Positions 1 through 64,000 of a stretch of DNA of 64,000 nucleotides are shown piece by piece. Origin of the DNA: Candidatus Poribacteria bacterium (GTDB taxonomy: Bacteria; Poribacteria; WGA-4E; WGA-3G); contig JAJEGI010000103.1 in assembly GCA_022819945.1 (NCBI GenBank), positions 41,821-105,820 of the forward strand. The letters run 5' to 3'. How positions within the stretch are numbered: the stretch's first letter is position 1; each line of letters starts with the position of its first letter. Under the pieces are notes generated by a model, which did not search any database, had not been told where the DNA came from, and was given only the letters and a program-made list of their open reading frames with translations. Both the position numbers and the translations under genes were made by a program.

Positions 1-909
1 GACAACGGAGACACATGGCGCAGAGTAAGTAACGGACTCTTTCCGGAGGCTGATATTCGTGCTATAGCTGTCAATCCGAGTGACGCAGACACTGTCTATG
101 CAGGTACCGAAAACGGTATCTTCCGAACAAACAACGCCGCTGAATCGTGGCACCATCTTCCAAGCCCTTTAGATGGAAAAGAAGTATGGTCAATAGCGAT
201 TGATCCAAAAACACCCGATACGGTTTATGCCGGCACATGTCCTTCCGCACTTTTCAAATCTACCGATGCAGGCGATAATTGGAAGCAACTTGATGTTGAT
301 TTAGCGCAAGAGTGCGAAGGTGTTCCTATTATCCCGCGCGTCACAACCTTTGTGATTGATCCCGAAGATTCACAAACGCTCTATGCTGGAATTGAAATTG
401 ATGGGATGCGCCTTAGCACTGATGGCGGTGAAACGTGGACCGAGCGCAGTGATGGACTTAGCAGCTTGGATATCCACGGGCTGTGTGTGGTTCCGGGTTC
501 CCCGAAAACAATCATCGCAGCGACGAACAACGATGTTTGTGTAACAACCGATATGGGACAGCAGTGGACACCGTTGAACGTTAAGTCACATTATCCATGG
601 CCCTATTGCCGTGCAGCGTTTTTTCTCAACGGGGATTCGGGCAGAGTGTTCATCGGTGCCGGGAATGGTCCGCCGGGTGACCAAGGCGGTATCTTCTCAA
701 CGCGTGATGCTGGAAAAACATGGGACCGCGCGGATATCGGTAGAACCGCGAATAGCACAATCTGGACCTTTGCCCATAATCCGAAGGTTAATAACCTCTT
801 AATTGCTTGTAGTGTGAGTGGACAACTTTACCGTAGTACAGACGCCGGTGATTCATGGACTAAACTGGAACATGAATTCGGAGAAGTTCGCGCTTTAGCT
901 ATCGGATAA
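1..909 (+). CDS. BNR/Asp-box repeat beta-propeller protein (sialidase/Ycf48-like fold), 5'-partial
   Basis: Frame 1 is open from base 1 (DNGDTWRRV...), so the listed ORF 352..909 is only the tail. Repeated Asp-box motifs: STDAGDNW, STDGGETW, TTDMGQQW, TRDAGKTW, STDAGDSW. Confidence 0.8.
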   Translation, partial: DNGDTWRRVSNGLFPEADIRAIAVNPSDADTVYAGTENGIFRTNNAAESWHHLPSPLDGKEVWSIAIDPKTPDTVYAGTCPSALFKSTDAGDNWKQLDVDLAQECEGVPIIPRVTTFVIDPEDSQTLYAGIEIDGMRLSTDGGETWTERSDGLSSLDIHGLCVVPGSPKTIIAATNNDVCVTTDMGQQWTPLNVKSHYPWPYCRAAFFLNGDSGRVFIGAGNGPPGDQGGIFSTRDAGKTWDRADIGRTANSTIWTFAHNPKVNNLLIACSVSGQLYRSTDAGDSWTKLEHEFGEVRALAIG

Positions 910-912
910 TAC

Positions 913-942
913 TTGACTTATTTCTGCAATTTGTGGTATGCT
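913..942 (+). promoter_or_regulatory. sigma-70-like promoter candidate (TTGACT-N18-TATGCT with upstream TG)
   Basis: TTGACT at 913-918 and TGgTATGCT ending at 942. It lies downstream of the stop at 909 and upstream of the lipoprotein gene. Confidence 0.3.
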
Positions 943-1187
943 GTTCGTAATTCAGCTTCCTTCCAATAGTTGGTAACGCGGTTCACAGTTAAAACTAACT
1001 GCAGTACAACCCTACACATAGGAAGCCTAAGCCTTTTGGTCTAAGATTCAGTTATTGATTTCCTCATAGGAGTGAGGGAAAGAATTTTCAGAAGCACGTA
1101 ATGTTGGAACTGGTGTCAATTTTCGAGTTCTCAACGGCAGAAAATTTGACGCTTAAGTTACCCCGAAAATATAGGAGGCATACTTCA

Positions 1188-1964
1188 GTGATACGTTTCT
1201 TTTCAACTCTACTCATACCACTTCTCTGCGTTGCGATTGTGGGTTGCCTTGGCCCAGATAACGACATTGACATCCCACCACCAATTAGTGATGCAAAGCG
1301 CATTGCTGTTGCTCGATTCCATGCTGAGGAAGGTGCGGCAGAAGAGGTAGACAAATTAGGCGGAAGAATCAGCGTGAACCTTGCAGATCGCTTGGCACTC
1401 ATATTCAAAGAGGCAGAGTGGGTTTACGACATTTCAAACAAAGTTAAACCGGTTGACGATGAACTCACAAAAATGGGATTAACATTAGCACAGGTATATG
1501 CAGACCCTGCTTTGGCAGCAAAACTCGGAGAGGCACTCCGTGTGGATATGGTTATCATCGGGATGGTTGAAAAACCAGATTTAACCCGGCGAGACTTTGA
1601 CCAACATCTTATGAAGCAAGGCAGACAAGGCGGAATTTCTGGTACATCCACCTATATTCGCACGCGCCTAACCGCTATTGGTCGTACCCGCGTCAAAGTT
1701 ATCGATACAAGCTCGGGGGAAATGATTTTTAATACCCGTATCCGGTCATACCTCAAGTATTGGTACGCCTATCAGACCCAGATGAGCGAACAGCAAATCT
1801 TTAAGACTGAGGTAGAAAGATACGCCGATTTAGGGAAATACCTCCCCCTCAGAATCGCTTATAAGCTCCATCCAACCGGTTTTAGGTTGGAAGAAGAAGA
1901 GAAAATTCTGCTTAAACCAGATATTGTACTAAAAGGAACAGGCGGTGTTGTTGAATTTAATTAA
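1188..1964 (+). CDS. lipoprotein, CsgG/LpoB-like
   Basis: GTG at 1188 follows AGGAGG (1174-1179). Lipobox LLCVAIVGC. The KRIAVARF...VDMVIIGMVEK pattern resembles CsgG/LpoB-type lipoproteins. The ORF-track start at 1101 is probably too far upstream. Confidence 0.55.
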   Translation: MIRFFSTLLIPLLCVAIVGCLGPDNDIDIPPPISDAKRIAVARFHAEEGAAEEVDKLGGRISVNLADRLALIFKEAEWVYDISNKVKPVDDELTKMGLTLAQVYADPALAAKLGEALRVDMVIIGMVEKPDLTRRDFDQHLMKQGRQGGISGTSTYIRTRLTAIGRTRVKVIDTSSGEMIFNTRIRSYLKYWYAYQTQMSEQQIFKTEVERYADLGKYLPLRIAYKLHPTGFRLEEEEKILLKPDIVLKGTGGVVEFN

Positions 1965-2007
1965 GGCGTATAGGCGCAACCTATAATTGAGCCAGTTATC
2001 TTAAAGC

Positions 2008-2036
2008 AATAGGCGCGGTTACAGACCGCGCCTATT
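2008..2036. terminator. bidirectional hairpin between convergent genes
   Basis: aataggcgcggt / accgcgcctatt inverted repeat followed by a T-run. It lies between stop 1964 (+) and stop 2037 (-). Confidence 0.55.
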
Positions 2037-2510
2037 TTATGATACAGCGAGATTCACGAAGTAATTTTCAAGTTGATGGGTGTACGCTTCACCGTACTTC
2101 AAAAGGTCGCAGGAAACATCATATAGTTCAGAAGCGGAAAGCTCTTGGTAGGGGTTAACGATGTTTTCGTAATAGTCTAATGCCTTTATGAAAAAATCCA
2201 ACGTCTTTTTATCGATGGCGTTGTTTTGATAGAGTGTAAGAAAACTGTGGTGTTTTTGCTGCGGCGGTGTCTGCTCCCGAAATTCTATGATAACATTATT
2301 AATATCCACGGCGCGTTGGATAATCATGAGGAAGCAGCTTTTAACATAAGAATGCGTGATCCGGTCCCCGTTGACGTACGCTTCTTGACTATCCGGCAGT
2401 CCGTTCTGCAATTGCTCAAAGCACTCGTTCATGGATTCTAACTTCGATTTCACCGGGTTGAATCGGCGGGATGCTAACTTCTTCGGAGTTTTTGTGTTCT
2501 TTTTTCCCAT
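2037..2510 (-). CDS. DUF86/HepT-like HEPN-fold protein with degenerate active-site motif
   Basis: IIQRAVDINNVIIEF ... ALDYYENIVNPY resembles the YutE/DUF86 layout, but the Rx4-6H motif is replaced by ENIVNP. Confidence 0.35.
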   Translation of the reverse strand: MGKKNTKTPKKLASRRFNPVKSKLESMNECFEQLQNGLPDSQEAYVNGDRITHSYVKSCFLMIIQRAVDINNVIIEFREQTPPQQKHHSFLTLYQNNAIDKKTLDFFIKALDYYENIVNPYQELSASELYDVSCDLLKYGEAYTHQLENYFVNLAVS

Positions 2511-2700
2511 TGTGTGTTCCTTTCCTTGGTTAATTTTTACGTTTTCGTGTTCTTCTCTATGCTTTTAGACGCTAATAAGTCGAAAAGGTTGCAATCCGCT
2601 TCTTTTTTTACGTCTCATTTAAATTTGGCATACCCCTTCCAAATATGCTAAAATTGGGGAGATATGAGCATAAAATTCAAACAGAAAAGTGAGGTAGACA

Positions 2701-3681
2701 GTGAAAGCGATTACCAGAACAGGTGACGGCGGACCGGAAGTGCTGCAATTAGGCGAAGCCCCCTCGCCGCAACCGACAGAAACACAACTTGTGGTAGATG
2801 TTCATGCCACTGCTTTAAATCGAGCCGACATGATTCAGCGGCGTGGCGGATATCCACCACCACCGGGTGAATCTGAGATACTCGGCTTAGAAATTGCTGG
2901 TACCGTTTCAGCGGTGGGGCGTGCTGTTAAAGGCGTAACAATAGGCGATCGCGTCTTTGGACTCGTCGGGGGTGGCGGTTACGCTGAACAAGCTGTTATT
3001 GATTACCGCATGGCGATGCCGATACCCGATGAATGGAGTTTTGAGCAGGCTGCAGCGGTCCCCGAGGTGTTTTTTACGGCAAACGAAAACATTTTCACTT
3101 TAGGCAAATTATCGGCTGGTGAGACAATCCTAATTCATGCAGGTGGGAGTGGTGTCGGCAGTGCCGGGGTCCAAATCTCTCATCATGCGGGTGCTGAGGT
3201 CTTTGTCACTGCCGGCACATCGGGAAAGATTGAAAAATGTAAGGCACTCGGCGCAATAGAAGGCATCAACTACAAAACAACTGACTTTGTTGCTGAAATT
3301 GCTCGTTTGACGGATAAACAAGGTGTTGATGTCGTTTTGGACTTTATCGGTGCTCCGTATCTTGAGCGGAACCTTTCCATACTCAAAACACAAGGTAGAC
3401 TCTTACAAGTCGGATTAATCGGCGGTTCAACTGCGGAAATTAATCTCGGAACAGTGATGCGCAACCGACTCAAGATTATCGGATCAGTCATGCGTCCACA
3501 ATCTATTGACGAAAAAATCGCTATCACGCAGCGTTTTGTGAGTCGGTGGTTACCAGAATTAAAACGCGGTACACTTCAACCTGTGATTGATACCGTTTTT
3601 CCCTTATCAGAAGCACAGCAAGCACATGAATATATGGAAGCGAACCGTAATTTCGGTAAAATCCTTTTGAAAGTGAGATAA
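2701..3681 (+). CDS. NAD(P)H:quinone oxidoreductase, MDR superfamily (PIG3/Qor-like)
   Basis: ALNRADMIQRRGGYPPPPG, LIHAGGSGVGSAGVQ (Rossmann motif) and the C-terminal NFGKILLKV are typical of zeta-crystallin/Qor proteins. GTG start follows GAGG. Confidence 0.85.
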   Translation: MKAITRTGDGGPEVLQLGEAPSPQPTETQLVVDVHATALNRADMIQRRGGYPPPPGESEILGLEIAGTVSAVGRAVKGVTIGDRVFGLVGGGGYAEQAVIDYRMAMPIPDEWSFEQAAAVPEVFFTANENIFTLGKLSAGETILIHAGGSGVGSAGVQISHHAGAEVFVTAGTSGKIEKCKALGAIEGINYKTTDFVAEIARLTDKQGVDVVLDFIGAPYLERNLSILKTQGRLLQVGLIGGSTAEINLGTVMRNRLKIIGSVMRPQSIDEKIAITQRFVSRWLPELKRGTLQPVIDTVFPLSEAQQAHEYMEANRNFGKILLKVR

Positions 3682-3808
3682 GAAAAAATGAAGAAATTAC
3701 ATCTCACAACACACATAGAAGTTAATACGCAAAATTTTCGCTCTCAAAACGACAACATCGCCTTTCAGGTTTGAGCAGTGGTGCTTGACAACCGATACCC
3801 CTTAAAAA

Positions 3809-6800
3809 ATGAAACTATTCTCAAAACAGACAAATAGAAAAGTACAATGGGTGCACACGAAATTGAGTCTTGGTGTTATACTAAGCATCCTTGTCCTTTC
3901 CTTTTTTCAATGGACTTTCAGTGCGTCTGCGCAAGTTACTCAGGTTACATCAACCGAAGGCATCACGCTTCAGTTCGTCTTACCTGACCTTACGTTCACT
4001 GAAATCATCCGAGACAACATCCGCTACCAAGATGTCCGTTACGCCGATTGTCAGTTCACTGGTGAACCCGGGAACCCGAAAGTTCCAGTCACACGCCTTA
4101 TGCTGGGGATACCCGCGACAGCAATAATTGAAGCAGTTGATGTTTCAGCGGCACCTGCCGAGACACGTGCGGGGGTGCGTCTTGCACCTGTTTCAGTTTT
4201 CGATGTGCGCGAAAACGATTCACAACATTCGGCGACACAACACTGGACGGAAAGTGGCAGCGCGTATCAGTCAAATGCGGGAAACTTTTCATATCCGGGG
4301 TTACCGATTGCGCGTATTGTACGTGAAGGTTATATTCGCAATCAACGTGTTATCGCTTTGGCACTATATCCTGTGCAGTATTTCCCCAAAAGTCGCCAGT
4401 TGCGCTTATATTCACGCTTCACAGTGAATATCCGTTTCTCTTATGGCAGTCGTCAGCAGTCAGTGGTGGGCAGTCCCTCAAGATCGGTGAGTGGCAATGA
4501 AATGCTGCTGAACAGCCGCATACCGATAGCCGAATCAGAGGCTTTTGAACGTGCTTTCTCACGCCAACTCCTTAATGCCGAACAAGCTGCGCATTTTCGT
4601 GCACCTCGTCCTCTTGTGCCTGCAGCACCAACACTTTCTACCAATATCGGCAATGTCACACGCTATAAATTGTTCGTTTGGGAAACGGGTATCTATGCGC
4701 TGACAGCAGAATCCCTGGCGCGCGATTGGGGTGTAGAACTCAACGGTACAAATCCAGCAAGACTCCGTGTAACGCAAGGGAACAGAGATGTTCCGATCTA
4801 CATCAGCGGCGCAGGGGATAGAAGTTTTGATCCGAAGGACGCAATATTTTTTCTTGGACATAAGCCAAAAAATCCTTATAGCCGTTGGAATATCTATTGG
4901 CTCACAGTCGATAACAATAATCGCATCCCAACGCGGGTACCACAGGTTACCGCCAGTCCAACGGACCCAACAGCGACACAGGTTCCCACTTTTCGTTCTA
5001 AGGTGAACTTTGAAGAGGACTACCTAACAAATAACCTCGAATTTGTCTATAGCGACGATAAACACAAGTGGTTTGCGGAAAATGATTTCTGGTACTGGGA
5101 CGGTATCAAGAATGGCGGCGATGCTGCCGAAATGCGGCTTGAGTTTCCGTTGTATGATGTCGCAAAAAGTTTCGATCCATCACATATCTCTGTCGATTTG
5201 CAAGGCGGCACACCGGTACCACATCACATTTTAGTCTCTGTCAACGGTGTACGCATTGAAGTAGCCGAGTGGGGGCATCAAGATACCCTCACTGTTGAAA
5301 GGTTCTTACGGACTTGGGACACACTCAAGGACAACACAAACGGAGAATTGAATGTTTTGTCTCTCGCACGCGTTGATGATAATGTTGACGAGGATACCAC
5401 CCGGTATCCGTATCACGTCTACCTCAACCGTTTTTCCGTTGAGTACACCCGTCTCTTCCGCGCCGTTGCGGATGAGTTGTGGTTCAAATCACCTACCGAA
5501 GATGATACTTCAGGCACACAGCCGGCAGGCGGACGGAAACTCCAGTACAAAATTGAGATGTTCCGCGACCCAGGTGTTCATATCTTTGAAACGGATGGCA
5601 CATACCTCACTGCTCGGATGCAGGGGGTTACTATAGAGTCTGATACAATACGTACAGATACATATAACGCACTTTTTCAGGTGCTTGATACCCGAAGTAC
5701 ACAGTTTATTGCAGTCTCGAATACCGCATTAAGGCAGCCTGAACGTATTGAAATCATTGAACCCACTGGTTTAGCGACGACAACGCAGGGTGCCGATTAT
5801 CTGATTGTGGCGCATCCCAAATTCCTTGCTTCAGCACAAAGATTAGCTGAATGGCGTGCAACGTCTGGAGGCGGCGGATATCGAACAAAAGTTGTAACGA
5901 CTGATGATATCTACAACACTTACGGTGATGGAGGGGTCAGCCCAAAAGCAATCAAAGATTTTCTAACACACGCCTATCAATCTTGGACACCACCCGCACT
6001 CAGTTACGTTGTTCTCTTCGGCGATGGCACCTACGACTTTCGCGGTGTTGATACAGAAGTTTACGCTGAACCCCCGGAACTTGATGGTTACATCCCGACA
6101 CACTACATCCGAACCGATTCCTTCGGGCGAACTGCATCAGATCACTGGTACGCTACCGTATCAGGACACGATGAATTCACTGATTTCTATATCGGTAGGC
6201 TCAGTGTTGAAACCGTCGATCAAGCCGATATTATTGTTGATAAGATCGTAAATTATGAACAGTCCCCTCCGAACGGGGACTGGCGGCGGCGGATCATCTC
6301 TGTTGCTGATGATGAAGTCAGTAACTCCGGAGATTTCATCTTCAAGAAGAGCCTTGATGAGATCGCAAAGGACCACACCCGTTTAGGCTATGAAACCGTC
6401 GAAATCTTCCTTGAGGATATCACTGACGAGGTTGAGGCAAAGCCTGAAGACTATCCAGGTGTTTTGCCGCAACGCGTCGCAAAAGATAAAATTATCGAGT
6501 CCCTCGGCGCGGGAGCTGTAATTGCCCAATACGCAGGACACGGCGGCAGAACTGTCTGGGCACACGAAATCATCTTCGACAACGTATCAGTTGATCAGGT
6601 CAGCGAGACAAATAAGATTCCGTTCATGTTGGTACTTAGTTGTTACAACGGCTACTTTGATCAGCCCGGCGAACCGAGTATGGCCGAGAAATTGTTACGC
6701 AAGGAGAGAGGCGGCATCATCGGTATGTTGAGTGCCACCCGCCTCACTTACGGCAGCGGAAATGATGCACTCAACCGTATCATCTTTGATATGCTCTTCA

Positions 6801-9800
6801 AACGCAATGTCCGACAACTCGGGCCTTTGAGCTTTGATTCAAAGGTTGAACTTCTCATAACAGAAGGCACAAGTCAAATTGATGTGATGATGGAGTATAC
6901 GCTTTTTGGGGATCCCGCTTTACAGCTTGCTATTGCTGATGGCGAAATTCAACCGACCATTGAGACAAAGACGGTTGCCCCAGGAGATACGCTCCGAATA
7001 GCACCGGGGCACATTCAGACTGCTACTTATGACCCGGTCAGTCGGACGAAACGCTTCGCTAAAGATACCGGTTTTAACGGCACGCTTACTGTCAAAGCAC
7101 TATTTCCAGGTAAAACGGCTGTCTCTCAAGGTGTCGCCGGCCCCGTTGAATACTACACCGGTGATGTCCCTTTGACCAAAACGCTTACTGTTAGCCAAGG
7201 TGCCTATCCAGCTGTGACGTTCACGGTTCCACGGAATATTGCAAGTGGCGATGCACACGTTGAGTACTATGCACAAAGCAACACAACTGTTGCCGTTGGT
7301 GGCGACGGTTTTACCGTCAATGTCCCGAAAATTCTTGATATCCGTCCCGAATTAGTCGGCGAAGATAAGTTTCAAATCTCTGTTCAGATTTCTGATGAAA
7401 AGGAGCAATCGCTCCTTGTCGTCATGGAGTGGCGCAATTTAGAAACACGCCAATGGGAGACGGTCCATCTCATCCAAGGATCCCGACCCGTTAGCGCGGA
7501 AGGGACAAGTAAAGATGGATGGTGGACAACGCCTGAACCGCTAAGCGCGCCTACAGACGGTTCCCTTGTACGATATGAAATTACGGTTACAGATTCAGAT
7601 GGCAATATAACTAAAAGTGATCGCCTTGAGTATTATCCTTACATCTATCCGAACCTCTCCGTTGTCGAAGTAGGGAGAGCCGATATGATAGGTTACGGCT
7701 ACAATTCGCAAGTGAAACAGTGGTATCTATCCGCTGATGTTCAGGTAGAGGGGGGGAAAATAAAAACACCTGTTGATGTCTCTTTTTTTAGCGGCAATCC
7801 TGATACTGACGAAGATATGATCGTTGATAGCGATGTCAAATTTCTCGGAACCGCTCGGATTCGACCCGAAGACTGGATACAACGCACGCCGCTTGTAGGG
7901 GCTGGGTTACCCAACGAAGAGGCACCTTCACGGAAAGATGTCTATGAACCCGATCCCCTGAATATTTTGCCCATTGCAACTGCAACTTTAAATCTGAAAA
8001 ATCAACTGCCTTTCGGGACACACGACATATTTGTTTATGTCGATGTAACAGAAACTGAAACGGATCAATTCGGTAATATTCTTGAAAATGATGAAGCGGA
8101 TAATATCGCCTATCGTCGAATCTCTGTTGATATGGGTATGATCGGATCCACTTCAAGTCAAGTTATCAGTTTGGACAGAAACTGCGTTGTCACGGCACCT
8201 CCTGGGGCACTTCAGGATACAGCAGTGCTTTCAATTCGTGCGTTAGATGAACAGGCATTCGCAGCTATAGGAACGGGGGACACTGGAACGGCTACAAAAC
8301 CTATAGCTACAAGCACAATTACAGATATGTCCGGGCGCACGCTACTGCCGGGGCGGACCGTATACGGTTACGAAATAGTGCTGAATAAGCGTTTCTTAGC
8401 TGAAAGCCAAGAACCGACAGACGATAGCCGTGTTCAGTTGGCATCTCCTGTGGCAATTGACTTAAGTTTCGACTTCGGCGCCCTCAGAACACAACTCGCT
8501 GAAGAGTTATTGGGCAGTTCAGAGGAAGTGACAGATGGATTAGATGTCGCAGACACGATTGATACAGCGGTTGTAACTCGCGCGCGTGAAATGGGGATCT
8601 ACATGTTCAGTCCAATCCTCGGATATTGGACAAGGCTCCCCTCGCAGCAGCTGACCAATGCCACGGGCGCGTTACAAGAGCGCATGCATGTAACAAATGT
8701 GACTGATGAAAATGTTGGAGGCGGGCGACTCAACGATGTTAGTATCCAACCTGAAGGCATACCAACCGGCAAATATGTCCTCTTTTTCACAGGACCTCGA
8801 ACCTATCGGGTCTTCTTCGCACCCTTCGTAGCGGAGTCACAAGAACTTGATGCCTTGGAAGTTATTTCATCGGCAGAGCAGCTCGCAAGTTTCAGTATAG
8901 ACTACCCGAACTTTACACATGGGTTTGCTTTGAACTTGGAACAGGATTTTGAGCAACCTTTCAGGTTCGGAGATGTTTGGGCATTCAACATAACTGCGAT
9001 CAACCAACCCGTGGAGGTCCAGACAAACGTTGAAGATCTGCTCCAACAAGAACTGCATTGGTACGCTTCTGGATTCAGAGACACCAATCGAGGCACCGGT
9101 ACCATCAGTTATATTGAACTTCCAGCAGATACGACTATACCTGAAGATCGATGGACTATCTTTTTCATGACGCATACCGAATTTCGGGTTGAAGGTGAGA
9201 AAACAGGGATTTTGCGTTCTCAAACGGATGGTACGCCGCTCCACGGAACAATTGGGCAACCGTTCTTCCACGAACGCTACGGTTTACGGTTTCAACTTAC
9301 ACAAGGGGAAGACCCTTTCACCCCTGGTGATAGATTCCGCTTTGAAACTCGATCTATTGGTATCATTCGGGCAACAACGGATCGACTCGGACCGATTACG
9401 CTCATGTACAGTGACGATACCGTGCCACCAGACATCCAACTCACCATCGGTAACCAGCAACATTTTGTGCCGGGCGATGCGACAGACCCTGAACCCCTCA
9501 TCGGCGCGACGTTAACCGATCCGAGTGGGCTTGATTATCTCACCCGACCGATACTTTTAGAACTTGGAAGGGTATCAGGCGAATACGAACCTATTGATCC
9601 AGAGATGTATCAATTAACACATAACCCAGGTTCAAACCAACTCGTTTTAACGTATCCTTCTCCTGAGCTTGAACCACGAGAGTACGAACTTCGACTCACG
9701 GCAAGCGATGTGCATGGAAATACCGACACAAAACGTACTACATTTCGGGTCCACGACAACTTGCAGCTGCTATCGTTTCTGAACTATCCGAATCCGTTTC

Positions 9801-10054
9801 CGCGTAAAACCACCCTCACGTGTGAATTAACAGCACCCGCTGACGCAATTAATGTGAAAATCTATACGCTGAGTGGCAGGTTGGTTCGAGAACTCTCTAT
9901 GCCACCAACGCCCGGGTTCTTGATGGTGGAATGGGATGGTAGGGATGCTGAAGGGGTCGAAGTCGCGAATGGTGTTTACTACGCTAAACTCAAAATCCAG
10001 CGTGAAGGTGAAAAAGACATTACTGAGATACTCAAAATGATGAAGTTGCGGTAA
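3809..10054 (+). CDS. very large secreted peptidase C25 (gingipain-like) protein with T9SS/FlgD-like C-terminal sorting domain
   Basis: Signal peptide. C25 His/Cys dyad context: QYAGHGGRTVW (His codon 6539-6541) and LVLSCYNGYF (Cys codon 6641-6643). C-terminus NYPNPFPRKTTL...IYTLSGRLV...WDGRDAEGVEVANGVYYAKL is typical of the type A sorting domain. Confidence 0.85.
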   Translation: MKLFSKQTNRKVQWVHTKLSLGVILSILVLSFFQWTFSASAQVTQVTSTEGITLQFVLPDLTFTEIIRDNIRYQDVRYADCQFTGEPGNPKVPVTRLMLGIPATAIIEAVDVSAAPAETRAGVRLAPVSVFDVRENDSQHSATQHWTESGSAYQSNAGNFSYPGLPIARIVREGYIRNQRVIALALYPVQYFPKSRQLRLYSRFTVNIRFSYGSRQQSVVGSPSRSVSGNEMLLNSRIPIAESEAFERAFSRQLLNAEQAAHFRAPRPLVPAAPTLSTNIGNVTRYKLFVWETGIYALTAESLARDWGVELNGTNPARLRVTQGNRDVPIYISGAGDRSFDPKDAIFFLGHKPKNPYSRWNIYWLTVDNNNRIPTRVPQVTASPTDPTATQVPTFRSKVNFEEDYLTNNLEFVYSDDKHKWFAENDFWYWDGIKNGGDAAEMRLEFPLYDVAKSFDPSHISVDLQGGTPVPHHILVSVNGVRIEVAEWGHQDTLTVERFLRTWDTLKDNTNGELNVLSLARVDDNVDEDTTRYPYHVYLNRFSVEYTRLFRAVADELWFKSPTEDDTSGTQPAGGRKLQYKIEMFRDPGVHIFETDGTYLTARMQGVTIESDTIRTDTYNALFQVLDTRSTQFIAVSNTALRQPERIEIIEPTGLATTTQGADYLIVAHPKFLASAQRLAEWRATSGGGGYRTKVVTTDDIYNTYGDGGVSPKAIKDFLTHAYQSWTPPALSYVVLFGDGTYDFRGVDTEVYAEPPELDGYIPTHYIRTDSFGRTASDHWYATVSGHDEFTDFYIGRLSVETVDQADIIVDKIVNYEQSPPNGDWRRRIISVADDEVSNSGDFIFKKSLDEIAKDHTRLGYETVEIFLEDITDEVEAKPEDYPGVLPQRVAKDKIIESLGAGAVIAQYAGHGGRTVWAHEIIFDNVSVDQVSETNKIPFMLVLSCYNGYFDQPGEPSMAEKLLRKERGGIIGMLSATRLTYGSGNDALNRIIFDMLFKRNVRQLGPLSFDSKVELLITEGTSQIDVMMEYTLFGDPALQLAIADGEIQPTIETKTVAPGDTLRIAPGHIQTATYDPVSRTKRFAKDTGFNGTLTVKALFPGKTAVSQGVAGPVEYYTGDVPLTKTLTVSQGAYPAVTFTVPRNIASGDAHVEYYAQSNTTVAVGGDGFTVNVPKILDIRPELVGEDKFQISVQISDEKEQSLLVVMEWRNLETRQWETVHLIQGSRPVSAEGTSKDGWWTTPEPLSAPTDGSLVRYEITVTDSDGNITKSDRLEYYPYIYPNLSVVEVGRADMIGYGYNSQVKQWYLSADVQVEGGKIKTPVDVSFFSGNPDTDEDMIVDSDVKFLGTARIRPEDWIQRTPLVGAGLPNEEAPSRKDVYEPDPLNILPIATATLNLKNQLPFGTHDIFVYVDVTETETDQFGNILENDEADNIAYRRISVDMGMIGSTSSQVISLDRNCVVTAPPGALQDTAVLSIRALDEQAFAAIGTGDTGTATKPIATSTITDMSGRTLLPGRTVYGYEIVLNKRFLAESQEPTDDSRVQLASPVAIDLSFDFGALRTQLAEELLGSSEEVTDGLDVADTIDTAVVTRAREMGIYMFSPILGYWTRLPSQQLTNATGALQERMHVTNVTDENVGGGRLNDVSIQPEGIPTGKYVLFFTGPRTYRVFFAPFVAESQELDALEVISSAEQLASFSIDYPNFTHGFALNLEQDFEQPFRFGDVWAFNITAINQPVEVQTNVEDLLQQELHWYASGFRDTNRGTGTISYIELPADTTIPEDRWTIFFMTHTEFRVEGEKTGILRSQTDGTPLHGTIGQPFFHERYGLRFQLTQGEDPFTPGDRFRFETRSIGIIRATTDRLGPITLMYSDDTVPPDIQLTIGNQQHFVPGDATDPEPLIGATLTDPSGLDYLTRPILLELGRVSGEYEPIDPEMYQLTHNPGSNQLVLTYPSPELEPREYELRLTASDVHGNTDTKRTTFRVHDNLQLLSFLNYPNPFPRKTTLTCELTAPADAINVKIYTLSGRLVRELSMPPTPGFLMVEWDGRDAEGVEVANGVYYAKLKIQREGEKDITEILKMMKLR

Positions 10055-11073
10055 TGAAGGTCTCCATGAAAAAAAGTATCATACACTTTATTGTGCCTAT
10101 AATTGCGATATGTATCACGATCCAATCTGTAGATGCGAAATACACTGCGGACTTCTTGACGCTTGGGGTCGGTGCCCGTGCCCTTGCTATGGGCGGTGCA
10201 GGGACTGCGCTCAGCGATAACGCTTACGCGTCTTATTGGAATCCTGCGGGGTTGGGACACCTCACGCGATATGAAGTCAGTTTCATGCATTCCACACTCA
10301 ATGGACAAGATGCTTATGATTATGTAGGTTATATCCATCCCCTCAAAGATCGGGGCGCGATTAGTGTCAGTTGGCTACGCGTCGGCGTTGACGATATTCC
10401 TATCACGAGTTTACCGGTAGCCAGCCGTCCTGTGGGACCGACGAACCGTCCAAAAGTGGTCGGGACCTTCAACAGTACGGATAACGCGTTCCTCTTGGCA
10501 TCTGGTTGGGCACTCCCTTCTTTCCACGGTATTGATCTCCGACTCGGCGGCACGCTCAAACTTCTCTACATGAGCGGATATCGAAATACAAACGCCATCG
10601 GCGGCGGTGCGGACATCGGTTTCGTCGCTACCACAAACCCAGAAAAACCGCACGGGTTGACACTCGGATTACAAGCAAGCGACGCTTTTCGGACGAAACT
10701 CTATTGGAACACGCCACCGCCATCAGAAGACCAAACCCCGCACACTGAAACGATACCGCCACATCTCAAGATCGGTATTGCAACGACACACGCACTCCCT
10801 ATCTTCCGAAGCACACTCGTTTTTGCCTTGGATTCCTATATCAAAGATGGAGTTGAGTTACATGCGGGTGCCGAGTGGACGCTCTTTGATTTGCTCTCGT
10901 TGCGCATCGGTTTTGATGAACGTAAAGGGATCGAGCGGATTCGACGTTTGACAGCCGGTGTCGGATTGAACCTACAGTTTGTTACGGGTGCGGGTGCGGG
11001 ATTAGACTATGCGTTTGCGAACCACCCCGCATTAGGCGGCAACCACCGCATGTCTCTCAGGATTAGGTTTTAG
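10054..11073 (+). CDS. PorV/PorQ-like outer-membrane beta-barrel protein
   Basis: Signal peptide. GVGARALAMGGAGTALSD..YWNPAGL motif, alternating beta-strand pattern and terminal F. The start overlaps the upstream stop (TAATGA). Confidence 0.65.
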   Translation: MKVSMKKSIIHFIVPIIAICITIQSVDAKYTADFLTLGVGARALAMGGAGTALSDNAYASYWNPAGLGHLTRYEVSFMHSTLNGQDAYDYVGYIHPLKDRGAISVSWLRVGVDDIPITSLPVASRPVGPTNRPKVVGTFNSTDNAFLLASGWALPSFHGIDLRLGGTLKLLYMSGYRNTNAIGGGADIGFVATTNPEKPHGLTLGLQASDAFRTKLYWNTPPPSEDQTPHTETIPPHLKIGIATTHALPIFRSTLVFALDSYIKDGVELHAGAEWTLFDLLSLRIGFDERKGIERIRRLTAGVGLNLQFVTGAGAGLDYAFANHPALGGNHRMSLRIRF

Positions 11074-11119
11074 GTGGCTTTCAGCCATCGCCGGTCATTC
11101 GCGGCGGTGTGGAGAACAC

Positions 11120-14100
11120 TCATTCCGAAGGCGAAGTTTTGAGGATTTCCTCCCAATCCCAGACCAAAATTGTGCCATCCTGCCCGGCACTGACGAGTGT
11201 TTTTCCATCAGGTGAAAAGACCAACGTCTCTACTATTGAGGTGTGTCCATTGAGGGTGGTAATTTTTCCCCCTATTGTCATATCAAACAATTCGATGCTA
11301 CCGTTTCTCATTCCTGCCAAGAGAACAGTGTCATCAGGTGAAAACGCTAACGATTTGGTGCCGCGTGGAACATCTTTAAGACTGGGCTGTTTACTACTAC
11401 CCAACAAACGAATTTTTTGTTCGCTTCCGACAGCGAGCATTGCGCCATCTGAAGAGTATGTGAGCGTTGTAATAGTATCTCGATAGTTAATGCTCGTTTT
11501 ATTCGGTTCTCTTTGTCCAGCGAGGAGGGGAGCTAACGCAACTCCGGTTTCTGCGTCCCACATCTGAACCTTTCCATCCATGGTGCCACTGACGAGTTTT
11601 TTACCATCAGGCGAGAATACAAGAGCACTGGGTTGAGACCTGTGGAGAAGCATCGCGCCTGGTGGAGGTATCAAGTCGCCATTTCCATTCGGATTGTGTT
11701 CATCTAAGAGAGGTATGTCAAAGCTGGTGCCAGTCTCAGTATTCCATAAATGAATTTTACCCTGCCTCCCGAAAGCCACCGTTTTTCCATCAGGCGAAAA
11801 AGCTATGTTTGAACCTGGATAAGTTCCAGCATTCCTCTTATCTAATGTTGCCAACTCACGTCCTGTCGTCACATCCGTCAGCCGAACTATATGATCTGAC
11901 AACCATACAGAGGGGGTTATGACTGACCCAGCTTTGAGGAACATAGACGCTTTTGCGCCGATACTGACGAGCTGAGTTCCGCCGGGTGAAAACGCCAAAG
12001 TCGGTAAGAAATCCCGATGCCCTGTCATCTGAAGATCGGTTTTTTGTGATGTTTCCAAATTCCAAATGGTAATTATCCCGTTAAAAGCGACACTCGCGAG
12101 CGTGGAACTACCTTTAATGAAAGACACAGCTTTCACCCATTCCGTGTGTTCTGTAATATTAATGGGTAGTAAATCTCCTGTTTCTGTATTCCAGAACCGA
12201 ATGGTGCCATCAATGCTGCCGCTTGCGAGTGTTTTTCCATCAGGTGAAAACGATAGCGCAGCAATATCGTTTAGATGTCCAGTGAGCGTCGTGATCAGTT
12301 CCCCCGTGTCGGTATCCCACAAATGCACCGTTTTATCAGTGCTGCCGCTTGCGAGCCTTTTCCCGTTTGGAGAAAATGCTAAAATGCTTATCCAGCCTGT
12401 GTGTTTTCGGAGGATAATCAATTCGGTGCCGGTGGTAGTATTCCATAATCGCACCGTTTTATCCTTACTTCCACTGGCAAGTCGCTTGCCGTCCGGAGAG
12501 AATGCTAAGGCTATAACATGACTGCTTTTGCCTTGTAAAACCTTCGTTTCCACTTGTATAGCAGGACTCTTTTTCATCTGTAAAGGGCGGAGACCCTTCA
12601 TTTGAACCTTTTCCTTCTTATCTGTTTCTACTGCCGGCGGCAGCGGTGGAAATGCTTGAACTTGCTCTACTTTTCCTATGAGAGTAGATAGTTTTTTACC
12701 AGTCCTTGTGTCCCACAACTCAATTTCCCCATCCTCCCCGCCAACCGCAAATTTGTCGTATGTCAGGGCGTATGCTTCAGGCATAGGTCTCGATTTTATC
12801 ACTTCCCAAGATCGTTCCTTAATATTTTTGACACTTCCCTGTCTGTTTTCGATGTTTAACCTGCAGATTGAATCTGCCCAGTTTCCTAAAGTGACAAGCG
12901 TTTTCCCGTCTTCAGAGAATCGCAACACTGATGCCGAACGAGGACCATCAATAAGTGCGACTTTCTGACCGGTGGCAATCTCCCACAATTGAAATCCCTC
13001 ATGAAACTTATATTTTCCACCGCTACTTGCAATGAAGCGTCCATCCGGTGAAAATGCGATGGACTGACATATACCGGGGAACATGTCAATTTCTTTTCCC
13101 GTTTCTATATCGTAAAGCCATATACCGATATTGCTTCCGACAGCGATTTGTGCGCCATCCGGCGAAAACTGCATCGCAGTAATTCCACCCTTTCCGAGCC
13201 GCGCTTTTGCTTCCTTCGGAAGATGCCATTGTGAAGGGTCTTTAACGACTTCTTCTGCGCGGGCTTCTGCAACGAGTGCTGAGGTATCATCACGTTGTTG
13301 GTTAGGCGTATTGCTTCTACCCTGAGCGTTGATGCTGCCGATCCGCGTCCGAACATCCGGTTTTGAGGAGCGATTTAGCACAAGTGGTGCGTCAATAATT
13401 TTGATTGACATCTCCGATGCGGCATCAAGACTATAGGGCTGCTGGAAACGGATGGCGTGTTGTTGATTCCCAATACCTAACATTAGGAGTACCAAGGCAA
13501 GCGTGGAAGCGGCGATTGTCCACGGCATGAAGGGCTTACCACCAGAGGGCACGGCGGGTTTAATGCGGGCAATCTCTTGCATAATATTCTCGGTGAGATT
13601 CGGCGTGATTTTGAAGTTTTCTAAAGCCTCTCTAATCATCGGTTCCTCTTTTTTCAAACGCTGCTGTGCGCGGCGGAGGCGACTCTTAATCGTGTTTTTC
13701 GATACACCTAAAAACGCGCCAATCTCTGTGCATGTCATCTCACCGAAGTAGTGCAGGGTCATGATGGTACGTTCACTGTCTTGGAGTTTCGCCAGCAATT
13801 TCTTGACGACATCGCGTTGCGCTTCTGCGGTTGTGCGCTCGTTTTCCGCAGCGACAAACGCTGAATACATCTCTTTTTGCAACTGCTCATCTTCTGTCTC
13901 CTCCAATTGCTCCAGTGGCTGCGTCCACACCCGCTTCTTACGGAGCCAAGAACTACACCGATTCGCTGCGATGACATAAAGCCAACTGTCAAAACGCTGC
14001 GGCTCTTTGAGTGTCGCCAACTTCTTGTATGCCTTCAGAAAAGTATCCTGTGTAATTTCCTCGGCAATGTGGAAGTCTCCGATTTTCCGCCATGCAAGTG

Positions 14101-14197
14101 CGTGAACCTGCTTCTGGTATTTTTTCACAAGCACGGAGAATGCATCATCATCACCTGCAAGGACGCGTTGGATGAGTTCAACATCGTCTTTTTTCAT
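11120..14197 (-). CDS. ECF sigma factor fused to a transmembrane helix and a long WD40 beta-propeller region
   Basis: N-terminal sigma-70 regions 2 and 4 (FSVLVKKYQKQV..., TIMTLHYFGEMTCTEIGAFLGVSKNTIKSRLRRA). One TM segment (WTIAASTLALVLLMLGIG). Many FSPDGK..LASGS.D.T..LW repeats. Confidence 0.9.
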   Translation of the reverse strand: MKKDDVELIQRVLAGDDDAFSVLVKKYQKQVHALAWRKIGDFHIAEEITQDTFLKAYKKLATLKEPQRFDSWLYVIAANRCSSWLRKKRVWTQPLEQLEETEDEQLQKEMYSAFVAAENERTTAEAQRDVVKKLLAKLQDSERTIMTLHYFGEMTCTEIGAFLGVSKNTIKSRLRRAQQRLKKEEPMIREALENFKITPNLTENIMQEIARIKPAVPSGGKPFMPWTIAASTLALVLLMLGIGNQQHAIRFQQPYSLDAASEMSIKIIDAPLVLNRSSKPDVRTRIGSINAQGRSNTPNQQRDDTSALVAEARAEEVVKDPSQWHLPKEAKARLGKGGITAMQFSPDGAQIAVGSNIGIWLYDIETGKEIDMFPGICQSIAFSPDGRFIASSGGKYKFHEGFQLWEIATGQKVALIDGPRSASVLRFSEDGKTLVTLGNWADSICRLNIENRQGSVKNIKERSWEVIKSRPMPEAYALTYDKFAVGGEDGEIELWDTRTGKKLSTLIGKVEQVQAFPPLPPAVETDKKEKVQMKGLRPLQMKKSPAIQVETKVLQGKSSHVIALAFSPDGKRLASGSKDKTVRLWNTTTGTELIILRKHTGWISILAFSPNGKRLASGSTDKTVHLWDTDTGELITTLTGHLNDIAALSFSPDGKTLASGSIDGTIRFWNTETGDLLPINITEHTEWVKAVSFIKGSSTLASVAFNGIITIWNLETSQKTDLQMTGHRDFLPTLAFSPGGTQLVSIGAKASMFLKAGSVITPSVWLSDHIVRLTDVTTGRELATLDKRNAGTYPGSNIAFSPDGKTVAFGRQGKIHLWNTETGTSFDIPLLDEHNPNGNGDLIPPPGAMLLHRSQPSALVFSPDGKKLVSGTMDGKVQMWDAETGVALAPLLAGQREPNKTSINYRDTITTLTYSSDGAMLAVGSEQKIRLLGSSKQPSLKDVPRGTKSLAFSPDDTVLLAGMRNGSIELFDMTIGGKITTLNGHTSIVETLVFSPDGKTLVSAGQDGTILVWDWEEILKTSPSE

Positions 14198-14247
14198 GGG
14201 TCGCCTCCAAAAAAGGGTAGTTTCCGCAATGTACTTTCATATTTGGT

Positions 14248-14275
14248 GACGCTGTTTAAGAGTGAAGCGGGTGCA
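14248..14275 (-). promoter_or_regulatory. ECF-type promoter candidate, TGCACCC-N17-CGTC (read on the minus strand)
   Basis: About 50-80 nt upstream of the 14197 start. Same architecture as the motifs at 52987 and 59385. Confidence 0.45.
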
Positions 14276-14294
14276 TAATTCTGCAAAAAGCACA

Positions 14295-14357
14295 GGAATG
14301 GAAGCATGGAAGATTGGAAGGGCGGGACCCCCAGCCTTCCCGCCTTCCAACCCCTTC
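14295..14357. repeat. GGAAGG/CCTTCC dispersed repeat forming a hairpin
   Basis: ggaatggaagcatggaagattggaagggcggga...tcccgccttccaacc. Related copies at 39701-39750, 44306-44339 and 52892-52924. Confidence 0.6.
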
Positions 14358-14362
14358 TTCTA

Positions 14363-15430
14363 TTACTCTTTGTCTTTTCGCAGAAGCACTGGAGATGTGA
14401 GGTCCCAGAGTCGGACTGTGCTGTCTTGACTACCGCTTGCGAGCGTTACACCGTTTGGACTGAACGCGACGCCCTTGATGGGTGCTGCGTGCCCTGTGAG
14501 AGTTGCGATTTGCGCACCTGTGGCAATGTTCCAGAGTCGGATCGTCTTGTCCTGACTTCCACTTGCGAGTGTTAATCCATCCGGACTGAAGGCGACACTC
14601 CACACCGTAAGCGTATGTCCAACGAAAGTTTTCAGTTGTTGTCCTGTGTTTGTATCCCAGAGTCGGATCGTGTGGTCCCAACTTCCGCTTGCGAGGGTCT
14701 GTCCGTCCGGACTGAACGTGACGCTGAAGACCCAATTCGTGTGTCCACTAAATGTTTTCAATTGCTCACCGGTGGCAATGTCCCACAAACGGATGGTATT
14801 TCCTGCATTGCCACTCGCTAACGTTTTTCCATCGCTACTGAAAGCAACACTGAAAATATTCTCGGTAGCCTCGGTAAGAGTTTTCAGTTTCCTGCCTGTC
14901 TCTACATCCCATAGATACAGATTCCCATCCTCACTGCCGCTTGCGAGTATCTTGCTATCAGGGCTGAAAGCGATCGTATTGACCCAATGCAAACCGTTTG
15001 GCGCATTTTCCTTCATGAATCTAAGGTTCTCGCCGGTGGCAGCGTCCCACAGGCAAATCACTTCACTTTCATTGATACCCCCTGCGATCATCCGTCCATC
15101 TGGACTAAATGCGACGCTGTTAATATCCGCAGTGAAGTTTCTCTGAAAAGCCACCCAGAAATTTTTCTCCATCTTTATTTCCTGTCCTGTGACAGCATCC
15201 CAAAGTCGGACGGTGTTATCCCTGTCACTTGCGACGATTGAACCGTCAGGACTGAACGCGACACTGTGGACACCTCTCCTGATGCCTAAATCAATCGTGA
15301 TGTGAGACATATCTGGGGCGGAAATTGGCTCCATAGTAGACTTCTCCTTTCGGATCGGGTTCTCAGATTTCACCGACACCATCTCAGCACCGCCTAACAT
15401 CAAAAGTGCTATCGTCACCAGCGTTCTCAT
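14363..15430 (-). CDS. secreted WD40-repeat protein
   Basis: Signal-like N-terminus MRTLVTIALLMLGG. At least seven SVAFSPDG..LASGS.D.TIRLWD repeats. Confidence 0.9.
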   Translation of the reverse strand: MRTLVTIALLMLGGAEMVSVKSENPIRKEKSTMEPISAPDMSHITIDLGIRRGVHSVAFSPDGSIVASDRDNTVRLWDAVTGQEIKMEKNFWVAFQRNFTADINSVAFSPDGRMIAGGINESEVICLWDAATGENLRFMKENAPNGLHWVNTIAFSPDSKILASGSEDGNLYLWDVETGRKLKTLTEATENIFSVAFSSDGKTLASGNAGNTIRLWDIATGEQLKTFSGHTNWVFSVTFSPDGQTLASGSWDHTIRLWDTNTGQQLKTFVGHTLTVWSVAFSPDGLTLASGSQDKTIRLWNIATGAQIATLTGHAAPIKGVAFSPNGVTLASGSQDSTVRLWDLTSPVLLRKDKE

Positions 15431-15581
15431 AAGTTACCTCCGATTCCCCATAGTGCCGTTACTTGTGGTAAAACAGTCGCGTAATTCTGCCTGTCTCCCG
15501 ATATATCAGCCACTTAGATTTTACTATAAAACCCAGATTTTGTCACTATTTGTACCAAACGTTAACGTGCCGCCATTATAG

Positions 15582-16199
15582 ATGGGATTCAGGTTAGGAG
15601 TTGGTGGGAGATTGAGTGATGGAGAACTCGTGGAAGCGTATCGAAAGGAAGACAAAAATGCGTGGGATACGCTCTGCCAGCGATATACACACGAACTTTT
15701 CGAGTTTTTCAATGGTAAGGTTAGAACCCGTGAAGATGCCAAAGACCTCACGCAGGATACGCTGATTGAGGCGATGCGTAATATCTCGCAACTTAAAAAG
15801 CCTGAAAGTTTTCGCGGGTGGCTTTACAAGATTGCACACGGCCATTTAGCGAAATATTTCAGAGACAGACGCAAGTGGTGGATTTCCGAACCTACGGATG
15901 ACGGTGTGCTGGAGACGAGAGCCTCCTACGCTGCACCAACGGATCAGCAACCCGACAATCTCGTGATTGCGCAAGAACACTTGGAGATCGTCCGGCGTTT
16001 AGGAGAGGAGCTGCCGAAATCGGAACGTGAAGTGTTCCGATTGAAATTTGCGGATCCTGAGATGCCGCAGAAAGAGATAGCGAAAATATTGGGTATCTCG
16101 GTGGATGCTGTGAAAACTCGATGGCGGCGCGGTAAGCAAACCCTCCGAAAGCAGTTGGAGGCGAAATATCCGGGTGAGTTTACTTATCTGTTTAAGTGA
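15582..16199 (+). CDS. ECF-family RNA polymerase sigma factor
   Basis: Region 2 (DLTQDTLIEAMRNI...WLYKIAHG) and region 4 (EREVFRLKF..PQKEIAKILGISVDAVKTRWRRG). The true start may lie a few codons downstream. Confidence 0.85.
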   Translation: MGFRLGVGGRLSDGELVEAYRKEDKNAWDTLCQRYTHELFEFFNGKVRTREDAKDLTQDTLIEAMRNISQLKKPESFRGWLYKIAHGHLAKYFRDRRKWWISEPTDDGVLETRASYAAPTDQQPDNLVIAQEHLEIVRRLGEELPKSEREVFRLKFADPEMPQKEIAKILGISVDAVKTRWRRGKQTLRKQLEAKYPGEFTYLFK

Positions 16200-16212
16200 G
16201 GTGTGATGGGAT

Positions 16213-16584
16213 CCGTTTCCACGCTTGCCCGAAATAGCAATGATGCCTTCTATGAGGGATTGCTATTGTCTTCTCACCCGTTTTCTTGATGGGTTCAGCG
16301 CGTGCTGAATAGGTCTTGAAAACATTTGACTGATAGGTTTTAATATGGTTATATCGTTAATTTCATCTTTGTGGCAACGATACAAGCAGTTAATACCGAT
16401 TGTCCTCCTTGTAGGTGCAGGGGTTATCGCGTGTTTCCTCCCTGAAACGCCGTCGGAACTTGTAGACACACCGAGCGAGACCGTATGTCCGTATCCGACC
16501 GATACGCAACCCTGTCCGTATCAATGGAACAGATAACCGGCGACCTTGAAGAAAGAGGATGTCCAAATAGGAAGGAGAAGGCAA
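16213..16584 (+). repeat. conserved leader, copy 1 (paralog of 19838-20167)
   Basis: Hand alignment to 19838-20167. The core (16314-16584 vs 19896-20167) aligns colinearly. Copy 1 carries an extra stretch of about 40 nt near its 5' end. Confidence 0.8.
16345..16536 (+). CDS. candidate 63-aa membrane mini-protein with C-terminal CPYPTDTQPCPYQWNR
   Basis: ATG start and one hydrophobic helix (LIPIVLLVGAGVIACFL). The same 63-codon frame is open in the paralogous copy (19927-20118), but there the first codon is AGG. Confidence 0.35.
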   Translation: MVISLISSLWQRYKQLIPIVLLVGAGVIACFLPETPSELVDTPSETVCPYPTDTQPCPYQWNR

Positions 16585-17427
16585 ATGTTGAAAGACCTTT
16601 TCAGCAACCGTCTGTTTATAGGCGCGCTGGTGTTCTTTGTGCTGATGATTGTTGGTGGCACCCTTTATCTCCACTACATCGAACGGCAAGGACAGATAGA
16701 GTTAGAACACACCCAAGAACGACTCAAGCAAAGGGAGGCAAGACAGAAGCAGACCCCGAAAGTGCCAGAAGGCGACACCTCGCAAGGTGGACACGTCCAT
16801 TCTGATGGCACGTGGCACCCAGGACTGCATGAAACAGAAGCACCTGTGGTGTCTCCGCCCGTGTCGGACACTGGTGCGGTGTCGGCATCTTCAGTGAAAA
16901 TTCCTGATGGCATCACGGACCCGGATGTTCTTGCTGCGTGGCAACAACTTGATTATATTGCGAAGAACCCGTTTCAATGGGGCGGTCGTCCTTCAGATCG
17001 CGCCTTAGAACTCATGGATGAGTTGACACCAATGTGGGTTTCGGATGATCCTCACGATCACGGTGAAGAACTGATGATGATGTTAGACATGCTGGCAGAA
17101 GAACGGGATCCGCGCTCGGCAGCACTCTTGCTGATGTATCAACTCGATTCGGGTGTTTCGGGCAGACCGGTTAAAGATGCATTGGTGGCGATGGGTCCTG
17201 CGTCTGTGCCTGCACTCATCGCCCGTCTAAACCCAGAAGATGCAGCGGAAGCTCCACTATCGACTGTTATTAAGCTATTGCCACCTATTGTGGAACAACA
17301 TCGTTCGGAATTAGGTGGCATTGTGGACTACATCCTTATTCCAAGGTTAGAGGCAATTGCTGCGGGAACTGGGTATATTGGTAATATATCCCGTGCGCGT
17401 AAAGCCCTTGAACGTCTAAAACAGTAG
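16585..17427 (+). CDS. N-terminally membrane-anchored protein with GHVHSDGTWH..HETE motif and HEAT-like C-terminus (family A of the duplicated cassette)
   Basis: ATG at 16585 follows GGAAGGAGAAGG. MLKDLFSNRLFIG plus TM matches MLKALFRNRLFFG plus TM of 20168. The ORF-track start at 16546 is probably too early. Confidence 0.7.
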   Translation: MLKDLFSNRLFIGALVFFVLMIVGGTLYLHYIERQGQIELEHTQERLKQREARQKQTPKVPEGDTSQGGHVHSDGTWHPGLHETEAPVVSPPVSDTGAVSASSVKIPDGITDPDVLAAWQQLDYIAKNPFQWGGRPSDRALELMDELTPMWVSDDPHDHGEELMMMLDMLAEERDPRSAALLLMYQLDSGVSGRPVKDALVAMGPASVPALIARLNPEDAAEAPLSTVIKLLPPIVEQHRSELGGIVDYILIPRLEAIAAGTGYIGNISRARKALERLKQ

Positions 17428-17484
17428 GAAACTCTACGGTAATAATGAGTTGGGCACTATCTACAGGTTTATAGGAGGTAATTT

Positions 17485-26115: not shown

Positions 26116-26481
26116 ATGCAATTATCCCCGAAAGAACTTCAAGAGATAACGACAGTTGAGAAACCTTGGGGTGGCTTCATACAATATGTGCTTAATCAAC
26201 CTGTCACCGTCAAAATCTTAGAGATTCGGGCAGGGGAACAGGTGAGTTATCAGTACCACCACCAGCGGAGTGAGTTATGGATTCCGCTTGATGAAGGGGC
26301 TTGCTTGAAACTTGATGGCGAGATTCAGCGTCCTAAACCGATGGAGCCTGTGTTTATTCCACAAGGCGCGAAACATCAACTCATCGGTGAATCTAAAGAC
26401 TATCGGATCCTCGAAATCTCGTTCGGACACTTTGATGAAGAAGATATCGTTCGCCTTTCGGATAAGTATGGCAGAATTTAG
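26116..26481 (+). CDS. cupin-domain protein, type II phosphomannose isomerase C-terminal-like
   Basis: EKPWGGF...KILEI..GE.VSYQYHHQRSELW...IP.GAKHQL. ATG at 26116 follows GGAGAAGAG. Confidence 0.75.
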   Translation: MQLSPKELQEITTVEKPWGGFIQYVLNQPVTVKILEIRAGEQVSYQYHHQRSELWIPLDEGACLKLDGEIQRPKPMEPVFIPQGAKHQLIGESKDYRILEISFGHFDEEDIVRLSDKYGRI

Positions 26482-27908
26482 TGGAAAGAGGTTTTTTGTT
26501 GGATAGAAAGCTTTGTTTCTCAATTGATAACAAGACATCAGATTTTGTTTCCGAATCCCCACCCGTTACGGGGGCAGTTGATGTTAATCTGCAGAAGATT
26601 CACGCGCAATTTGCGGAAGAGGCATCAGCACCCCTTGCCGAGTTAGAACAAGGACTTCGCGCTTGGACCCGCAGCCATCTCCAAGATGCCGATATTGATA
26701 AAGTTATAGCGTTAGCCACGCGTGCCCGTGAAGAATTTTCAGTATTGGTCATCATCGGTATAGGCGGCTCTGATCTGAGTGCACGTGTTTTTCACGATTC
26801 TTTCAACCATCCGTATCATAACTTACGCTCCGTTGAAAATCGGGCTGGCGCGCCAGAAGTCTATTTCACAGGTGATACCTTCGATCCACGCAAACTCGTA
26901 GGTTTACTTGAGATGCTCAAAGCGCGGAATCTATTACAGAAAACGCTTTTCAATGTCATCAGCAAATCCGGCACAACGACCGAGACGATGGCGACACTGA
27001 TGATTATCCGCGAAACACTCGGCGATGGAAACTGGCAGCGACAGGTGCTCGCGACGACCGGACTCACCGCTGATAGCGTACTGTTCCGAATGCATGAAAA
27101 ATGTCCGTTCTACGGTGGCACACTACTTCCTGTTCCCGATGGTGTCGGCGGACGATTTTCAGCGTTTTCTCCAGTCGGTCTGTTCTTTCTCGCTATGACG
27201 GCAGGAAAAAATGAAACCTCGGAAACCCGGATCCGTACTGCATTGGAAGGCGTGCAGCAGGCGCATGAAGATTTTTACCGCCCGTGCAACCATCAAGGCA
27301 ACGTCGCCTATCACCTTGCACGATGGATACATCTCGCTGAAGTCGTTGGCGGCAAAAGTTCGATAGTTTTCTATAACTATGCCGACAATAGCTGCCTCGG
27401 TGAGTGGTTTGTGCAGCTGTGTACGGAATCTATTCAAGAGCGTGGCACGGGTCCAAACGTTATAAATGCCAAAGGCCCTACGAGTAATCACTCAATCCTC
27501 AACGGTATCATCGCCGGTCCGAAAGATAAAGTCGTCCTATTTATCCATTGGGGGGAACTTGGAACCGATTTAGTGCTACCGAAGGATACTGAAATGGATA
27601 GGAAGTTGACCGATTTTGAAGGGTTATCCATGACGCACATGCAGACTGCCTCCTATCGCGGCACCGCCTTGGATTTTAGCGAGAACGGGGTCCCCAATGC
27701 AACACTAACCCTCCCAAGACGGGACATCCCATCCGTTTGTCGGTTAATGCGTGTTTTGATGGATACCATCGCTGTAAAAGGCAGGCTCCAAGATTTACAC
27801 CTTGACAACGATGGTGGAAATGAGTTAACATATCGCCAAGATGGTGTTGAAGGCTATAAACGGAATTTCCGATCTTTTGCTTTGGCACCAGATGTAGGCG
27901 ATCCGTAG
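26481..27908 (+). CDS. pgi: glucose-6-phosphate isomerase
   Basis: IIGIGGSDLSARV and ISKSGTTTET SIS-domain motifs. The start codon is uncertain. Confidence 0.8.
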   Translation: MERGFLLDRKLCFSIDNKTSDFVSESPPVTGAVDVNLQKIHAQFAEEASAPLAELEQGLRAWTRSHLQDADIDKVIALATRAREEFSVLVIIGIGGSDLSARVFHDSFNHPYHNLRSVENRAGAPEVYFTGDTFDPRKLVGLLEMLKARNLLQKTLFNVISKSGTTTETMATLMIIRETLGDGNWQRQVLATTGLTADSVLFRMHEKCPFYGGTLLPVPDGVGGRFSAFSPVGLFFLAMTAGKNETSETRIRTALEGVQQAHEDFYRPCNHQGNVAYHLARWIHLAEVVGGKSSIVFYNYADNSCLGEWFVQLCTESIQERGTGPNVINAKGPTSNHSILNGIIAGPKDKVVLFIHWGELGTDLVLPKDTEMDRKLTDFEGLSMTHMQTASYRGTALDFSENGVPNATLTLPRRDIPSVCRLMRVLMDTIAVKGRLQDLHLDNDGGNELTYRQDGVEGYKRNFRSFALAPDVGDP

Positions 27909-27918
27909 ACGGTTAGCG

Positions 27919-29982
27919 GTGACAAAGATGAAAAATAGACTCTCCGCTTTAAAGTTTCATGACAAAATATTTATTGCTTACGGTTTTGTCTTCCTCGTCA
28001 TGTTTGGTGTTGTTTTTGGCAGTACCAGTTTCCTAATCCGGCTTGCGTTTAAAAGGGAAATTGATGCTTATGTTGAAACGCTTCAAGGCAAGATTTCAAA
28101 CAACTACCAAGTCCTCCTTAACAAAGTTCAAAAGGAGGTTCACGCCACAGCCGCTGACGAAAGACTACATCGCGTCTTCGCACGCGGGGAGTTATCTTTC
28201 CATTATCAGCCAACACCCGAATTTGATCTCTTTGAATATGGAAGTCCAGAGGGAGAACTTCTATATCCTGACTCGGGCGGATGGAGAAGCACGCGGACAT
28301 ACCGTTCTTTGGACAACCAAGAAGAGCATATAGAACTCAGAAGTATTCCACAACAGCACGATCTCGGATTACAGTTTGTCGTCCAAAGAACAGAAGCCGG
28401 TGAATGGGGGTTCGTTACAGGTGGCTACAACTTACAAAAATGGCTGGAGACAACAACGGATATCCAGTCAGACGAGCATCCGATCTTCCTTGTGGGCAAG
28501 CTGCAAACGTCGAGTGCCGCCGGCTTCAGCACTGAATCGAAAATGCTGGAACCAGTGGATTGGCTTCCGTTGAACAATGCTGCCCGACAAGTACCTCTTG
28601 ATGAATGGTCGCAATCGTTTTCCGATCCGAAACCGCAACAGAAAGTCTTTTTACAAGGTTCAGAAGAGACCGGTGGAAGTACTTATACCGCTTCTCGGGT
28701 AACACCGTTCCGCTCAGCCTTCGCGACGACACGTGAGGCACCACCTGTTGACCTGGTTATAGCATATTCGCATGAGCGACAGATGAGATGGCAACAGCAA
28801 CTCACGCTCATACTGCTTCTAAGTGGGGTCGTTGGGTTGGTGTTGGTTTATCTCATTAGTTACATTATCAGTCGGCGGATTACCCGTCCGATCGCGTTCC
28901 TCCGCCGAGGGGTTGATCACATTGCTGCGGGTAATCTTGATCATCGCGTTGTCATCCAATCGCACAACGAGATAGGACAGCTTGCGGAAGGATTCAACCA
29001 GATGGCGCGAGACCTGAAGTTGAGTTTAGAGGAGCGCATGGCAGCCGAGCGTGCAGCGACATGGCGAGATGTCGCACGGCAGGTGGCACACGAAATCAAA
29101 AATCCGCTTTTTCCGATTCGATTGTCTGTTGAAAACCTGCAACAAGCGAAATCTAAACCCGAAGTTTTTGAACAAATATTTAGTGAGTGTACAGACACCG
29201 TCATTGAGGAAGTGGATCGTATAGGAAAGTTAATAGATGAATTCCATCAATTTGCGCGGATGCCCAAACCCCAAAGGAAACCGAGTGATCTGAATAGTAT
29301 TGTGAAATCTGTCCTGACATTATACACCGGTGGTCAAGGAACGGATCTGAATAAAGAAGATGACGTTGCAGTAGAGATTTCGGAGCATGAGGACTCGGCA
29401 GTGTCGAATGCTGCTGAGCAATTGTGGCTTGAAAATATTTCCAAAATTAAAGTTGAGACAGCGTTGAAATCGATTCCGCAACTTTTTCTTGATCCCGAAC
29501 AAATCGCGCAGGCACTCGGGAATCTCCTAAAAAACGCAATTGAAGCGATGCCAGATGGTGGTACACTTACAGTGAAAACCTATTTCGTCCCAGAATCACC
29601 ACAAGAGGAGCCACGGAACGACAAAAATAGTGAAGAGGGAGCAGAGATAAAACCGGAAACCCACGGCACGGTTTTATTGGAAATCCAGGATACCGGTCAC
29701 GGTATGTCCGATGAAACCATGGAAAACCTCTTTGTCCCTTATTATACAACAAAGTCGGAAACAGATGGAACCGGGCTTGGGCTGCCAATAGTCAGAAGAA
29801 TTGTCGCCGAGCATGGTGCCGAAATTGATTTTCACAGCACCGAAGGCATAGGCACAACCGTTCGTATCCATTTTCCGCGCAACCAAGGCGAGCAATCCGA
29901 AGACGTTGCTATGGTGCCGCAAGATTTGATGCCACTAACTCGTTTGAAAACTAAAGAGAAAGCGATAGACGCTCAAGAGTAG
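27919..29982 (+). CDS. sensor histidine kinase (two TM segments, HAMP, HisKA, HATPase_c), NtrY/AtoS-like
   Basis: HAMP (RPIAFLRRGVDHIAAGNLDHRV), H-box (VAHEIKNPLFPI), N-box (LLKNAIEAM), G-boxes (DTGHGM, GTGLGL). Confidence 0.9.
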   Translation: MTKMKNRLSALKFHDKIFIAYGFVFLVMFGVVFGSTSFLIRLAFKREIDAYVETLQGKISNNYQVLLNKVQKEVHATAADERLHRVFARGELSFHYQPTPEFDLFEYGSPEGELLYPDSGGWRSTRTYRSLDNQEEHIELRSIPQQHDLGLQFVVQRTEAGEWGFVTGGYNLQKWLETTTDIQSDEHPIFLVGKLQTSSAAGFSTESKMLEPVDWLPLNNAARQVPLDEWSQSFSDPKPQQKVFLQGSEETGGSTYTASRVTPFRSAFATTREAPPVDLVIAYSHERQMRWQQQLTLILLLSGVVGLVLVYLISYIISRRITRPIAFLRRGVDHIAAGNLDHRVVIQSHNEIGQLAEGFNQMARDLKLSLEERMAAERAATWRDVARQVAHEIKNPLFPIRLSVENLQQAKSKPEVFEQIFSECTDTVIEEVDRIGKLIDEFHQFARMPKPQRKPSDLNSIVKSVLTLYTGGQGTDLNKEDDVAVEISEHEDSAVSNAAEQLWLENISKIKVETALKSIPQLFLDPEQIAQALGNLLKNAIEAMPDGGTLTVKTYFVPESPQEEPRNDKNSEEGAEIKPETHGTVLLEIQDTGHGMSDETMENLFVPYYTTKSETDGTGLGLPIVRRIVAEHGAEIDFHSTEGIGTTVRIHFPRNQGEQSEDVAMVPQDLMPLTRLKTKEKAIDAQE

Positions 29983-30150
29983 ACGTATCTATCCTTGAAA
30001 AAATACGACTTACGCAGCCCCACTGCAGGCGGGGTTTGAAACCCTGAAGAAATCCCCAAGCAAAAACCCTGCAGAATGCGTCGCACATCCATTATCATGG
30101 AAAAATGCGTAAGTCCTAAAAAATAAAGTACTTTGAGATAGGACAAAAGA

Positions 30151-31578
30151 ATGGAAACAATTCTGATTGTAGACGACGAAAAAAATATCCTTAAGATGTT
30201 ATCACTGGGACTCAACATGCGTGGGTATCAAACCCTAACGGCTGCAAGTGGTGAAGATGCGTTGCAACTGGCAGTGAAATCCGATATTGATCTTGTCCTA
30301 TTGGATATCCGTATGGAAAATGGTATGGATGGTGTCCAAACGCTTGTAAAACTCCGTGAACGCTACCCCGAATTGAACGTCGTCATGATGTCTGCGCAGC
30401 AGGATATTGAAATCGCCACTAAAACGATGGAACTCGGCGCGAAACGGTACATCACGAAACCCATCGATATCGATAAAATTCTATCCAACGTCGAACCGTT
30501 TTTGGAAATATCGCGTTTATCCCAAGAAAACGAAATTCTGAAATCTCAAATTACACCAACTGATGAGATGGTTGGTGAGAGTGCCGCTATCTCGCATCTC
30601 CGCTCACAAATTGATCGGGTCGCAGGGAGTAAACTCGGGGTTTTAATCTCTGGCGAAAATGGTACCGGTAAACAGCTTGTTGCTAACGCTATCCATCACC
30701 AGAGTGACCGTGTCTCGAAAACCTTTATTCCACTCAACTGCGCCGCTTTGCCCGATGAACTCATTGAAAGCGAACTTTTCGGACATGAACGCGGTGCTTT
30801 TACGGGGGCCGATTCCCGAAGACAAGGACGCTTTGAACTTGCAGACGGTGGAACCCTTTTTCTTGACGAAATTGGCGATATGAGTTTGAAGGCGCAAGCG
30901 AAGGTCCTCCGGGTTCTTGAGACAGGCGAAGTCGAACGCCTCGGTGGCAATCAGATTCGGACGGTAGATGTCCGAATTATCGCTGCTACTAATAAAAATC
31001 TTCCTGAAGAAATTGAGAATGGACGGTTCCGAAGGGATCTCTTCTATCGGCTCAATGTTGTGCCGATCGCGATCCCGCCGCTTCGGGAACGGACGGAGGA
31101 TATTCCGTTGTTAGTTAAGTATTTCGCCGAGCGTTTACAACTCAATATGGGGTCCACCCCGAAAGTCATTGATCCGGGGGCTTACGCTGTGTTTCAAAGT
31201 TACGGTTGGCCCGGGAACATCCGGGAGTTAAAGAACATCGTTGAACGCCTCCTGATTATGGTGAATCGCGATGTTGTCATGGCACCCGATGTTGCAGAGG
31301 CTTTGGCTTTGGTGCCGCAAGCCGCTACTTCACATTACCTGTCCAACACTAATTTGGATCAAGATCCCTTACAGTCCGCGCTGAGTACACCGCTCTACAA
31401 ACCCGGAACCGCCTTAAGTCAGATGATGGATGTTGCCGAGTCGGAGTGTATCCTTGCGGCTTTGGAAGAATATAACTGGAACATCCGACGCACTGCGGAG
31501 GCGTTAGAAGTCGAGCGGAGCAACTTGTACAAGAAAATGAACAAGTATGGGATTTCCCGTCCGAGTTCCGAGGGGTAG
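30151..31578 (+). CDS. sigma-54-dependent response regulator (REC, AAA+, Fis-type HTH), NtrC family
   Basis: REC domain (DLVLLDIRM), Walker A (GENGTGKQ), GAFTGA, RIIAATN. The C-terminal HTH contains RTAEALEVERSNLYKKM. Confidence 0.95.
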   Translation: METILIVDDEKNILKMLSLGLNMRGYQTLTAASGEDALQLAVKSDIDLVLLDIRMENGMDGVQTLVKLRERYPELNVVMMSAQQDIEIATKTMELGAKRYITKPIDIDKILSNVEPFLEISRLSQENEILKSQITPTDEMVGESAAISHLRSQIDRVAGSKLGVLISGENGTGKQLVANAIHHQSDRVSKTFIPLNCAALPDELIESELFGHERGAFTGADSRRQGRFELADGGTLFLDEIGDMSLKAQAKVLRVLETGEVERLGGNQIRTVDVRIIAATNKNLPEEIENGRFRRDLFYRLNVVPIAIPPLRERTEDIPLLVKYFAERLQLNMGSTPKVIDPGAYAVFQSYGWPGNIRELKNIVERLLIMVNRDVVMAPDVAEALALVPQAATSHYLSNTNLDQDPLQSALSTPLYKPGTALSQMMDVAESECILAALEEYNWNIRRTAEALEVERSNLYKKMNKYGISRPSSEG

Positions 31579-31602
31579 ATTTGTGGGGTATTTGGACTAA
31601 CG

Positions 31603-32037
31603 ATGCTACCGAAAAATATCAGCGAAAACGGCGGGATGACTCGCCTTCAACTGCTTATCCTTGTTATCATAGTTATTGTAATTGGGGTACTCTGCTTTCC
31701 ACCGTGGTTAGAATACCGTAAAGTCGGCACGGCGGATATAGATGTTGAAAGGATTGCCGTTGCTATCAAGAAATATCACAGGCACACGGGGAGTTATCCG
31801 ACGCGTTTAGATGCACTGGTGACCGACCCTGACATTGAGGGATGGCGCGGGAAGTATCTGGAATCTATCCCTGAAACACCCTGGGGCGGTCATTACGTTC
31901 TTCTTCAGGAGAGTTATAAGGTCGGAATAGCGAAAAATCACCCGCGCGCCCCCGAAAAATATCGAATTGGCGGTGTTGCAGAGATCAGTAGAGTCTATCA
32001 TGCAAACGCGCGCCTCGGAGAGAAGTATTGGTGGTAA
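31603..32037 (+). CDS. GspG-like pseudopilin with atypical prepilin leader
   Basis: Leader MLPKNISENGG, then MTRLQLLILVIIVIVIG. Globular part ...AIKKYHRHTGSYPTRLDALV..W.GKYL..IPETPWGGHYVL resembles T2SS-G. Confidence 0.65.
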   Translation: MLPKNISENGGMTRLQLLILVIIVIVIGVLCFPPWLEYRKVGTADIDVERIAVAIKKYHRHTGSYPTRLDALVTDPDIEGWRGKYLESIPETPWGGHYVLLQESYKVGIAKNHPRAPEKYRIGGVAEISRVYHANARLGEKYWW

Positions 32038-32127
32038 TTGGTTACCAGTGGCCAGTTAAGAGCGTTAATTTTTTATCCTATCACCTCTTTTACTGGTAAC
32101 TGAAAAACTGAAAACTAAGAAAAAAAT

Positions 32128-32916
32128 ATGTGGGTCTTTATTTTTCTTTTCGGTTTAGCAATCGGCAGTTTTCTTAATGTCTGTATCTATCGCATCCCTC
32201 GCGCAGACGTGTCTATTCATTCTCCACGCCGCTCTTTTTGCCCCACATGTAGTGAACCGATAAGTGCCTACGACAACATCCCCATTTTGAGTTACCTACT
32301 TTTGCGCGGAAAATGCCGGCAGTGCAGCGCGTCAATTTCAGTGCTGTATCCGTTAGTTGAACTGGCAACAGCAGGATTGTATCTCTTTCTATATTACCGC
32401 TTCGGGTTAACCCTTGAATTTCTGCTCGCGCTCGCTTTCATCACAGTCTTACTACCGATTTCCGTCATTGATGCACATCACTATATCATTCCAAACGTCC
32501 TCATTCTAACGGGATTAATTCTCGGTTTCGGTATCATCTGTGGGATTGCGTATCAACGCGCCGATGTCTGGTATCTCCTGATACGCCTGATCGGTGCCGT
32601 TGCCGGTGGCGGTGTGTTATGGTTGATTGCCGTGATTGGAAGCGCAGTCTTACGGAAAAAAGCGATGGGCGGCGGAGACATCAAGCTGATGGCACTCAAC
32701 GGACTGTTCCTCGGCGCATGGCCCGAACTCGCGATGGTGATTGCCTTTTCTGCATTCAGTGGTGCAGTCGTTGGAACCGTCCTTATTGTCTCTGGCATAA
32801 AAGATCGGCAAAGTCCAATCCCCTACGGTCCCTTTCTCGCAGGTGCCGCTGTGATTGTCCTGTTATGGGGGGATACCCTCTGGCGTATGTACTTGCAATC
32901 TGTTGGATGGAATTAA
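32128..32916 (+). CDS. prepilin peptidase (A24 family)
   Basis: FLNVCIYRIP, CPTC...CRQC zinc motif, GGGDIKL and PFGP-like (PYGPFL) motifs. Multiple TM helices. Confidence 0.9.
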   Translation: MWVFIFLFGLAIGSFLNVCIYRIPRADVSIHSPRRSFCPTCSEPISAYDNIPILSYLLLRGKCRQCSASISVLYPLVELATAGLYLFLYYRFGLTLEFLLALAFITVLLPISVIDAHHYIIPNVLILTGLILGFGIICGIAYQRADVWYLLIRLIGAVAGGGVLWLIAVIGSAVLRKKAMGGGDIKLMALNGLFLGAWPELAMVIAFSAFSGAVVGTVLIVSGIKDRQSPIPYGPFLAGAAVIVLLWGDTLWRMYLQSVGWN

Positions 32917-32988
32917 TTGCAGGAGGGATTTGTAATCCCGATCAGGCATACGCCGTGTGCCGTAGCCATCTAATACAATGGAGAAAAC

Positions 32989-33216
32989 ATGAAGACCTTT
33001 GGCATAATTACTTGTCTACTCATATTAGCCTTGAGCCAGCAGATTGTCCAGGCACAACAGCTGCAAGTTAAAGAAGAATCTGCTGAAGACTTTGTTAAAT
33101 TAGGGATGCCTTTGGAAGAAGCACTCACCCAAATTACTTTCATTATTACGTGGTTAAGCGGAGAAGGAAGTCAACTACCCAAGCCTAAAGACTTGGGCTT
33201 GTTAAGAGATCATTGA
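32989..33216 (+). CDS. small signal-peptide ORF whose 3' end runs into the IS right end
   Basis: MKTFGIITCLLILALSQQIVQA looks like a signal peptide. The last ~15 codons lie inside the TnpB element, so the ORF may be truncated or chimeric. Confidence 0.25.
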   Translation: MKTFGIITCLLILALSQQIVQAQQLQVKEESAEDFVKLGMPLEEALTQITFIITWLSGEGSQLPKPKDLGLLRDH

Positions 33217-33330
33217 ACAATAACAGTTGTTCAGCAGTCTCAAAGCCCGTGTCTCGTGCTTCGTTTGTGTTTCTCGTTTCATAGAGGGTGGTAACCCACC
33301 GCTCTCCACGAAAGGCAGCAGCTGCCTTAA
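33150..33330 (-). ncRNA. putative omega-RNA (reRNA) scaffold overlapping the tnpB 3' end and RE
   Basis: Position is inferred from the known TnpB architecture. Local hairpins gaacaa..ttgttc and cccaag..cttggg on the minus strand. No covariance model was run. Confidence 0.3.
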
Positions 33331-34710
33331 AAAGTATATTTACCGCAGCGTTGTGGTCTCGGTCTAAAGTCGTGCCACAAAACTGACAACTGAAAGTCCG
33401 CACCGATAGCGATAACTTTTTCGGGGCTTTCTGACCACAACTTGAGCAAGTTTGCGAGGTGTTCTTAGGATCGACTTGATGGAAGTGGAAACCGTCTCTT
33501 TCGGCTATGTTTCCAGCCCACTCAAAGAACTTTTCCCAAGACGCATCGGATATGCTCTTGCTGAGGTGTTTATTCCGAACTATGTTTGAAACGCTTAAAT
33601 CTTCAGCGATAAGAACGTTGTTTTCTTTATGATGATAGAGTTTGTAGACGAGTTTACCGATAAAGTCTTTGCGTTTGTTGGTAGTGCGTTCTTGGTGCAA
33701 GGCAGAGGCATGCACGGCTTTATACCAGCGTTTAGAGCCTTTTTTACGGCGTGCCATCGTCTGATTGTGTTTGTGGAGCAGCCCTTCGGCTTGACGATAC
33801 CAGCGGGGGTTATCTTCTTTTTCGCCTTCCGAAGTCGTTAGGTAGTGTGTGGTGCCAACGTCAACAGCGATCGCATGCGTCGGCTCAACTTTCGGAGTAT
33901 CTGGCAACTCACAGGTAATATGAGCATACCAACCAGATGCTTTTTTGACGAGCGTGACTTGTGTTGGATCCCCTTGAAGCGGGCGGTGCATGTATATTTT
34001 CACTTCGCCAAGTTTCGGCACTTTCAAACGGTCATGTTTCCATGCTGTTTCGCGGATCGGGTTTTCGCGAACACGTATGGTTTGTTTTTCAGTGTCTTTT
34101 GTTTTCCGACGAACAACTTTGGTATAGTTGCGAAGTTTCCACGTCATAGATTTAATCTGTTTGCGGTGTCTTGGATAGCCTTTTTTCGCAGTGCCGTTTT
34201 TACAACGTCGATAAAAACCATCAAACGCTTTATCCATGCGTTCTAAGGCACATACTTGCATATCTTGGGGAACAGCCCGAAAGTCCGAATATCTTTCACG
34301 CGCAATCGTCAACTTCTTTTGTTGCTCATTGCAAGAAATAGATTGACCTTCAGTCTCCCAAGCAACTTTGCGATCGTGGCGCGCAGAGTTCTGAAGTTCA
34401 CAAAGATGCTCAAGCCATATTAATAATGTTGTTTGTTGTGTCCGTGTCGGATACACAGGGTATCTAAAAGTCAGTTTCATGGTATATCGTGTATCGTGCG
34501 TTTATCCCCTTCTTAGTGGGAGGCAGACACATTACCAAGTGGTAACGCTAAGAATGTCTGCCAACACGATACTATAAGTATACCACAATTTCAGACCAAA
34601 GTCAACTGTTTTTTTAGGCGTTTGGTCTAATTCATGAGGGCGGATTTTCCTCCCAAAGATAAATCTTTGGGCTTCCAATCCGTAAACTTAGGTGAAGCCT
34701 GTAACACCTT
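33165..34710 (-). mobile_element. IS200/IS605-family element carrying only tnpB (approximate ends)
   Basis: Related subterminal hairpins at 33178-33205 (agcccaag..cttgggt) and 34658-34686 (cccaaagat..atctttggg). Extra nested hairpins at 34481-34590. No tnpA. Confidence 0.55.
33185..34480 (-). CDS. tnpB: RNA-guided endonuclease TnpB (IS1341/OrfB-type)
   Basis: RuvC triad contexts AIAVDVGTTHY (D), LIAEDLSVSN (E), LDRDHNAAVNI (D). Zinc ribbon CSSCG...CQFCG. Confidence 0.9.
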   Translation of the reverse strand: MKLTFRYPVYPTRTQQTTLLIWLEHLCELQNSARHDRKVAWETEGQSISCNEQQKKLTIARERYSDFRAVPQDMQVCALERMDKAFDGFYRRCKNGTAKKGYPRHRKQIKSMTWKLRNYTKVVRRKTKDTEKQTIRVRENPIRETAWKHDRLKVPKLGEVKIYMHRPLQGDPTQVTLVKKASGWYAHITCELPDTPKVEPTHAIAVDVGTTHYLTTSEGEKEDNPRWYRQAEGLLHKHNQTMARRKKGSKRWYKAVHASALHQERTTNKRKDFIGKLVYKLYHHKENNVLIAEDLSVSNIVRNKHLSKSISDASWEKFFEWAGNIAERDGFHFHQVDPKNTSQTCSSCGQKAPKKLSLSVRTFSCQFCGTTLDRDHNAAVNILFKAAAAFRGERWVTTLYETRNTNEARDTGFETAEQLLLFNDLLTSPSL

Positions 34711-34812
34711 AAATCTTTTATCAGATCCGGTGAACCCTTAGTTTGTAGCATAACCTGTTAGGTTGGGCAAACTCGAACCCTTTCAAAAATGGTATAACGC
34801 GAAGGAGAAAAT

Positions 34813-37302
34813 ATGGACAGCAACCTAAAAGCCTTCCGCACAATCATTTGTCTGTTGATGCTCTTTTCGAGTCATCACTTTGCATACGCACAACAACCTA
34901 TTTCGCAACAAGCGTTTGCTATCTTTGAGCAACACTGTCTCGACTGTCACGGTGAATTCGGGTCCTATAGCGATGTGCTTACGATTAAGCATAAAGACTT
35001 AATCGAAGATCGCTCAGTCATTCCAGGGCAACCCGATGCTTCGGAACTTTATCTGCGCCTACTCGGTGATACAGACACCGGATCACAAATGCCGTTGGGA
35101 CAAGAACCTCTTGACGCTGAAACAATCGCCACAATCCGCCAATGGATTGAATCAGACGCACCAGATTGGGAGGCGATTCCCAAACCTGAACGCAGCTTCA
35201 TCACCACCGAGGCAATGCTCAAAACTATCTACACGCATGTAACATCGCTTACTGCCTTTGACCGTTCCTTCGCACGCTATTTTACACTGACGCATCTTTA
35301 CAACGCTGGTGCAAGCGATGACAACCTCCGCGCATATCGGAATGCATTGTCAAAGTTGGTTAACAGTCTCTCTTGGGGTTCTGAAGTCATCAAGCCGAAA
35401 CCCATTGACCAAGAAGAGACAATTTTCTATATTGACCTCCGGCACTACGAGTGGGACATCAAAAGCGATAAGTGGTACAAGATTGAACAGGCATATCCCT
35501 ACGGTGTGCAGTCGAAATCGTCCACGTATACGACGCTCTGTCAAGAGACGGACTGTGAACTGCCGTTTGTCCGTGCTGATTGGTTCATCGCCACTGCTTC
35601 TTTGCCACCGCTCTACCACGAAATCCTTGACCTACCGAAAACAGACCGCGAGTTAGAGACACGACTTGAGGTGGACGTTGCCGAAAACTTAAAAAATGCG
35701 CCGGGTGTTCGCGTCTGGCGTGCGGGTTTTAACGAGTCTGGTGTGTCAGTCAATAATCGTGTTGTAGAACGCCACAAGTCCCGATACGGCGCGTATTGGA
35801 AATCCTACGACTTCGCGGGGAACGTCGGCACACAGAACATCTTCACGCATCCGCTCAATTTCACACACGACGGTGGTGAAATTATCTTCAATCTTCCAAA
35901 TGGGCTACAGGCGTACTATCTGTCTACGGCTACAGGTGAGCGGCTTGATGAAGCGCCGATTAACATTGTGTCAGACGCTGGATCGCGGGACCCTGTTGTC
36001 CGTAATGGGCTATCGTGTATGGGCTGCCACACAGAAGGGATGAAAACGTTTGAGGATCAGGTGCGTTCGGTGATTGAACAGAGTCAGAACCCCTCTTATG
36101 ACAAAGCGCAGGCGTTGCGTCTCTATGCAGAAAAATCGGAGATGAATAGTCTTGTTCGTGAGGATATTGCGCGTTACCGGCAGGCAATTGAAGCCGCTGG
36201 CGGAGTCTTCGGTGGAAGCGAGCCGATACAGCAACTCGTCAAGCAGTTTGAGGGACCGATTGATGCAGCACATGCTGCCGCGGAGGTAGGTTTAAAAACC
36301 GATGATTTTCTGAAAAAGATTCGTGAGAATAGTGCCCTACAGAATGCCGGTTTGCTGGTATTAGGGGTTGAGAATGGTAGTGTAAAACGGGATGCATGGG
36401 AATCGGAATTTGGTGCAGTAACCTCTGTGCTGAACCTTGGTGAATATGCAGGGCAACCAAGCATATTTGATGGATTGGCTGATGAAGACTCCGTGCTGAA
36501 CCTTGGTGAATATGCGGATCCCTATACTAATATGGTGCTGATTCCCTCAGGCGAGTTCCAGATGGGAAGCAACAACGGTGATGACGATGAAAAACCGGTA
36601 CACACCGTTTATATTGATGCTTTTTATATTGACAAATATGAGGTCACGAATGCCCAATATAAGGCGTTTGTTGATGCCAATCCAGAGTGGAGAAAAGATC
36701 GTATCCCCGATAAGTACCATGTACTAAATTATCTGCTACATTGGAATGGAAACAATTATCCAAGTGGGAGAGGTAATTATCCGGTTACTTATGTGAGTTG
36801 GTATGCGGCGATGGCTTACGCTAAATGGGCCGGCAAGAGGCTGCCAACGGAGGCAGAATGGGAGAAGGCGGCGCGTGGTGGTTTGTCTGGTCAGAGTTAT
36901 CCTTGGGGGAACTCAATAGATCGTAGCAAAGCAAATTATGCCGCCCCAAAGTTGGGGAATTCGCCATTTGATGGAATTGCTGCTCCGGTTGATTCCGTTG
37001 GCAATTATCCTCCTAATGGTTACGGTTTGTACGATTTGGTAGGTAATGTGCAAGAATGGTGTCTTGACGAGTATGATCCAGATTTTTACGGAAATTCTCC
37101 ACGTCGAAATCCAATTGCTGGCGCAAATAACATAGTAGAGGCTATCAATAATTTTACAAACTTTGAATCTTACCGTGTATTACGTGGTGGCTCTGCGGAA
37201 ACTCCAGCGTGGAACGTGCGAGTCTCTAATCGCTATGGCTTTAAGCCCTCTTTTGTAAATGACAAGCGCGGTTTTCGTTGTGCTAAGTCTGTAACACGTT
37301 AA
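34813..37302 (+). CDS. secreted protein with N-terminal CxxCH (PSCyt1-like) motif and C-terminal formylglycine-generating-enzyme (FGE/SUMF1) domain
   Basis: Signal peptide. FEQHCLDCHG and a second CMGCH. C-terminus MVLIPSGEFQMGS...KPVHTVYIDAFYIDKYEVTN..YPVTYVSWYAAMAYAKWAGKRLPTEAEWEKAARGG...GNVQEW..RVLRGGS. Confidence 0.85.
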   Translation: MDSNLKAFRTIICLLMLFSSHHFAYAQQPISQQAFAIFEQHCLDCHGEFGSYSDVLTIKHKDLIEDRSVIPGQPDASELYLRLLGDTDTGSQMPLGQEPLDAETIATIRQWIESDAPDWEAIPKPERSFITTEAMLKTIYTHVTSLTAFDRSFARYFTLTHLYNAGASDDNLRAYRNALSKLVNSLSWGSEVIKPKPIDQEETIFYIDLRHYEWDIKSDKWYKIEQAYPYGVQSKSSTYTTLCQETDCELPFVRADWFIATASLPPLYHEILDLPKTDRELETRLEVDVAENLKNAPGVRVWRAGFNESGVSVNNRVVERHKSRYGAYWKSYDFAGNVGTQNIFTHPLNFTHDGGEIIFNLPNGLQAYYLSTATGERLDEAPINIVSDAGSRDPVVRNGLSCMGCHTEGMKTFEDQVRSVIEQSQNPSYDKAQALRLYAEKSEMNSLVREDIARYRQAIEAAGGVFGGSEPIQQLVKQFEGPIDAAHAAAEVGLKTDDFLKKIRENSALQNAGLLVLGVENGSVKRDAWESEFGAVTSVLNLGEYAGQPSIFDGLADEDSVLNLGEYADPYTNMVLIPSGEFQMGSNNGDDDEKPVHTVYIDAFYIDKYEVTNAQYKAFVDANPEWRKDRIPDKYHVLNYLLHWNGNNYPSGRGNYPVTYVSWYAAMAYAKWAGKRLPTEAEWEKAARGGLSGQSYPWGNSIDRSKANYAAPKLGNSPFDGIAAPVDSVGNYPPNGYGLYDLVGNVQEWCLDEYDPDFYGNSPRRNPIAGANNIVEAINNFTNFESYRVLRGGSAETPAWNVRVSNRYGFKPSFVNDKRGFRCAKSVTR

Positions 37303-37435
37303 ATCCTTACCTTCTCTACTTTTTTTGCGGAGAACTGAATAACTCTGGTTGCTATATGATATTCGGTTGACATCCTTGCAGGGAAGATGCTATCATTTCC
37401 ACACTAACGGGCAATCCGTATTTTGGAGAAAAGCA

Positions 37436-37621
37436 ATGATCACAGTGCCAAATCCGCAGGATCACATTTTCTATAACAATCGTGGTATTGATTATGGCGA
37501 AAAGGGTGAGCATGATCTTGCCATCAAAGATTTTACCAAAGCGATTGAAATTAAACCAGACTATACCTTCGCCTATAACAATCGGGGTGCTGTCTATCGT
37601 GATAAAGGTGAGTACGACTAA
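37436..37621 (+). pseudogene. TPR-repeat gene fragment ending at an in-repeat stop
   Basis: FYNNRGIDYGEKGEHDLAIKDFTKAIEIKPDYTFAYNNRGAVYRDKGEYD, then TAA. The frame resumes as AIEDCSKAITA, then TGA. Confidence 0.5.
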
Positions 37622-38096
37622 GCCATTGAAGATTGTAGCAAAGCAATCACCGCCTGATGCCTCGGTTCGTGACTTAGCATTTCTCGCCGATTGCCCCGAT
37701 GGAGCAATTAAACGGGTACTCAAAGAAATTGAACAGGAAAGTAAGGAAACCGGGATTTTTTATTCAACTATAGGGAGAAAAAAGATAGAGTGTCTGGCTC
37801 TAGCAACCCAACATAGACATACCATAGCGGCAGAGGTCACGGTTGGCTGTCCCTAGTTTCCCCGGAGGAAAACACCGTCCATACGGCACGTATTCGGGCA
37901 AAGCACTTATTTCGGGTAAAGCACTCATTTGACAGATATTATAACAAAAAAAAAACACATTGTCAAGTTTTTTGTGTAATTTTCCATCTTTCCAACCCAA
38001 ACTTCTAACGAAATACGGATACACACGAAAAAACATAATCCTTTGCAATTAACCACCCTATAGAGTATAATTCAATTCAATAAGGAGGGTTTACTT

Positions 38097-38666
38097 ATGG
38101 ATGTTAAAGACGCAATTCTTTCACGACGCACCATTTTTAAGTTCAAACAGGAACCAATACCAAACGATGTCATCGAACAGGTTTTCAGCTACGGGATATG
38201 GGCACCCAATCACCATATCACCGAACCGTGGCGTTTCACTGTGATCGGCAAGGAGACAAAGTTGATCCTTGCAGACCGATACCGCGAAATTAAGATGGAG
38301 GATACACCCGACCACGTTGATGCCGAAAATCTCGCCAAAATCGGTGAACTGGCTTACGAGAAATTCATGTCCAAGCCGACGATTATCGCTGTGTCATGTA
38401 TACAAGAAGGCGACGAACAACGCCAACGCGAAGATTACGCCGCCGCTTGTTGTGCAATGCAAAACGTCCAACTCGCCGCATGGGATGCTGGAGTCGGGAT
38501 GCAATGGAGCACCGGTAGAATCACGATGGAAGAACAGACGTATCAACTGTTAGGCATCGATGCGTCACAAGAATACATCATCGGTTTCTTCTACGCGGGA
38601 TACCCCGAAGAAATCAAAGAACCGAAACGGCAACCTGCTGGTGAGTTTATTCGCTGGGTAGCGTAA
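38097..38666 (+). CDS. nitroreductase family protein
   Basis: ILSRRTIFKFK..P.P...I......WAPNHHITEPWRF. RBS AAGGAGGG and a TATAAT box upstream. Confidence 0.85.
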   Translation: MDVKDAILSRRTIFKFKQEPIPNDVIEQVFSYGIWAPNHHITEPWRFTVIGKETKLILADRYREIKMEDTPDHVDAENLAKIGELAYEKFMSKPTIIAVSCIQEGDEQRQREDYAAACCAMQNVQLAAWDAGVGMQWSTGRITMEEQTYQLLGIDASQEYIIGFFYAGYPEEIKEPKRQPAGEFIRWVA

Positions 38667-38812
38667 AAGCCGTCAGTCTTCGGTTTCTGTTTGGAAAGTT
38701 AGGAAGTAAAAAGTGTGCTAAAGTTGGGAAGTTGTCATCTTTACGAACTTTAGGACACTTTACAGACTTTTAAAGGTTTCCGATAGCCATTCCTGCCGAT
38801 AGTTGATAGTCA

Positions 38813-39649
38813 TTACAGAGATAGTTTGTACGCTGCTTTGGCGTTTTGCCAGAAGAACTTTGCCTTGACCGCATCACCTTTCGCGCTGAAGTAGTCGTTC
38901 ACAATCTGTTGGACGACCTTATACGGCGCGAAACGTTCCGAGACGGGCCAGTTGCTCCCGTAGATAAGCCTATCTTCGCCAAACGCATCCCACAAAACAT
39001 CTACCGTGGGGGTGTAGTAGGCAACATCTGTCGGGGCAGGCGTTTGTCCGGTGTGTTCTACCAATCCCGATACTTTGCAATAGATGTTCGGATAGCGTGC
39101 CACTTCTTGGATAGCGGAAACCCAATCCGGATCGGGCGGATCTTCTGATATGCGTACCCCGGCGATGTGATTGATAACAATCCGCATCTCTGGCGTATGT
39201 TCAATCAGTGCTGGCAATGTTGATAGTGTGTCAGGATTAATCAATAAATCCAAGGTGAGTGCTTTCGCTGCTAATTTCTCAATATTCGCCATGAAAGTCG
39301 TGTCACCGATCGATCGTAGGTGTCCGCCACCGAGACGTATCCCGCGGAAAAGTGGATTCGCAGAAAACCGGTTCAGATTATTTTCAAAATCGGGATCGTC
39401 GGGTTCTAAGTGTCCGACGAACCCAACAATAAAAGGTTCGTCTGCGGCAAGATCGAGGATCCACTGGTTATCCTCAAGCCACTTGCTCGCTTCAACGACA
39501 ACGGTACCGGTCGCACCTTCGGGGACAGCCAGGGCTTTGAAATCGTCTGGCATCACCCGTCGATAAAGAACTTCATCGTCAGGATTAGGCCACGGCACAC
39601 CTTCAGGTCGTGTTGGATCGTAGAAATGCGTATGTGTATCAATAATCAT
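38813..39649 (-). CDS. amidohydrolase-2 family metal-dependent hydrolase (lactonase-like)
   Basis: MIIDTHTHFYDP N-terminus, NHIAG and GSNWPV motifs. Confidence 0.8.
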   Translation of the reverse strand: MIIDTHTHFYDPTRPEGVPWPNPDDEVLYRRVMPDDFKALAVPEGATGTVVVEASKWLEDNQWILDLAADEPFIVGFVGHLEPDDPDFENNLNRFSANPLFRGIRLGGGHLRSIGDTTFMANIEKLAAKALTLDLLINPDTLSTLPALIEHTPEMRIVINHIAGVRISEDPPDPDWVSAIQEVARYPNIYCKVSGLVEHTGQTPAPTDVAYYTPTVDVLWDAFGEDRLIYGSNWPVSERFAPYKVVQQIVNDYFSAKGDAVKAKFFWQNAKAAYKLSL

Positions 39650-39700
39650 AGATATTCCTCAGAAATTTTGCAAGTATGTGAAAGTTTGGAAGTTTGCAAA

Positions 39701-40570
39701 TTGCCCATCCTTCCAACCAAGTCTCTTCCATCCTTCCGTCCTTCCAATTTTTTCTTTTCTCGCTTTTGGGACTTTTTACCTCTGATAGTACTTTTAGGGG
39801 TCGGGTTGTTTGGATGTACGTCTCCGGATCCAGAGCAGCAACAGAGGCGTGAGCTGCAACGTGATGCCTTAAAACTCAGAATGGGGCAGGCACTCAACCC
39901 GACGGATGCGGAGGGACATCTTCAACTCGGCAAAATCTATCGCGAATTGGGTGAGTCTGAGAAAGCGATAGAATCCTTTCAAAACGCCATCGCACTTGAT
40001 GATGAACACGAACACGCCTATAACAATCTCGGTCTGGTTTATACCGACCTCCGCTTATATGTACTTGCGATTGAGATGTTCCAAGCTGCACTTGAGTTGT
40101 CCCCCGAAAACCCCGCCTTCTATAACAACCTCGGCTATGCCTACAATATGACAGAACAATTTGATGAAGCATTCGCCGCCTACCGCAGCGCAATTGAATC
40201 CGATCCAACCTTTGTTGATGCCTATTACAATCTCGCCGATGCTTACCTCAACAGCGATATGTATCAGGAAGCGATTCAGTATTATGAGTCAGCACTCGAA
40301 ATCGAAGAGGGCGACGCGGATGTCTATTTTAATGTCGGTCTCGCTTACGAGGAGAACGGACAGTTCCTCCGCGCAATCCAATCCTATGAAAAAGGATTAT
40401 CGCTTGATGATAGCGATGTAGAAGCTTACTATCGTCTCGCGCAGGTGTATGAAAAAAATGGCGATTCACTTATGATGCGTCGCTATCTGGAGACGTTTTT
40501 GGAGCGGGCGCGAGGGATTCCGTATCTTGAGGAAGAGATCCGCGAGGCGGAGCAGCTGTTTGATCGATAG
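39701..40570 (+). CDS. TPR-repeat lipoprotein (start uncertain)
   Basis: Lipobox LLGVGLFGC. At least six TPR units (AYNNLGLVY, FYNNLGYAY, AYYNLADAY, VYFNVGLAY, AYYRLAQVY). The ORF-track 5' extension 39410-39700 is antisense to the amidohydrolase gene. Only TTG in-frame starts are available. Confidence 0.65.
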   Translation: MPILPTKSLPSFRPSNFFFSRFWDFLPLIVLLGVGLFGCTSPDPEQQQRRELQRDALKLRMGQALNPTDAEGHLQLGKIYRELGESEKAIESFQNAIALDDEHEHAYNNLGLVYTDLRLYVLAIEMFQAALELSPENPAFYNNLGYAYNMTEQFDEAFAAYRSAIESDPTFVDAYYNLADAYLNSDMYQEAIQYYESALEIEEGDADVYFNVGLAYEENGQFLRAIQSYEKGLSLDDSDVEAYYRLAQVYEKNGDSLMMRRYLETFLERARGIPYLEEEIREAEQLFDR

Positions 40571-41879
40571 CGTTTTTTCGCAAGATCAGCAGAAATTCTG
40601 ACTTCATCCCGTCCGGGTTCTTATTCTTCCGCGCACCGAATAACTTCCGCGTTTTAATCCGATCCTCATAGACCTTCTCAAACGTCCATCCACGTTCCGT
40701 AAAATACTCCACCAATATTCGCCATATCTCGACCGTTATACCGTCAATCCGTGGATTGCCGACAAAGATACAGGCTGCTGCGTTCGGTTTCAGTTGGTTC
40801 ATCGAATTTTCAAGCGCGTTGACCGTATGGCAGAAATAGGAATCGAGCCGTTTTCGGAGATCGTCCCGTGTGAGCGTCTCTCGAACTTTATTCAACGTTC
40901 TCGTCTGAATCACCCGATCCGCCTTCCGATACGGGATTTCAAGCCGTGATAGTGCTTGCACCTCCGCCTCGGTGTGTCCCAACCAGAACAGGTCCATCTT
41001 CGTAGAACGGATATATTCCTGTGCCTGAAGATACGGAGGCGATGTGATGAGCGTGTCACAAACTCGCGGCACAGCCACATCCGACGAATCAACGCCTCCA
41101 TGGAATTCAATCTGCCCCAGATCTTCAGCGTGATGCTGCCGTGTATATACCACAAAGTCGTTCAGGTCTCTTAATGTTTTCAAGGAGAGATTCTGAACCA
41201 TCTCATCTAACTGTTCTCTCCAATTTTCCTTAAGCAGTGCCTCTATAGCGTTCAACTTCCGTTTGGATCTGGCAAGTTTGGGGGTCCTATCTTCCGTATA
41301 GGAAAAGCGTTTGCTCGCCTTCAACAACGCTGCTTTAATAATAGCGGCATAGATCCCGCCATCTGTCCTGTTGATGAAACCCCAGTATTGCGATAAGACT
41401 TCCAAAATTTCAGGCGCGTACCAGTAGTCAACATTCGACCAAGCAGGTGTGAACTGCTCGTTGCTTTCTTGCATATCTGCTAAAAGTTTGGACAAACTTG
41501 CTTCGGACAATATCTCTTTACCGCGATAAACCTTGAGGGGCATAATGTGATTCAAAAGAAGATTCAGGTCGAGTAAAACAGCGTTACGTTTGCACAGATA
41601 CGCCTCAACACCCACTGTTCCTGAACCTGCGAACGGATCGACAATCCAATCCCCTTCTTTTGTGTAGGTGTTAATCGCATAACGGACAATCTGCGGAATG
41701 AATTTCGCGGGATAGGCATAAATAGCGTGCGTCAGGTAACCGGTATCACTGATTTCGGGGACTAACTCTCGGAACGAAACTAATTCTATTCCTTCAAATA
41801 TGGAATCTTCTTTGAAGTCCTTGAGTTCGGTATCTGTAGGGAAAAGCGTGAATTGTTCTGTGGGATTATTTTTTTTCAT
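40470..41879 (-). CDS. DNA methyltransferase (N4-C/N6-A class; motif I then a long variable region then SPPY)
   Basis: DPFAGSGTVGVEA (AdoMet motif I) and TLITSPPYLQAQEY (motif IV). Confidence 0.8.
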   Translation of the reverse strand: MKKNNPTEQFTLFPTDTELKDFKEDSIFEGIELVSFRELVPEISDTGYLTHAIYAYPAKFIPQIVRYAINTYTKEGDWIVDPFAGSGTVGVEAYLCKRNAVLLDLNLLLNHIMPLKVYRGKEILSEASLSKLLADMQESNEQFTPAWSNVDYWYAPEILEVLSQYWGFINRTDGGIYAAIIKAALLKASKRFSYTEDRTPKLARSKRKLNAIEALLKENWREQLDEMVQNLSLKTLRDLNDFVVYTRQHHAEDLGQIEFHGGVDSSDVAVPRVCDTLITSPPYLQAQEYIRSTKMDLFWLGHTEAEVQALSRLEIPYRKADRVIQTRTLNKVRETLTRDDLRKRLDSYFCHTVNALENSMNQLKPNAAACIFVGNPRIDGITVEIWRILVEYFTERGWTFEKVYEDRIKTRKLFGARKNKNPDGMKSEFLLILRKNAIDQTAAPPRGSLPQDTESLAPAPKTSPDSDAS

Positions 41880-42996
41880 GATATGCTTTCAAAAACAACA
41901 AATCTCTGATGTATTGCGCCTTGTCTGCTAGTGATTTTACAGGAATGCTATCTTCTGTCCAAAGTGGAATTATCTTTTGAACGATGTTGTCAATTGAATC
42001 TGTTAAAGTCTGATAAGATGTATAATTGAAATCCATTCCTATTTTATTATATTTTTCCTCTAATAACTTGATATTCGATTTACCAGACAATGACGCAACT
42101 TCTAATTCCAAACTTGCTATAGTGTAAGCAATCCACAAATCATCCCAGTCACTTACCAAGTCAACAATAGTAGATATGGCATCTAAAACTTTCTCGTTTT
42201 CATCGCCTATCCATTCAAAGAGAGAACTTGCTATTTCGTCGGTACCGTATACCATTTTTAAATAAATGTTTTTTTGCAACCTTACTTCGTTTCTAACAAT
42301 CTCATGAAAATCTTTTTCTTCTACCTCAATGTATTCCTTCAAAGATGAAAACATTTTTCTCACTGTTGAAATTTTTTGTTGTGAGTCACGAGGATCCCAA
42401 ATGCAAACGAGATAAAGTATATTACTGTGAGGGGTTTTGTTAAGCCTTAAGAGTTCTCGCAGCATATCAGCAAGCGATCCTTTAGCAGTTGTACCTCCGG
42501 TGTCATCTCTTGAACGAAGTTGAACAATAAGAGTTTTTTTCTTCGTTAAATCCGATGCCATCACATCAATATCAAGGTTTGGAGATTCATCTGTCTCGAA
42601 AATATCGTTCAAAAGCGAAAGTTTATCGTTTTTCTTTTTTGGGACGTTATCACATTTTCCGTACTGCTCCAGAATATCCTGCATCATCTGTTCAAGCACT
42701 TTACCTTGTCTAGCTCGAAATGAACTATGAAAGAATTGATGGAATGCAAACATAAATGGGTAGTAAGATGCGAGTGGATAGGTATCAGAAAGTCTTTCGG
42801 CTCGCTGTATTCCAGCTGCAAAAAGTTTTATCTCATCCAAATTATCCTTCAATTCCGACAGCCTTTCTTCAAAGAGGGATGTTATTATCCATGAGGCGAG
42901 GCAGAGAGGGCTTTTAAGAATCTCTTTCACCTTACCGGTTTCTTCGCTTGGGTTCATCAAATATAGAAATCTTCTCTCAGGGTATGTACTTTTCAT
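41866..42996 (-). CDS. putative type II restriction endonuclease partner (unrecognised family)
   Basis: 14-nt overlap with the methyltransferase start. Clearly more AT-rich than its neighbours by eye. DIDVM...LIVQLRS could be a PD-(D/E)xK-like core. Confidence 0.4.
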   Translation of the reverse strand: MKSTYPERRFLYLMNPSEETGKVKEILKSPLCLASWIITSLFEERLSELKDNLDEIKLFAAGIQRAERLSDTYPLASYYPFMFAFHQFFHSSFRARQGKVLEQMMQDILEQYGKCDNVPKKKNDKLSLLNDIFETDESPNLDIDVMASDLTKKKTLIVQLRSRDDTGGTTAKGSLADMLRELLRLNKTPHSNILYLVCIWDPRDSQQKISTVRKMFSSLKEYIEVEEKDFHEIVRNEVRLQKNIYLKMVYGTDEIASSLFEWIGDENEKVLDAISTIVDLVSDWDDLWIAYTIASLELEVASLSGKSNIKLLEEKYNKIGMDFNYTSYQTLTDSIDNIVQKIIPLWTEDSIPVKSLADKAQYIRDLLFLKAYHEKK

Positions 42997-43121
42997 GAGG
43001 TGAATTCTCTGTTATGAACGGTCCGTGTTTAGTAGGTTAACGAGAAGTATAAGAGAAAGTTTCCATGGACATATCGTCCTTATGGAGGTGATCAGATAAT
43101 ACTAAGCCGTTATGAGACACG

Positions 43122-44345
43122 CTACTGCGATTCTTCTTCCACTGCTTTCGCGCCTTCGATTTCTTCGTCAGTTAGTTGGAAGTCAAACACCGCTTCGCCT
43201 TCTTCAACCGTTTCTGTTTGGATTTGCTCTGTCGGTTGTGAGGTCTCCTGTACGGCAGCATCTGTCGTTTCAAGTTTCTTTGAAGTGCCACCGAGGATCG
43301 TCAACACCACAATCCCAACAACGCAGACGCTTGTAACTGTGAGAGCAATGGGGCGTTTCCAGAGAACAGCGCGCTCGCTTCTGTCTAAGAACGGCAGAAA
43401 GAGTAGCAACAACATGCCGACCGTCGGAATCACAAACGTCCCGATGATTTCAAAGGGACCTTGGAAATATTTCAGGAGTTGGAACAGAAACAGGAAATAC
43501 CATTCAGGGCGCGGATCGTAGTCCGCATTCGTCGGATCGGCGACATCTTCAAGCGGAACAGGGACGAACAGCGCAACGGCAGCGAGGACTACAAAGAGGA
43601 TCAGCATGCCGACAACGTCTTCAAATACCTGATGCGGATAAAACGGTTTTCCGGTTTTCATCTCCTCTGGTGTGTTTTTCGGGGTGCCTGAAGAACCGTA
43701 ATATCTGACGAAAAAGAGATGCACACCGACCAATCCGAAGGCTAACCACGGCAGCCAAATCGTATGAAGCGCGTAAAACCGCGACAGCGTCACCGCACCG
43801 ATTTCCGAACCCCCACGCATCACTTTCGCCACAAAATCGCCTAATCCGGGTGCAGTACTGGCGATTTCCACACCGACGACCGTTGCCCAATACGCCTTTT
43901 CGTCCCACGGCAACAGATAACCTGTGAACCCGAAACCGAGGACAATTAAGAGGAGTAGCACGCCGAAAATCCAAGTCAGTTCACGCGGGGCTTTGTATGA
44001 ACTATAAAGCACAACACGGAGCAGATGCAAAACAACGATGATGACCATCGCGCTCGCACCCCAGTGGTGCAAACCACGCACAAACGCGCCGAACGGGACC
44101 TCTTCACTGATATAGGTTACGGCGTTATGCGCGTGTTCCGGTGAAGGCGAGTAATAGAACGCAAGAAATGCGCCTGTCGCTGCTTGCAATAGGAGCAGAA
44201 ACATCGCCAAACTGCCGAGTGAGAAAAGCAGGTTGATGTGTTTCGGCAGCGGTTTGCGTAGATGTGTGTCCACCGACGCTAACGGTAAACGTTCACGCAA
44301 AAACGCCTTCCATCCTTCCAACCTTCCATCCTTCCGAGCTCCCAT
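43122..44345 (-). CDS. cytochrome b (b6 plus subunit IV-like fusion) of a Rieske/cyt b complex
   Basis: LGSLAMFLLLLQAATGAFLAFYY..., RGLHHWGASAMV, YALHTIWLPW and PEWYFLFLFQLLKYF motifs. Acidic C-terminal tail. Confidence 0.9.
   Translation of the reverse strand: MGARKDGRLEGWKAFLRERLPLASVDTHLRKPLPKHINLLFSLGSLAMFLLLLQAATGAFLAFYYSPSPEHAHNAVTYISEEVPFGAFVRGLHHWGASAMVIIVVLHLLRVVLYSSYKAPRELTWIFGVLLLLIVLGFGFTGYLLPWDEKAYWATVVGVEIASTAPGLGDFVAKVMRGGSEIGAVTLSRFYALHTIWLPWLAFGLVGVHLFFVRYYGSSGTPKNTPEEMKTGKPFYPHQVFEDVVGMLILFVVLAAVALFVPVPLEDVADPTNADYDPRPEWYFLFLFQLLKYFQGPFEIIGTFVIPTVGMLLLLFLPFLDRSERAVLWKRPIALTVTSVCVVGIVVLTILGGTSKKLETTDAAVQETSQPTEQIQTETVEEGEAVFDFQLTDEEIEGAKAVEEESQ
44306..44339. repeat. CCTTCC dispersed repeat copy (inside the first codons of cyt b as called)
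   Basis: ccttccatccttccaaccttccatccttccgagc, translated on the minus strand as ARKDGRLEGWKA. Confidence 0.55.
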
Positions 44346-44349
44346 TCTT

Positions 44350-44817
44350 TTAGGTCTCCTTCACGTATAAGATGCCCGCTTCGACTTTGGTTTCGAGTTT
44401 CTGCAACGGTTCCGGTGGTGGACCAGCAACAACAGCACCCGTCTTATCGAATATCGCACCGTGGCAGGGGCAGAGAAACGATTCTTTACTTTCATCCCAC
44501 CGGACGAGGCAACCAAGATGTGAACAGATCCGCGAAAAGACACGCCACTCGCCGTTGCCGGCATCGGTCACATAGACAGAGCGTTTTTTCGTTGCTTTGA
44601 CCCAGCCGTCTTTCGCCGTGAAGGTATAGTCTACTTTTTTGAACCGACTGTTTTTAAGCCGGTCAGCGAGTCCTAAGTCAACCCATTTCGATTCGCCTTT
44701 TTTAAAGGCAGGTGAAATCGCGAAGCCGATGAGTGGAATACCGGCAGCAAGCCCGAGTATTCCACCGATAAACGCAGTCACGATTTCTAAGAATGAACGT
44801 CTACCCTTTTTTTTCAT
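44350..44817 (-). CDS. Rieske [2Fe-2S] protein with Tat signal
   Basis: MKKKGRRSFLEIV twin-arginine motif. CSHLGC and CPCHG cluster boxes. Start moved to the internal ATG to avoid overlap with 44834..45907. Confidence 0.9.
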   Translation of the reverse strand: MKKKGRRSFLEIVTAFIGGILGLAAGIPLIGFAISPAFKKGESKWVDLGLADRLKNSRFKKVDYTFTAKDGWVKATKKRSVYVTDAGNGEWRVFSRICSHLGCLVRWDESKESFLCPCHGAIFDKTGAVVAGPPPEPLQKLETKVEAGILYVKET

Positions 44818-44833
44818 CCATCCTCTCCATGAA

Positions 44834-45907
44834 TTATCTCTTCCGCGTTTGTCCTTCAAACGGTGTGCGGAGATCGTAACGGCCCTCTTCAAGCACAGGC
44901 AGCGTACCGTCGTTAACCATCAGTTCGAGGGGCAATTCTTTCGTCTCCATCGGCATGGTGACGACATCCTTGATGCGCAACGATTCGTAGATAGCCATCA
45001 TGATTTCAAGCGTGTACCGGGCTTGAACGCCACTGCCACGATGGTCAGAGATGTCGCCCTCGATCCACTCAATCAGTTCCTGAAATTGGTTCTTGGGTTC
45101 AGGCGGCGGTGTAACGGTTTGCCATCCCTGGGCATCTCCGTTTTGGAGTAAAATTGTCCCGTCAGGTCCGTTGCGAATTTGCCCTTCTGTACCAGCAATT
45201 TTTGGCATTGAGACATTCGGTTCTGGCAAGTCGCCTTCATAGATACCGCGGGCCCCACCTTCAAAGCACACTAACCCCATACAGAGGTCTTCGCAGATCG
45301 TGCGGCGTTCCCATCGGTCAGTCGTACGCGATGTCTGTCCGATCACCCATAACGTCTCAGGGTCAGACAAAATGAAACGCCACCCATCAATCGCATGTGT
45401 GCCCGTGTTCAACAGTCCAGCATGCCTTTTAGCACTGTGGTGGACGGTTGTTGGCTCACCAATCGCACCTGCGGCGACGAGTCTACGCGTCTCTATATTT
45501 GCAGGCGAATATCGACCTTGGTGACCGATAATCAGTTTGACATCGTTCTCTTCACAGGCAGCGATCATAGCGTCGGCTTGCCCAAGTGAAGCAGCCATCG
45601 GTTTCTCACCAATAATGCCTTTCACGCCTGCTTTTGCCGCCGCGACCGTGGCTTCCGCCCGCGGTCCCTGCCATGTTGTGATACTGACGATGTCCAAGTC
45701 CTCTTTTGCTAACATTTCATCAACATCGGTATAGGTAGCCGGGATATCGTACTCGTCTGCGACACTTTTCGCGGCTTCTTCAAAGATGTCCATCGCTGCG
45801 ACAATTTCTGCGTTCGGGTGCTTACCCCATGACCTGGAATGGGACTTACCCATCCCCCCACAACCGATAATTCCGACTCGATATGTCTGATTTGCCATCT
45901 GTTTCAT
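44834..45907 (-). CDS. Gfo/Idh/MocA family oxidoreductase
   Basis: YRVGIIGCGGMGKSH Rossmann N-terminus and EKPMA motif. Confidence 0.85.
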   Translation of the reverse strand: MKQMANQTYRVGIIGCGGMGKSHSRSWGKHPNAEIVAAMDIFEEAAKSVADEYDIPATYTDVDEMLAKEDLDIVSITTWQGPRAEATVAAAKAGVKGIIGEKPMAASLGQADAMIAACEENDVKLIIGHQGRYSPANIETRRLVAAGAIGEPTTVHHSAKRHAGLLNTGTHAIDGWRFILSDPETLWVIGQTSRTTDRWERRTICEDLCMGLVCFEGGARGIYEGDLPEPNVSMPKIAGTEGQIRNGPDGTILLQNGDAQGWQTVTPPPEPKNQFQELIEWIEGDISDHRGSGVQARYTLEIMMAIYESLRIKDVVTMPMETKELPLELMVNDGTLPVLEEGRYDLRTPFEGQTRKR

Positions 45908-46111
45908 CTCCTTATCTTGGCATAGCTGTTTGAAATCCTGTTGGTTATTCTATCACTCCCTCGTTGTTTTTGTCAAATCGTTTTCCTTGACAAACCTTCA
46001 GAAACGTTGCAAACTATACTAAACTGCTGGAGCCCACCAAGATACGGAGATTCTGACAATCCAGGTGCTTCACTAACAACTGATCACTATTAAAAGAGGG
46101 GATATAACCAG

Positions 46112-47209
46112 ATGGCAGATTATGAAGATAAAGGTTCACAGATTCGGGTGACAAACCTTGAGGCTTATCCTATGGGTGTGAAAGCCTACGTTAAAATTGA
46201 AACGAACATGGGTGTTACAGGGTGGGGCGAGATCAATAACATGGAGACGACCGTCACCTGCGCGTTGGCGCGATCCTTGTCCGAAATGATTATCGGCGAA
46301 AACCCGACACGGATTGAGCATCACTGGCAACGACTGTTTCGCGCACATCGTAATATCCGAGGGGGCGGGTTGATGGTACATACCATTTCCGCGATTGATA
46401 TGGCATTGTGGGATATTGCCGGAAAACTCTGGGGCGTGCCGGTGTATCGCCTACTTGGCGGTCCCTGCCGCGATAAAATTTGGAAGTATCCGAGTCCGAA
46501 GGCTCTAAAAACCGGACCCGGAGGTTCTAAACCGTTCGCAGGCACCCCCGATGAGATTGCTGATATGGTTAAACGCGTGCATGATGCACGGGAGAAAGTC
46601 GGTTCCGATGGTGCTGTGATGTTTGATGCACATAGTTGTCTACCGCCGCCCATCGTCAAACAGTTCGCGAGTTACCTGAAACCAGACGACCTACTTTTCC
46701 TTGAGGAAGCATGGGTACCGGGCAATATTGAGGTGATGCGGAAAATCCGGGAATCCGTCCCCGTCCCACTCGCAACAGGAGAACGCGACCGCACAATATG
46801 GGAAGTCCGCGAAATCCTTGAAGCACAAGTCATTGACATCCTTCAACCCGATGTTGGACATGGTGGTGGCATCACACAGGTTAAAAAAGTCGCTGCACTC
46901 GCGGAGGCGCATCACGTACCCATCGCACCGCACTGCACGATGTCTTATCTCGGTCTTACGGCGAGTTTCCACCTATCGGCTGCCGTGCCGTTTTTCCTTA
47001 TCCACGAAGGCTATGAAAATGTGCTGCCTGCCGGGGTTGCCCAGAAAACATGGGAGATGGATGAAGAGGGCTACGTTTCGCTCCCTGAAGGACCGGGTTT
47101 AGGTGTTGTGGTGGATGAAGCAAAGGTTATTGAAGTCGGGCAAGAAGAGGGCAGACGCTTCACCTGGCCCAATAGTCGATTGCCAGACGGCTCCATCGCT
47201 GATTATTAG
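46112..47209 (+). CDS. enolase-superfamily dehydratase (mandelate racemase / galactonate dehydratase-like)
   Basis: VKIETNMGVTGWGE, DMALWDIAGK, FDAH / LFLEE / ATGER metal-ligand contexts, QPDVGHGGG. Confidence 0.85.
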   Translation: MADYEDKGSQIRVTNLEAYPMGVKAYVKIETNMGVTGWGEINNMETTVTCALARSLSEMIIGENPTRIEHHWQRLFRAHRNIRGGGLMVHTISAIDMALWDIAGKLWGVPVYRLLGGPCRDKIWKYPSPKALKTGPGGSKPFAGTPDEIADMVKRVHDAREKVGSDGAVMFDAHSCLPPPIVKQFASYLKPDDLLFLEEAWVPGNIEVMRKIRESVPVPLATGERDRTIWEVREILEAQVIDILQPDVGHGGGITQVKKVAALAEAHHVPIAPHCTMSYLGLTASFHLSAAVPFFLIHEGYENVLPAGVAQKTWEMDEEGYVSLPEGPGLGVVVDEAKVIEVGQEEGRRFTWPNSRLPDGSIADY

Positions 47210-47248
47210 AGGCGAAACATAACACTCGCTTTTACAGGCGACGGTGGT

Positions 47249-47281
47249 GGGATCCCTTCCCGTTACTCGGAAGGGATTCCC
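47249..47281. terminator. hairpin between convergent genes
   Basis: gggatcccttcc / ggaagggattccc, 12-13 bp stem with an 8-nt loop. Confidence 0.5.
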
Positions 47282-47313
47282 AACTTTGCCTTCTTCTGCC
47301 CTAAGATTCCCTG

Positions 47314-48534
47314 CTAAAGTGATTCGAGGAAAGCAATAACTGCTTGTTGCTGTACCTCAGATAGATTGAAAAATGCTTCCTTCGCTTTCTGTGCCTCACC
47401 ACCGTGTGCGCGAATAGCACCTTCAAGCGTCGTTGCGCGACCGTCGTGCAGGAAAAACGGGGTGCCACCCAAGAATTCCGCAACCAAGCGAGTGCCCCAG
47501 AGCGGAGGGGTCCGCCATTCTGTCCCTGTAGCGTTGCCATCAGGACGATTGTCCGCTAACTCTTCACCCATGTCATGTAAAAGGAAGTCAGAGTAGACGT
47601 GCGCGTCCACCGCATTTAAAGCATCAATCGGAGACGGTCCCGTTCGCATCGTCGGAACGTGGCACGAGGCACACCCTATTCTGTTGAAAATTTTATCGCC
47701 TCTTTTGACTCTTTCCGTTATCTCACCGCGCGGAGGTGGCGAAAGCAACCGCATGAAAACCACAATATCCATAACCGTTGATCTTTCAACTTCTGGATCG
47801 GGCACAGTGTCCCCAGCGTCAGAAGGCTCCTCTTGTAGAAAACTGTTGGTAATTCCCATGTCTTGTTGAAATGCTGTCGCCGTCTGTTGGACCAGCGATG
47901 AAACGGATGTCTTGCGTCCGAACCTACCAAGCTGTTCACCCGGTCCGCCACCAATCTCGGTAGTCGGCACGAAGTCGGGCGCAGTGACCCAATGCGGCCT
48001 ACCGGAAATACCGTCGCCATCGGCATCATCTTCATCGGCGTAGGATAAGATGGTCTCAACAGGAATGTTTTCGATAAGTCCCATCCCGAAAACCGGTGGC
48101 GGCAGGCGCGTCGATTTGTCTACACCCATTGGAAGTGTCTCGTAAGGCACCCCCGGAACCGCTTTGTCTTGGAACTGAGGTCCCCCCATATCAAGCATTA
48201 GATTATGGCCCATGCTAAATCGGATGAGTGATAGGTCCGGCATACCACGACCATTCCCCGGATGGCAACTGACACAACCCGCCTGATTAAAAATGGGGCC
48301 TAGGCCTTCTTCTATTGTAAAGACTTTCATAAACGCCTCCTCACCGCGTGCAAATGTGGCACTCAGATCCGAAGATAGCATCTCAAAAGGGGTCTCAAAA
48401 TCACCGGGTGGGGGTTCAACAACATCGTCTTGGGGCGTTATTAGCTGCGGAAGTTTAATCCTACCGTCACATCCATTGATGGAGGCAACAACGATAAAAA
48501 CAACAAAAAAAATGCAAAATCTTTTCAATTTCAA
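47314..48534 (-). CDS. DUF1111 di-haem cytochrome c / peroxidase-like protein
   Basis: Signal peptide. Two CxxCH motifs (CVSCHPGNG, CASCHVP). TPPLWG motif. Confidence 0.8.
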   Translation of the reverse strand: MKLKRFCIFFVVFIVVASINGCDGRIKLPQLITPQDDVVEPPPGDFETPFEMLSSDLSATFARGEEAFMKVFTIEEGLGPIFNQAGCVSCHPGNGRGMPDLSLIRFSMGHNLMLDMGGPQFQDKAVPGVPYETLPMGVDKSTRLPPPVFGMGLIENIPVETILSYADEDDADGDGISGRPHWVTAPDFVPTTEIGGGPGEQLGRFGRKTSVSSLVQQTATAFQQDMGITNSFLQEEPSDAGDTVPDPEVERSTVMDIVVFMRLLSPPPRGEITERVKRGDKIFNRIGCASCHVPTMRTGPSPIDALNAVDAHVYSDFLLHDMGEELADNRPDGNATGTEWRTPPLWGTRLVAEFLGGTPFFLHDGRATTLEGAIRAHGGEAQKAKEAFFNLSEVQQQAVIAFLESL

Positions 48535-48644
48535 CTCCTTGTAAACGTAGACAAGTCGGTATATGGTAAATTTTGGAATGACTTAGATATTTTCAATGGA
48601 TAGACAACCGCCTAAACCCTCACTGTCATATCTTCCGTTATCAA

Positions 48645-48680
48645 GGGGGTAGGGAATTAACCCCTAAATTCCCTACCCCC
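48645..48680. repeat. perfect 14-bp-stem hairpin (gggggtagggaatt / aattccctaccccc)
   Basis: Read directly from the sequence, 8-nt loop. Not positioned downstream of any called gene. Confidence 0.7.
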
Positions 48681-49389
48681 TAATCCCCAACGTCCCATAT
48701 CTCCTATCAGGGATAGGGACCTTTGGAGACTTCACACAAAAACCGAGCTGCTGGTAAATGGCTATTTACTTTTATAATTCATCACAGTTGCAACCGAGGA
48801 TTACCTACACAAAAATAGGGCTATTGAAAAAGGCATTCCTCCGAGAGCCTAACTTCAGTTTTGGGGTTATTTGTCATTGATGTTCGGGGGTATACAATAC
48901 GGTTGTTTTAGCGGCCTTGATAGCAAATGTTCGGGGGGTGATTCGCCTGTCAAAGTCTTTAGAAATTCGACCAAATCGTCGCGCCTCTTCAGTGAAAATC
49001 TGTTGAAATCAGATACCATATACTTGTTTCCTTTGCTCAGACATTATTGAGCACTGTACATTGTCGCATTTAGAAGTAGCTGTAACAAATAAACAGGTTT
49101 TATGATATAATATGATAGATAGAGGGTTTATATCACAGCAAGAACACAATCCAGTTAGCATAATGATATTAGGTCAATTTCAATAATTTGTGTGTTTTAT
49201 AATTAATTGTCCTAATATCAGTAAATTATACTTTGTCCTGATTGATAAGTCAAATTAAATTTGCAGAAAATTGCTTAATTCGCTCAAAAAACGCCTATTA
49301 AATTCGGAAAGTCATATCAAATCGTACAACTAAAAATTTTTATATTTGTTAAAATTTCTTCTATATGATTTTTTTTTTGTCCGAAAAAC

Positions 49390-49419
49390 TTGAATGAGAG
49401 TAATGACCTTTGATATAAT
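49390..49419 (+). promoter_or_regulatory. strong sigma-70-type promoter, TTGAAT-N18-TATAAT with extended TG
   Basis: TTGAAT 49390-49395 and TGaTATAAT 49411-49419. About 70 nt upstream of AGGAGG and ATG 49491. Confidence 0.55.
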
Positions 49420-49490
49420 TAACGATAGTAGTGGTACCCGTCGGTACGAGAATAGATTCTGCAATTCAATTTAGGAGGCTCCCAATAGCG

Positions 49491-52400
49491 ATGAATTCTC
49501 TGAAAGACCTTGTTCAGCGCTGTCATCAACGGCATGAAAAGCCTCTTCGACAACGCAAGACAGTGGCAACACCTGCGATGTATACAAAGGATCACCCGCA
49601 CCAGTACACGGTCTACTGTGCCCACCGCTATCCTGTCATGCTTCAAGACCTTGAGCAAGCGGATATCTCATTCATGCCTATGGGACGCGCGCCTTGGCAT
49701 GATCGGGGTCCCGGAGATTTTAGGGGCAAGCGGTTCTTGAAACGCCAAGGCATAACAGATTGGGGTCTTAAACGATGGGACGCCTCATGGGGGCTTCAGT
49801 TGCATACAGGCATGCCTTCGGAACGCAATGGCGCGCGATGGCACGATCTGCACTTCAAGTATGAGGCGATCTGTGCTGACCCTGATGCTGTTGTCGCTTG
49901 TATTGAAGCACTCGTCAATATTGTTAATAATCCGCTTTTGACATTAGGGAAGTCCGGTGGGCTCCGCTTCTCCTGCAGAGTTCAAGATTATCTCTATCCC
50001 GATACCGAAACCGCGAAGTTGTATATCTATAAAGACACCCCGACACCAGAAGATACGTATCAACGGGACGTGTATCTTGAAGTATTTGGCGAAAAAGGGT
50101 ATACACGCTGGGATGCACGCTATGAAATATTGATTGGTGACCTATTAGCCCCACCGGTCGTTGACAAAGAGGTCCTCTTTGCCCCAATTGAAGCCCTCCG
50201 TGCGAAACTTCATGAACCTGCCCCTGGTGATACAGAACCGAAACAAATTGTCACCCGTCTGCCCCAATCTTTCGGTTCAGAGCACCTTGATTTCGCGAGA
50301 GAGGCATTCTTGCAGCGTGGATTTTCTTATGTCCGACAAGAGGACGGTCTCTACTACTGGACACAACCTAAAGGTACCCTTGGCAGTGAAGATGTCCTAC
50401 TATCGGAAAGAGATAGCGTGGTATGGATCCGGGCATTTACACCTGACACCGGGCTGCCAACGCAGTCCACGCCAATCACAGAAGTTTGGGACGATACAAG
50501 TATTCCATCCTCTATAGATGCGACAAGCACCCGTGTCCCCGTGAAAGTAAAACAGGTACGAGAAGATGAACTCAGCCCATTGGCGATTAAACGTCCACCT
50601 CCGGTATTAAAACAGGACGATAACACCGAAAACGATGAGATACTCCAGAGAGATGTGTTTCAGATTGAAAGCATTTTCGACCAAGGCGTACGAATTCTTG
50701 GCGTTATTACAGGGATAGGTCCCTGGGACGAGCAGGCGCAAGACTCATATTTCCTCAGCGGCGGTGTGATTTCCGTAAATACGCCGGAGGCTAAATTCGC
50801 AGAAAGCGCGGCGCAATACTTTCGAGAACAGAATATGCCATCGGTGGTTTACTGGAAACCGCGAACACATCTCTGGGAACAGGTGAAAGACATACCTGCT
50901 GATGTACGTATGAAAACACCTTTTCAACGTGGCAATGTCTGTGAAGACCCAGAACGCTGTGCCGCGCTTGAGGAAAAGGGTGGGAATCCGAATGAAAGTA
51001 TCTGTCCACAGTGCCCCGTCTATACGGAGTGTCAGCAGCGTGGATACTTATCGCAATTCGCTGCATTACGACATGCGAAAGTCCAAATGTTGACGATTCC
51101 GCAACTGTTTTTTGATCCCCAATATACCGAATTCGTAGAACAGATTCTCAAACCAGAAGGTGAAACCGAACGACTTTGTGTGCTCAACCAACAGCGCACA
51201 CATGACTTATTCCTTGAGTGTCAACTCTCAAAAAACGTTATGGAGGAATGGGCGACGCACTGGCAAGGCTGTGCCTTAGGGAGTTTCGCCAAAACATTGC
51301 TGAGTGCGCTGGATATTAAGGGCAAACTTTATGGTGATGCCGTTAAAGGCGTGCGCGCAGCGATGCAGACCTTTGAATGGCAAGAGGAAACACTTATCCA
51401 GCAGATGTGCCAAGTGAGAGTGCATGCCAAGGCGGTAGAGCACCGGATCGTTGACGATGATACCGGAAAGACCTTGGCAAACTTTATTATTGAGTTTGAA
51501 GGCGGCACCACGGCTTACATTCCTTTAGACAGTAATGCCGTAGATAAACTCAAAGCGAAAGGATTCCCGGTCTTTCCGAAATCCGTTCCACTTAATGAAG
51601 ACCTGAAAGTTGCGATGCCGATGACGCAAGCGATTACATTAGGGATCTTGGATACAGAGACTGTAGAGAGCATTCAGGCATTTCCAACCGTCTATCGGGA
51701 ACAAGGCTGGACATTTTGGCACCAACTTAAGTGTTTCTTCGCGCATTACACGCGAGATGCCGATGCACCGATTCGCTGGGATGGTGAAGTCCTGCGGTTC
51801 TGGGTGCCACCCGTGCTTCATGCAAGCGTTAAACGGCTTTTGTTGGTATCCTCCGTATTCTCAGAACAACATCTCCACAGAGTGTTCCCCGATGAAAACT
51901 TTGAATCCTATTGGACCGAACCGATACCCTGGAGCCCAGGGAACCGCGTCTTTCAAGTACGCACAGGTATCTATCCATCAGAAACCATCCTCGACTACCA
52001 TAACTGGAGTAATGTAGGTGTTTCCGAAACAGGACAACGTTTTCTGCGCGGAATCCACGCCGAGCTTGAGGTGGATTTAAGCGTTAAACACGGGATTATA
52101 ACCAATGAAGATATTGCCAGACGCTTGGGCGACATCGCAAAGGAAAGGAACGTCTGCTTCGTAGATGATTTCCAGAAGATGAGTATGTCTGACACGCTTT
52201 CTGAAACAGCAGATGTCGTTTGGGTCGTTGGAACACCGCGACGACCGACGACAGCTATTTGGCAGCGTGCCCAGATGTTGTTTGGGAACGATGAAAAACC
52301 GCTCTCTTACGAAGACGAAATAGAGTCAGGAACCTACAGAGACCCGCGGCTCCAAGGTATTTATGAAGAAGAAGCTGTTTACGCGCTCACAGAGGTTATT

Positions 52401-52883
52401 GTACAGGCTGAGTTGGACCGATTGACGGATAGACGGATTGTGTTGATTACCGGATTACCACTTCCCAACATTACCGATAGACCTGAAACTTCGATCTTTG
52501 ACTGGGAAGATTTTGAGATTGCCGGTGGATTGGATAAACTCCCTGAGGCGATAGCGATACGCGAACGCTTTGAACAGGAGCGTGAGAACCTATCGGCTGA
52601 GTCCAGTAGGGAAGAAGTCCAGCGCGTTTTGGGTTGCTCCGAAAGACAGGCAAACCGCGTTTTACAAAGACTGAGAGGCGGGAATATCCTGCGCGTGCCT
52701 TTCCGACAGCAAATTCTTTCCTTACTTACGGATGGCGAGAAAAAAACGGCCGAACTGATTGCCGCCATTGACGGACATCCAGAGGCGATACAACACGAAC
52801 TCGCGCGGCTTGTGGATGCCGGTGAGATCGTCAGAATCCGGCGCGGTGTATATGCTTTGCTGCTCAAAGATAGCAAACGATAA
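49491..52883 (+). CDS. 1130-aa orphan protein: degenerate primase-polymerase (AEP)-like N-terminus, Cys cluster, C-terminal winged-helix
   Basis: ATG 49491 follows AGGAGG. GKSGGLRFSCRV and LEVFGEKGYTRWD resemble AEP motifs II and III. CEDPERC...CPQCPVYTEC cluster. C-terminus LLTDGEKKTAELIAAIDGHPEAIQHELARLVDAGEIVRIRRGVY is MarR/TrmB-like. Confidence 0.6.
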   Translation: MNSLKDLVQRCHQRHEKPLRQRKTVATPAMYTKDHPHQYTVYCAHRYPVMLQDLEQADISFMPMGRAPWHDRGPGDFRGKRFLKRQGITDWGLKRWDASWGLQLHTGMPSERNGARWHDLHFKYEAICADPDAVVACIEALVNIVNNPLLTLGKSGGLRFSCRVQDYLYPDTETAKLYIYKDTPTPEDTYQRDVYLEVFGEKGYTRWDARYEILIGDLLAPPVVDKEVLFAPIEALRAKLHEPAPGDTEPKQIVTRLPQSFGSEHLDFAREAFLQRGFSYVRQEDGLYYWTQPKGTLGSEDVLLSERDSVVWIRAFTPDTGLPTQSTPITEVWDDTSIPSSIDATSTRVPVKVKQVREDELSPLAIKRPPPVLKQDDNTENDEILQRDVFQIESIFDQGVRILGVITGIGPWDEQAQDSYFLSGGVISVNTPEAKFAESAAQYFREQNMPSVVYWKPRTHLWEQVKDIPADVRMKTPFQRGNVCEDPERCAALEEKGGNPNESICPQCPVYTECQQRGYLSQFAALRHAKVQMLTIPQLFFDPQYTEFVEQILKPEGETERLCVLNQQRTHDLFLECQLSKNVMEEWATHWQGCALGSFAKTLLSALDIKGKLYGDAVKGVRAAMQTFEWQEETLIQQMCQVRVHAKAVEHRIVDDDTGKTLANFIIEFEGGTTAYIPLDSNAVDKLKAKGFPVFPKSVPLNEDLKVAMPMTQAITLGILDTETVESIQAFPTVYREQGWTFWHQLKCFFAHYTRDADAPIRWDGEVLRFWVPPVLHASVKRLLLVSSVFSEQHLHRVFPDENFESYWTEPIPWSPGNRVFQVRTGIYPSETILDYHNWSNVGVSETGQRFLRGIHAELEVDLSVKHGIITNEDIARRLGDIAKERNVCFVDDFQKMSMSDTLSETADVVWVVGTPRRPTTAIWQRAQMLFGNDEKPLSYEDEIESGTYRDPRLQGIYEEEAVYALTEVIVQAELDRLTDRRIVLITGLPLPNITDRPETSIFDWEDFEIAGGLDKLPEAIAIRERFEQERENLSAESSREEVQRVLGCSERQANRVLQRLRGGNILRVPFRQQILSLLTDGEKKTAELIAAIDGHPEAIQHELARLVDAGEIVRIRRGVYALLLKDSKR

Positions 52884-52891
52884 GGGGCTTC

Positions 52892-52924
52892 TCCCATCTT
52901 TCCGTCCTTCCAACCTTCCTAAGT
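52892..52924. repeat. CCTTCC dispersed repeat copy
   Basis: ctcccatctttccgtccttccaaccttcctaag, immediately after the stop at 52883. Confidence 0.55.
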
Positions 52925-52986
52925 CCTATTGTTATACATCTTTCCATTTTTCCCAAAAGTAAAATTTTTCATAAAAATGCATTTTA

Positions 52987-53014
52987 TGCAACCTTTCTTG
53001 TGTTAAAACACGAC
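52987..53014 (+). promoter_or_regulatory. ECF-type promoter candidate, TGCAACC-N17-CGAC
   Basis: About 35 nt upstream of the sigma-fusion start. A 45-nt block is nearly identical to 59378-59424. Confidence 0.5.
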
Positions 53015-53050
53015 ATAACATCTTGAGGCAATTTACTTTGGAGGATGGTC

Positions 53051-56014
53051 ATGAAAAACGAAGATGTCGGGCTGATTCAACGCATCTTGTCTGGTGATGA
53101 TAGTGCGTTCACTGCACTCGTGGATAGGCATCGTGAATGGATTCATTCGCTCGCATGGCGCGAAATCGGTGATTTCCATGCGGCACAAGAAATTACACAG
53201 GATACCTTCATCCAAGCATTTAAATCGCTGCCTACCTTAAGGGATCACAATCGTTTTTTGGGGTGGTTGTATGTCATAGCAAAGCGTCAATGCATCGAAT
53301 GGTTACGAAGGAAACCTGCCACAATGCAGTCGTTAGACGCAATGTCAAAGATTGAATTAGAGCAACTGTTCTATACACGACACCTTGAGAAAGAGTTGAC
53401 ACAAGCATCGACAGAAGAACTCCGCGATGTCGTAGAACGTCTGCTCCGAAAATTGCCAGAAACCGAACGCTCTGTGATGGTATTGCACTATTTCAGTGGC
53501 TTGACATGTGAAGAGGTGAGTGCACGTTTAGACGTATCGCTGAACACAGTAAAGAGTCGACTCTATCGGGCACGGAAACGATTGGAACAGGAGGAGCCGA
53601 TGCTTCGCGAAAATTTGAGTCCCAATTTATTAAAAAGCGATCCACGATACATTAGCGTTCAGGCAACTGCAGCGACAGATACTGGAGAACATATTGCGGA
53701 AGGCGGTTTTGATCTCTGCGAGACAGATAAGGTTTTCACGTCTATCAGTTCTCACACGACAGGACTCAGTGGCGACTACCCGAGACCGATGTACATGCTG
53801 CTCCACTATGTTAATCACGGCAGTGATATTGACCTCTTTAAATTTCCGTTGGTTGATGAAAGTTGTTGGAAGCAGGAAGGTCCCCACAAATCAGAAGTGA
53901 CGACAACCTTGGAAGGAGACCGTGAAACAGTCAAAGTTGCCGCTGGTATTTTTCGAGCGTGCCTGAAACATAAAACCGTCTTCACAAACGCGGATGTTGA
54001 CGAGCCAGATGCCGAATCGCAAAACGCGTTTATAAACGGCACGCGTTATCTGTGGTTTGCTATGGGCGTTGGGCTTGTGAAGATGCGGTATGTGCATGCC
54101 AACGGTGTCGTTACAGAAGCCGAATTGCTTGAATATAAGATTCCAGACGAATCGCAAGAATACCTCCCAGTCCAAGTTGGCGCGGAGTGGACTTACAGAT
54201 GGCACAGCGATTATCGTGAGGAAGCCGTTATTGAGGAGTGGCGGGTCATTAGGAACTTCAGTGAACCTAAGGCACTTGATAACCCGATGGAGCTTGCGTC
54301 GGCAAGGTATGAGGTCAAAGTGGATGCCGATGCACCGCGCGTCGCGCATGTCAAGTGTACACTAACGCCGAAAGTGGGCAGCGGTGCCAAAGCGGACCAA
54401 AAGTTGTTGCCATTATCCATGAGCCATTTTGGTACGGAGTGGTTGTACGATGGATATGCCCGGTATCTTCGAGATTTGACAGTCATTGATGCTAACGGAA
54501 AGACATTACAAGTAGAAGAGATTGGCAAGACGCAGTGGATCGTTGAAGTCCAAGATGAATCACCTGTGACGTTGGACTATAAAGTGCTCCTCAATCATGA
54601 TACGCGCGATTGGCCCTTTGGCAGGAATGAAGCACCCTACGCCCAATCGGATTGCGTATTCTGGCCCGGGTATGCGCTGTTTATCGTCGGTGAAGTGAAG
54701 GATATTGAACTAAAAGTTGATGTGCCTGACAATTGGCATGTCTCAACGCATTGGGAACAGGTTGCGTCGGATGGACATCGTTTCGTATGCGAAGATCAGG
54801 ACGACCTGATGTTTGCGTATCTCGTGCTTGGGGAATACTGTAAAAGTTTGGCAAAAGTCGGAGATACGGAGGTTGTCGTTGCGCTGGGTGGACGTTTTAA
54901 AGCGTCTATATCCGAAGTGCAGGGGACTGTTGAGGCACTGTTGGAAGGCTATGCAACCGTATACGGTGGTACGCCAAAGGGACGGATACTGTTTGTCGCG
55001 AACCCTTATGGCGAAAAAGGACATCTCGGCGGTGGGGCATCTCGGCGTAGTATCACTGCACATATAGGTGACGAATTAGATGAAGCGAGTCGGCGTTTTT
55101 GGCTGCCGCTGGTTTCACGCGTGGCTGGTTATGTCTGGGTTGGACGCGGGGGTATCAATTCTAAAGAGCAGGAATATTGGTTCGTTGCCGGTTTCACGCA
55201 GTATTGTTCAGAAATCATCTCTGCCCGCCTTGGACTTACATCTGAAAGCGATTTTCTTAGGAATTTTGAACGCACGTGGGAGTCGTATCTATCTCGACAA
55301 GGCGAGCTCTCTATCCGCGAGGCGGGTGAAGATAAATCCGCTAACCGTGAACTCGTCTATGATGGCGGCTGTTTAGTCGCGGCTGCTTTGGATTTGCAGA
55401 TTCGCAACCGAACGCAAAATCGAGGCAGCTTGGACGATGTAATACAACAGATGTATCGTGAGTTCGGTCTCACTGACAACGCCTTCACGATAAACGATGT
55501 GGTTAGGATTATCAGCCAAATTGCAGGTGAAAATTTTAAACCTTTCTTCAATGAATACGTGATCGGAACAGAACGATTGCCCTTAGAAGAATACTTTACA
55601 GACGCGGGTTTGGATGTTGAGATAGCATTTGGCGAAAGACTACCGAGTCTTGAACATATTCTCTTTCAGATGCTTGAGATTAAATCACTTGGCGGTCCAA
55701 CAGGCGGTGGCATGTTCATCCACCATTCACCGCAATATGAAGACGATGACAACTTGATATGCATCAACGGCACACCGGTGAAATATTTTGACGACATCAG
55801 AAGGGTTGCTAAAGACTGGAAATCCGGGGACGTAGTGGAACTAACCCTTGAGAGAGAGGGTGAAGAAATTGTCCTGCCGATCACATTAGCAGGGGACACC
55901 TCTAAAAGACCGCCGTTGGAACCGGGTATTATTGATGTCACGATCACGAAAAGAACAGATCGCACGGACTTACAACGCGCGATCTGGTCGGGAATGTTAG
56001 GAGAAAATGAATGA
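53051..56014 (+). CDS. ECF sigma factor fused (no TM segment) to an M61-peptidase/PDZ-like body with all zinc-site residues substituted
   Basis: N-terminus MKNEDVGLIQRILSGDDSAF... is paralogous to the 14197 sigma. Regions 2 and 4 are present. The C-terminal ~790 aa are colinear with 56011..58389, but HEICH is replaced by RVAGY (55118-55132) and SEGFT by VAGFT. Confidence 0.85.
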   Translation: MKNEDVGLIQRILSGDDSAFTALVDRHREWIHSLAWREIGDFHAAQEITQDTFIQAFKSLPTLRDHNRFLGWLYVIAKRQCIEWLRRKPATMQSLDAMSKIELEQLFYTRHLEKELTQASTEELRDVVERLLRKLPETERSVMVLHYFSGLTCEEVSARLDVSLNTVKSRLYRARKRLEQEEPMLRENLSPNLLKSDPRYISVQATAATDTGEHIAEGGFDLCETDKVFTSISSHTTGLSGDYPRPMYMLLHYVNHGSDIDLFKFPLVDESCWKQEGPHKSEVTTTLEGDRETVKVAAGIFRACLKHKTVFTNADVDEPDAESQNAFINGTRYLWFAMGVGLVKMRYVHANGVVTEAELLEYKIPDESQEYLPVQVGAEWTYRWHSDYREEAVIEEWRVIRNFSEPKALDNPMELASARYEVKVDADAPRVAHVKCTLTPKVGSGAKADQKLLPLSMSHFGTEWLYDGYARYLRDLTVIDANGKTLQVEEIGKTQWIVEVQDESPVTLDYKVLLNHDTRDWPFGRNEAPYAQSDCVFWPGYALFIVGEVKDIELKVDVPDNWHVSTHWEQVASDGHRFVCEDQDDLMFAYLVLGEYCKSLAKVGDTEVVVALGGRFKASISEVQGTVEALLEGYATVYGGTPKGRILFVANPYGEKGHLGGGASRRSITAHIGDELDEASRRFWLPLVSRVAGYVWVGRGGINSKEQEYWFVAGFTQYCSEIISARLGLTSESDFLRNFERTWESYLSRQGELSIREAGEDKSANRELVYDGGCLVAAALDLQIRNRTQNRGSLDDVIQQMYREFGLTDNAFTINDVVRIISQIAGENFKPFFNEYVIGTERLPLEEYFTDAGLDVEIAFGERLPSLEHILFQMLEIKSLGGPTGGGMFIHHSPQYEDDDNLICINGTPVKYFDDIRRVAKDWKSGDVVELTLEREGEEIVLPITLAGDTSKRPPLEPGIIDVTITKRTDRTDLQRAIWSGMLGENE

Positions 56015-58389
56015 AAGAAAAAATTGCGTCTGAACGCAACATTATCTTGAGTGCGAATACTGCTACAGAAAGTGGCGGACATCTCGCAGAAGGGACTTTC
56101 ACACTGAAGAAAACCGATACAGTTTTGACATCTATTGACTTTGGCACTGCAGGACACGGTGGTGGTGATCCGTCGCCGAAGTACATGTTGCTATATTATA
56201 TGAGCCATTGTAATACTGACCTCTTCAAATTTCCGATCGGTGTTGGCGAAACTTGGACAGAAGAAGGACACTGGCATGTACAGACGCGAAGTCGTTTGGA
56301 GGGGCATGAATCTGTAGAAGTCTCAGCAGGCACGTTCTCGGACTGCCTCAAACATAAAACTGTCTTCACAGACGCTGATGTAAAGGATACTAAAGCTGAA
56401 CTACGAAACGCGCTTTTGAACGGCACCCGTTATCTATGGTTTGCCGAGGGTATCGGTCTTGTTAAACTACGGTATGAACATTCCAATGGGGTCGTCACAG
56501 AAGCCGAATTGCTTGAATACAAGGTTCCTGTTGAAGACCGAGAATATCTTCCTTTGCAAATTGGCAATCTGTGGACCTATAAATGGCAAAACATGTATCG
56601 TAACGAAGCTGCTATTGAAGAGTGGCGCGTCATCCGAAATTTCAGGGAACCTGAGAATCTTGATACCCCAATGAAACTTGCATCGGCAAGGTACGAGGTG
56701 AAAATAGATGCCGATGAACCGCGCGTCGCACACGTCAAGTGTCTGCTAACGCCGAAGGCAGACAGTAACACAAAAGATGCCCAAAAGCCGTTGCTGTTAT
56801 TCATGAGCCATTTTGGGACTGAAGACCTGTACGACGGATATGCTCGGTATGTTCGAGATCTGACAGCCATAGATACGAATGGAGAAAAAATACCGGTCAC
56901 AGAGATTAACAAAACACAGTGGGTAGTTGAAACGCAGAATGCATCGCCTGTGACGTTGCGTTACAAAGTCCTGTTGAATCATGATGCGCGGGAGTGGCCC
57001 TTCGGTAACGATGAAGCACCCTACGTGCAAGAAGACTGTATTTTCTGTCCCGGATATGCTTTATTTATCACCAGTGAGGTGGAAGATATTGAACTGCGTG
57101 TTGATGTTCCCGATGACTGGCACGTCTCGACCCCTTGGAACCCTATTGGACACGAAAAGTATCGTTTTACTGTCGCAGATCATGACGACTTGATGTATGC
57201 GTATCTTGTGCTGGGGACGCATTCCGAGAGAGTGGTGGAATCTGAAGAGACAGAGATTGTGCTTGCCTTGGGTGGACACTTCAAAGCATCTATGGGTGAA
57301 GTCCAAAGAACTGTTGAATCACTTCTGCACACGTATTCAAAGATTTTTGGGGGGACACCAAAGGATCGCATGTTATTTGTGGCGAACCCTTGTGATAAAT
57401 ACAGCGGAGGCGGTGTATCAGGACACAGCATCAGCGTTCTGATGGACGGAACATTGGGGGCAGACAACAGACACTCATGGGCACCGCTCGTAGCACACGA
57501 AATTTGCCATATCTGGAATGGAAAAGCGATCGATTTTAATACACAGGAGTACTGGTTTAGTGAAGGTTTCACGGAGTACTGTTCAAAAATTACCTGCGTT
57601 CGCCTTGGCATAATTTCTGAAGATGATTTTCTCAGAGACCTTGAGCGCAAGTGGGAATTGTATCTGTCTAAGCAAGGCGATCTCTCTATTCGGGAAGCAG
57701 GCGAGAACAAGTCTACCAACCGAAATCTGGTCTATGAGGGCGGCAGTCTGATTGCTACCGCGTTGGACTTGCAGATTCGCACTTTTACGGAAAACCGGAA
57801 CAGTTTAGAAGATGTAATGACGCAGATGTATCGTGAATTCGGTCTCACAGAAAAAAAATATACGATGGACGATATCATCAAGGTTGGTAATCAAATTGCA
57901 GGTGAAGATTTACAACCGTTCTTCAAAAAGTATGTGGCAGGAACAGAACGGCTGCCTTTAGCGGAATACCTGAAAGACGCGGGTTTGGGTGCTGAGATAG
58001 CATTTGGGGAAGAACTTCCGAGTCTCGGACATATTCTCTTTCAGATGCTTCATATCTATTCACTGGGCGGTCCAACGGGCGGAGGCATGTTCATCCACCG
58101 TTCACCGCAATATGAAGACGATGACAACTTGATATGCATTAACGGCACACCGGTGAAATATTTTGATGACATCAGAAGAGTTGCCAAAGCGTGGAAACCG
58201 GGTGATGTGGTAGAGTTAACCCTTGAAAGAAAGGGTAAAGAAATTGTCCTACCGATCACATTAGCAGGTGATCCATCTGAAAAACCACCCATGGAGCCAG
58301 GGCCCATTGACGTTAGTATCACAAAAAAAATGGATCTTACAGAATCACAACGCGCCATTTTGACTGGTATTTTAGGCAATGATCGGTGA
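56011..58389 (+). CDS. peptidase M61-like gluzincin with C-terminal PDZ domain (cytoplasmic, intact active site)
   Basis: HEICHIWNG (57496-57510) plus YWFSEGFTEY. PDZ-like DDNLICINGTPVKYFDDIRRVAKAWKPGDVVELTLERKG. ATGA overlap with the upstream gene. No signal peptide. Confidence 0.8.
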   Translation: MKEKIASERNIILSANTATESGGHLAEGTFTLKKTDTVLTSIDFGTAGHGGGDPSPKYMLLYYMSHCNTDLFKFPIGVGETWTEEGHWHVQTRSRLEGHESVEVSAGTFSDCLKHKTVFTDADVKDTKAELRNALLNGTRYLWFAEGIGLVKLRYEHSNGVVTEAELLEYKVPVEDREYLPLQIGNLWTYKWQNMYRNEAAIEEWRVIRNFREPENLDTPMKLASARYEVKIDADEPRVAHVKCLLTPKADSNTKDAQKPLLLFMSHFGTEDLYDGYARYVRDLTAIDTNGEKIPVTEINKTQWVVETQNASPVTLRYKVLLNHDAREWPFGNDEAPYVQEDCIFCPGYALFITSEVEDIELRVDVPDDWHVSTPWNPIGHEKYRFTVADHDDLMYAYLVLGTHSERVVESEETEIVLALGGHFKASMGEVQRTVESLLHTYSKIFGGTPKDRMLFVANPCDKYSGGGVSGHSISVLMDGTLGADNRHSWAPLVAHEICHIWNGKAIDFNTQEYWFSEGFTEYCSKITCVRLGIISEDDFLRDLERKWELYLSKQGDLSIREAGENKSTNRNLVYEGGSLIATALDLQIRTFTENRNSLEDVMTQMYREFGLTEKKYTMDDIIKVGNQIAGEDLQPFFKKYVAGTERLPLAEYLKDAGLGAEIAFGEELPSLGHILFQMLHIYSLGGPTGGGMFIHRSPQYEDDDNLICINGTPVKYFDDIRRVAKAWKPGDVVELTLERKGKEIVLPITLAGDPSEKPPMEPGPIDVSITKKMDLTESQRAILTGILGNDR

Positions 58390-58463
58390 TTTAAAAAAAT
58401 GTGAAGCGGTGTCACACACTGCGTGCCTGCTACTTACACAACGAAAAATTGGAGAAATCTATC

Positions 58464-59345
58464 ATGTTGAAAAGATTTCGGGTCGTTTTTAGCCTATTGA
58501 TCATTTTGGGCTTCAGTTCAACACTGGTCGGAAAAGAGAAGGCAGACACCTATTTCCCACACGCGATAGGAAGTTACTGGGTTTACGAAGACCCAGATGG
58601 CAACGAACTAACACGTCGTGTCATTGAAAACAAAGAGATTGATGGAGAGACGTACCATGCCTTCAGTTATGAACCTACCGTGGAAGATTGGACAGATTAC
58701 GAGCATTACGTTCATCCCAATTTTTACCAAATTCGTAAAGACGGAATAGCCTTCTTTGTTGGTGATAAAGTGGAAAAAGCGTTTGAGGCAAAACTCCGTA
58801 AAGAAATAGACGCGGATATCAAGAAACAGCAAGGGATCTCGACATCCCCCGGCGTTAGTGCTGATTTCAGTTATGAGATTAAGGTCGAAGCGAAAGACGA
58901 TTTCTATCTTCTCCCAACCCCTATCGTTTTTGATAAAGCGTGGACAGCAACGCAGATCAGCGGCTCCATAACGCTCAAGCTGAAAATGCAAAGTCCTGAT
59001 TTTCAGATTCCGGGCGGTGATCAGGTTAATGCTATTCCTATTGATTTACTCGAAAAAGGGAAGGTGACAGCCAAAGAAATCGTAAAGACCGCCGCGGGGA
59101 CATTTGAAGACTGTTTGAAAATTGAGTATTGGATGGACACGGGCGATGAGGCAAAAGTAGCGGAGAAAGAGGGAGAGGCGCAATCAGCATCACCGGATGA
59201 GGCTGGTATAGAGGTAACAACGCTCTGGTTGGCACCTAACGTCGGGATTGTGAAATTTATCCGTGTGTCCGCTGATTCAAAAGTGGAAAAGAGTCTTGAA
59301 CTCACACAATACGAAATCAAGCCCACGGGTTCCGGCAGCGAATAA
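58464..59345 (+). CDS. secreted protein sharing the AGTF.DCLK...LW.A..VG.VK module with the two preceding genes
   Basis: Signal peptide MLKRFRVVFSLLIILGFSSTLVG. TAAGTFEDCLKIEY...TTLWLAPNVGIVKFIRV. Confidence 0.7.
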   Translation: MLKRFRVVFSLLIILGFSSTLVGKEKADTYFPHAIGSYWVYEDPDGNELTRRVIENKEIDGETYHAFSYEPTVEDWTDYEHYVHPNFYQIRKDGIAFFVGDKVEKAFEAKLRKEIDADIKKQQGISTSPGVSADFSYEIKVEAKDDFYLLPTPIVFDKAWTATQISGSITLKLKMQSPDFQIPGGDQVNAIPIDLLEKGKVTAKEIVKTAAGTFEDCLKIEYWMDTGDEAKVAEKEGEAQSASPDEAGIEVTTLWLAPNVGIVKFIRVSADSKVEKSLELTQYEIKPTGSGSE

Positions 59346-59384
59346 ACGCTGCAGATGAGGAAGGTTGTCTAAAGGGACATTTTA

Positions 59385-59411
59385 TGCAACCTTTTTGTCT
59401 TAAAACGCGAC
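59385..59411 (+). promoter_or_regulatory. ECF-type promoter candidate, TGCAACC-N16-CGAC
   Basis: Upstream of the LamG and permease genes. See 52987. Confidence 0.5.
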
Positions 59412-59472
59412 ATCATATTATGAGGTGGCGTTAGAACAAGAATATTCGCAATGTGAAACGGAGGAAAGGTCA

Positions 59473-60285
59473 ATGAGATGGATAATGCTTCTTTTCGTTG
59501 CTGTGCTATTATTCACAACAAGCCAAGCGACTGCTAAACTGGAGAAAGACCTCGTCGTCTATTTTACCTTTGACAAAGTGAAAGGCAAGAGGATTCTTGA
59601 TGCCTCCGGCAACGATCTTGATGCCGATGTCGTTGGAAATGTAGACTTTATTAAAGGCAAATATGGGGATGCGATTCATATTGCCGCTGAACCAGAAGGT
59701 GATGATTGCGTCCATGTTCCTGCGGACGATCTGCTAAAAATCAAGGGTGAGATTACAATGATGGCTTGGCTATATCATGAGGATTGGGACGCGGCCTGGG
59801 GAGTGTGGATTGATAAAGGGCGCTATGTCCCAGGTAAATGGAACGGGTCCTACAGCTTGGGATTTTTCGGTAGTTTCTTGGAATTCGGTGTTGAGGGACC
59901 AAAAATCCGAATGACTTTGGGTGGAGGTGATAAGACGTGGGGGTTTAGCGGCACAGAACCCATGGTGGATAGAAACTGGCATCATATCGCCGGTATCTAT
60001 GATGGCAAGACCGCGAAAATGTATCTGGATGGCAAAGTATTTTACGACCACGATCAGAAATTTAAATTCGTAGGTACTAATGACGCAGACTTATGTATTG
60101 GGGGCGCGGCAGGCGATCCACGGTATACCTTCAAAGACGGTTCTATTGATGAATTCGGCATCTGGCAACGCGCCCTAACCGAAGCCGAAATTGAAGAAGC
60201 GATGAAAGGTTTCCTCGCGGTTTCACCCAAAGACAAGACTGCCACCACTTGGGCGGACATTAAGCGACGGGCAATCGTTGAATAA
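59473..60285 (+). CDS. secreted LamG/concanavalin-A-like domain protein
   Basis: Signal peptide MRWIMLLFVAVLLFTTSQATA. LVVYFTFD...DASGN..D..V.G...KGKYGDAIH...NWHHIAGIYDGKTAKMYLDGK. Confidence 0.8.
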   Translation: MRWIMLLFVAVLLFTTSQATAKLEKDLVVYFTFDKVKGKRILDASGNDLDADVVGNVDFIKGKYGDAIHIAAEPEGDDCVHVPADDLLKIKGEITMMAWLYHEDWDAAWGVWIDKGRYVPGKWNGSYSLGFFGSFLEFGVEGPKIRMTLGGGDKTWGFSGTEPMVDRNWHHIAGIYDGKTAKMYLDGKVFYDHDQKFKFVGTNDADLCIGGAAGDPRYTFKDGSIDEFGIWQRALTEAEIEEAMKGFLAVSPKDKTATTWADIKRRAIVE

Positions 60286-60345
60286 ACTTCGCAACTGCCA
60301 CAAGTGTCTTTTAACTGATGACTGATAACCCTATGAGGTAAATTC

Positions 60346-61884
60346 ATGCATACACTTTGGCTTGTTATCCAACGAGAATTCGTCTCAAATGTATTGACAT
60401 CCCGGTTCATGATTGGGTTTATTGTGTGACTGCTTTCAACCGCTGTCGCCGTTTTCGTTCAGGTGGATGACCACGAAAAACGGTTAGTCGGATATAACAC
60501 GGCTATCCGGGAATCCCAAGCAGAAGCAAAGAATTGGAAACTCTACACCGATATTAGCGCAAAGGTACACAGAAAACCGAATCCGCTCGGCATTTTTAAC
60601 ATCGGGATGGAAAATTCTGGTGTAAATACCGTCGTTGTTGAGCCTGACAAGCCGATTTGGACACGGGATGGCCGTTCCCCGGGTTGGGGCGAAACGACCC
60701 AAAAGATGGGAGCCGATAACCCTTTTCTCGCAATGTTTCTCTCCGTTGATGTGGTTTTCATCTTCAAAATCGTGCTGAGTGCGTTAGCAATACTGTTTGC
60801 TTACAACACAATTTCGGGCGAAAGAGAGGATGGCACGCTAAAGCTTGTGTTGTCCAATGCTATACCAAGGGACACGGTGGTTTTAGGGAAATACCTCGGC
60901 GGTATGTTATCGCTATTCCCCATTGTTTTGGTGAGTCTGATTGTGGCACTGTTAATTGCAATCTCTTCACCGAATGTCGCCTTTGATGGAAACGACATTG
61001 CACACGTTGTGCTGATATTCGCCGTTTCGCTGTTGTACGTGTCAACGTGGTATCTTTTAGGACTGCTCTTGTCCGTCTGGACGAAAGAGGCAGCAACCAC
61101 ATTAATGCTTTCGATGTTTCTCTGGGTGATCCTGACAAGTGTTCATGCAAACGTGGCAACATTTGCGGTGACGAAATTTTCGCCACATAAACCGGACTCG
61201 GAGGAGAAAGTTTTTCAACAGACGGCGCAACTCTGGGATGATTTCAGAAAAGAACGCGACGATTACCTCAAAAAGAGGGGGTACGATAGTCCAACGAAGA
61301 CGGTCTCTTGGCGGCGCGATGAAAAAGGTAGAAAACGTGGATCTTCTGGTACTTCCTCTACCTCTGATAGATGGTTTGTTACGGAGAGTTATCGCATTGG
61401 AAATATCAAGTACGCCGATGTTTCCGTTCTCCAGGAATTTTTAAGTTATCAGGAACCGCTTCGGATTGCGTATGCGGATAGGGCGGAAGAAATTCTCAGA
61501 AAACCCGCGGATGACCGAGCGCGGAACGCGAGGTTCGCGGACCTTCTCTCCCGTATCTCCTTCGCAGATGTGTATCACTTCGCTGTCGGCGCAATAGCAG
61601 GAACCGACCGAGAGAGCTATAACGATTTTCTTGAAAATTCCAGAGCCTATAAGCGTGAGGTCGTTGAATATTTGAAAGATAAAAAAGCATTTTCTTCGCG
61701 AGCATGGTTTTCCGACGATCAGGGTGCCGCGGATGTGAAAGATCTGCCGGTTTACCGACATCAGCAGCTCTCCCTCTCGGAAAGTTTCTCCCGCGCTTCT
61801 GTGGATATTCTGATCTTGTTAGCATGGAATATTGTTCTGTTTATGGTGGCTTATGTGTCCTTTCTAAGGTATGAGATAAGTTGA
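60346..61884 (+). pseudogene. ABC-2-type permease with large extracytoplasmic loop, interrupted by an in-frame TGA at codon 28
   Basis: ATG 60346 (MHTLWLVIQREFVSNVLTSRFMIGFIV), then TGA at 60427-60429, then LLSTAVAVF... in the same frame as ORF 60463..61884. The N-terminus is about 90% identical by eye to the gene starting at 63925. Confidence 0.55.
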
Positions 61885-62033
61885 ATAGGAGGGTTATCAG
61901 TTGTCAGTCGTTGGTTGTTGGTTAAGAGGACTTTTGGAACGAATTTGACCCTTGAAGTTTTTCAGAGCGATGATATGTTACAAACCAATCTCTTAACTGA
62001 TAACTGATAACTGACAACCAACAACTACTAAAA

Positions 62034-63503
62034 ATGATTTTGCAGATTGCGAAAAAAGAGATCCATCACAATCTCACGACGCTCCGGTTCGCTTTGATGA
62101 TAATTCTGCTACCCCTTCTGATGATAGCGAACGCGTTGATATACGGCTATGGTAATGATGGATATATAACACAGGTCAATGCTTACAATAGGCAAATAGA
62201 AAAAAAGTTAGCTCACGTTGAAAGGTATGCCACCCAGAGTTTAGGGGAGTTGGCGGTGATAGGCCCCGGCGATATGCCGAAACGTCCGAGTCCTCTGAAA
62301 TTCTGCGCCAATGGGTCTGATGAAGTGATACCGCGTTCTGTCATCATGCAGGAGTACGGTGCTGCCAGTCGCAGTTCCCGTTCTGGTAATTTTGAAGCTT
62401 ATGCGTGGAAGGGACCTTGGACATTAAGGTATCCGTTGAATAGTTTTGATGAAGGAGGCGCGACCCATCGGGTCAAAATAGACTGGGTTTTCATCGGTAT
62501 GCTGATGAGTTTTTTCGCAATTTTATTCACCTTTGATGCCATCGCTGGGGAACGGTCGCGGGGTACGCTAAGCCTCATAATGTCCAACACGGTCTCGCGC
62601 GGCCAGGTGTTGTTGGGAAAATATCTCGGTGCGTTTTTGACGCTCATGGCACCACTCGTAATTGGCATCCTAATGAATCTGCTGCTTGTTCAGCTCTCTG
62701 GGAGTCTCTCCTTTGATTCGGGAACCTCTCTCAGAATTCTCGGAATGGTCGGGCTTTTTGGGCTACTCGTTTCCATCTTTATTTTTCTTGGACTCTTTTT
62801 TTCAAGTCGCGTTTCAAACCCGATTACGAGCTTAGTATGGCTCTTACTCACTTGGGTTTTCCTCGCGTTCGTCTTTCCGAACCTACTCGGGATCTTTGTC
62901 GGCAACCTGAATCCAATTCCATCGATTGACGAGGTCTCATTGCGGAGAAAGGCACAATTGGAGCAAAGTAGCGATCAATTCCAGCCTTTCGGCGCGAGTG
63001 CTGAACCGCTATCAAGTAAGTTGAACCAAGCACCCTCCACTGAAAATCCATCAGCGACCCGACGGTGGGCAACATACTTTACAACACAGAAAGGAATAGA
63101 AACAGAAAGTATTGATAAACACATCGATCAGCAGTTTCAGCAGGTACAGCTCGCCCGCGATCTCACCCAAATCTCACCAATAGCGACTTTCCAATACGCG
63201 ATGGAAGGGCTTGCGAATACAGGTATTGTGAGTTATATGAATTTTGTCAAACAGGCGCGCCGGTATCGCCAGACGTTCATAGACTTCATCAAAACGGAAG
63301 ATCAGAGCGATACGGAGAGTTTACATATCTATCCTGTAAAAGAGGGGTTGTCTCAGAAGCCGGTGGATCCGGACGCTGTGCCGGTTTTTGAGGAGCGGAT
63401 CTCTTACCGAAGTGTGTTAGCCCAGGTCGGTTTGCTGGTGCTGTTTAATCTACTATCCTTTATTATGGCGCAAGTCTCTTTTCTGATGACTGAGATTAAG
63501 TAA
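62034..63503 (+). CDS. ABC-2-type permease with large extracytoplasmic loop
   Basis: MILQIAKKEIHHNLTTLRF plus TM1, a long loop, then five C-terminal TM helices (FDAIAGERSRGTLSLIMSN motif shared with 60346..61884). Confidence 0.75.
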   Translation: MILQIAKKEIHHNLTTLRFALMIILLPLLMIANALIYGYGNDGYITQVNAYNRQIEKKLAHVERYATQSLGELAVIGPGDMPKRPSPLKFCANGSDEVIPRSVIMQEYGAASRSSRSGNFEAYAWKGPWTLRYPLNSFDEGGATHRVKIDWVFIGMLMSFFAILFTFDAIAGERSRGTLSLIMSNTVSRGQVLLGKYLGAFLTLMAPLVIGILMNLLLVQLSGSLSFDSGTSLRILGMVGLFGLLVSIFIFLGLFFSSRVSNPITSLVWLLLTWVFLAFVFPNLLGIFVGNLNPIPSIDEVSLRRKAQLEQSSDQFQPFGASAEPLSSKLNQAPSTENPSATRRWATYFTTQKGIETESIDKHIDQQFQQVQLARDLTQISPIATFQYAMEGLANTGIVSYMNFVKQARRYRQTFIDFIKTEDQSDTESLHIYPVKEGLSQKPVDPDAVPVFEERISYRSVLAQVGLLVLFNLLSFIMAQVSFLMTEIK

Positions 63504-63610
63504 CGTGAGTTCGATAAAAGATTTGAGTATCAGCGTAGTGTTCTGTCACGTTTGAAATGATGGGTAGAAAATATGTATTTCATTTATGGATTTTCATATC
63601 CACACATCTC

Positions 63611-63692
63611 TTGTTGTCGGAGCGAGTGTTTTTGCTTGGGTATTTCTTGTTGCTCGCGATCTTTGTTGTAGGAGCGAGCTGTGCTCGCGATC
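63611..63692. repeat. two tandem REP-like units TTGTTGTNGGAGCGAG...CTCGCGATC
   Basis: Unit 2 (63662-63692) contains the hairpin gcgagc-tgt-gctcgc. Unit 1 has a longer spacer between the arms. Confidence 0.6.
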
Positions 63693-63924
63693 TCTATATA
63701 CCAAAATACACCCACCGGTCAATTGTCTAATATCTTGAAAAAGTGGATTCCCTTAAAACGCTATTTATAGTAAAATCCCAAAGTAAGTTTACCCTTGTAG
63801 CATAGGAGACTGGACTGCCATCGGGACACAAAACTTCACAGCTCACACGACAATACGAGTGTATAGGTAATTTCGGAATCTACTATAATAGCATACAGTT
63901 AGAGAAAGTAGGAAAGGAGCGGGT

Positions 63925-64000
63925 ATGGCAAATCTTTGGTTCGTTATCCAACGAGAATTCGTCTCAAATGTGTTGACATCCCGATTCATGATTGGGTTTA
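63925..64000 (+). CDS. ABC-2-type permease, paralog of 60346..61884, 3'-partial
   Basis: RBS AGGAAAGGAG. MANLWFVIQREFVSNVLTSRFMIGF runs off the window. Confidence 0.7.
   Translation, partial: MANLWFVIQREFVSNVLTSRFMIGF

Follow-up and report, generated by a model that had tools for sequence, protein, structure and literature searches.

The subject of this study is a single plus-strand coding sequence in the 64,000-nt stretch of Candidatus Poribacteria DNA analysed here (the window), flanked by a di-haem oxidoreductase gene and by a gene whose product joins an ECF sigma domain to an M61-like one (Table 1). The open reading frame runs unbroken to 52883 from either GTG 49431 or ATG 49491. The ATG, the AGGAGG ribosome-binding site and the TTGAAT-18-TATAAT promoter are all kept in the orthologous loci: the promoter segment CTTGAAT...TTTGATATAAT is found in 10 of 12, the ribosome-binding segment TTTAGGAGG is almost invariant, and the intergenic stretch preceding the next gene is conserved as well. 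It is this conservation that upholds the promoter proposed in an earlier sequence-only reading; promoter-like sites counted in this region from the one stretch alone are no more frequent than chance would give (9 observed, 7.5 +/- 2.7 expected).

Table 1. Features of the 1130-aa gene and its upstream region, in window coordinates.
Feature	Residues	Coordinates	Strand	Basis
Conserved upstream element: imperfect palindrome and near-consensus minus-strand promoter		49161..49253		
Sigma-70-type promoter, TTGAAT, 18 nt, extended TG-TATAAT		49390..49419	+	consensus scan, 10/12 matches
Ribosome-binding site AGGAGG, 10 nt 5' of ATG		49475..49480	+	sequence
CDS, 1130 aa	1-1130	49491..52883	+	ORF/translation; full-length homologs at 53-89% identity; dN/dS vs 12 orthologs
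Predicted Prim-Pol (AEP) fold domain, catalytically degenerate	1-245	49491..50225	+	AlphaFold model, Foldseek
AEP motif I remnant WHDLHFKY (strand 115-122)	117-124	49839..49862	+	alignment of 40 relatives
AEP motif II position KSGGLRF	154-160	49950..49970	+	alignment
Candidate AEP motif III RWDARYE	206-212	50106..50126	+	alignment
Small alpha/beta domain	262-345	50274..50525	+	alignment; full-length model pLDDT 75-82
Predicted XPD/DinG-like SF2 helicase core, ATPase motifs lost	~390-1010	50658..52520	+	Foldseek of full-length model
Degenerate Walker A VITGIGPWD	405-413	50703..50729	+	core alignment, about 100 relatives
Cys cluster C484-x5-C490-x14-C505-x2-C508-x5-C514	484-514	50940..51032	+	alignment
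Degenerate Walker B LCVLNQQ	562-568	51174..51194	+	alignment; model strand 562-566
Degenerate helicase motif VI YALTEVIVQAELD	964-976	52380..52418	+	alignment
HTH (helices 1040-1061) then winged helix (1071-1123)	1036-1125	52596..52865	+	Pfam, model

Residues 1-1030 have no match in Pfam, NCBIfam or PHROGs. An AlphaFold model of residues 1-245 (pLDDT 89, pTM 0.86) nevertheless returned 25 Foldseek matches at E <= 1e-3 from BFVD, whose entries are predicted viral structures rather than solved ones, the best at 1.5e-8 (TM 0.56-0.59, rmsd 3.7 A); nearly all of the named matches are annotated as primase/polymerase or primase-helicase. Against the PDB the top-ranking entries were NrS-1, pRN1, LigD PolDom and CAPP, all weak with E of 4.5e-3 and above. 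The model thus bears out the AEP-like N-terminus suspected from sequence, and residues 1-245 are predicted to adopt the Prim-Pol/AEP fold. The three strings on which that suspicion was based are indeed present: WHDLHFK (residues 117-123), GKSGGLRFSC (153-162) and LEVFGEKGYTRWD (196-208).

The suggestion that the AEP motifs are degenerate proved right for motif I and needs a correction for motif II. Across 40 relatives aligned over the N-domain, those from mobile elements have a D and an E (e.g. TDLDFEY, LLDIET, WDIEE) where this protein has H121 and K123, a departure from the hhhDhD/E pattern, and in a motif table of 73 Poribacterial chromosomal copies the E is missing from every one. At motif II, K154, G156, G157 and R159 are invariant or almost so among relatives, R159 in SGGLR standing in place of the His of sxH. 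A His is found here only in the P0286/P0162 clade (SGGQH), and most of the family has SGGxR, including apparently intact relatives that keep all other motifs; because Arg is the commonest residue family-wide, intact relatives included, it is a family trait and not a lesion of one copy. The third motif (hD/E) is present, with D208 invariant in 74/74 aligned sequences across the whole superfamily, RWDARYE having been assigned to motif III by position rather than by superposition. The small domain that follows, for which the residue-level alignment is approximate, occupies the place of a CHCC zinc finger (C-x4-H ... C-H-N-C) in intact relatives, and its zinc ligands are gone.

The middle ~700 residues, which had seemed unrecognisable, resemble an XPD/DinG-like helicase by fold. 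Foldseek of the full-length model against the PDB gave nine XPD, DinG, CasDinG and Hna entries at probability 1.00 (E 2.2e-10 to 6e-6), among them XPD 9p55 (E 2.2e-10), 2vsf, 3crw and 2vl7, DinG 8zef, TFIIH XPD 5of4_B, CasDinG 7xf1 and Hna 9yhn, with UvrB, RecQ and SecA ranking behind. This model is of moderate quality (pLDDT 68.7; core 70-90), and its TM-scores against XPD reach no more than 0.21-0.26 of the query, values that are to be expected when several domains are searched together but that are not decisive at residue level; sequence-profile searches of the PDB found no match. The XPD/Rad3/DinG group (Thermoplasma XPD, S. aureus DinG, CasDinG, Hna) is the best structural match for the core, which is predicted to comprise two RecA-like domains with inserted domains in the XPD-type arrangement, including a four-cysteine insert between Walker A and Walker B and a domain after Walker B at the position of the XPD Arch. 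Unlike XPD and DinG, the 1130-aa protein shows no sequence similarity to them, has lost Walker A, Walker B and motif VI, and carries a primase fold and a winged helix fused at its two ends.

All five residues of the Cys cluster already noticed from the sequence are invariant or almost so in 111 homologs, and C484, C505, C508 and C514 are conserved superfamily-wide. By position and conservation these four form an FeS-type insert and would probably bind an FeS cluster. Cysteine spacing in XPD differs from the C-x20-C-x2-C-x5-C found here. The absence of a Walker A motif, remarked on earlier, is confirmed: P411 sits at the lysine position of a loop between strand 402-406 and helix 414-420 of the model, where relatives have TGxGK[NDTS]. 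Walker B reads VLNQQ, with N566 and Q567 at the DE positions of hhhDE, which are IVDE or IIDE in relatives; motif VI reads EVIVQAE, with E968, V971, Q972 and E974, at the position of QAxGRxRL in relatives. Walker A and Walker B are both retained in 16 of the 73 Poribacterial copies, and since retention of the two is correlated, these positions are real ATPase motifs.

At the C-terminus, the proposed winged helix is corroborated by a Pfam AbiEi_4 match (31.4 bits, cutoff 25, but over only 21/49 profile positions), by a Pfam HTH_23 match, by weak matches to Pfam HTH_5 and to an ArsR-like NCBIfam model, and by the H-H-H-beta-beta pattern of residues 1071-1123 in the model. Some family members are named AbiEi antitoxins (type IV toxin-antitoxin) by NCBI, a label that we consider misleading. 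The resemblance covers 21-30 residues of the winged helix (the AbiEi_4 match lies in the last ~25), PADLOC AbiEi models match weakly and in the generic winged-helix part only, and the 1130-aa protein has neither the AbiEi C-terminal domain nor an AbiEii nucleotidyltransferase neighbour.

The protein is also not an orphan, as had been supposed. We found 1309 homologs at E <= 1e-3 among 90%-identity clusters and 606 clusters at 50% identity, and tblastn confirmed 315 copies in species-representative genomes. Each of the 79 genome loci retrieved comes from a Candidatus Poribacteria chromosome or from a MAG that carries no label beyond "uncultured bacterium". Genomes carry several diverged copies, often in tandem; paralogs have distinct conserved contexts of their own, and orthologs are syntenic. 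This is a many-copy chromosomal gene family of Poribacteria for which we found no description in the literature searched.

More distant relatives, 28% identical to the core of the 1130-aa protein over about 800 residues (E 2e-80), include intact proteins that combine this N-domain, with its D-x-E, SGGx[R/H] and motif III D, and the CHCC finger with a helicase in which Walker A and Walker B as well as motif VI are present. Their loci contain integrase, Rep3, ParA, TrwB/DUF87 and AAA_25 genes and many small ORFs. Two sets of groups, P0151/P0297/P0329 and P0181/P0271, both 25-37% identical to the 1130-aa protein, have a homologous core and winged helix, keep all catalytic motifs and the CHCC finger, and lie on islands. 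The P0151 group shares the N-domain as well; the P0181 group carries in its place a BT4734-like_N primase with PriCT_2, to whose N-termini our N-domain showed no significant relationship by hhalign (probability 0.15%). The order of primase, zinc module, helicase and winged helix is that of mobile-element AEP fusions (PMC5862659). Prim-Pols of phages and plasmids, such as phage NrS-1 N300 and pRN1 ORF904, share the fold of residues 1-245; unlike them, the 1130-aa protein has no Pfam Prim-Pol match and lacks the motif I acids, and the helicase partner in its family is an XPD-like SF2 enzyme rather than an SF3 (D5), SF4 or MCM helicase. We found no description of a fusion of Prim-Pol with an XPD/DinG-like helicase carrying an FeS-type insert in the literature searched.

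The 1130-aa gene itself sits in quite different surroundings. The order cytb - GFO - MR_MLE - (DHOR) - X - ECF/M61 - M61, with X the 1130-aa gene, is found again in 10 or more further genomes of Poribacteria; the GC content of the gene is in line with that of its flanks, and there is no integrase, tRNA or att-like repeat nearby. A search of 72,556 plasmids and 50,697 phages gave no match to the 1130-aa protein or to an intact relative. The intact relatives, with their integrase and partition or transfer genes, have a mobile-element location and this gene does not. The sequence-only reading had suggested that the gene could be a replication-initiator or defence-type module of an integrated element; an active, if unusual, primase-helicase of this kind would suit both the replicase architecture and the long AT-rich upstream region. 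Conserved synteny in related genomes, which that reading itself named as evidence to the contrary, is what we observe. Initiation is the ancestral role of the superfamily; it is not credible for a protein in which the motif I acids of the primase, both Walker motifs and motif VI are replaced and whose chromosomal synteny is conserved across many genomes, and we regard this explanation as very improbable.

Loss of several catalytic motifs might be expected of a functionless relic of an old integration, decaying as a pseudogene. However, the 3.4-kb ORF is unbroken in every ortholog and intact in more than 100 copies, promoter and ribosome-binding site are conserved, and dN/dS against 12 orthologs is 0.11-0.16 for the whole gene and stays under 0.25 in all five segments of it, in comparisons where dS reaches about 1. 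The selection analysis contradicts decay, and this is an explanation to which we give almost no credence. Together, the motif losses and a dN/dS of 0.11-0.16 therefore identify a domesticated pseudo-enzyme rather than the replicase of an integrated element.

In a single neighbour-joining tree, drawn without support values, the chromosomal copies form one monophyletic family in which no member has E123, and the ATPase has been lost in at least 6 clades. The ancestor was a mobile-element replication protein composed of a Prim-Pol primase, a CHCC zinc finger, an XPD/DinG-like FeS helicase and an HTH with winged helix. The motif I glutamate was lost once, at the base of the Poribacteria chromosomal family, which then expanded until genomes carried several paralogs; later the ATPase site of the helicase decayed independently in several clades, that of the 1130-aa gene among them. 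What this protein has kept are its folds, the four-cysteine cluster and the predicted DNA-binding C-terminus; what it has lost are the metal-binding acids of the primase, the ligands for zinc, the lysine of Walker A, the DE of Walker B and the arginines of motif VI. We infer that it can neither make primers nor hydrolyse NTPs. The HTH and winged helix may recognise specific sequences, and the inactive XPD-like core, together with the Cys cluster inside it, could act as a DNA clamp or interaction surface. On balance we favour, with reasonable though not strong confidence, a vertically inherited chromosomal pseudo-enzyme, once a mobile-element replication protein, that most likely acts as a static DNA binder. 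Synteny this stable and purifying selection this strong suggest a regulatory or nucleoid-type role in the cell, rather than a role in fast-evolving defence, although the loci showed no partner gene or target linked to the family consistently.

It may be instead that the dead copy joins a paralog with an active helicase in a hetero-oligomer and serves there as the subunit for regulation or targeting, by analogy with inactive paralogs in other nucleic-acid machines. The same genomes do carry, beside dead copies, paralogs in which Walker A, Walker B and the GR motif are all intact, and tandem pairs are often one intact and one degenerate copy, as at loci L069 and L061. But the 1130-aa gene stands alone in its locus, where it has a conserved promoter to itself, and no intact paralog was seen to co-vary with it or to lie constantly next to it. 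XPD/DinG helicases, moreover, usually work as monomers, and we think such a partnership unlikely.

A decoy against mobile elements, in which chromosomal paralogs occupy the origins of incoming related elements or poison their replicase and the diverged paralogs form a repertoire, strikes us as similarly doubtful. The parts kept would then be those for origin recognition, namely the winged helix, the zinc-less linker and the FeS core. Intact related replicases do occur on Poribacteria-assigned and co-binned sponge-metagenome contigs, the winged helix is conserved in both chromosomal and mobile-element versions, the family is multi-copy and diversified, and DinG-like proteins serve in defence, as the fold matches to CasDinG and Hna illustrate. 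Yet the copies lie in stable housekeeping synteny and not in defence islands, selection is strongly purifying (dN/dS about 0.12) and not diversifying, and beyond the generic winged-helix matches PADLOC reported nothing, nor is any effector linked.

A comparable evolutionary pattern comes from archaea: Krupovic et al. 2010 reportedly described Methanococcales MCM helicase paralogs that are expanded, partly degenerate and derived from integrated elements. The pattern is the same, a mobile-element replicative helicase captured and multiplied with motifs lost in some copies, although in another helicase superfamily, another domain of life and without primase fusion. In Poribacteria a mobile-element replicase was exapted step by step and became a conserved pseudo-enzyme of the chromosome; its primase was lost a single time, its ATPase on repeated occasions. 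Intact- and dead-ATPase paralogs coexist, and therefore offer a natural series for asking how an XPD-like FeS scaffold functions without its motor. The analysis also gives a domain-level identity to more than 1300 proteins whose database entries read 'hypothetical' or carry the misleading name 'AbiEi antitoxin domain', and may bear on genome organisation or defence in this uncultivated sponge-symbiont phylum. It is tempting to speculate, though we would hold this as a whole only tentatively, that the 4 to 10 or more diverged 'dead replicases' per Poribacteria genome are sequence-specific FeS DNA binders, whether new cellular regulators or immunising origin decoys, and that their parent architecture represents an undescribed type of sponge-symbiont mobile-element replicon.

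Further upstream of the 1130-aa gene lies a conserved element that joins an imperfect palindrome (half-sites GATATTAGGTC at 49165-49175 and GTCCTAATATC at 49209-49219) to a minus-strand promoter (TTGACT-17-TATAAT, 49253 to 49225). It may be an operator or give rise to a divergent transcript. In 11 orthologs 94% of the cells of the palindrome are paired, with two pairs changed on both sides, and both half-sites are confined to the orthogroup of the 1130-aa protein.

The gene described as an orphan in the sequence-only reading is chromosomal and conserved, and it descends from a mobile-element protein that joined a primase-polymerase (Prim-Pol) domain, an XPD-like helicase and a winged helix-turn-helix (wHTH); its product lacks the residues required to make primers and to hydrolyse NTPs. 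Searching 5.8 billion protein clusters gave 1309 homologs, and each of the best 120 is a full-length match (57-89% identity), so it is no orphan. A profile run against representatives at 50% identity matched 606 clusters, and 315 stretches encode a relative when one genome per species is searched; the 79 loci retrieved from these all belong to Candidatus Poribacteria or to MAGs with no label beyond 'uncultured bacterium'. Several copies occur per chromosome (at least four loci in OZ251998.1, at least six copies in each of OZ244616.1 and OY282374.1), frequently as tandem pairs or runs of four and with 53-60% identity to one another; the window holds a single copy. Family members are named 'hypothetical protein' or 'AbiEi family antitoxin domain-containing protein' at NCBI, and literature searches found nothing on this Poribacterial family.

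The reading frame is open without interruption, and its true start is the ATG, which is kept across orthologous loci together with the TTTAGGAGG box. The strings quoted in the sequence-only reading are present in the translation, the cysteine cluster it described consists of C484, C490, C505, C508 and C514, and its C-terminal winged helix is supported by Pfam and NCBIfam matches, with an HTH just ahead of it. Queries of Pfam, NCBIfam, PHROGs, PADLOC and PDB sequences with the window protein or with profiles of its family gave no match beyond this HTH/wHTH.

Coordinates of the window gene and of features around it (window positions)
Feature	Position	Strand	Remark
TnpB-type gene	33185-34480	-	OrfB_IS605 and Cas12f1-like TNB domain; 15 kb from window gene
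N6_N4_Mtase DNA methylase gene overlapping a 376-aa ORF	40470-42996	-	376-aa ORF without Pfam hit
Lowest-GC stretch of window	42-43 kb		GC 0.365
Perfect 15-nt inverted repeat	48644-48681		AGGGGGTAGGGAATT / AATTCCCTACCCCCT, 8-nt loop; just upstream of di-haem oxidoreductase gene
G-rich copy related to the inverted repeat	48880-48937
Imperfect 18-bp palindrome	49161-49223		half-sites GATATTAGGTC (49165-49175) and GTCCTAATATC (49209-49219), 33 nt apart
Conserved block, ~100-130 nt	around 49180-49310
Near-consensus promoter TTGACT-17-TATAAT	49253 to 49225	-	adjoins palindrome
Promoter TTGAAT-18-(TG)TATAAT	49390-49419	+	kept in orthologous loci
Window gene	49431 (GTG) or 49491 (ATG) to 52883	+
AGGAGG	49475-49480	+	ahead of ATG 49491
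Cysteine cluster	50940-51032
ECF-sigma/M61 gene and the M61 paralog after it	53045-58389

The middle of the protein, called unrecognisable from sequence, became recognisable once its structure was predicted. The full-length AlphaFold model (111 homologs; pLDDT 68.7 overall, 70-90 in the core) matched XPD from three archaea, human TFIIH XPD, S. aureus DinG, CasDinG and Hna in the PDB (probability 1.00, E 2e-10 to 6e-6), ahead of UvrB, RecQ and SecA. Because XPD and DinG rank first among these structural matches, residues ~390-1010 are, as modelled, an XPD/DinG-like superfamily-2 helicase. The conserved cysteines, flanked by the positions of Walker A and Walker B, are at the site of the FeS domain in XPD.

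The N-terminus was unusable in the first full-length run with these 111 close homologs (pLDDT below 50 at residues 18-112 and 167-256), and a confident fold emerged only once relatives at 20-37% identity had been added to the alignment (residues 1-262, pLDDT 89, pTM 0.86). This model has 25 matches at E <= 1e-3 among predicted viral structures, the best at E 1.5e-8 (TM 0.56-0.59, rmsd 3.7 A), and nearly all of the named ones are annotated as primase/polymerase or primase-helicase. The best-scoring PDB entries, all weak (E >= 4.5e-3), are the primase-polymerases of NrS-1 and pRN1, LigD PolDom and CAPP. Together these structural matches support the primase-polymerase fold suggested earlier for the N-terminus. 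Fusions of archaeo-eukaryotic primases (AEPs) to helicases and winged helices are known mobile-element replication proteins, with surveyed helicase partners from SF3, SF4, MCM, SF1 and, remotely, SF2 (PMC5862659); in contrast, the helicase part of the window family is XPD/DinG-like, and neither XPD nor DinG is mentioned in that survey. Literature searches found no Prim-Pol/XPD-like fusion.

Core and wHTH are common to distant relatives encoded in mobile-element islands, for example P0181 (28% identity over ~800 residues, E 2e-80). The N-domain of the window protein is also found in P0151, P0297, P0329, P0142, P0148 and many others, and the N-terminal position of P0181, P0271, P0336, P0165 and others is occupied by the Pfam domains BT4734-like_N, an AEP primase family, and PriCT_2. 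Close sisters of P0151 and P0181 carry this pair in place of the Prim-Pol domain; this exchange between proteins that are close apart from the N-domain is an argument for the functional equivalence of the two domains as primase modules. Compared by hhalign, the window N-terminus and the BT4734-like primase region of sister proteins gave no significant match. The Prim-Pol domain acts as a swappable module among relatives: P0341-P0375 (~1270 aa) have an N-domain up to 91% identical to that of P0151, and their other ~1000 residues are different, with no Pfam hit and a weak Helicase_C match in P0367. The islands encode phage-type integrase, Rep3, ParA, TrwB/DUF87, AAA_25 and methylase/HNH genes along with runs of small ORFs. 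Some of the relatives are binned with Poribacteria and one with an Acidimicrobiaceae MAG; a search of plasmid and phage collections with P0151 gave no match.

Motifs of the mobile-element relatives and their state in the window protein
Motif	Relatives	Window protein
AEP motif I	TDLDFEY-type, second D and E conserved throughout	WHDLHFKY (H121, K123)
AEP motif II	KSGGx[R/H]	SGGLR box retained
D in RxDxRYE	invariant	D208 retained
Zinc finger after N-domain	C-x4-H...C-H-N-C	no zinc ligands
Walker A	TGxGK[NDTS]	ITGIGPWD, P411 at lysine position
Walker B	hhhDE	VLNQQ (N566, Q567)
Motif VI	QAxGRxRL	EVIVQAE

In its predicted structure the window protein has the folds of both an AEP and an XPD-like helicase, and it has the catalytic signature of neither, with the four cysteines and the wHTH retained; it is best classed as an inactivated derivative rather than as a primase or a helicase. 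The idea that it is the active replicase of some integrated element is contradicted by the data and is very improbable.

All 73 full-length chromosomal copies have lost the motif I glutamate (K or T instead). Walker A and Walker B are both kept in 16 of the 73, and most of these also have the motif VI GR; in the remaining copies Walker A, Walker B and GR are lost, usually together. In a single neighbour-joining tree without support values the chromosomal family is monophyletic with respect to the mobile-element relatives, and copies with a dead ATPase are spread over at least six separate clades, among them the window gene's own, in which ITGIGPWD and [LI]NQ[QE] are present in every member. 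Given the copies with intact motifs, the window protein might serve as a partner of ATPase-proficient paralogs, which we regard as unlikely.

Between the window gene and 12 orthologs dN/dS is 0.11-0.16 (Nei-Gojobori, dS 0.29-1.05), and none of five segments reaches 0.25, not even those of the dead primase and helicase. The gene is therefore maintained by selection and is no decaying relic; these data contradict a pseudogene, to which we give next to no credence. Two orthologs of 1075-1076 aa (L004 and L005) have a ~55-residue in-frame deletion relative to the window protein and are still open and conserved.

Orthologs at 72-89% identity share a gene order in at least ten other genomes: cytochrome b, GFO/IDH/MocA oxidoreductase, MR_MLE enolase-type enzyme, sometimes a di-haem oxidoreductase, the window gene, an ECF-sigma/M61 fusion and an M61 paralog. 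Other paralogs sit in different contexts, each likewise conserved between genomes, and clustering of 985 neighbouring ORFs gave no neighbour family in more than 25 of 80 loci. The earlier suggestion of a module of an integrated element was not borne out, given this synteny, the lack of an integrase near the gene and its ordinary GC content. A mobile element at the locus was rejected: no conserved ends or flanking repeats of note were found there, and no tRNA gene occurs in the window. No match to the window protein was found among 72,556 plasmids, and plasmid and phage collections gave none for it or for the intact relative P0151.

Since synteny is stable and dN/dS low, a cellular (regulatory or nucleoid) role fits better than a fast-turnover defence role. 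The protein probably works without catalysis, as a DNA-binding protein in which the HTH/wHTH would supply recognition and the XPD-like scaffold and cysteine cluster would form a clamp or interaction surface. A decoy against related mobile elements seems an improbable alternative to this cellular role.

The conserved block upstream is 79-95% identical in orthologs and is found more weakly upstream of some paralogs. Across 11 orthologs, 94% of the cells in its palindrome are paired and two pairs have changed on both sides (compensatory); the palindrome and the minus-strand promoter together could be a putative operator or the start of a divergent (small) transcript. Both half-sites occur together only in the orthogroup of the window gene, and a family-wide operator was rejected on this ground. 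The 950-nt upstream region has no Rfam match at E <= 1. A di-haem oxidoreductase pseudogene fragment or a STAS gene upstream was suspected and not supported. In the ortholog locus L007 the conserved element occurs twice (4644-4810 and 9397-9636 of that locus), and a ~7 kb insertion including a sulfatase-family gene lies between the di-haem oxidoreductase gene and the ortholog.

Elsewhere in the window, the next gene downstream fuses ECF sigma factor regions 2 and 4 to a ~800-residue M61-peptidase-like part and is followed by an M61 paralog without the sigma domain (loci L003-L009); three M61-type copies are consecutive in some orthologous loci (L005). The TnpB-type gene is the sole clear mobile-element gene seen in the window. 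The methylase gene and its overlapping ORF, which sit in the lowest-GC stretch, may be a restriction-modification island, and the 15-nt inverted repeat looks like a repetitive palindromic element.

Follow-up and report, generated by a model that had tools for sequence, protein, structure and literature searches.

The window analysed here, a 64,000-nucleotide stretch of Candidatus Poribacteria DNA, encodes an ECF sigma factor that is fused in a single open reading frame (gene A) to a soluble M61-peptidase/PDZ body with a destroyed zinc site. The fusion is conserved in about 50 species. The reading that we favour, tentatively and at somewhat less than an even chance, is that the product of gene A is a one-component ECF sigma factor whose pseudo-peptidase may serve as a non-cleaving in-cis sensor, the product of the adjoining gene B being accessory. 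The following elements of gene A were recognised:

53040..53044, + strand: GGAGG ribosome-binding site for the start at 53051, in a conserved GGAGG-6 nt-ATG/GTG arrangement
53045/53051..56014, + strand: gene A ORF, encoding the ECF sigma, a linker and a ~790-aa DUF3108-like/M61_N/M61/PDZ body
53051..53620, + strand: ECF sigma domain (aa 1-190), with sigma2 at aa 23-88 and sigma4 at aa 127-178
53591..53647, + strand: linker (aa 181-199, EEPMLRENLSPNLLKSDPR), conserved and predicted to be flexible (pLDDT <50, aa 182-199)
53645..54280, + strand: DUF3108-like all-beta module (aa ~199-410), common to gene B, g3 and many exported or sigma-fused proteins
54308..55600, + strand: M61_N beta domain (aa 420-587) and thermolysin-like M61 domain (aa ~600-850), from Pfam and Foldseek
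55118-55132 (RVAGY) and 55178-55195 (WFVAGF), + strand: destroyed zinc site, from motif comparison with gene B
55613..56014, + strand: PDZ-like C-terminal domain and tail, with a PDZ_2 match at the homologous place in gene B

Since the ATG at 53051 is preceded by GGAGG and this start is kept in the relatives, it was taken as the true start of gene A. The Pfam models Sigma70_r2 (aa 23-88), Sigma70_r4_2 (aa 127-178) and Sigma70_ECF matched the N-terminal part, and NCBIfam TIGR02937 (sigma70-ECF) scored 99.2 bits against a cut-off of 42.9. Only sigma2 and sigma4 are present, with regions 1.1 and 3 absent, as in ECF (group IV) sigma factors. The sigma domain, which is 74-97% identical between species and has a dN/dS of 0.05-0.12, looks functional from its sequence; its Cys81 and Cys153 are invariant throughout the fusion family. 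In the linker, E181, E182, M184, R186, N192, L194 and R199 are invariant or nearly so. No transmembrane (TM) segment or signal peptide was found in A or B (the highest 19-residue Kyte-Doolittle means were 0.99 and 0.90, respectively), and the Pfam and NCBIfam scan of the neighbours showed no anti-sigma-like domain in the adjoining genes. A missing anti-sigma gene is usual in extension-bearing ECF groups, whereas most ECF groups encode one alongside.

In the body, Pfam placed Peptidase_M61_N at aa 420-587 and gave a weak Peptidase_M61 match at aa 705-753. The best Foldseek matches of the gene A model were 4fgm (E 1e-25), 8j9c and 7xyo, all of them M61 proteins. The DUF3108-like module is all-beta in the AlphaFold2 model of gene A; DUF3108_like is matched by Pfam in B and g3, and BLAST links g3 to A and B. 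Compared with gene B, the active site of gene A carries the changes H>R, E>V, H>Y and, at the distal position, E>A. Lacking both HExxH and the distal Glu that are expected of an M61 peptidase, gene A encodes a non-peptidase homologue.

This loss is a general property of the fused copies, as HExxH is degenerate in 46 of the 47 examined and intact in all 37 free paralogs (37/37). Among 239 columns invariant in the free copies, systematic replacement in the fused ones affects the catalytic Glu, the second His and one Leu only; 172 columns are invariant across both fused and free copies, and F229, H252, W464, E489 and E569 are invariant residues specific to the fused ones. Either at least two branches lost HExxH or a single loss was followed by reversion, and the distal Glu disappeared later. 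A single fused ortholog (L030/P0079) has an intact site, so inactivity of the body is not strictly required. A metal-sensor role for the body was also considered and dropped, the fused copies having lost ligands and gained no new ones.

The dN/dS values were 0.12-0.20 for the M61_N and M61 region of gene A and 0.14-0.19 for the whole fused body, compared with 0.15-0.25 for B. Purifying selection acts on the fused body with the same strength as on the active paralog. The PDZ regions of A and B share 80-95% amino acid identity and a third-position identity of ~0.8, and that of the gene A in the window (winA) resembles the B class more than it does distant A orthologs. This region appears to have been homogenised with gene B in recent times. 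Gene conversion that exchanges the PDZ region between A and B suggests an interchangeable binding function.

56011..58389, + strand: gene B, 792 aa, free signal-less paralog with an intact HEICH (57496-57510) and the distal Glu in WFSEGF (57553-57570)

Gene B is preceded by AGGAG at 55999-56003 and overlaps gene A by ATGA, from which it is predicted to be translationally coupled to A. Residues 199-986 of A align with residues 9-791 of B at 63% identity over 788 columns with 5 gaps. In B, Pfam found DUF3108_like and PDZ_2 matches, and phmmer against 4fgm gave an E of 5.5e-14. The B-class free paralogs form a sister clade of the fused bodies, separated from them by an ancient split. It should be noted that A, B and all Poribacteria paralogs carry GGG[VA]SG[RH]SIS where 4fgm has GGLEHRNS. 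The free 'active' paralogs are atypical M61 proteins, and their catalytic activity is predicted from HExxH and the distal Glu.

The anatomy set out above agrees with the original prediction, which had described a complete ECF sigma N-terminus in 53051..56014 with no TM segment, four changed key residues in the sigma-fused copy, about 790 residues colinear with an ATGA-overlapping next gene, a gluzincin site kept in that gene and no neighbouring anti-sigma gene. It had also asked whether the architecture recurs in related genomes. The fusion family comprises 120 protein clusters at 64-100% identity, 118 of them with sigma domains, and 58 Candidatus Poribacteria loci, many of them on complete chromosomes, hold a full-length fusion; the ~800-aa body is present in all orthologs. 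The sigma-M61 fusion is widespread, but its companion is not: of 47 loci, 23 have a cytoplasmic free paralog immediately after the fused gene, and the other 24 have none adjacent. The proposed pairing with an active paralog is therefore no constant feature of the system, and B cannot be an obligatory activator or cleaver.

The promoter and the genes downstream of gene B are arranged as follows:

52977..52990, + strand: ATGCATTTTATGCA, an ATGCA direct repeat/palindrome that extends into the -35 element and is conserved, as AAATGCATTTTATGCA, in almost every upstream region aligned
52987..53014, + strand: P1, ECF-type promoter (-35 TGCAACC at 52987-52993, 17-nt spacer, -10 CGAC at 53011-53014)
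58464..59345, + strand: g3, secreted DUF3108-like protein with a signal peptide from an internal Met (ORF listed from 58401)
59385..59411, + strand: P2, second copy of the P1-type promoter (TGCAACCTTTTTGTCTTAAAACGCGAC), a pattern match
59473..60285, + strand: g4, secreted LamG/concanavalin-like protein (Pfam Laminin_G_3, E 6e-22)
60463..63503, + strand: g5 (60463-61884) and g6 (62034-63503), ABC-2-type permease pair with DUF3526 (ABC2_membrane_2, E 5e-29 each)

P1 sits 37 nt upstream of the gene A start, and by sequence it gives gene A an ECF-type promoter of its own, with an AAC-containing -35 and a CG-containing -10 element. In at least 47 loci, the motif TGCAACCTTT..TTAAAA..CGAC[AT] precedes the sigma-M61 gene by 36-103 nt. 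The strict promoter pattern occurs in 2 copies in the window, compared with 0.32 expected by shuffling, and no sigma-70-type promoter was found in the spacer holding P1. The ATGCA repeat/palindrome could be a candidate binding site for a second regulator. In the fusion loci, ~30 further in-cluster promoter copies, all on the strand of the sigma gene, precede permeases (7), exported or large M61 paralogs (8), LamG proteins (2) and other exported proteins (14). The sigma factor of gene A apparently autoregulates and drives the local cluster.

A metagenome-wide scan with the promoter pattern TGCAACCTTN{6,8}TAAAANNCGAC returned 52 stretches, with about seven Poribacteria contigs, each of which carries cluster genes or a cluster-type promoter. 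The other stretches were chance matches or belonged to an unrelated recurrent element, and none of the 52 added a regulon member from beyond the cluster. Neither this conserved ECF promoter nor its local regulon, made up of exported proteins and ABC-2 permeases, figured in the original account of the locus. Of the neighbours, g3 has homologs in most fusion loci, and the ORF of g4, listed from 59425, has its signal peptide from Met17. No neighbour of the sigma-M61 gene is better conserved than the permease genes g5 and g6, whose synteny holds in nearly all loci; neither an ABC ATPase nor a peptide importer was recognised within the cluster in the fusion loci.

The sigma factor of gene A falls within a large ECF clade with extensions of 400-1280 aa (WD40, BNR, redoxin and others). 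A TM helix follows sigma4 by ~30 aa in 77 of 90 clade representatives, with a conserved motif before the helix, whereas in the fusion family only the first part of this motif survives; the 19-residue Kyte-Doolittle maxima are 1.6-2.65 in the clade relatives and 0.99 in gene A. The linker was compared with L057, L054 and the protein encoded at 11120-14197 of the window. By this comparison, the linker is a remnant of the juxtamembrane motif of the TM-containing relatives, with the TM helix and ~135 aa missing in gene A. Related arrangements exist in the clade: L057 is sigma-TM-DUF3108-like (in L057 and P0144 the DUF3108-like module alone accompanies the sigma), P0125 is sigma-TM-M61 with RELFH, and the 11120-14197 protein is sigma-TM-WD40 and is adjoined by an exported free WD40 gene. 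Exported versions of the body with lipoprotein or signal sequences occur among the Poribacteria paralogs. Among 46 representatives of the clade, a rough motif search detected the sigma2 Cys in 45 and the sigma4 Cys in 16.

By these sequence comparisons, the fusion family is most simply a TM-less derivative of a membrane-spanning sigma-TM-sensor design. Its descent from a clade with a TM helix in most representatives does not sustain the earlier view of a mechanism unrelated to the membrane/RIP paradigm. The size of the extension, also stressed in that view, does stand out at ~800 aa next to the ~100-200 aa of ECF41/42, but is not unique given the range within the clade.

The AlphaFold2 model of full-length gene A (pLDDT 69, pTM 0.50) showed no confident packing between sigma and body. 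For residues 1-424 alone, pLDDT was 53 and pTM 0.27, with the beta module poorly folded. The domain folds of gene A are usable, and the inter-domain arrangement is not confident.

A regulatory role in cis is the natural reading of a real and conserved fusion, a selected soluble pseudo-peptidase, a missing anti-sigma gene and an architecture absent from the ECF literature searched; no paper was found that combines ECF with M61, or Poribacteria with ECF. The dead peptidase body would then replace an anti-sigma factor as an in-cis sensory or regulatory domain. Most likely it would still bind the peptide substrate of its family, in the cleft or the PDZ domain, without cleaving it, and occupancy by this ligand would alter the access of sigma2 and sigma4 to RNA polymerase. 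The sigma factor so controlled would act on its own promoter and on the cluster of exported proteins and ABC-2 permeases. Where B is present, it would probably hydrolyse the same ligand, setting a threshold or ending the signal, and would not be the protease that liberates the sigma. Such a sensor may have arisen when a sigma-TM-sensor fusion lost its TM helix, which would have left a formerly exported peptidase module in the cytoplasm. Several observations were counted against a sensory body: the outputs are exported while the sensor is cytoplasmic and the cluster holds no peptide importer that we found; the active paralogs are atypical M61 proteins with the GGLEH motif replaced; the fused ortholog L030/P0079 still has its active site; and AlphaFold2 gave no confident sigma-body contacts (pTM 0.50 at full length).

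A more specific version, which we consider possible but rather doubtful, is that the pseudo-peptidase traps its substrate as a cytoplasmic peptide receptor gating the sigma, while the live B, co-translated with A from one mRNA, destroys the same peptide and so tunes or ends the signal. Such a receptor/eraser pair would go back to the duplication of one exported peptidase and its relocation to the cytoplasm through loss of the TM helix, and, if true, it would be a case of ECF control without a membrane step, an anti-sigma factor or a kinase.

We consider it unlikely that the body of A and B instead form a heteromer, with B acting in an anti-sigma-like way or sigma-A regulating B, and with partners exchanged upon substrate binding. 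A and B are ancient sister paralogs whose genes have stayed next to each other and are translated together, their PDZ regions remain near-identical through gene conversion in the lineage of the window, and the same pattern of a fused domain and a free paralog, in one compartment, is seen at the sigma-TM-WD40 gene (11120-14197). The deposition of 8j9c with 4 chains per entry is compatible with oligomerisation. However, in about half of the species B is not adjacent to the fused gene, and the invariant residues specific to the fused copies (F229, H252, W464, E489 and E569) could equally be a sigma-docking surface.

Slightly less probable again is control through the transporter, in which the body would dock on g5/g6, perhaps replacing an ATPase or beside one, and the sigma would be held at the membrane and released by transport flux; this would restore in trans the tether that was lost with the TM helix. 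The conservation of g5/g6 as neighbours under the same promoter, the lack of an ABC ATPase gene in the cluster and the membrane-tethered ancestors of the family are consistent with it. Meanwhile, the sequence gives no sign of a body-permease interaction, DUF3526 ABC-2 permeases are common without any sigma factor, and the specific loss of the catalytic residues is left unexplained.

We rate proteolytic release, in which B would cleave the flexible linker or degrade the dead body to free an active sigma, marginally lower still. The coupling of B to A through the ATGA overlap, the HExxH and distal Glu kept in 37/37 free copies and a linker that is conserved yet has low pLDDT would all suit it, and the Poribacteria paralogs, which do not have the Glu of GGLEH (4fgm), may not be classical aminopeptidases. 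However, M61 is an exopeptidase family and its solved and named relatives (4fgm, 8j9c, 7xyo) are aminopeptidases, so internal cleavage of the linker by B is not expected. The 24/47 loci without an adjacent cytoplasmic paralog still keep the fused gene, the promoter and the dead site, and release leaves unexplained why A loses only catalytic residues while the rest of the cleft is conserved.

Occasional decay does occur (L040 is split into three ORFs and L044 has 568 aa), but that the fusion is an artefact or a relic with a non-functional body is extremely improbable, as ~46 independent genomes, closed chromosomes included, share the unbroken frame and the substitutions, which rules out an assembly chimera or sequencing errors, and the dN/dS of ~0.15 along the whole body, with its 172 columns invariant in fused and free copies, rules out a decaying pseudogene.

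ECF sigma factors are the third major mode of bacterial signalling, and their diversity in uncultivated phyla is mostly uncharacterised. The fusion preferred here as an in-cis sensor adds a four-domain pseudo-peptidase, not in the current classification papers, to the ECF repertoire. Its anatomy is clear, with a promoter motif, a local regulon, a live paralog, an ortholog that bears the active site and TM-containing cousins that show its origin. Two questions become approachable in a heterologous host: how large soluble extensions gate a sigma factor, and how enzymes become sensors by losing catalysis while keeping the binding cleft. Poribacteria are dominant sponge symbionts, and the exported peptidases, lectin-like proteins and ABC-2 permeases of the cluster apparently driven by the sigma are plausible tools for life on the host matrix.

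Among known proteins, A and B resemble peptidase M61 (glycyl aminopeptidase; 4fgm, 8j9c, 7xyo) in having M61_N, a thermolysin-like domain and PDZ, and differ from it by the extra N-terminal DUF3108-like module. A also differs by the loss of HExxH and the distal Glu, and the GGLEH Glu is lacking in both. Both are cytoplasmic, unlike the related Poribacteria paralogs with lipoprotein or signal sequences. Disabled enzyme folds that keep their pocket and report a substrate to a DNA-directed output are found in ROK-family repressors and MocR aminotransferase-like regulators, and the enzyme-derived sensors of one-component regulators are often encoded beside the active enzyme. Gene A may be their analogue, a disabled enzyme fold used as a sensor, except that its output is a sigma factor.

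The closest ECF parallels are ECF41 (SnoaL-like), ECF42 (TPR) and ECF238 (Cys-rich), sigma factors with C-terminal regulatory extensions that are described as 'one-component systems'. With them, gene A shares a sigma2-sigma4 core fused to a group-specific soluble domain of >50 aa, no anti-sigma gene and, by prediction, the autoregulatory ECF promoter of extension-bearing ECFs. In ECF41 (SnoaL_2), as proposed here for A, the regulatory or receptor domain has the fold of an enzyme but no catalysis (PMC7826278, PMC8999054, PMC5766207). Gene A differs from the three groups in its four-domain extension, which is several times longer (~800 aa compared with ~100-200 aa), and in that this extension can be recognised as a pseudo-peptidase and has a live paralog encoded alongside. 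The M61/PDZ extension type was not found in the ECF classification papers searched, which for PMC7826278 means its main text.

ECF57 (formerly ECF01-Gob) of Planctomycetes has long WD40-containing extensions and, according to a review, 'two conserved cysteines linking sigma2 and sigma4'. Gene A is similar in its invariant Cys81 and Cys153, a likeness judged by described features, and its clade in its long extensions, many paralogs per genome and WD40 members (11120-14197 of the window; L055). Gene A comes from Poribacteria, not Planctomycetes, and its extension is M61/PDZ, not WD40. In IutY/ECF243 and ECF52 (SCO4117), sigma and anti-sigma are fused in membrane proteins of sigma-TM-extracytoplasmic topology that are activated by RIP (PMC8999054). 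The wider clade (77/90) is like them in having a sigma, a short juxtamembrane motif, one TM helix and an extracytoplasmic domain, and the sigma-TM-M61 protein P0125 has the same topology. Unlike these proteins, the fusion family has no TM helix, so site-1/site-2 membrane proteolysis cannot be its mechanism. The fusion is a variation on the known theme of a sigma factor with a regulatory tail, not a new kind of system; what is new is the type of extension.

ORF calling, Pfam, NCBIfam and the alignment of the two genes confirmed that the product of gene A is an ECF sigma factor fused to a DUF3108-like, M61_N, M61 and PDZ body, and that gene B, encoding a free paralog of this body, follows with an ATGA overlap. 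The coordinates and site residues in the original prediction were thereby also confirmed. The two genes are laid out as follows:

53045/53051..56014, + strand: gene A; the start is 53051 (GGAGG 6 nt upstream; ATG/GTG kept in all relatives)
Gene A, aa 23-88: Sigma70_r2 (Pfam)
Gene A, aa 127-178: Sigma70_r4_2 (Pfam); Sigma70_ECF also matched
Gene A, aa 420-587: Peptidase_M61_N (Pfam)
56011..58389: gene B, 792 aa; AGGAG 7 nt upstream

Gene A scored well over the cut-off of the NCBIfam sigma70-ECF model, and the profile searches proposed as a check found sigma r2/r4 and M61_N in it, and M61 only weakly. In the AF2 model of its product (pLDDT 69), the best structural matches were M61 proteins (4fgm, 8j9c, 7xyo), followed by M1 aminopeptidases. 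Aligned over 788 columns, the A body (aa 199-986) and B share 63% identity. The site is intact in B (HEICH at 57496-57510, WFSEGF) and altered in A (RVAGY at 55118-55132, WFVAGF). The claim that A has no TM segment also held: the 19-residue Kyte-Doolittle mean (maximum about 1.0) revealed neither a TM helix nor a signal peptide in A or B.

A database search with gene A yielded 120 clusters with 64-100% identity; sigma domains were present in 118 of them, and the named members were Candidatus Poribacteria. The scan of one genome per species gave 58 loci, all of them in Poribacteria MAGs, many on closed chromosomes. This recurrence rules out an assembly chimera or a sequencing artefact. As the fusion forms a single family (P0022) at 50% clustering, it is lineage-specific. 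In two chromosome-scale assemblies the fused gene is damaged, being broken into three ORFs (L040, 10001-13107) or shortened to 568 aa (L044, 10001-11707). Such damage is either occasional decay into pseudogenes or the result of indel errors in the long reads.

The HExxH motif is degenerate in 46 of 47 fused copies (SHVVGY, GYMVSS, ARLVCY, AGVVCY, ANVIGY and others), and it is kept together with the distal Glu in all 37 free paralogs. The sole fused copy with an intact site (AHEIGH, WFSEGF) is that of L030/P0079 (L030 10001-12958), which has no adjoining free paralog. Divergently upstream of it (7442-9718, - strand) lies an ECF of the same clade joined via a TM helix to TPR and AhpC/TSA-redoxin domains. 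In a distance tree of the bodies, the fused copies form one clade, the adjacent free paralogs are its sister and the exported paralogs fall outside both. Within the fused clade the intact L030 copy sits between degenerate branches, and the earliest branches are those that retain the distal Glu. HExxH therefore disappeared before the distal Glu did, on two or more occasions (or once, with a later reversion).

Selection was estimated by the Nei-Gojobori method against six orthologs. The sigma part had a dN/dS of 0.05-0.12 and the fused body one of 0.14-0.19, its catalytic domain taken alone giving 0.12-0.20; in B the ratio was 0.15-0.25. The alignment has 781 columns. The free copies show no variation in 239 of them, and the fused copies differ systematically at just three of these: one Leu (A229, now Phe), the second His and the catalytic Glu. 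In 172 columns the free and fused sets have the same invariant residue, and N192, L194, F229, H252, W464, E489 and E569 are invariant in the fused copies alone. The purifying dN/dS and the 172 shared columns refute the idea that the fused body is a relic; selection maintains the dead body, from which catalysis alone has been removed. All Poribacteria members, live or dead, carry GGG[VA]SG[RH]SIS where 4fgm has GGLEHRNS, so that the live paralogs are themselves atypical M61 proteins.

The origin of the fusion was traced through ninety representatives (50% clusters; 200-1280 aa) with 47-55% identity to the gene A sigma. A TM helix lies about 30 residues past sigma4 in 77 of them, preceded by the motif EEPMIREAL.NFQI.PNLTENIMREI.RIKP..PSG.KP.PW, and WD40, BNR/sortilin-like and TPR-redoxin are among the domains found on the outside. 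L057 is a sigma-TM-DUF3108-like protein whose module is 53% identical to the N-terminus of B, P0125 is a different sigma-TM-M61 with RELFH, and P0124, P0126, P0127, P0129 and P0132 carry the DUF3108-like, M61 and PDZ body with a lipoprotein signal. Of the motif, gene A retains EEPMLRENLSPNL alone, having lost the TM helix along with about 135 residues. Taken together, the TM-bearing clade, the exported versions of the body and the TM loss in A indicate that the body of A is a formerly exported module that is now cytoplasmic, and that B is its duplicate, likewise without a signal. WD40 proteins of this clade (P0256, L055) have lost the TM helix as well. The window itself contains another member, with two adjoining genes:

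11120-14197, - strand: a further ECF fusion from this clade (1025 aa), with a sigma of 52% identity, a TM helix at ~aa 224 and then WD40 propellers
14363-15430, - strand: free signal-peptide WD40 protein
15582-16199, + strand: plain 205-aa ECF sigma

With the sigma-TM-WD40 fusion beside a free WD40 gene, the pattern of a fused domain plus a free paralog in the same compartment recurs. Upstream of this fusion lies ATGCACCC..TTAAAC..CGTCA, related to but distinct from the gene A promoter, as would be expected for paralog-specific ECF promoters.

The spacer before gene A contains AAATGCATTTTATGCAACCTTTC..TTAAAA..CGACA (P1), kept in essentially every locus 36-103 nt 5' of the start codon. It has the typical form of an ECF promoter, in which 17 nt separate a -35 that contains AAC from a -10 of CGAC; no sigma-70-type promoter was predicted upstream of A. 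The strict pattern was found twice in the window (52987 and 59385) versus 0.32 expected by shuffling. The second copy (P2) sits in the gap before g4, the gene of a secreted LamG protein, which is followed by the ABC-2 permease pair g5 and g6. Across 1.14 Mb of related loci, this strict pattern preceded the fused gene 47 times. Within the cluster there were about 30 further copies, invariably on the sigma-gene strand, ahead of genes for LamG and other signal-peptide proteins, for exported M61 paralogs and for the permease pair. Three stray matches, whose spacers are unlike these, appear to be due to chance. Two groups of cluster proteins have their own promoter copy:

L024 13026-16730, L025 14636-18340, L045 15678-19343: exported M61 paralogs, N-terminal Big_5, 1221-1234 aa
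L028 14447-17473, L033 14064-17048, L036 19125-22118: proteins of 994-1008 aa, with only about 210-240 residues common to the M61 body

We infer two units, P1 driving A, B and g3 (a secreted DUF3108-like protein) and P2 driving g4, g5 and g6, both dependent on the gene A sigma. The promoter and the cluster regulon are new relative to the original prediction.

Several other elements were seen near these promoters. ATGCATTTTATGCA (52977-52990), an ATGCA repeat/palindrome kept across species, overlaps the P1 -35 and might bind a further regulator; many of the second promoters have a comparable A/T-rich ..TTTTATGCAACC context ahead of them. Between P1 and the RBS, roughly half of the species (L002-L013, L018, L022-L025, L031, L036, L037, L039, L041, L044-L046, L049, L050, L052) carry a ~45-nt 5' leader insert, CGAAGCTTGCAGGTTTCCGAAACTTGCTATCAGATGAC, with two imperfect direct repeats (CGAAGCTTGC / CGAAACTTGC), absent from the window and the remaining species; this may be a regulatory element of the leader, or just a short insertion. 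The promoter scan also caught an unrelated recurrent element, ATTTTTTGATCATGCAACCTT(C)AAAATGTAAAACGCGAC, near-identical in many soil and sediment metagenome contigs of GC 0.51-0.60 (L059, L060, L072, L088-L092, L096, L098, L103, L108, L109), which is a conserved non-Poribacteria element. Directly upstream of P1, 49431-52883 (+) encodes a 1150-aa protein whose family matches are all HTH hits near the C-terminus, a single one of them significant (AbiEi_4-type winged helix, aa 1119-1143). None but the nearest relatives (L002-L006, L042, L046, L049, L051) have it ahead of A, and it thus stands outside the system. Farther away, 3809-10054 (+) encodes a 2081-aa protein that comprises a C25 (gingipain-type) cysteine peptidase domain with its propeptide and a C-terminal FlgD_ig-like domain.

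The observation behind the original prediction is real, and its interpretation, sigma control by an in-cis pseudo-peptidase paired with an active paralog, is partly supported. The sigma-M61 architecture recurs in the 58 loci, and B is intact beside A in the window. The free paralog is an inconstant partner: of 47 loci, 23 have a signal-less paralog directly downstream of the fused gene (overlapping or nearly), and in the remaining 24 the permeases, g3 or an exported paralog that has a promoter to itself come next. Docking of A on the ABC-2 permeases, whose genes follow P2, is a less probable alternative. So are an A-B heteromer and cleavage of A by B, and against both stand the 24 loci in which the signal-less paralog is missing downstream. 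The PDZ region of the gene A product stands at 0.82-0.87 to the B-class versus 0.74-0.78 to distant A orthologs, and between A 55560-55900 and B 57950-58290 the amino acid identity is 80-95% and that of third codon positions ~0.8 versus ~0.6 elsewhere, which points to a B-to-A gene-conversion tract in the window lineage.

In the reading we favour, gene A is a one-component ECF in which the dead M61/PDZ body would serve as an in-cis sensory or regulatory domain, its binding cleft retained and cleavage impossible. Ligand occupancy of the body would gate the sigma, which may switch on both the operon it belongs to and the adjacent one for exported proteins and permeases. Where present, B might hydrolyse the same ligand and so tune the response. 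The system is a well-posed experimental subject.

An M61, PDZ or peptidase extension is absent from the main texts of PMC7826278, PMC7671368, PMC8999054, PMC8103513 and the PDZ survey PMC6411480. Without a TM helix, gene A does not count among the RIP-type sigma/anti-sigma fusions, and within family M61 its body is a non-peptidase homologue. By sequence context its clade resembles ECF57, a group with long extensions and conserved Cys in sigma2 and sigma4 (PMC8999054), in its long extensions, WD40 paralogs and Cys in both sigma regions. Like the extension-bearing ECF41/42/238, gene A combines a fused soluble domain with the lack of an anti-sigma factor.
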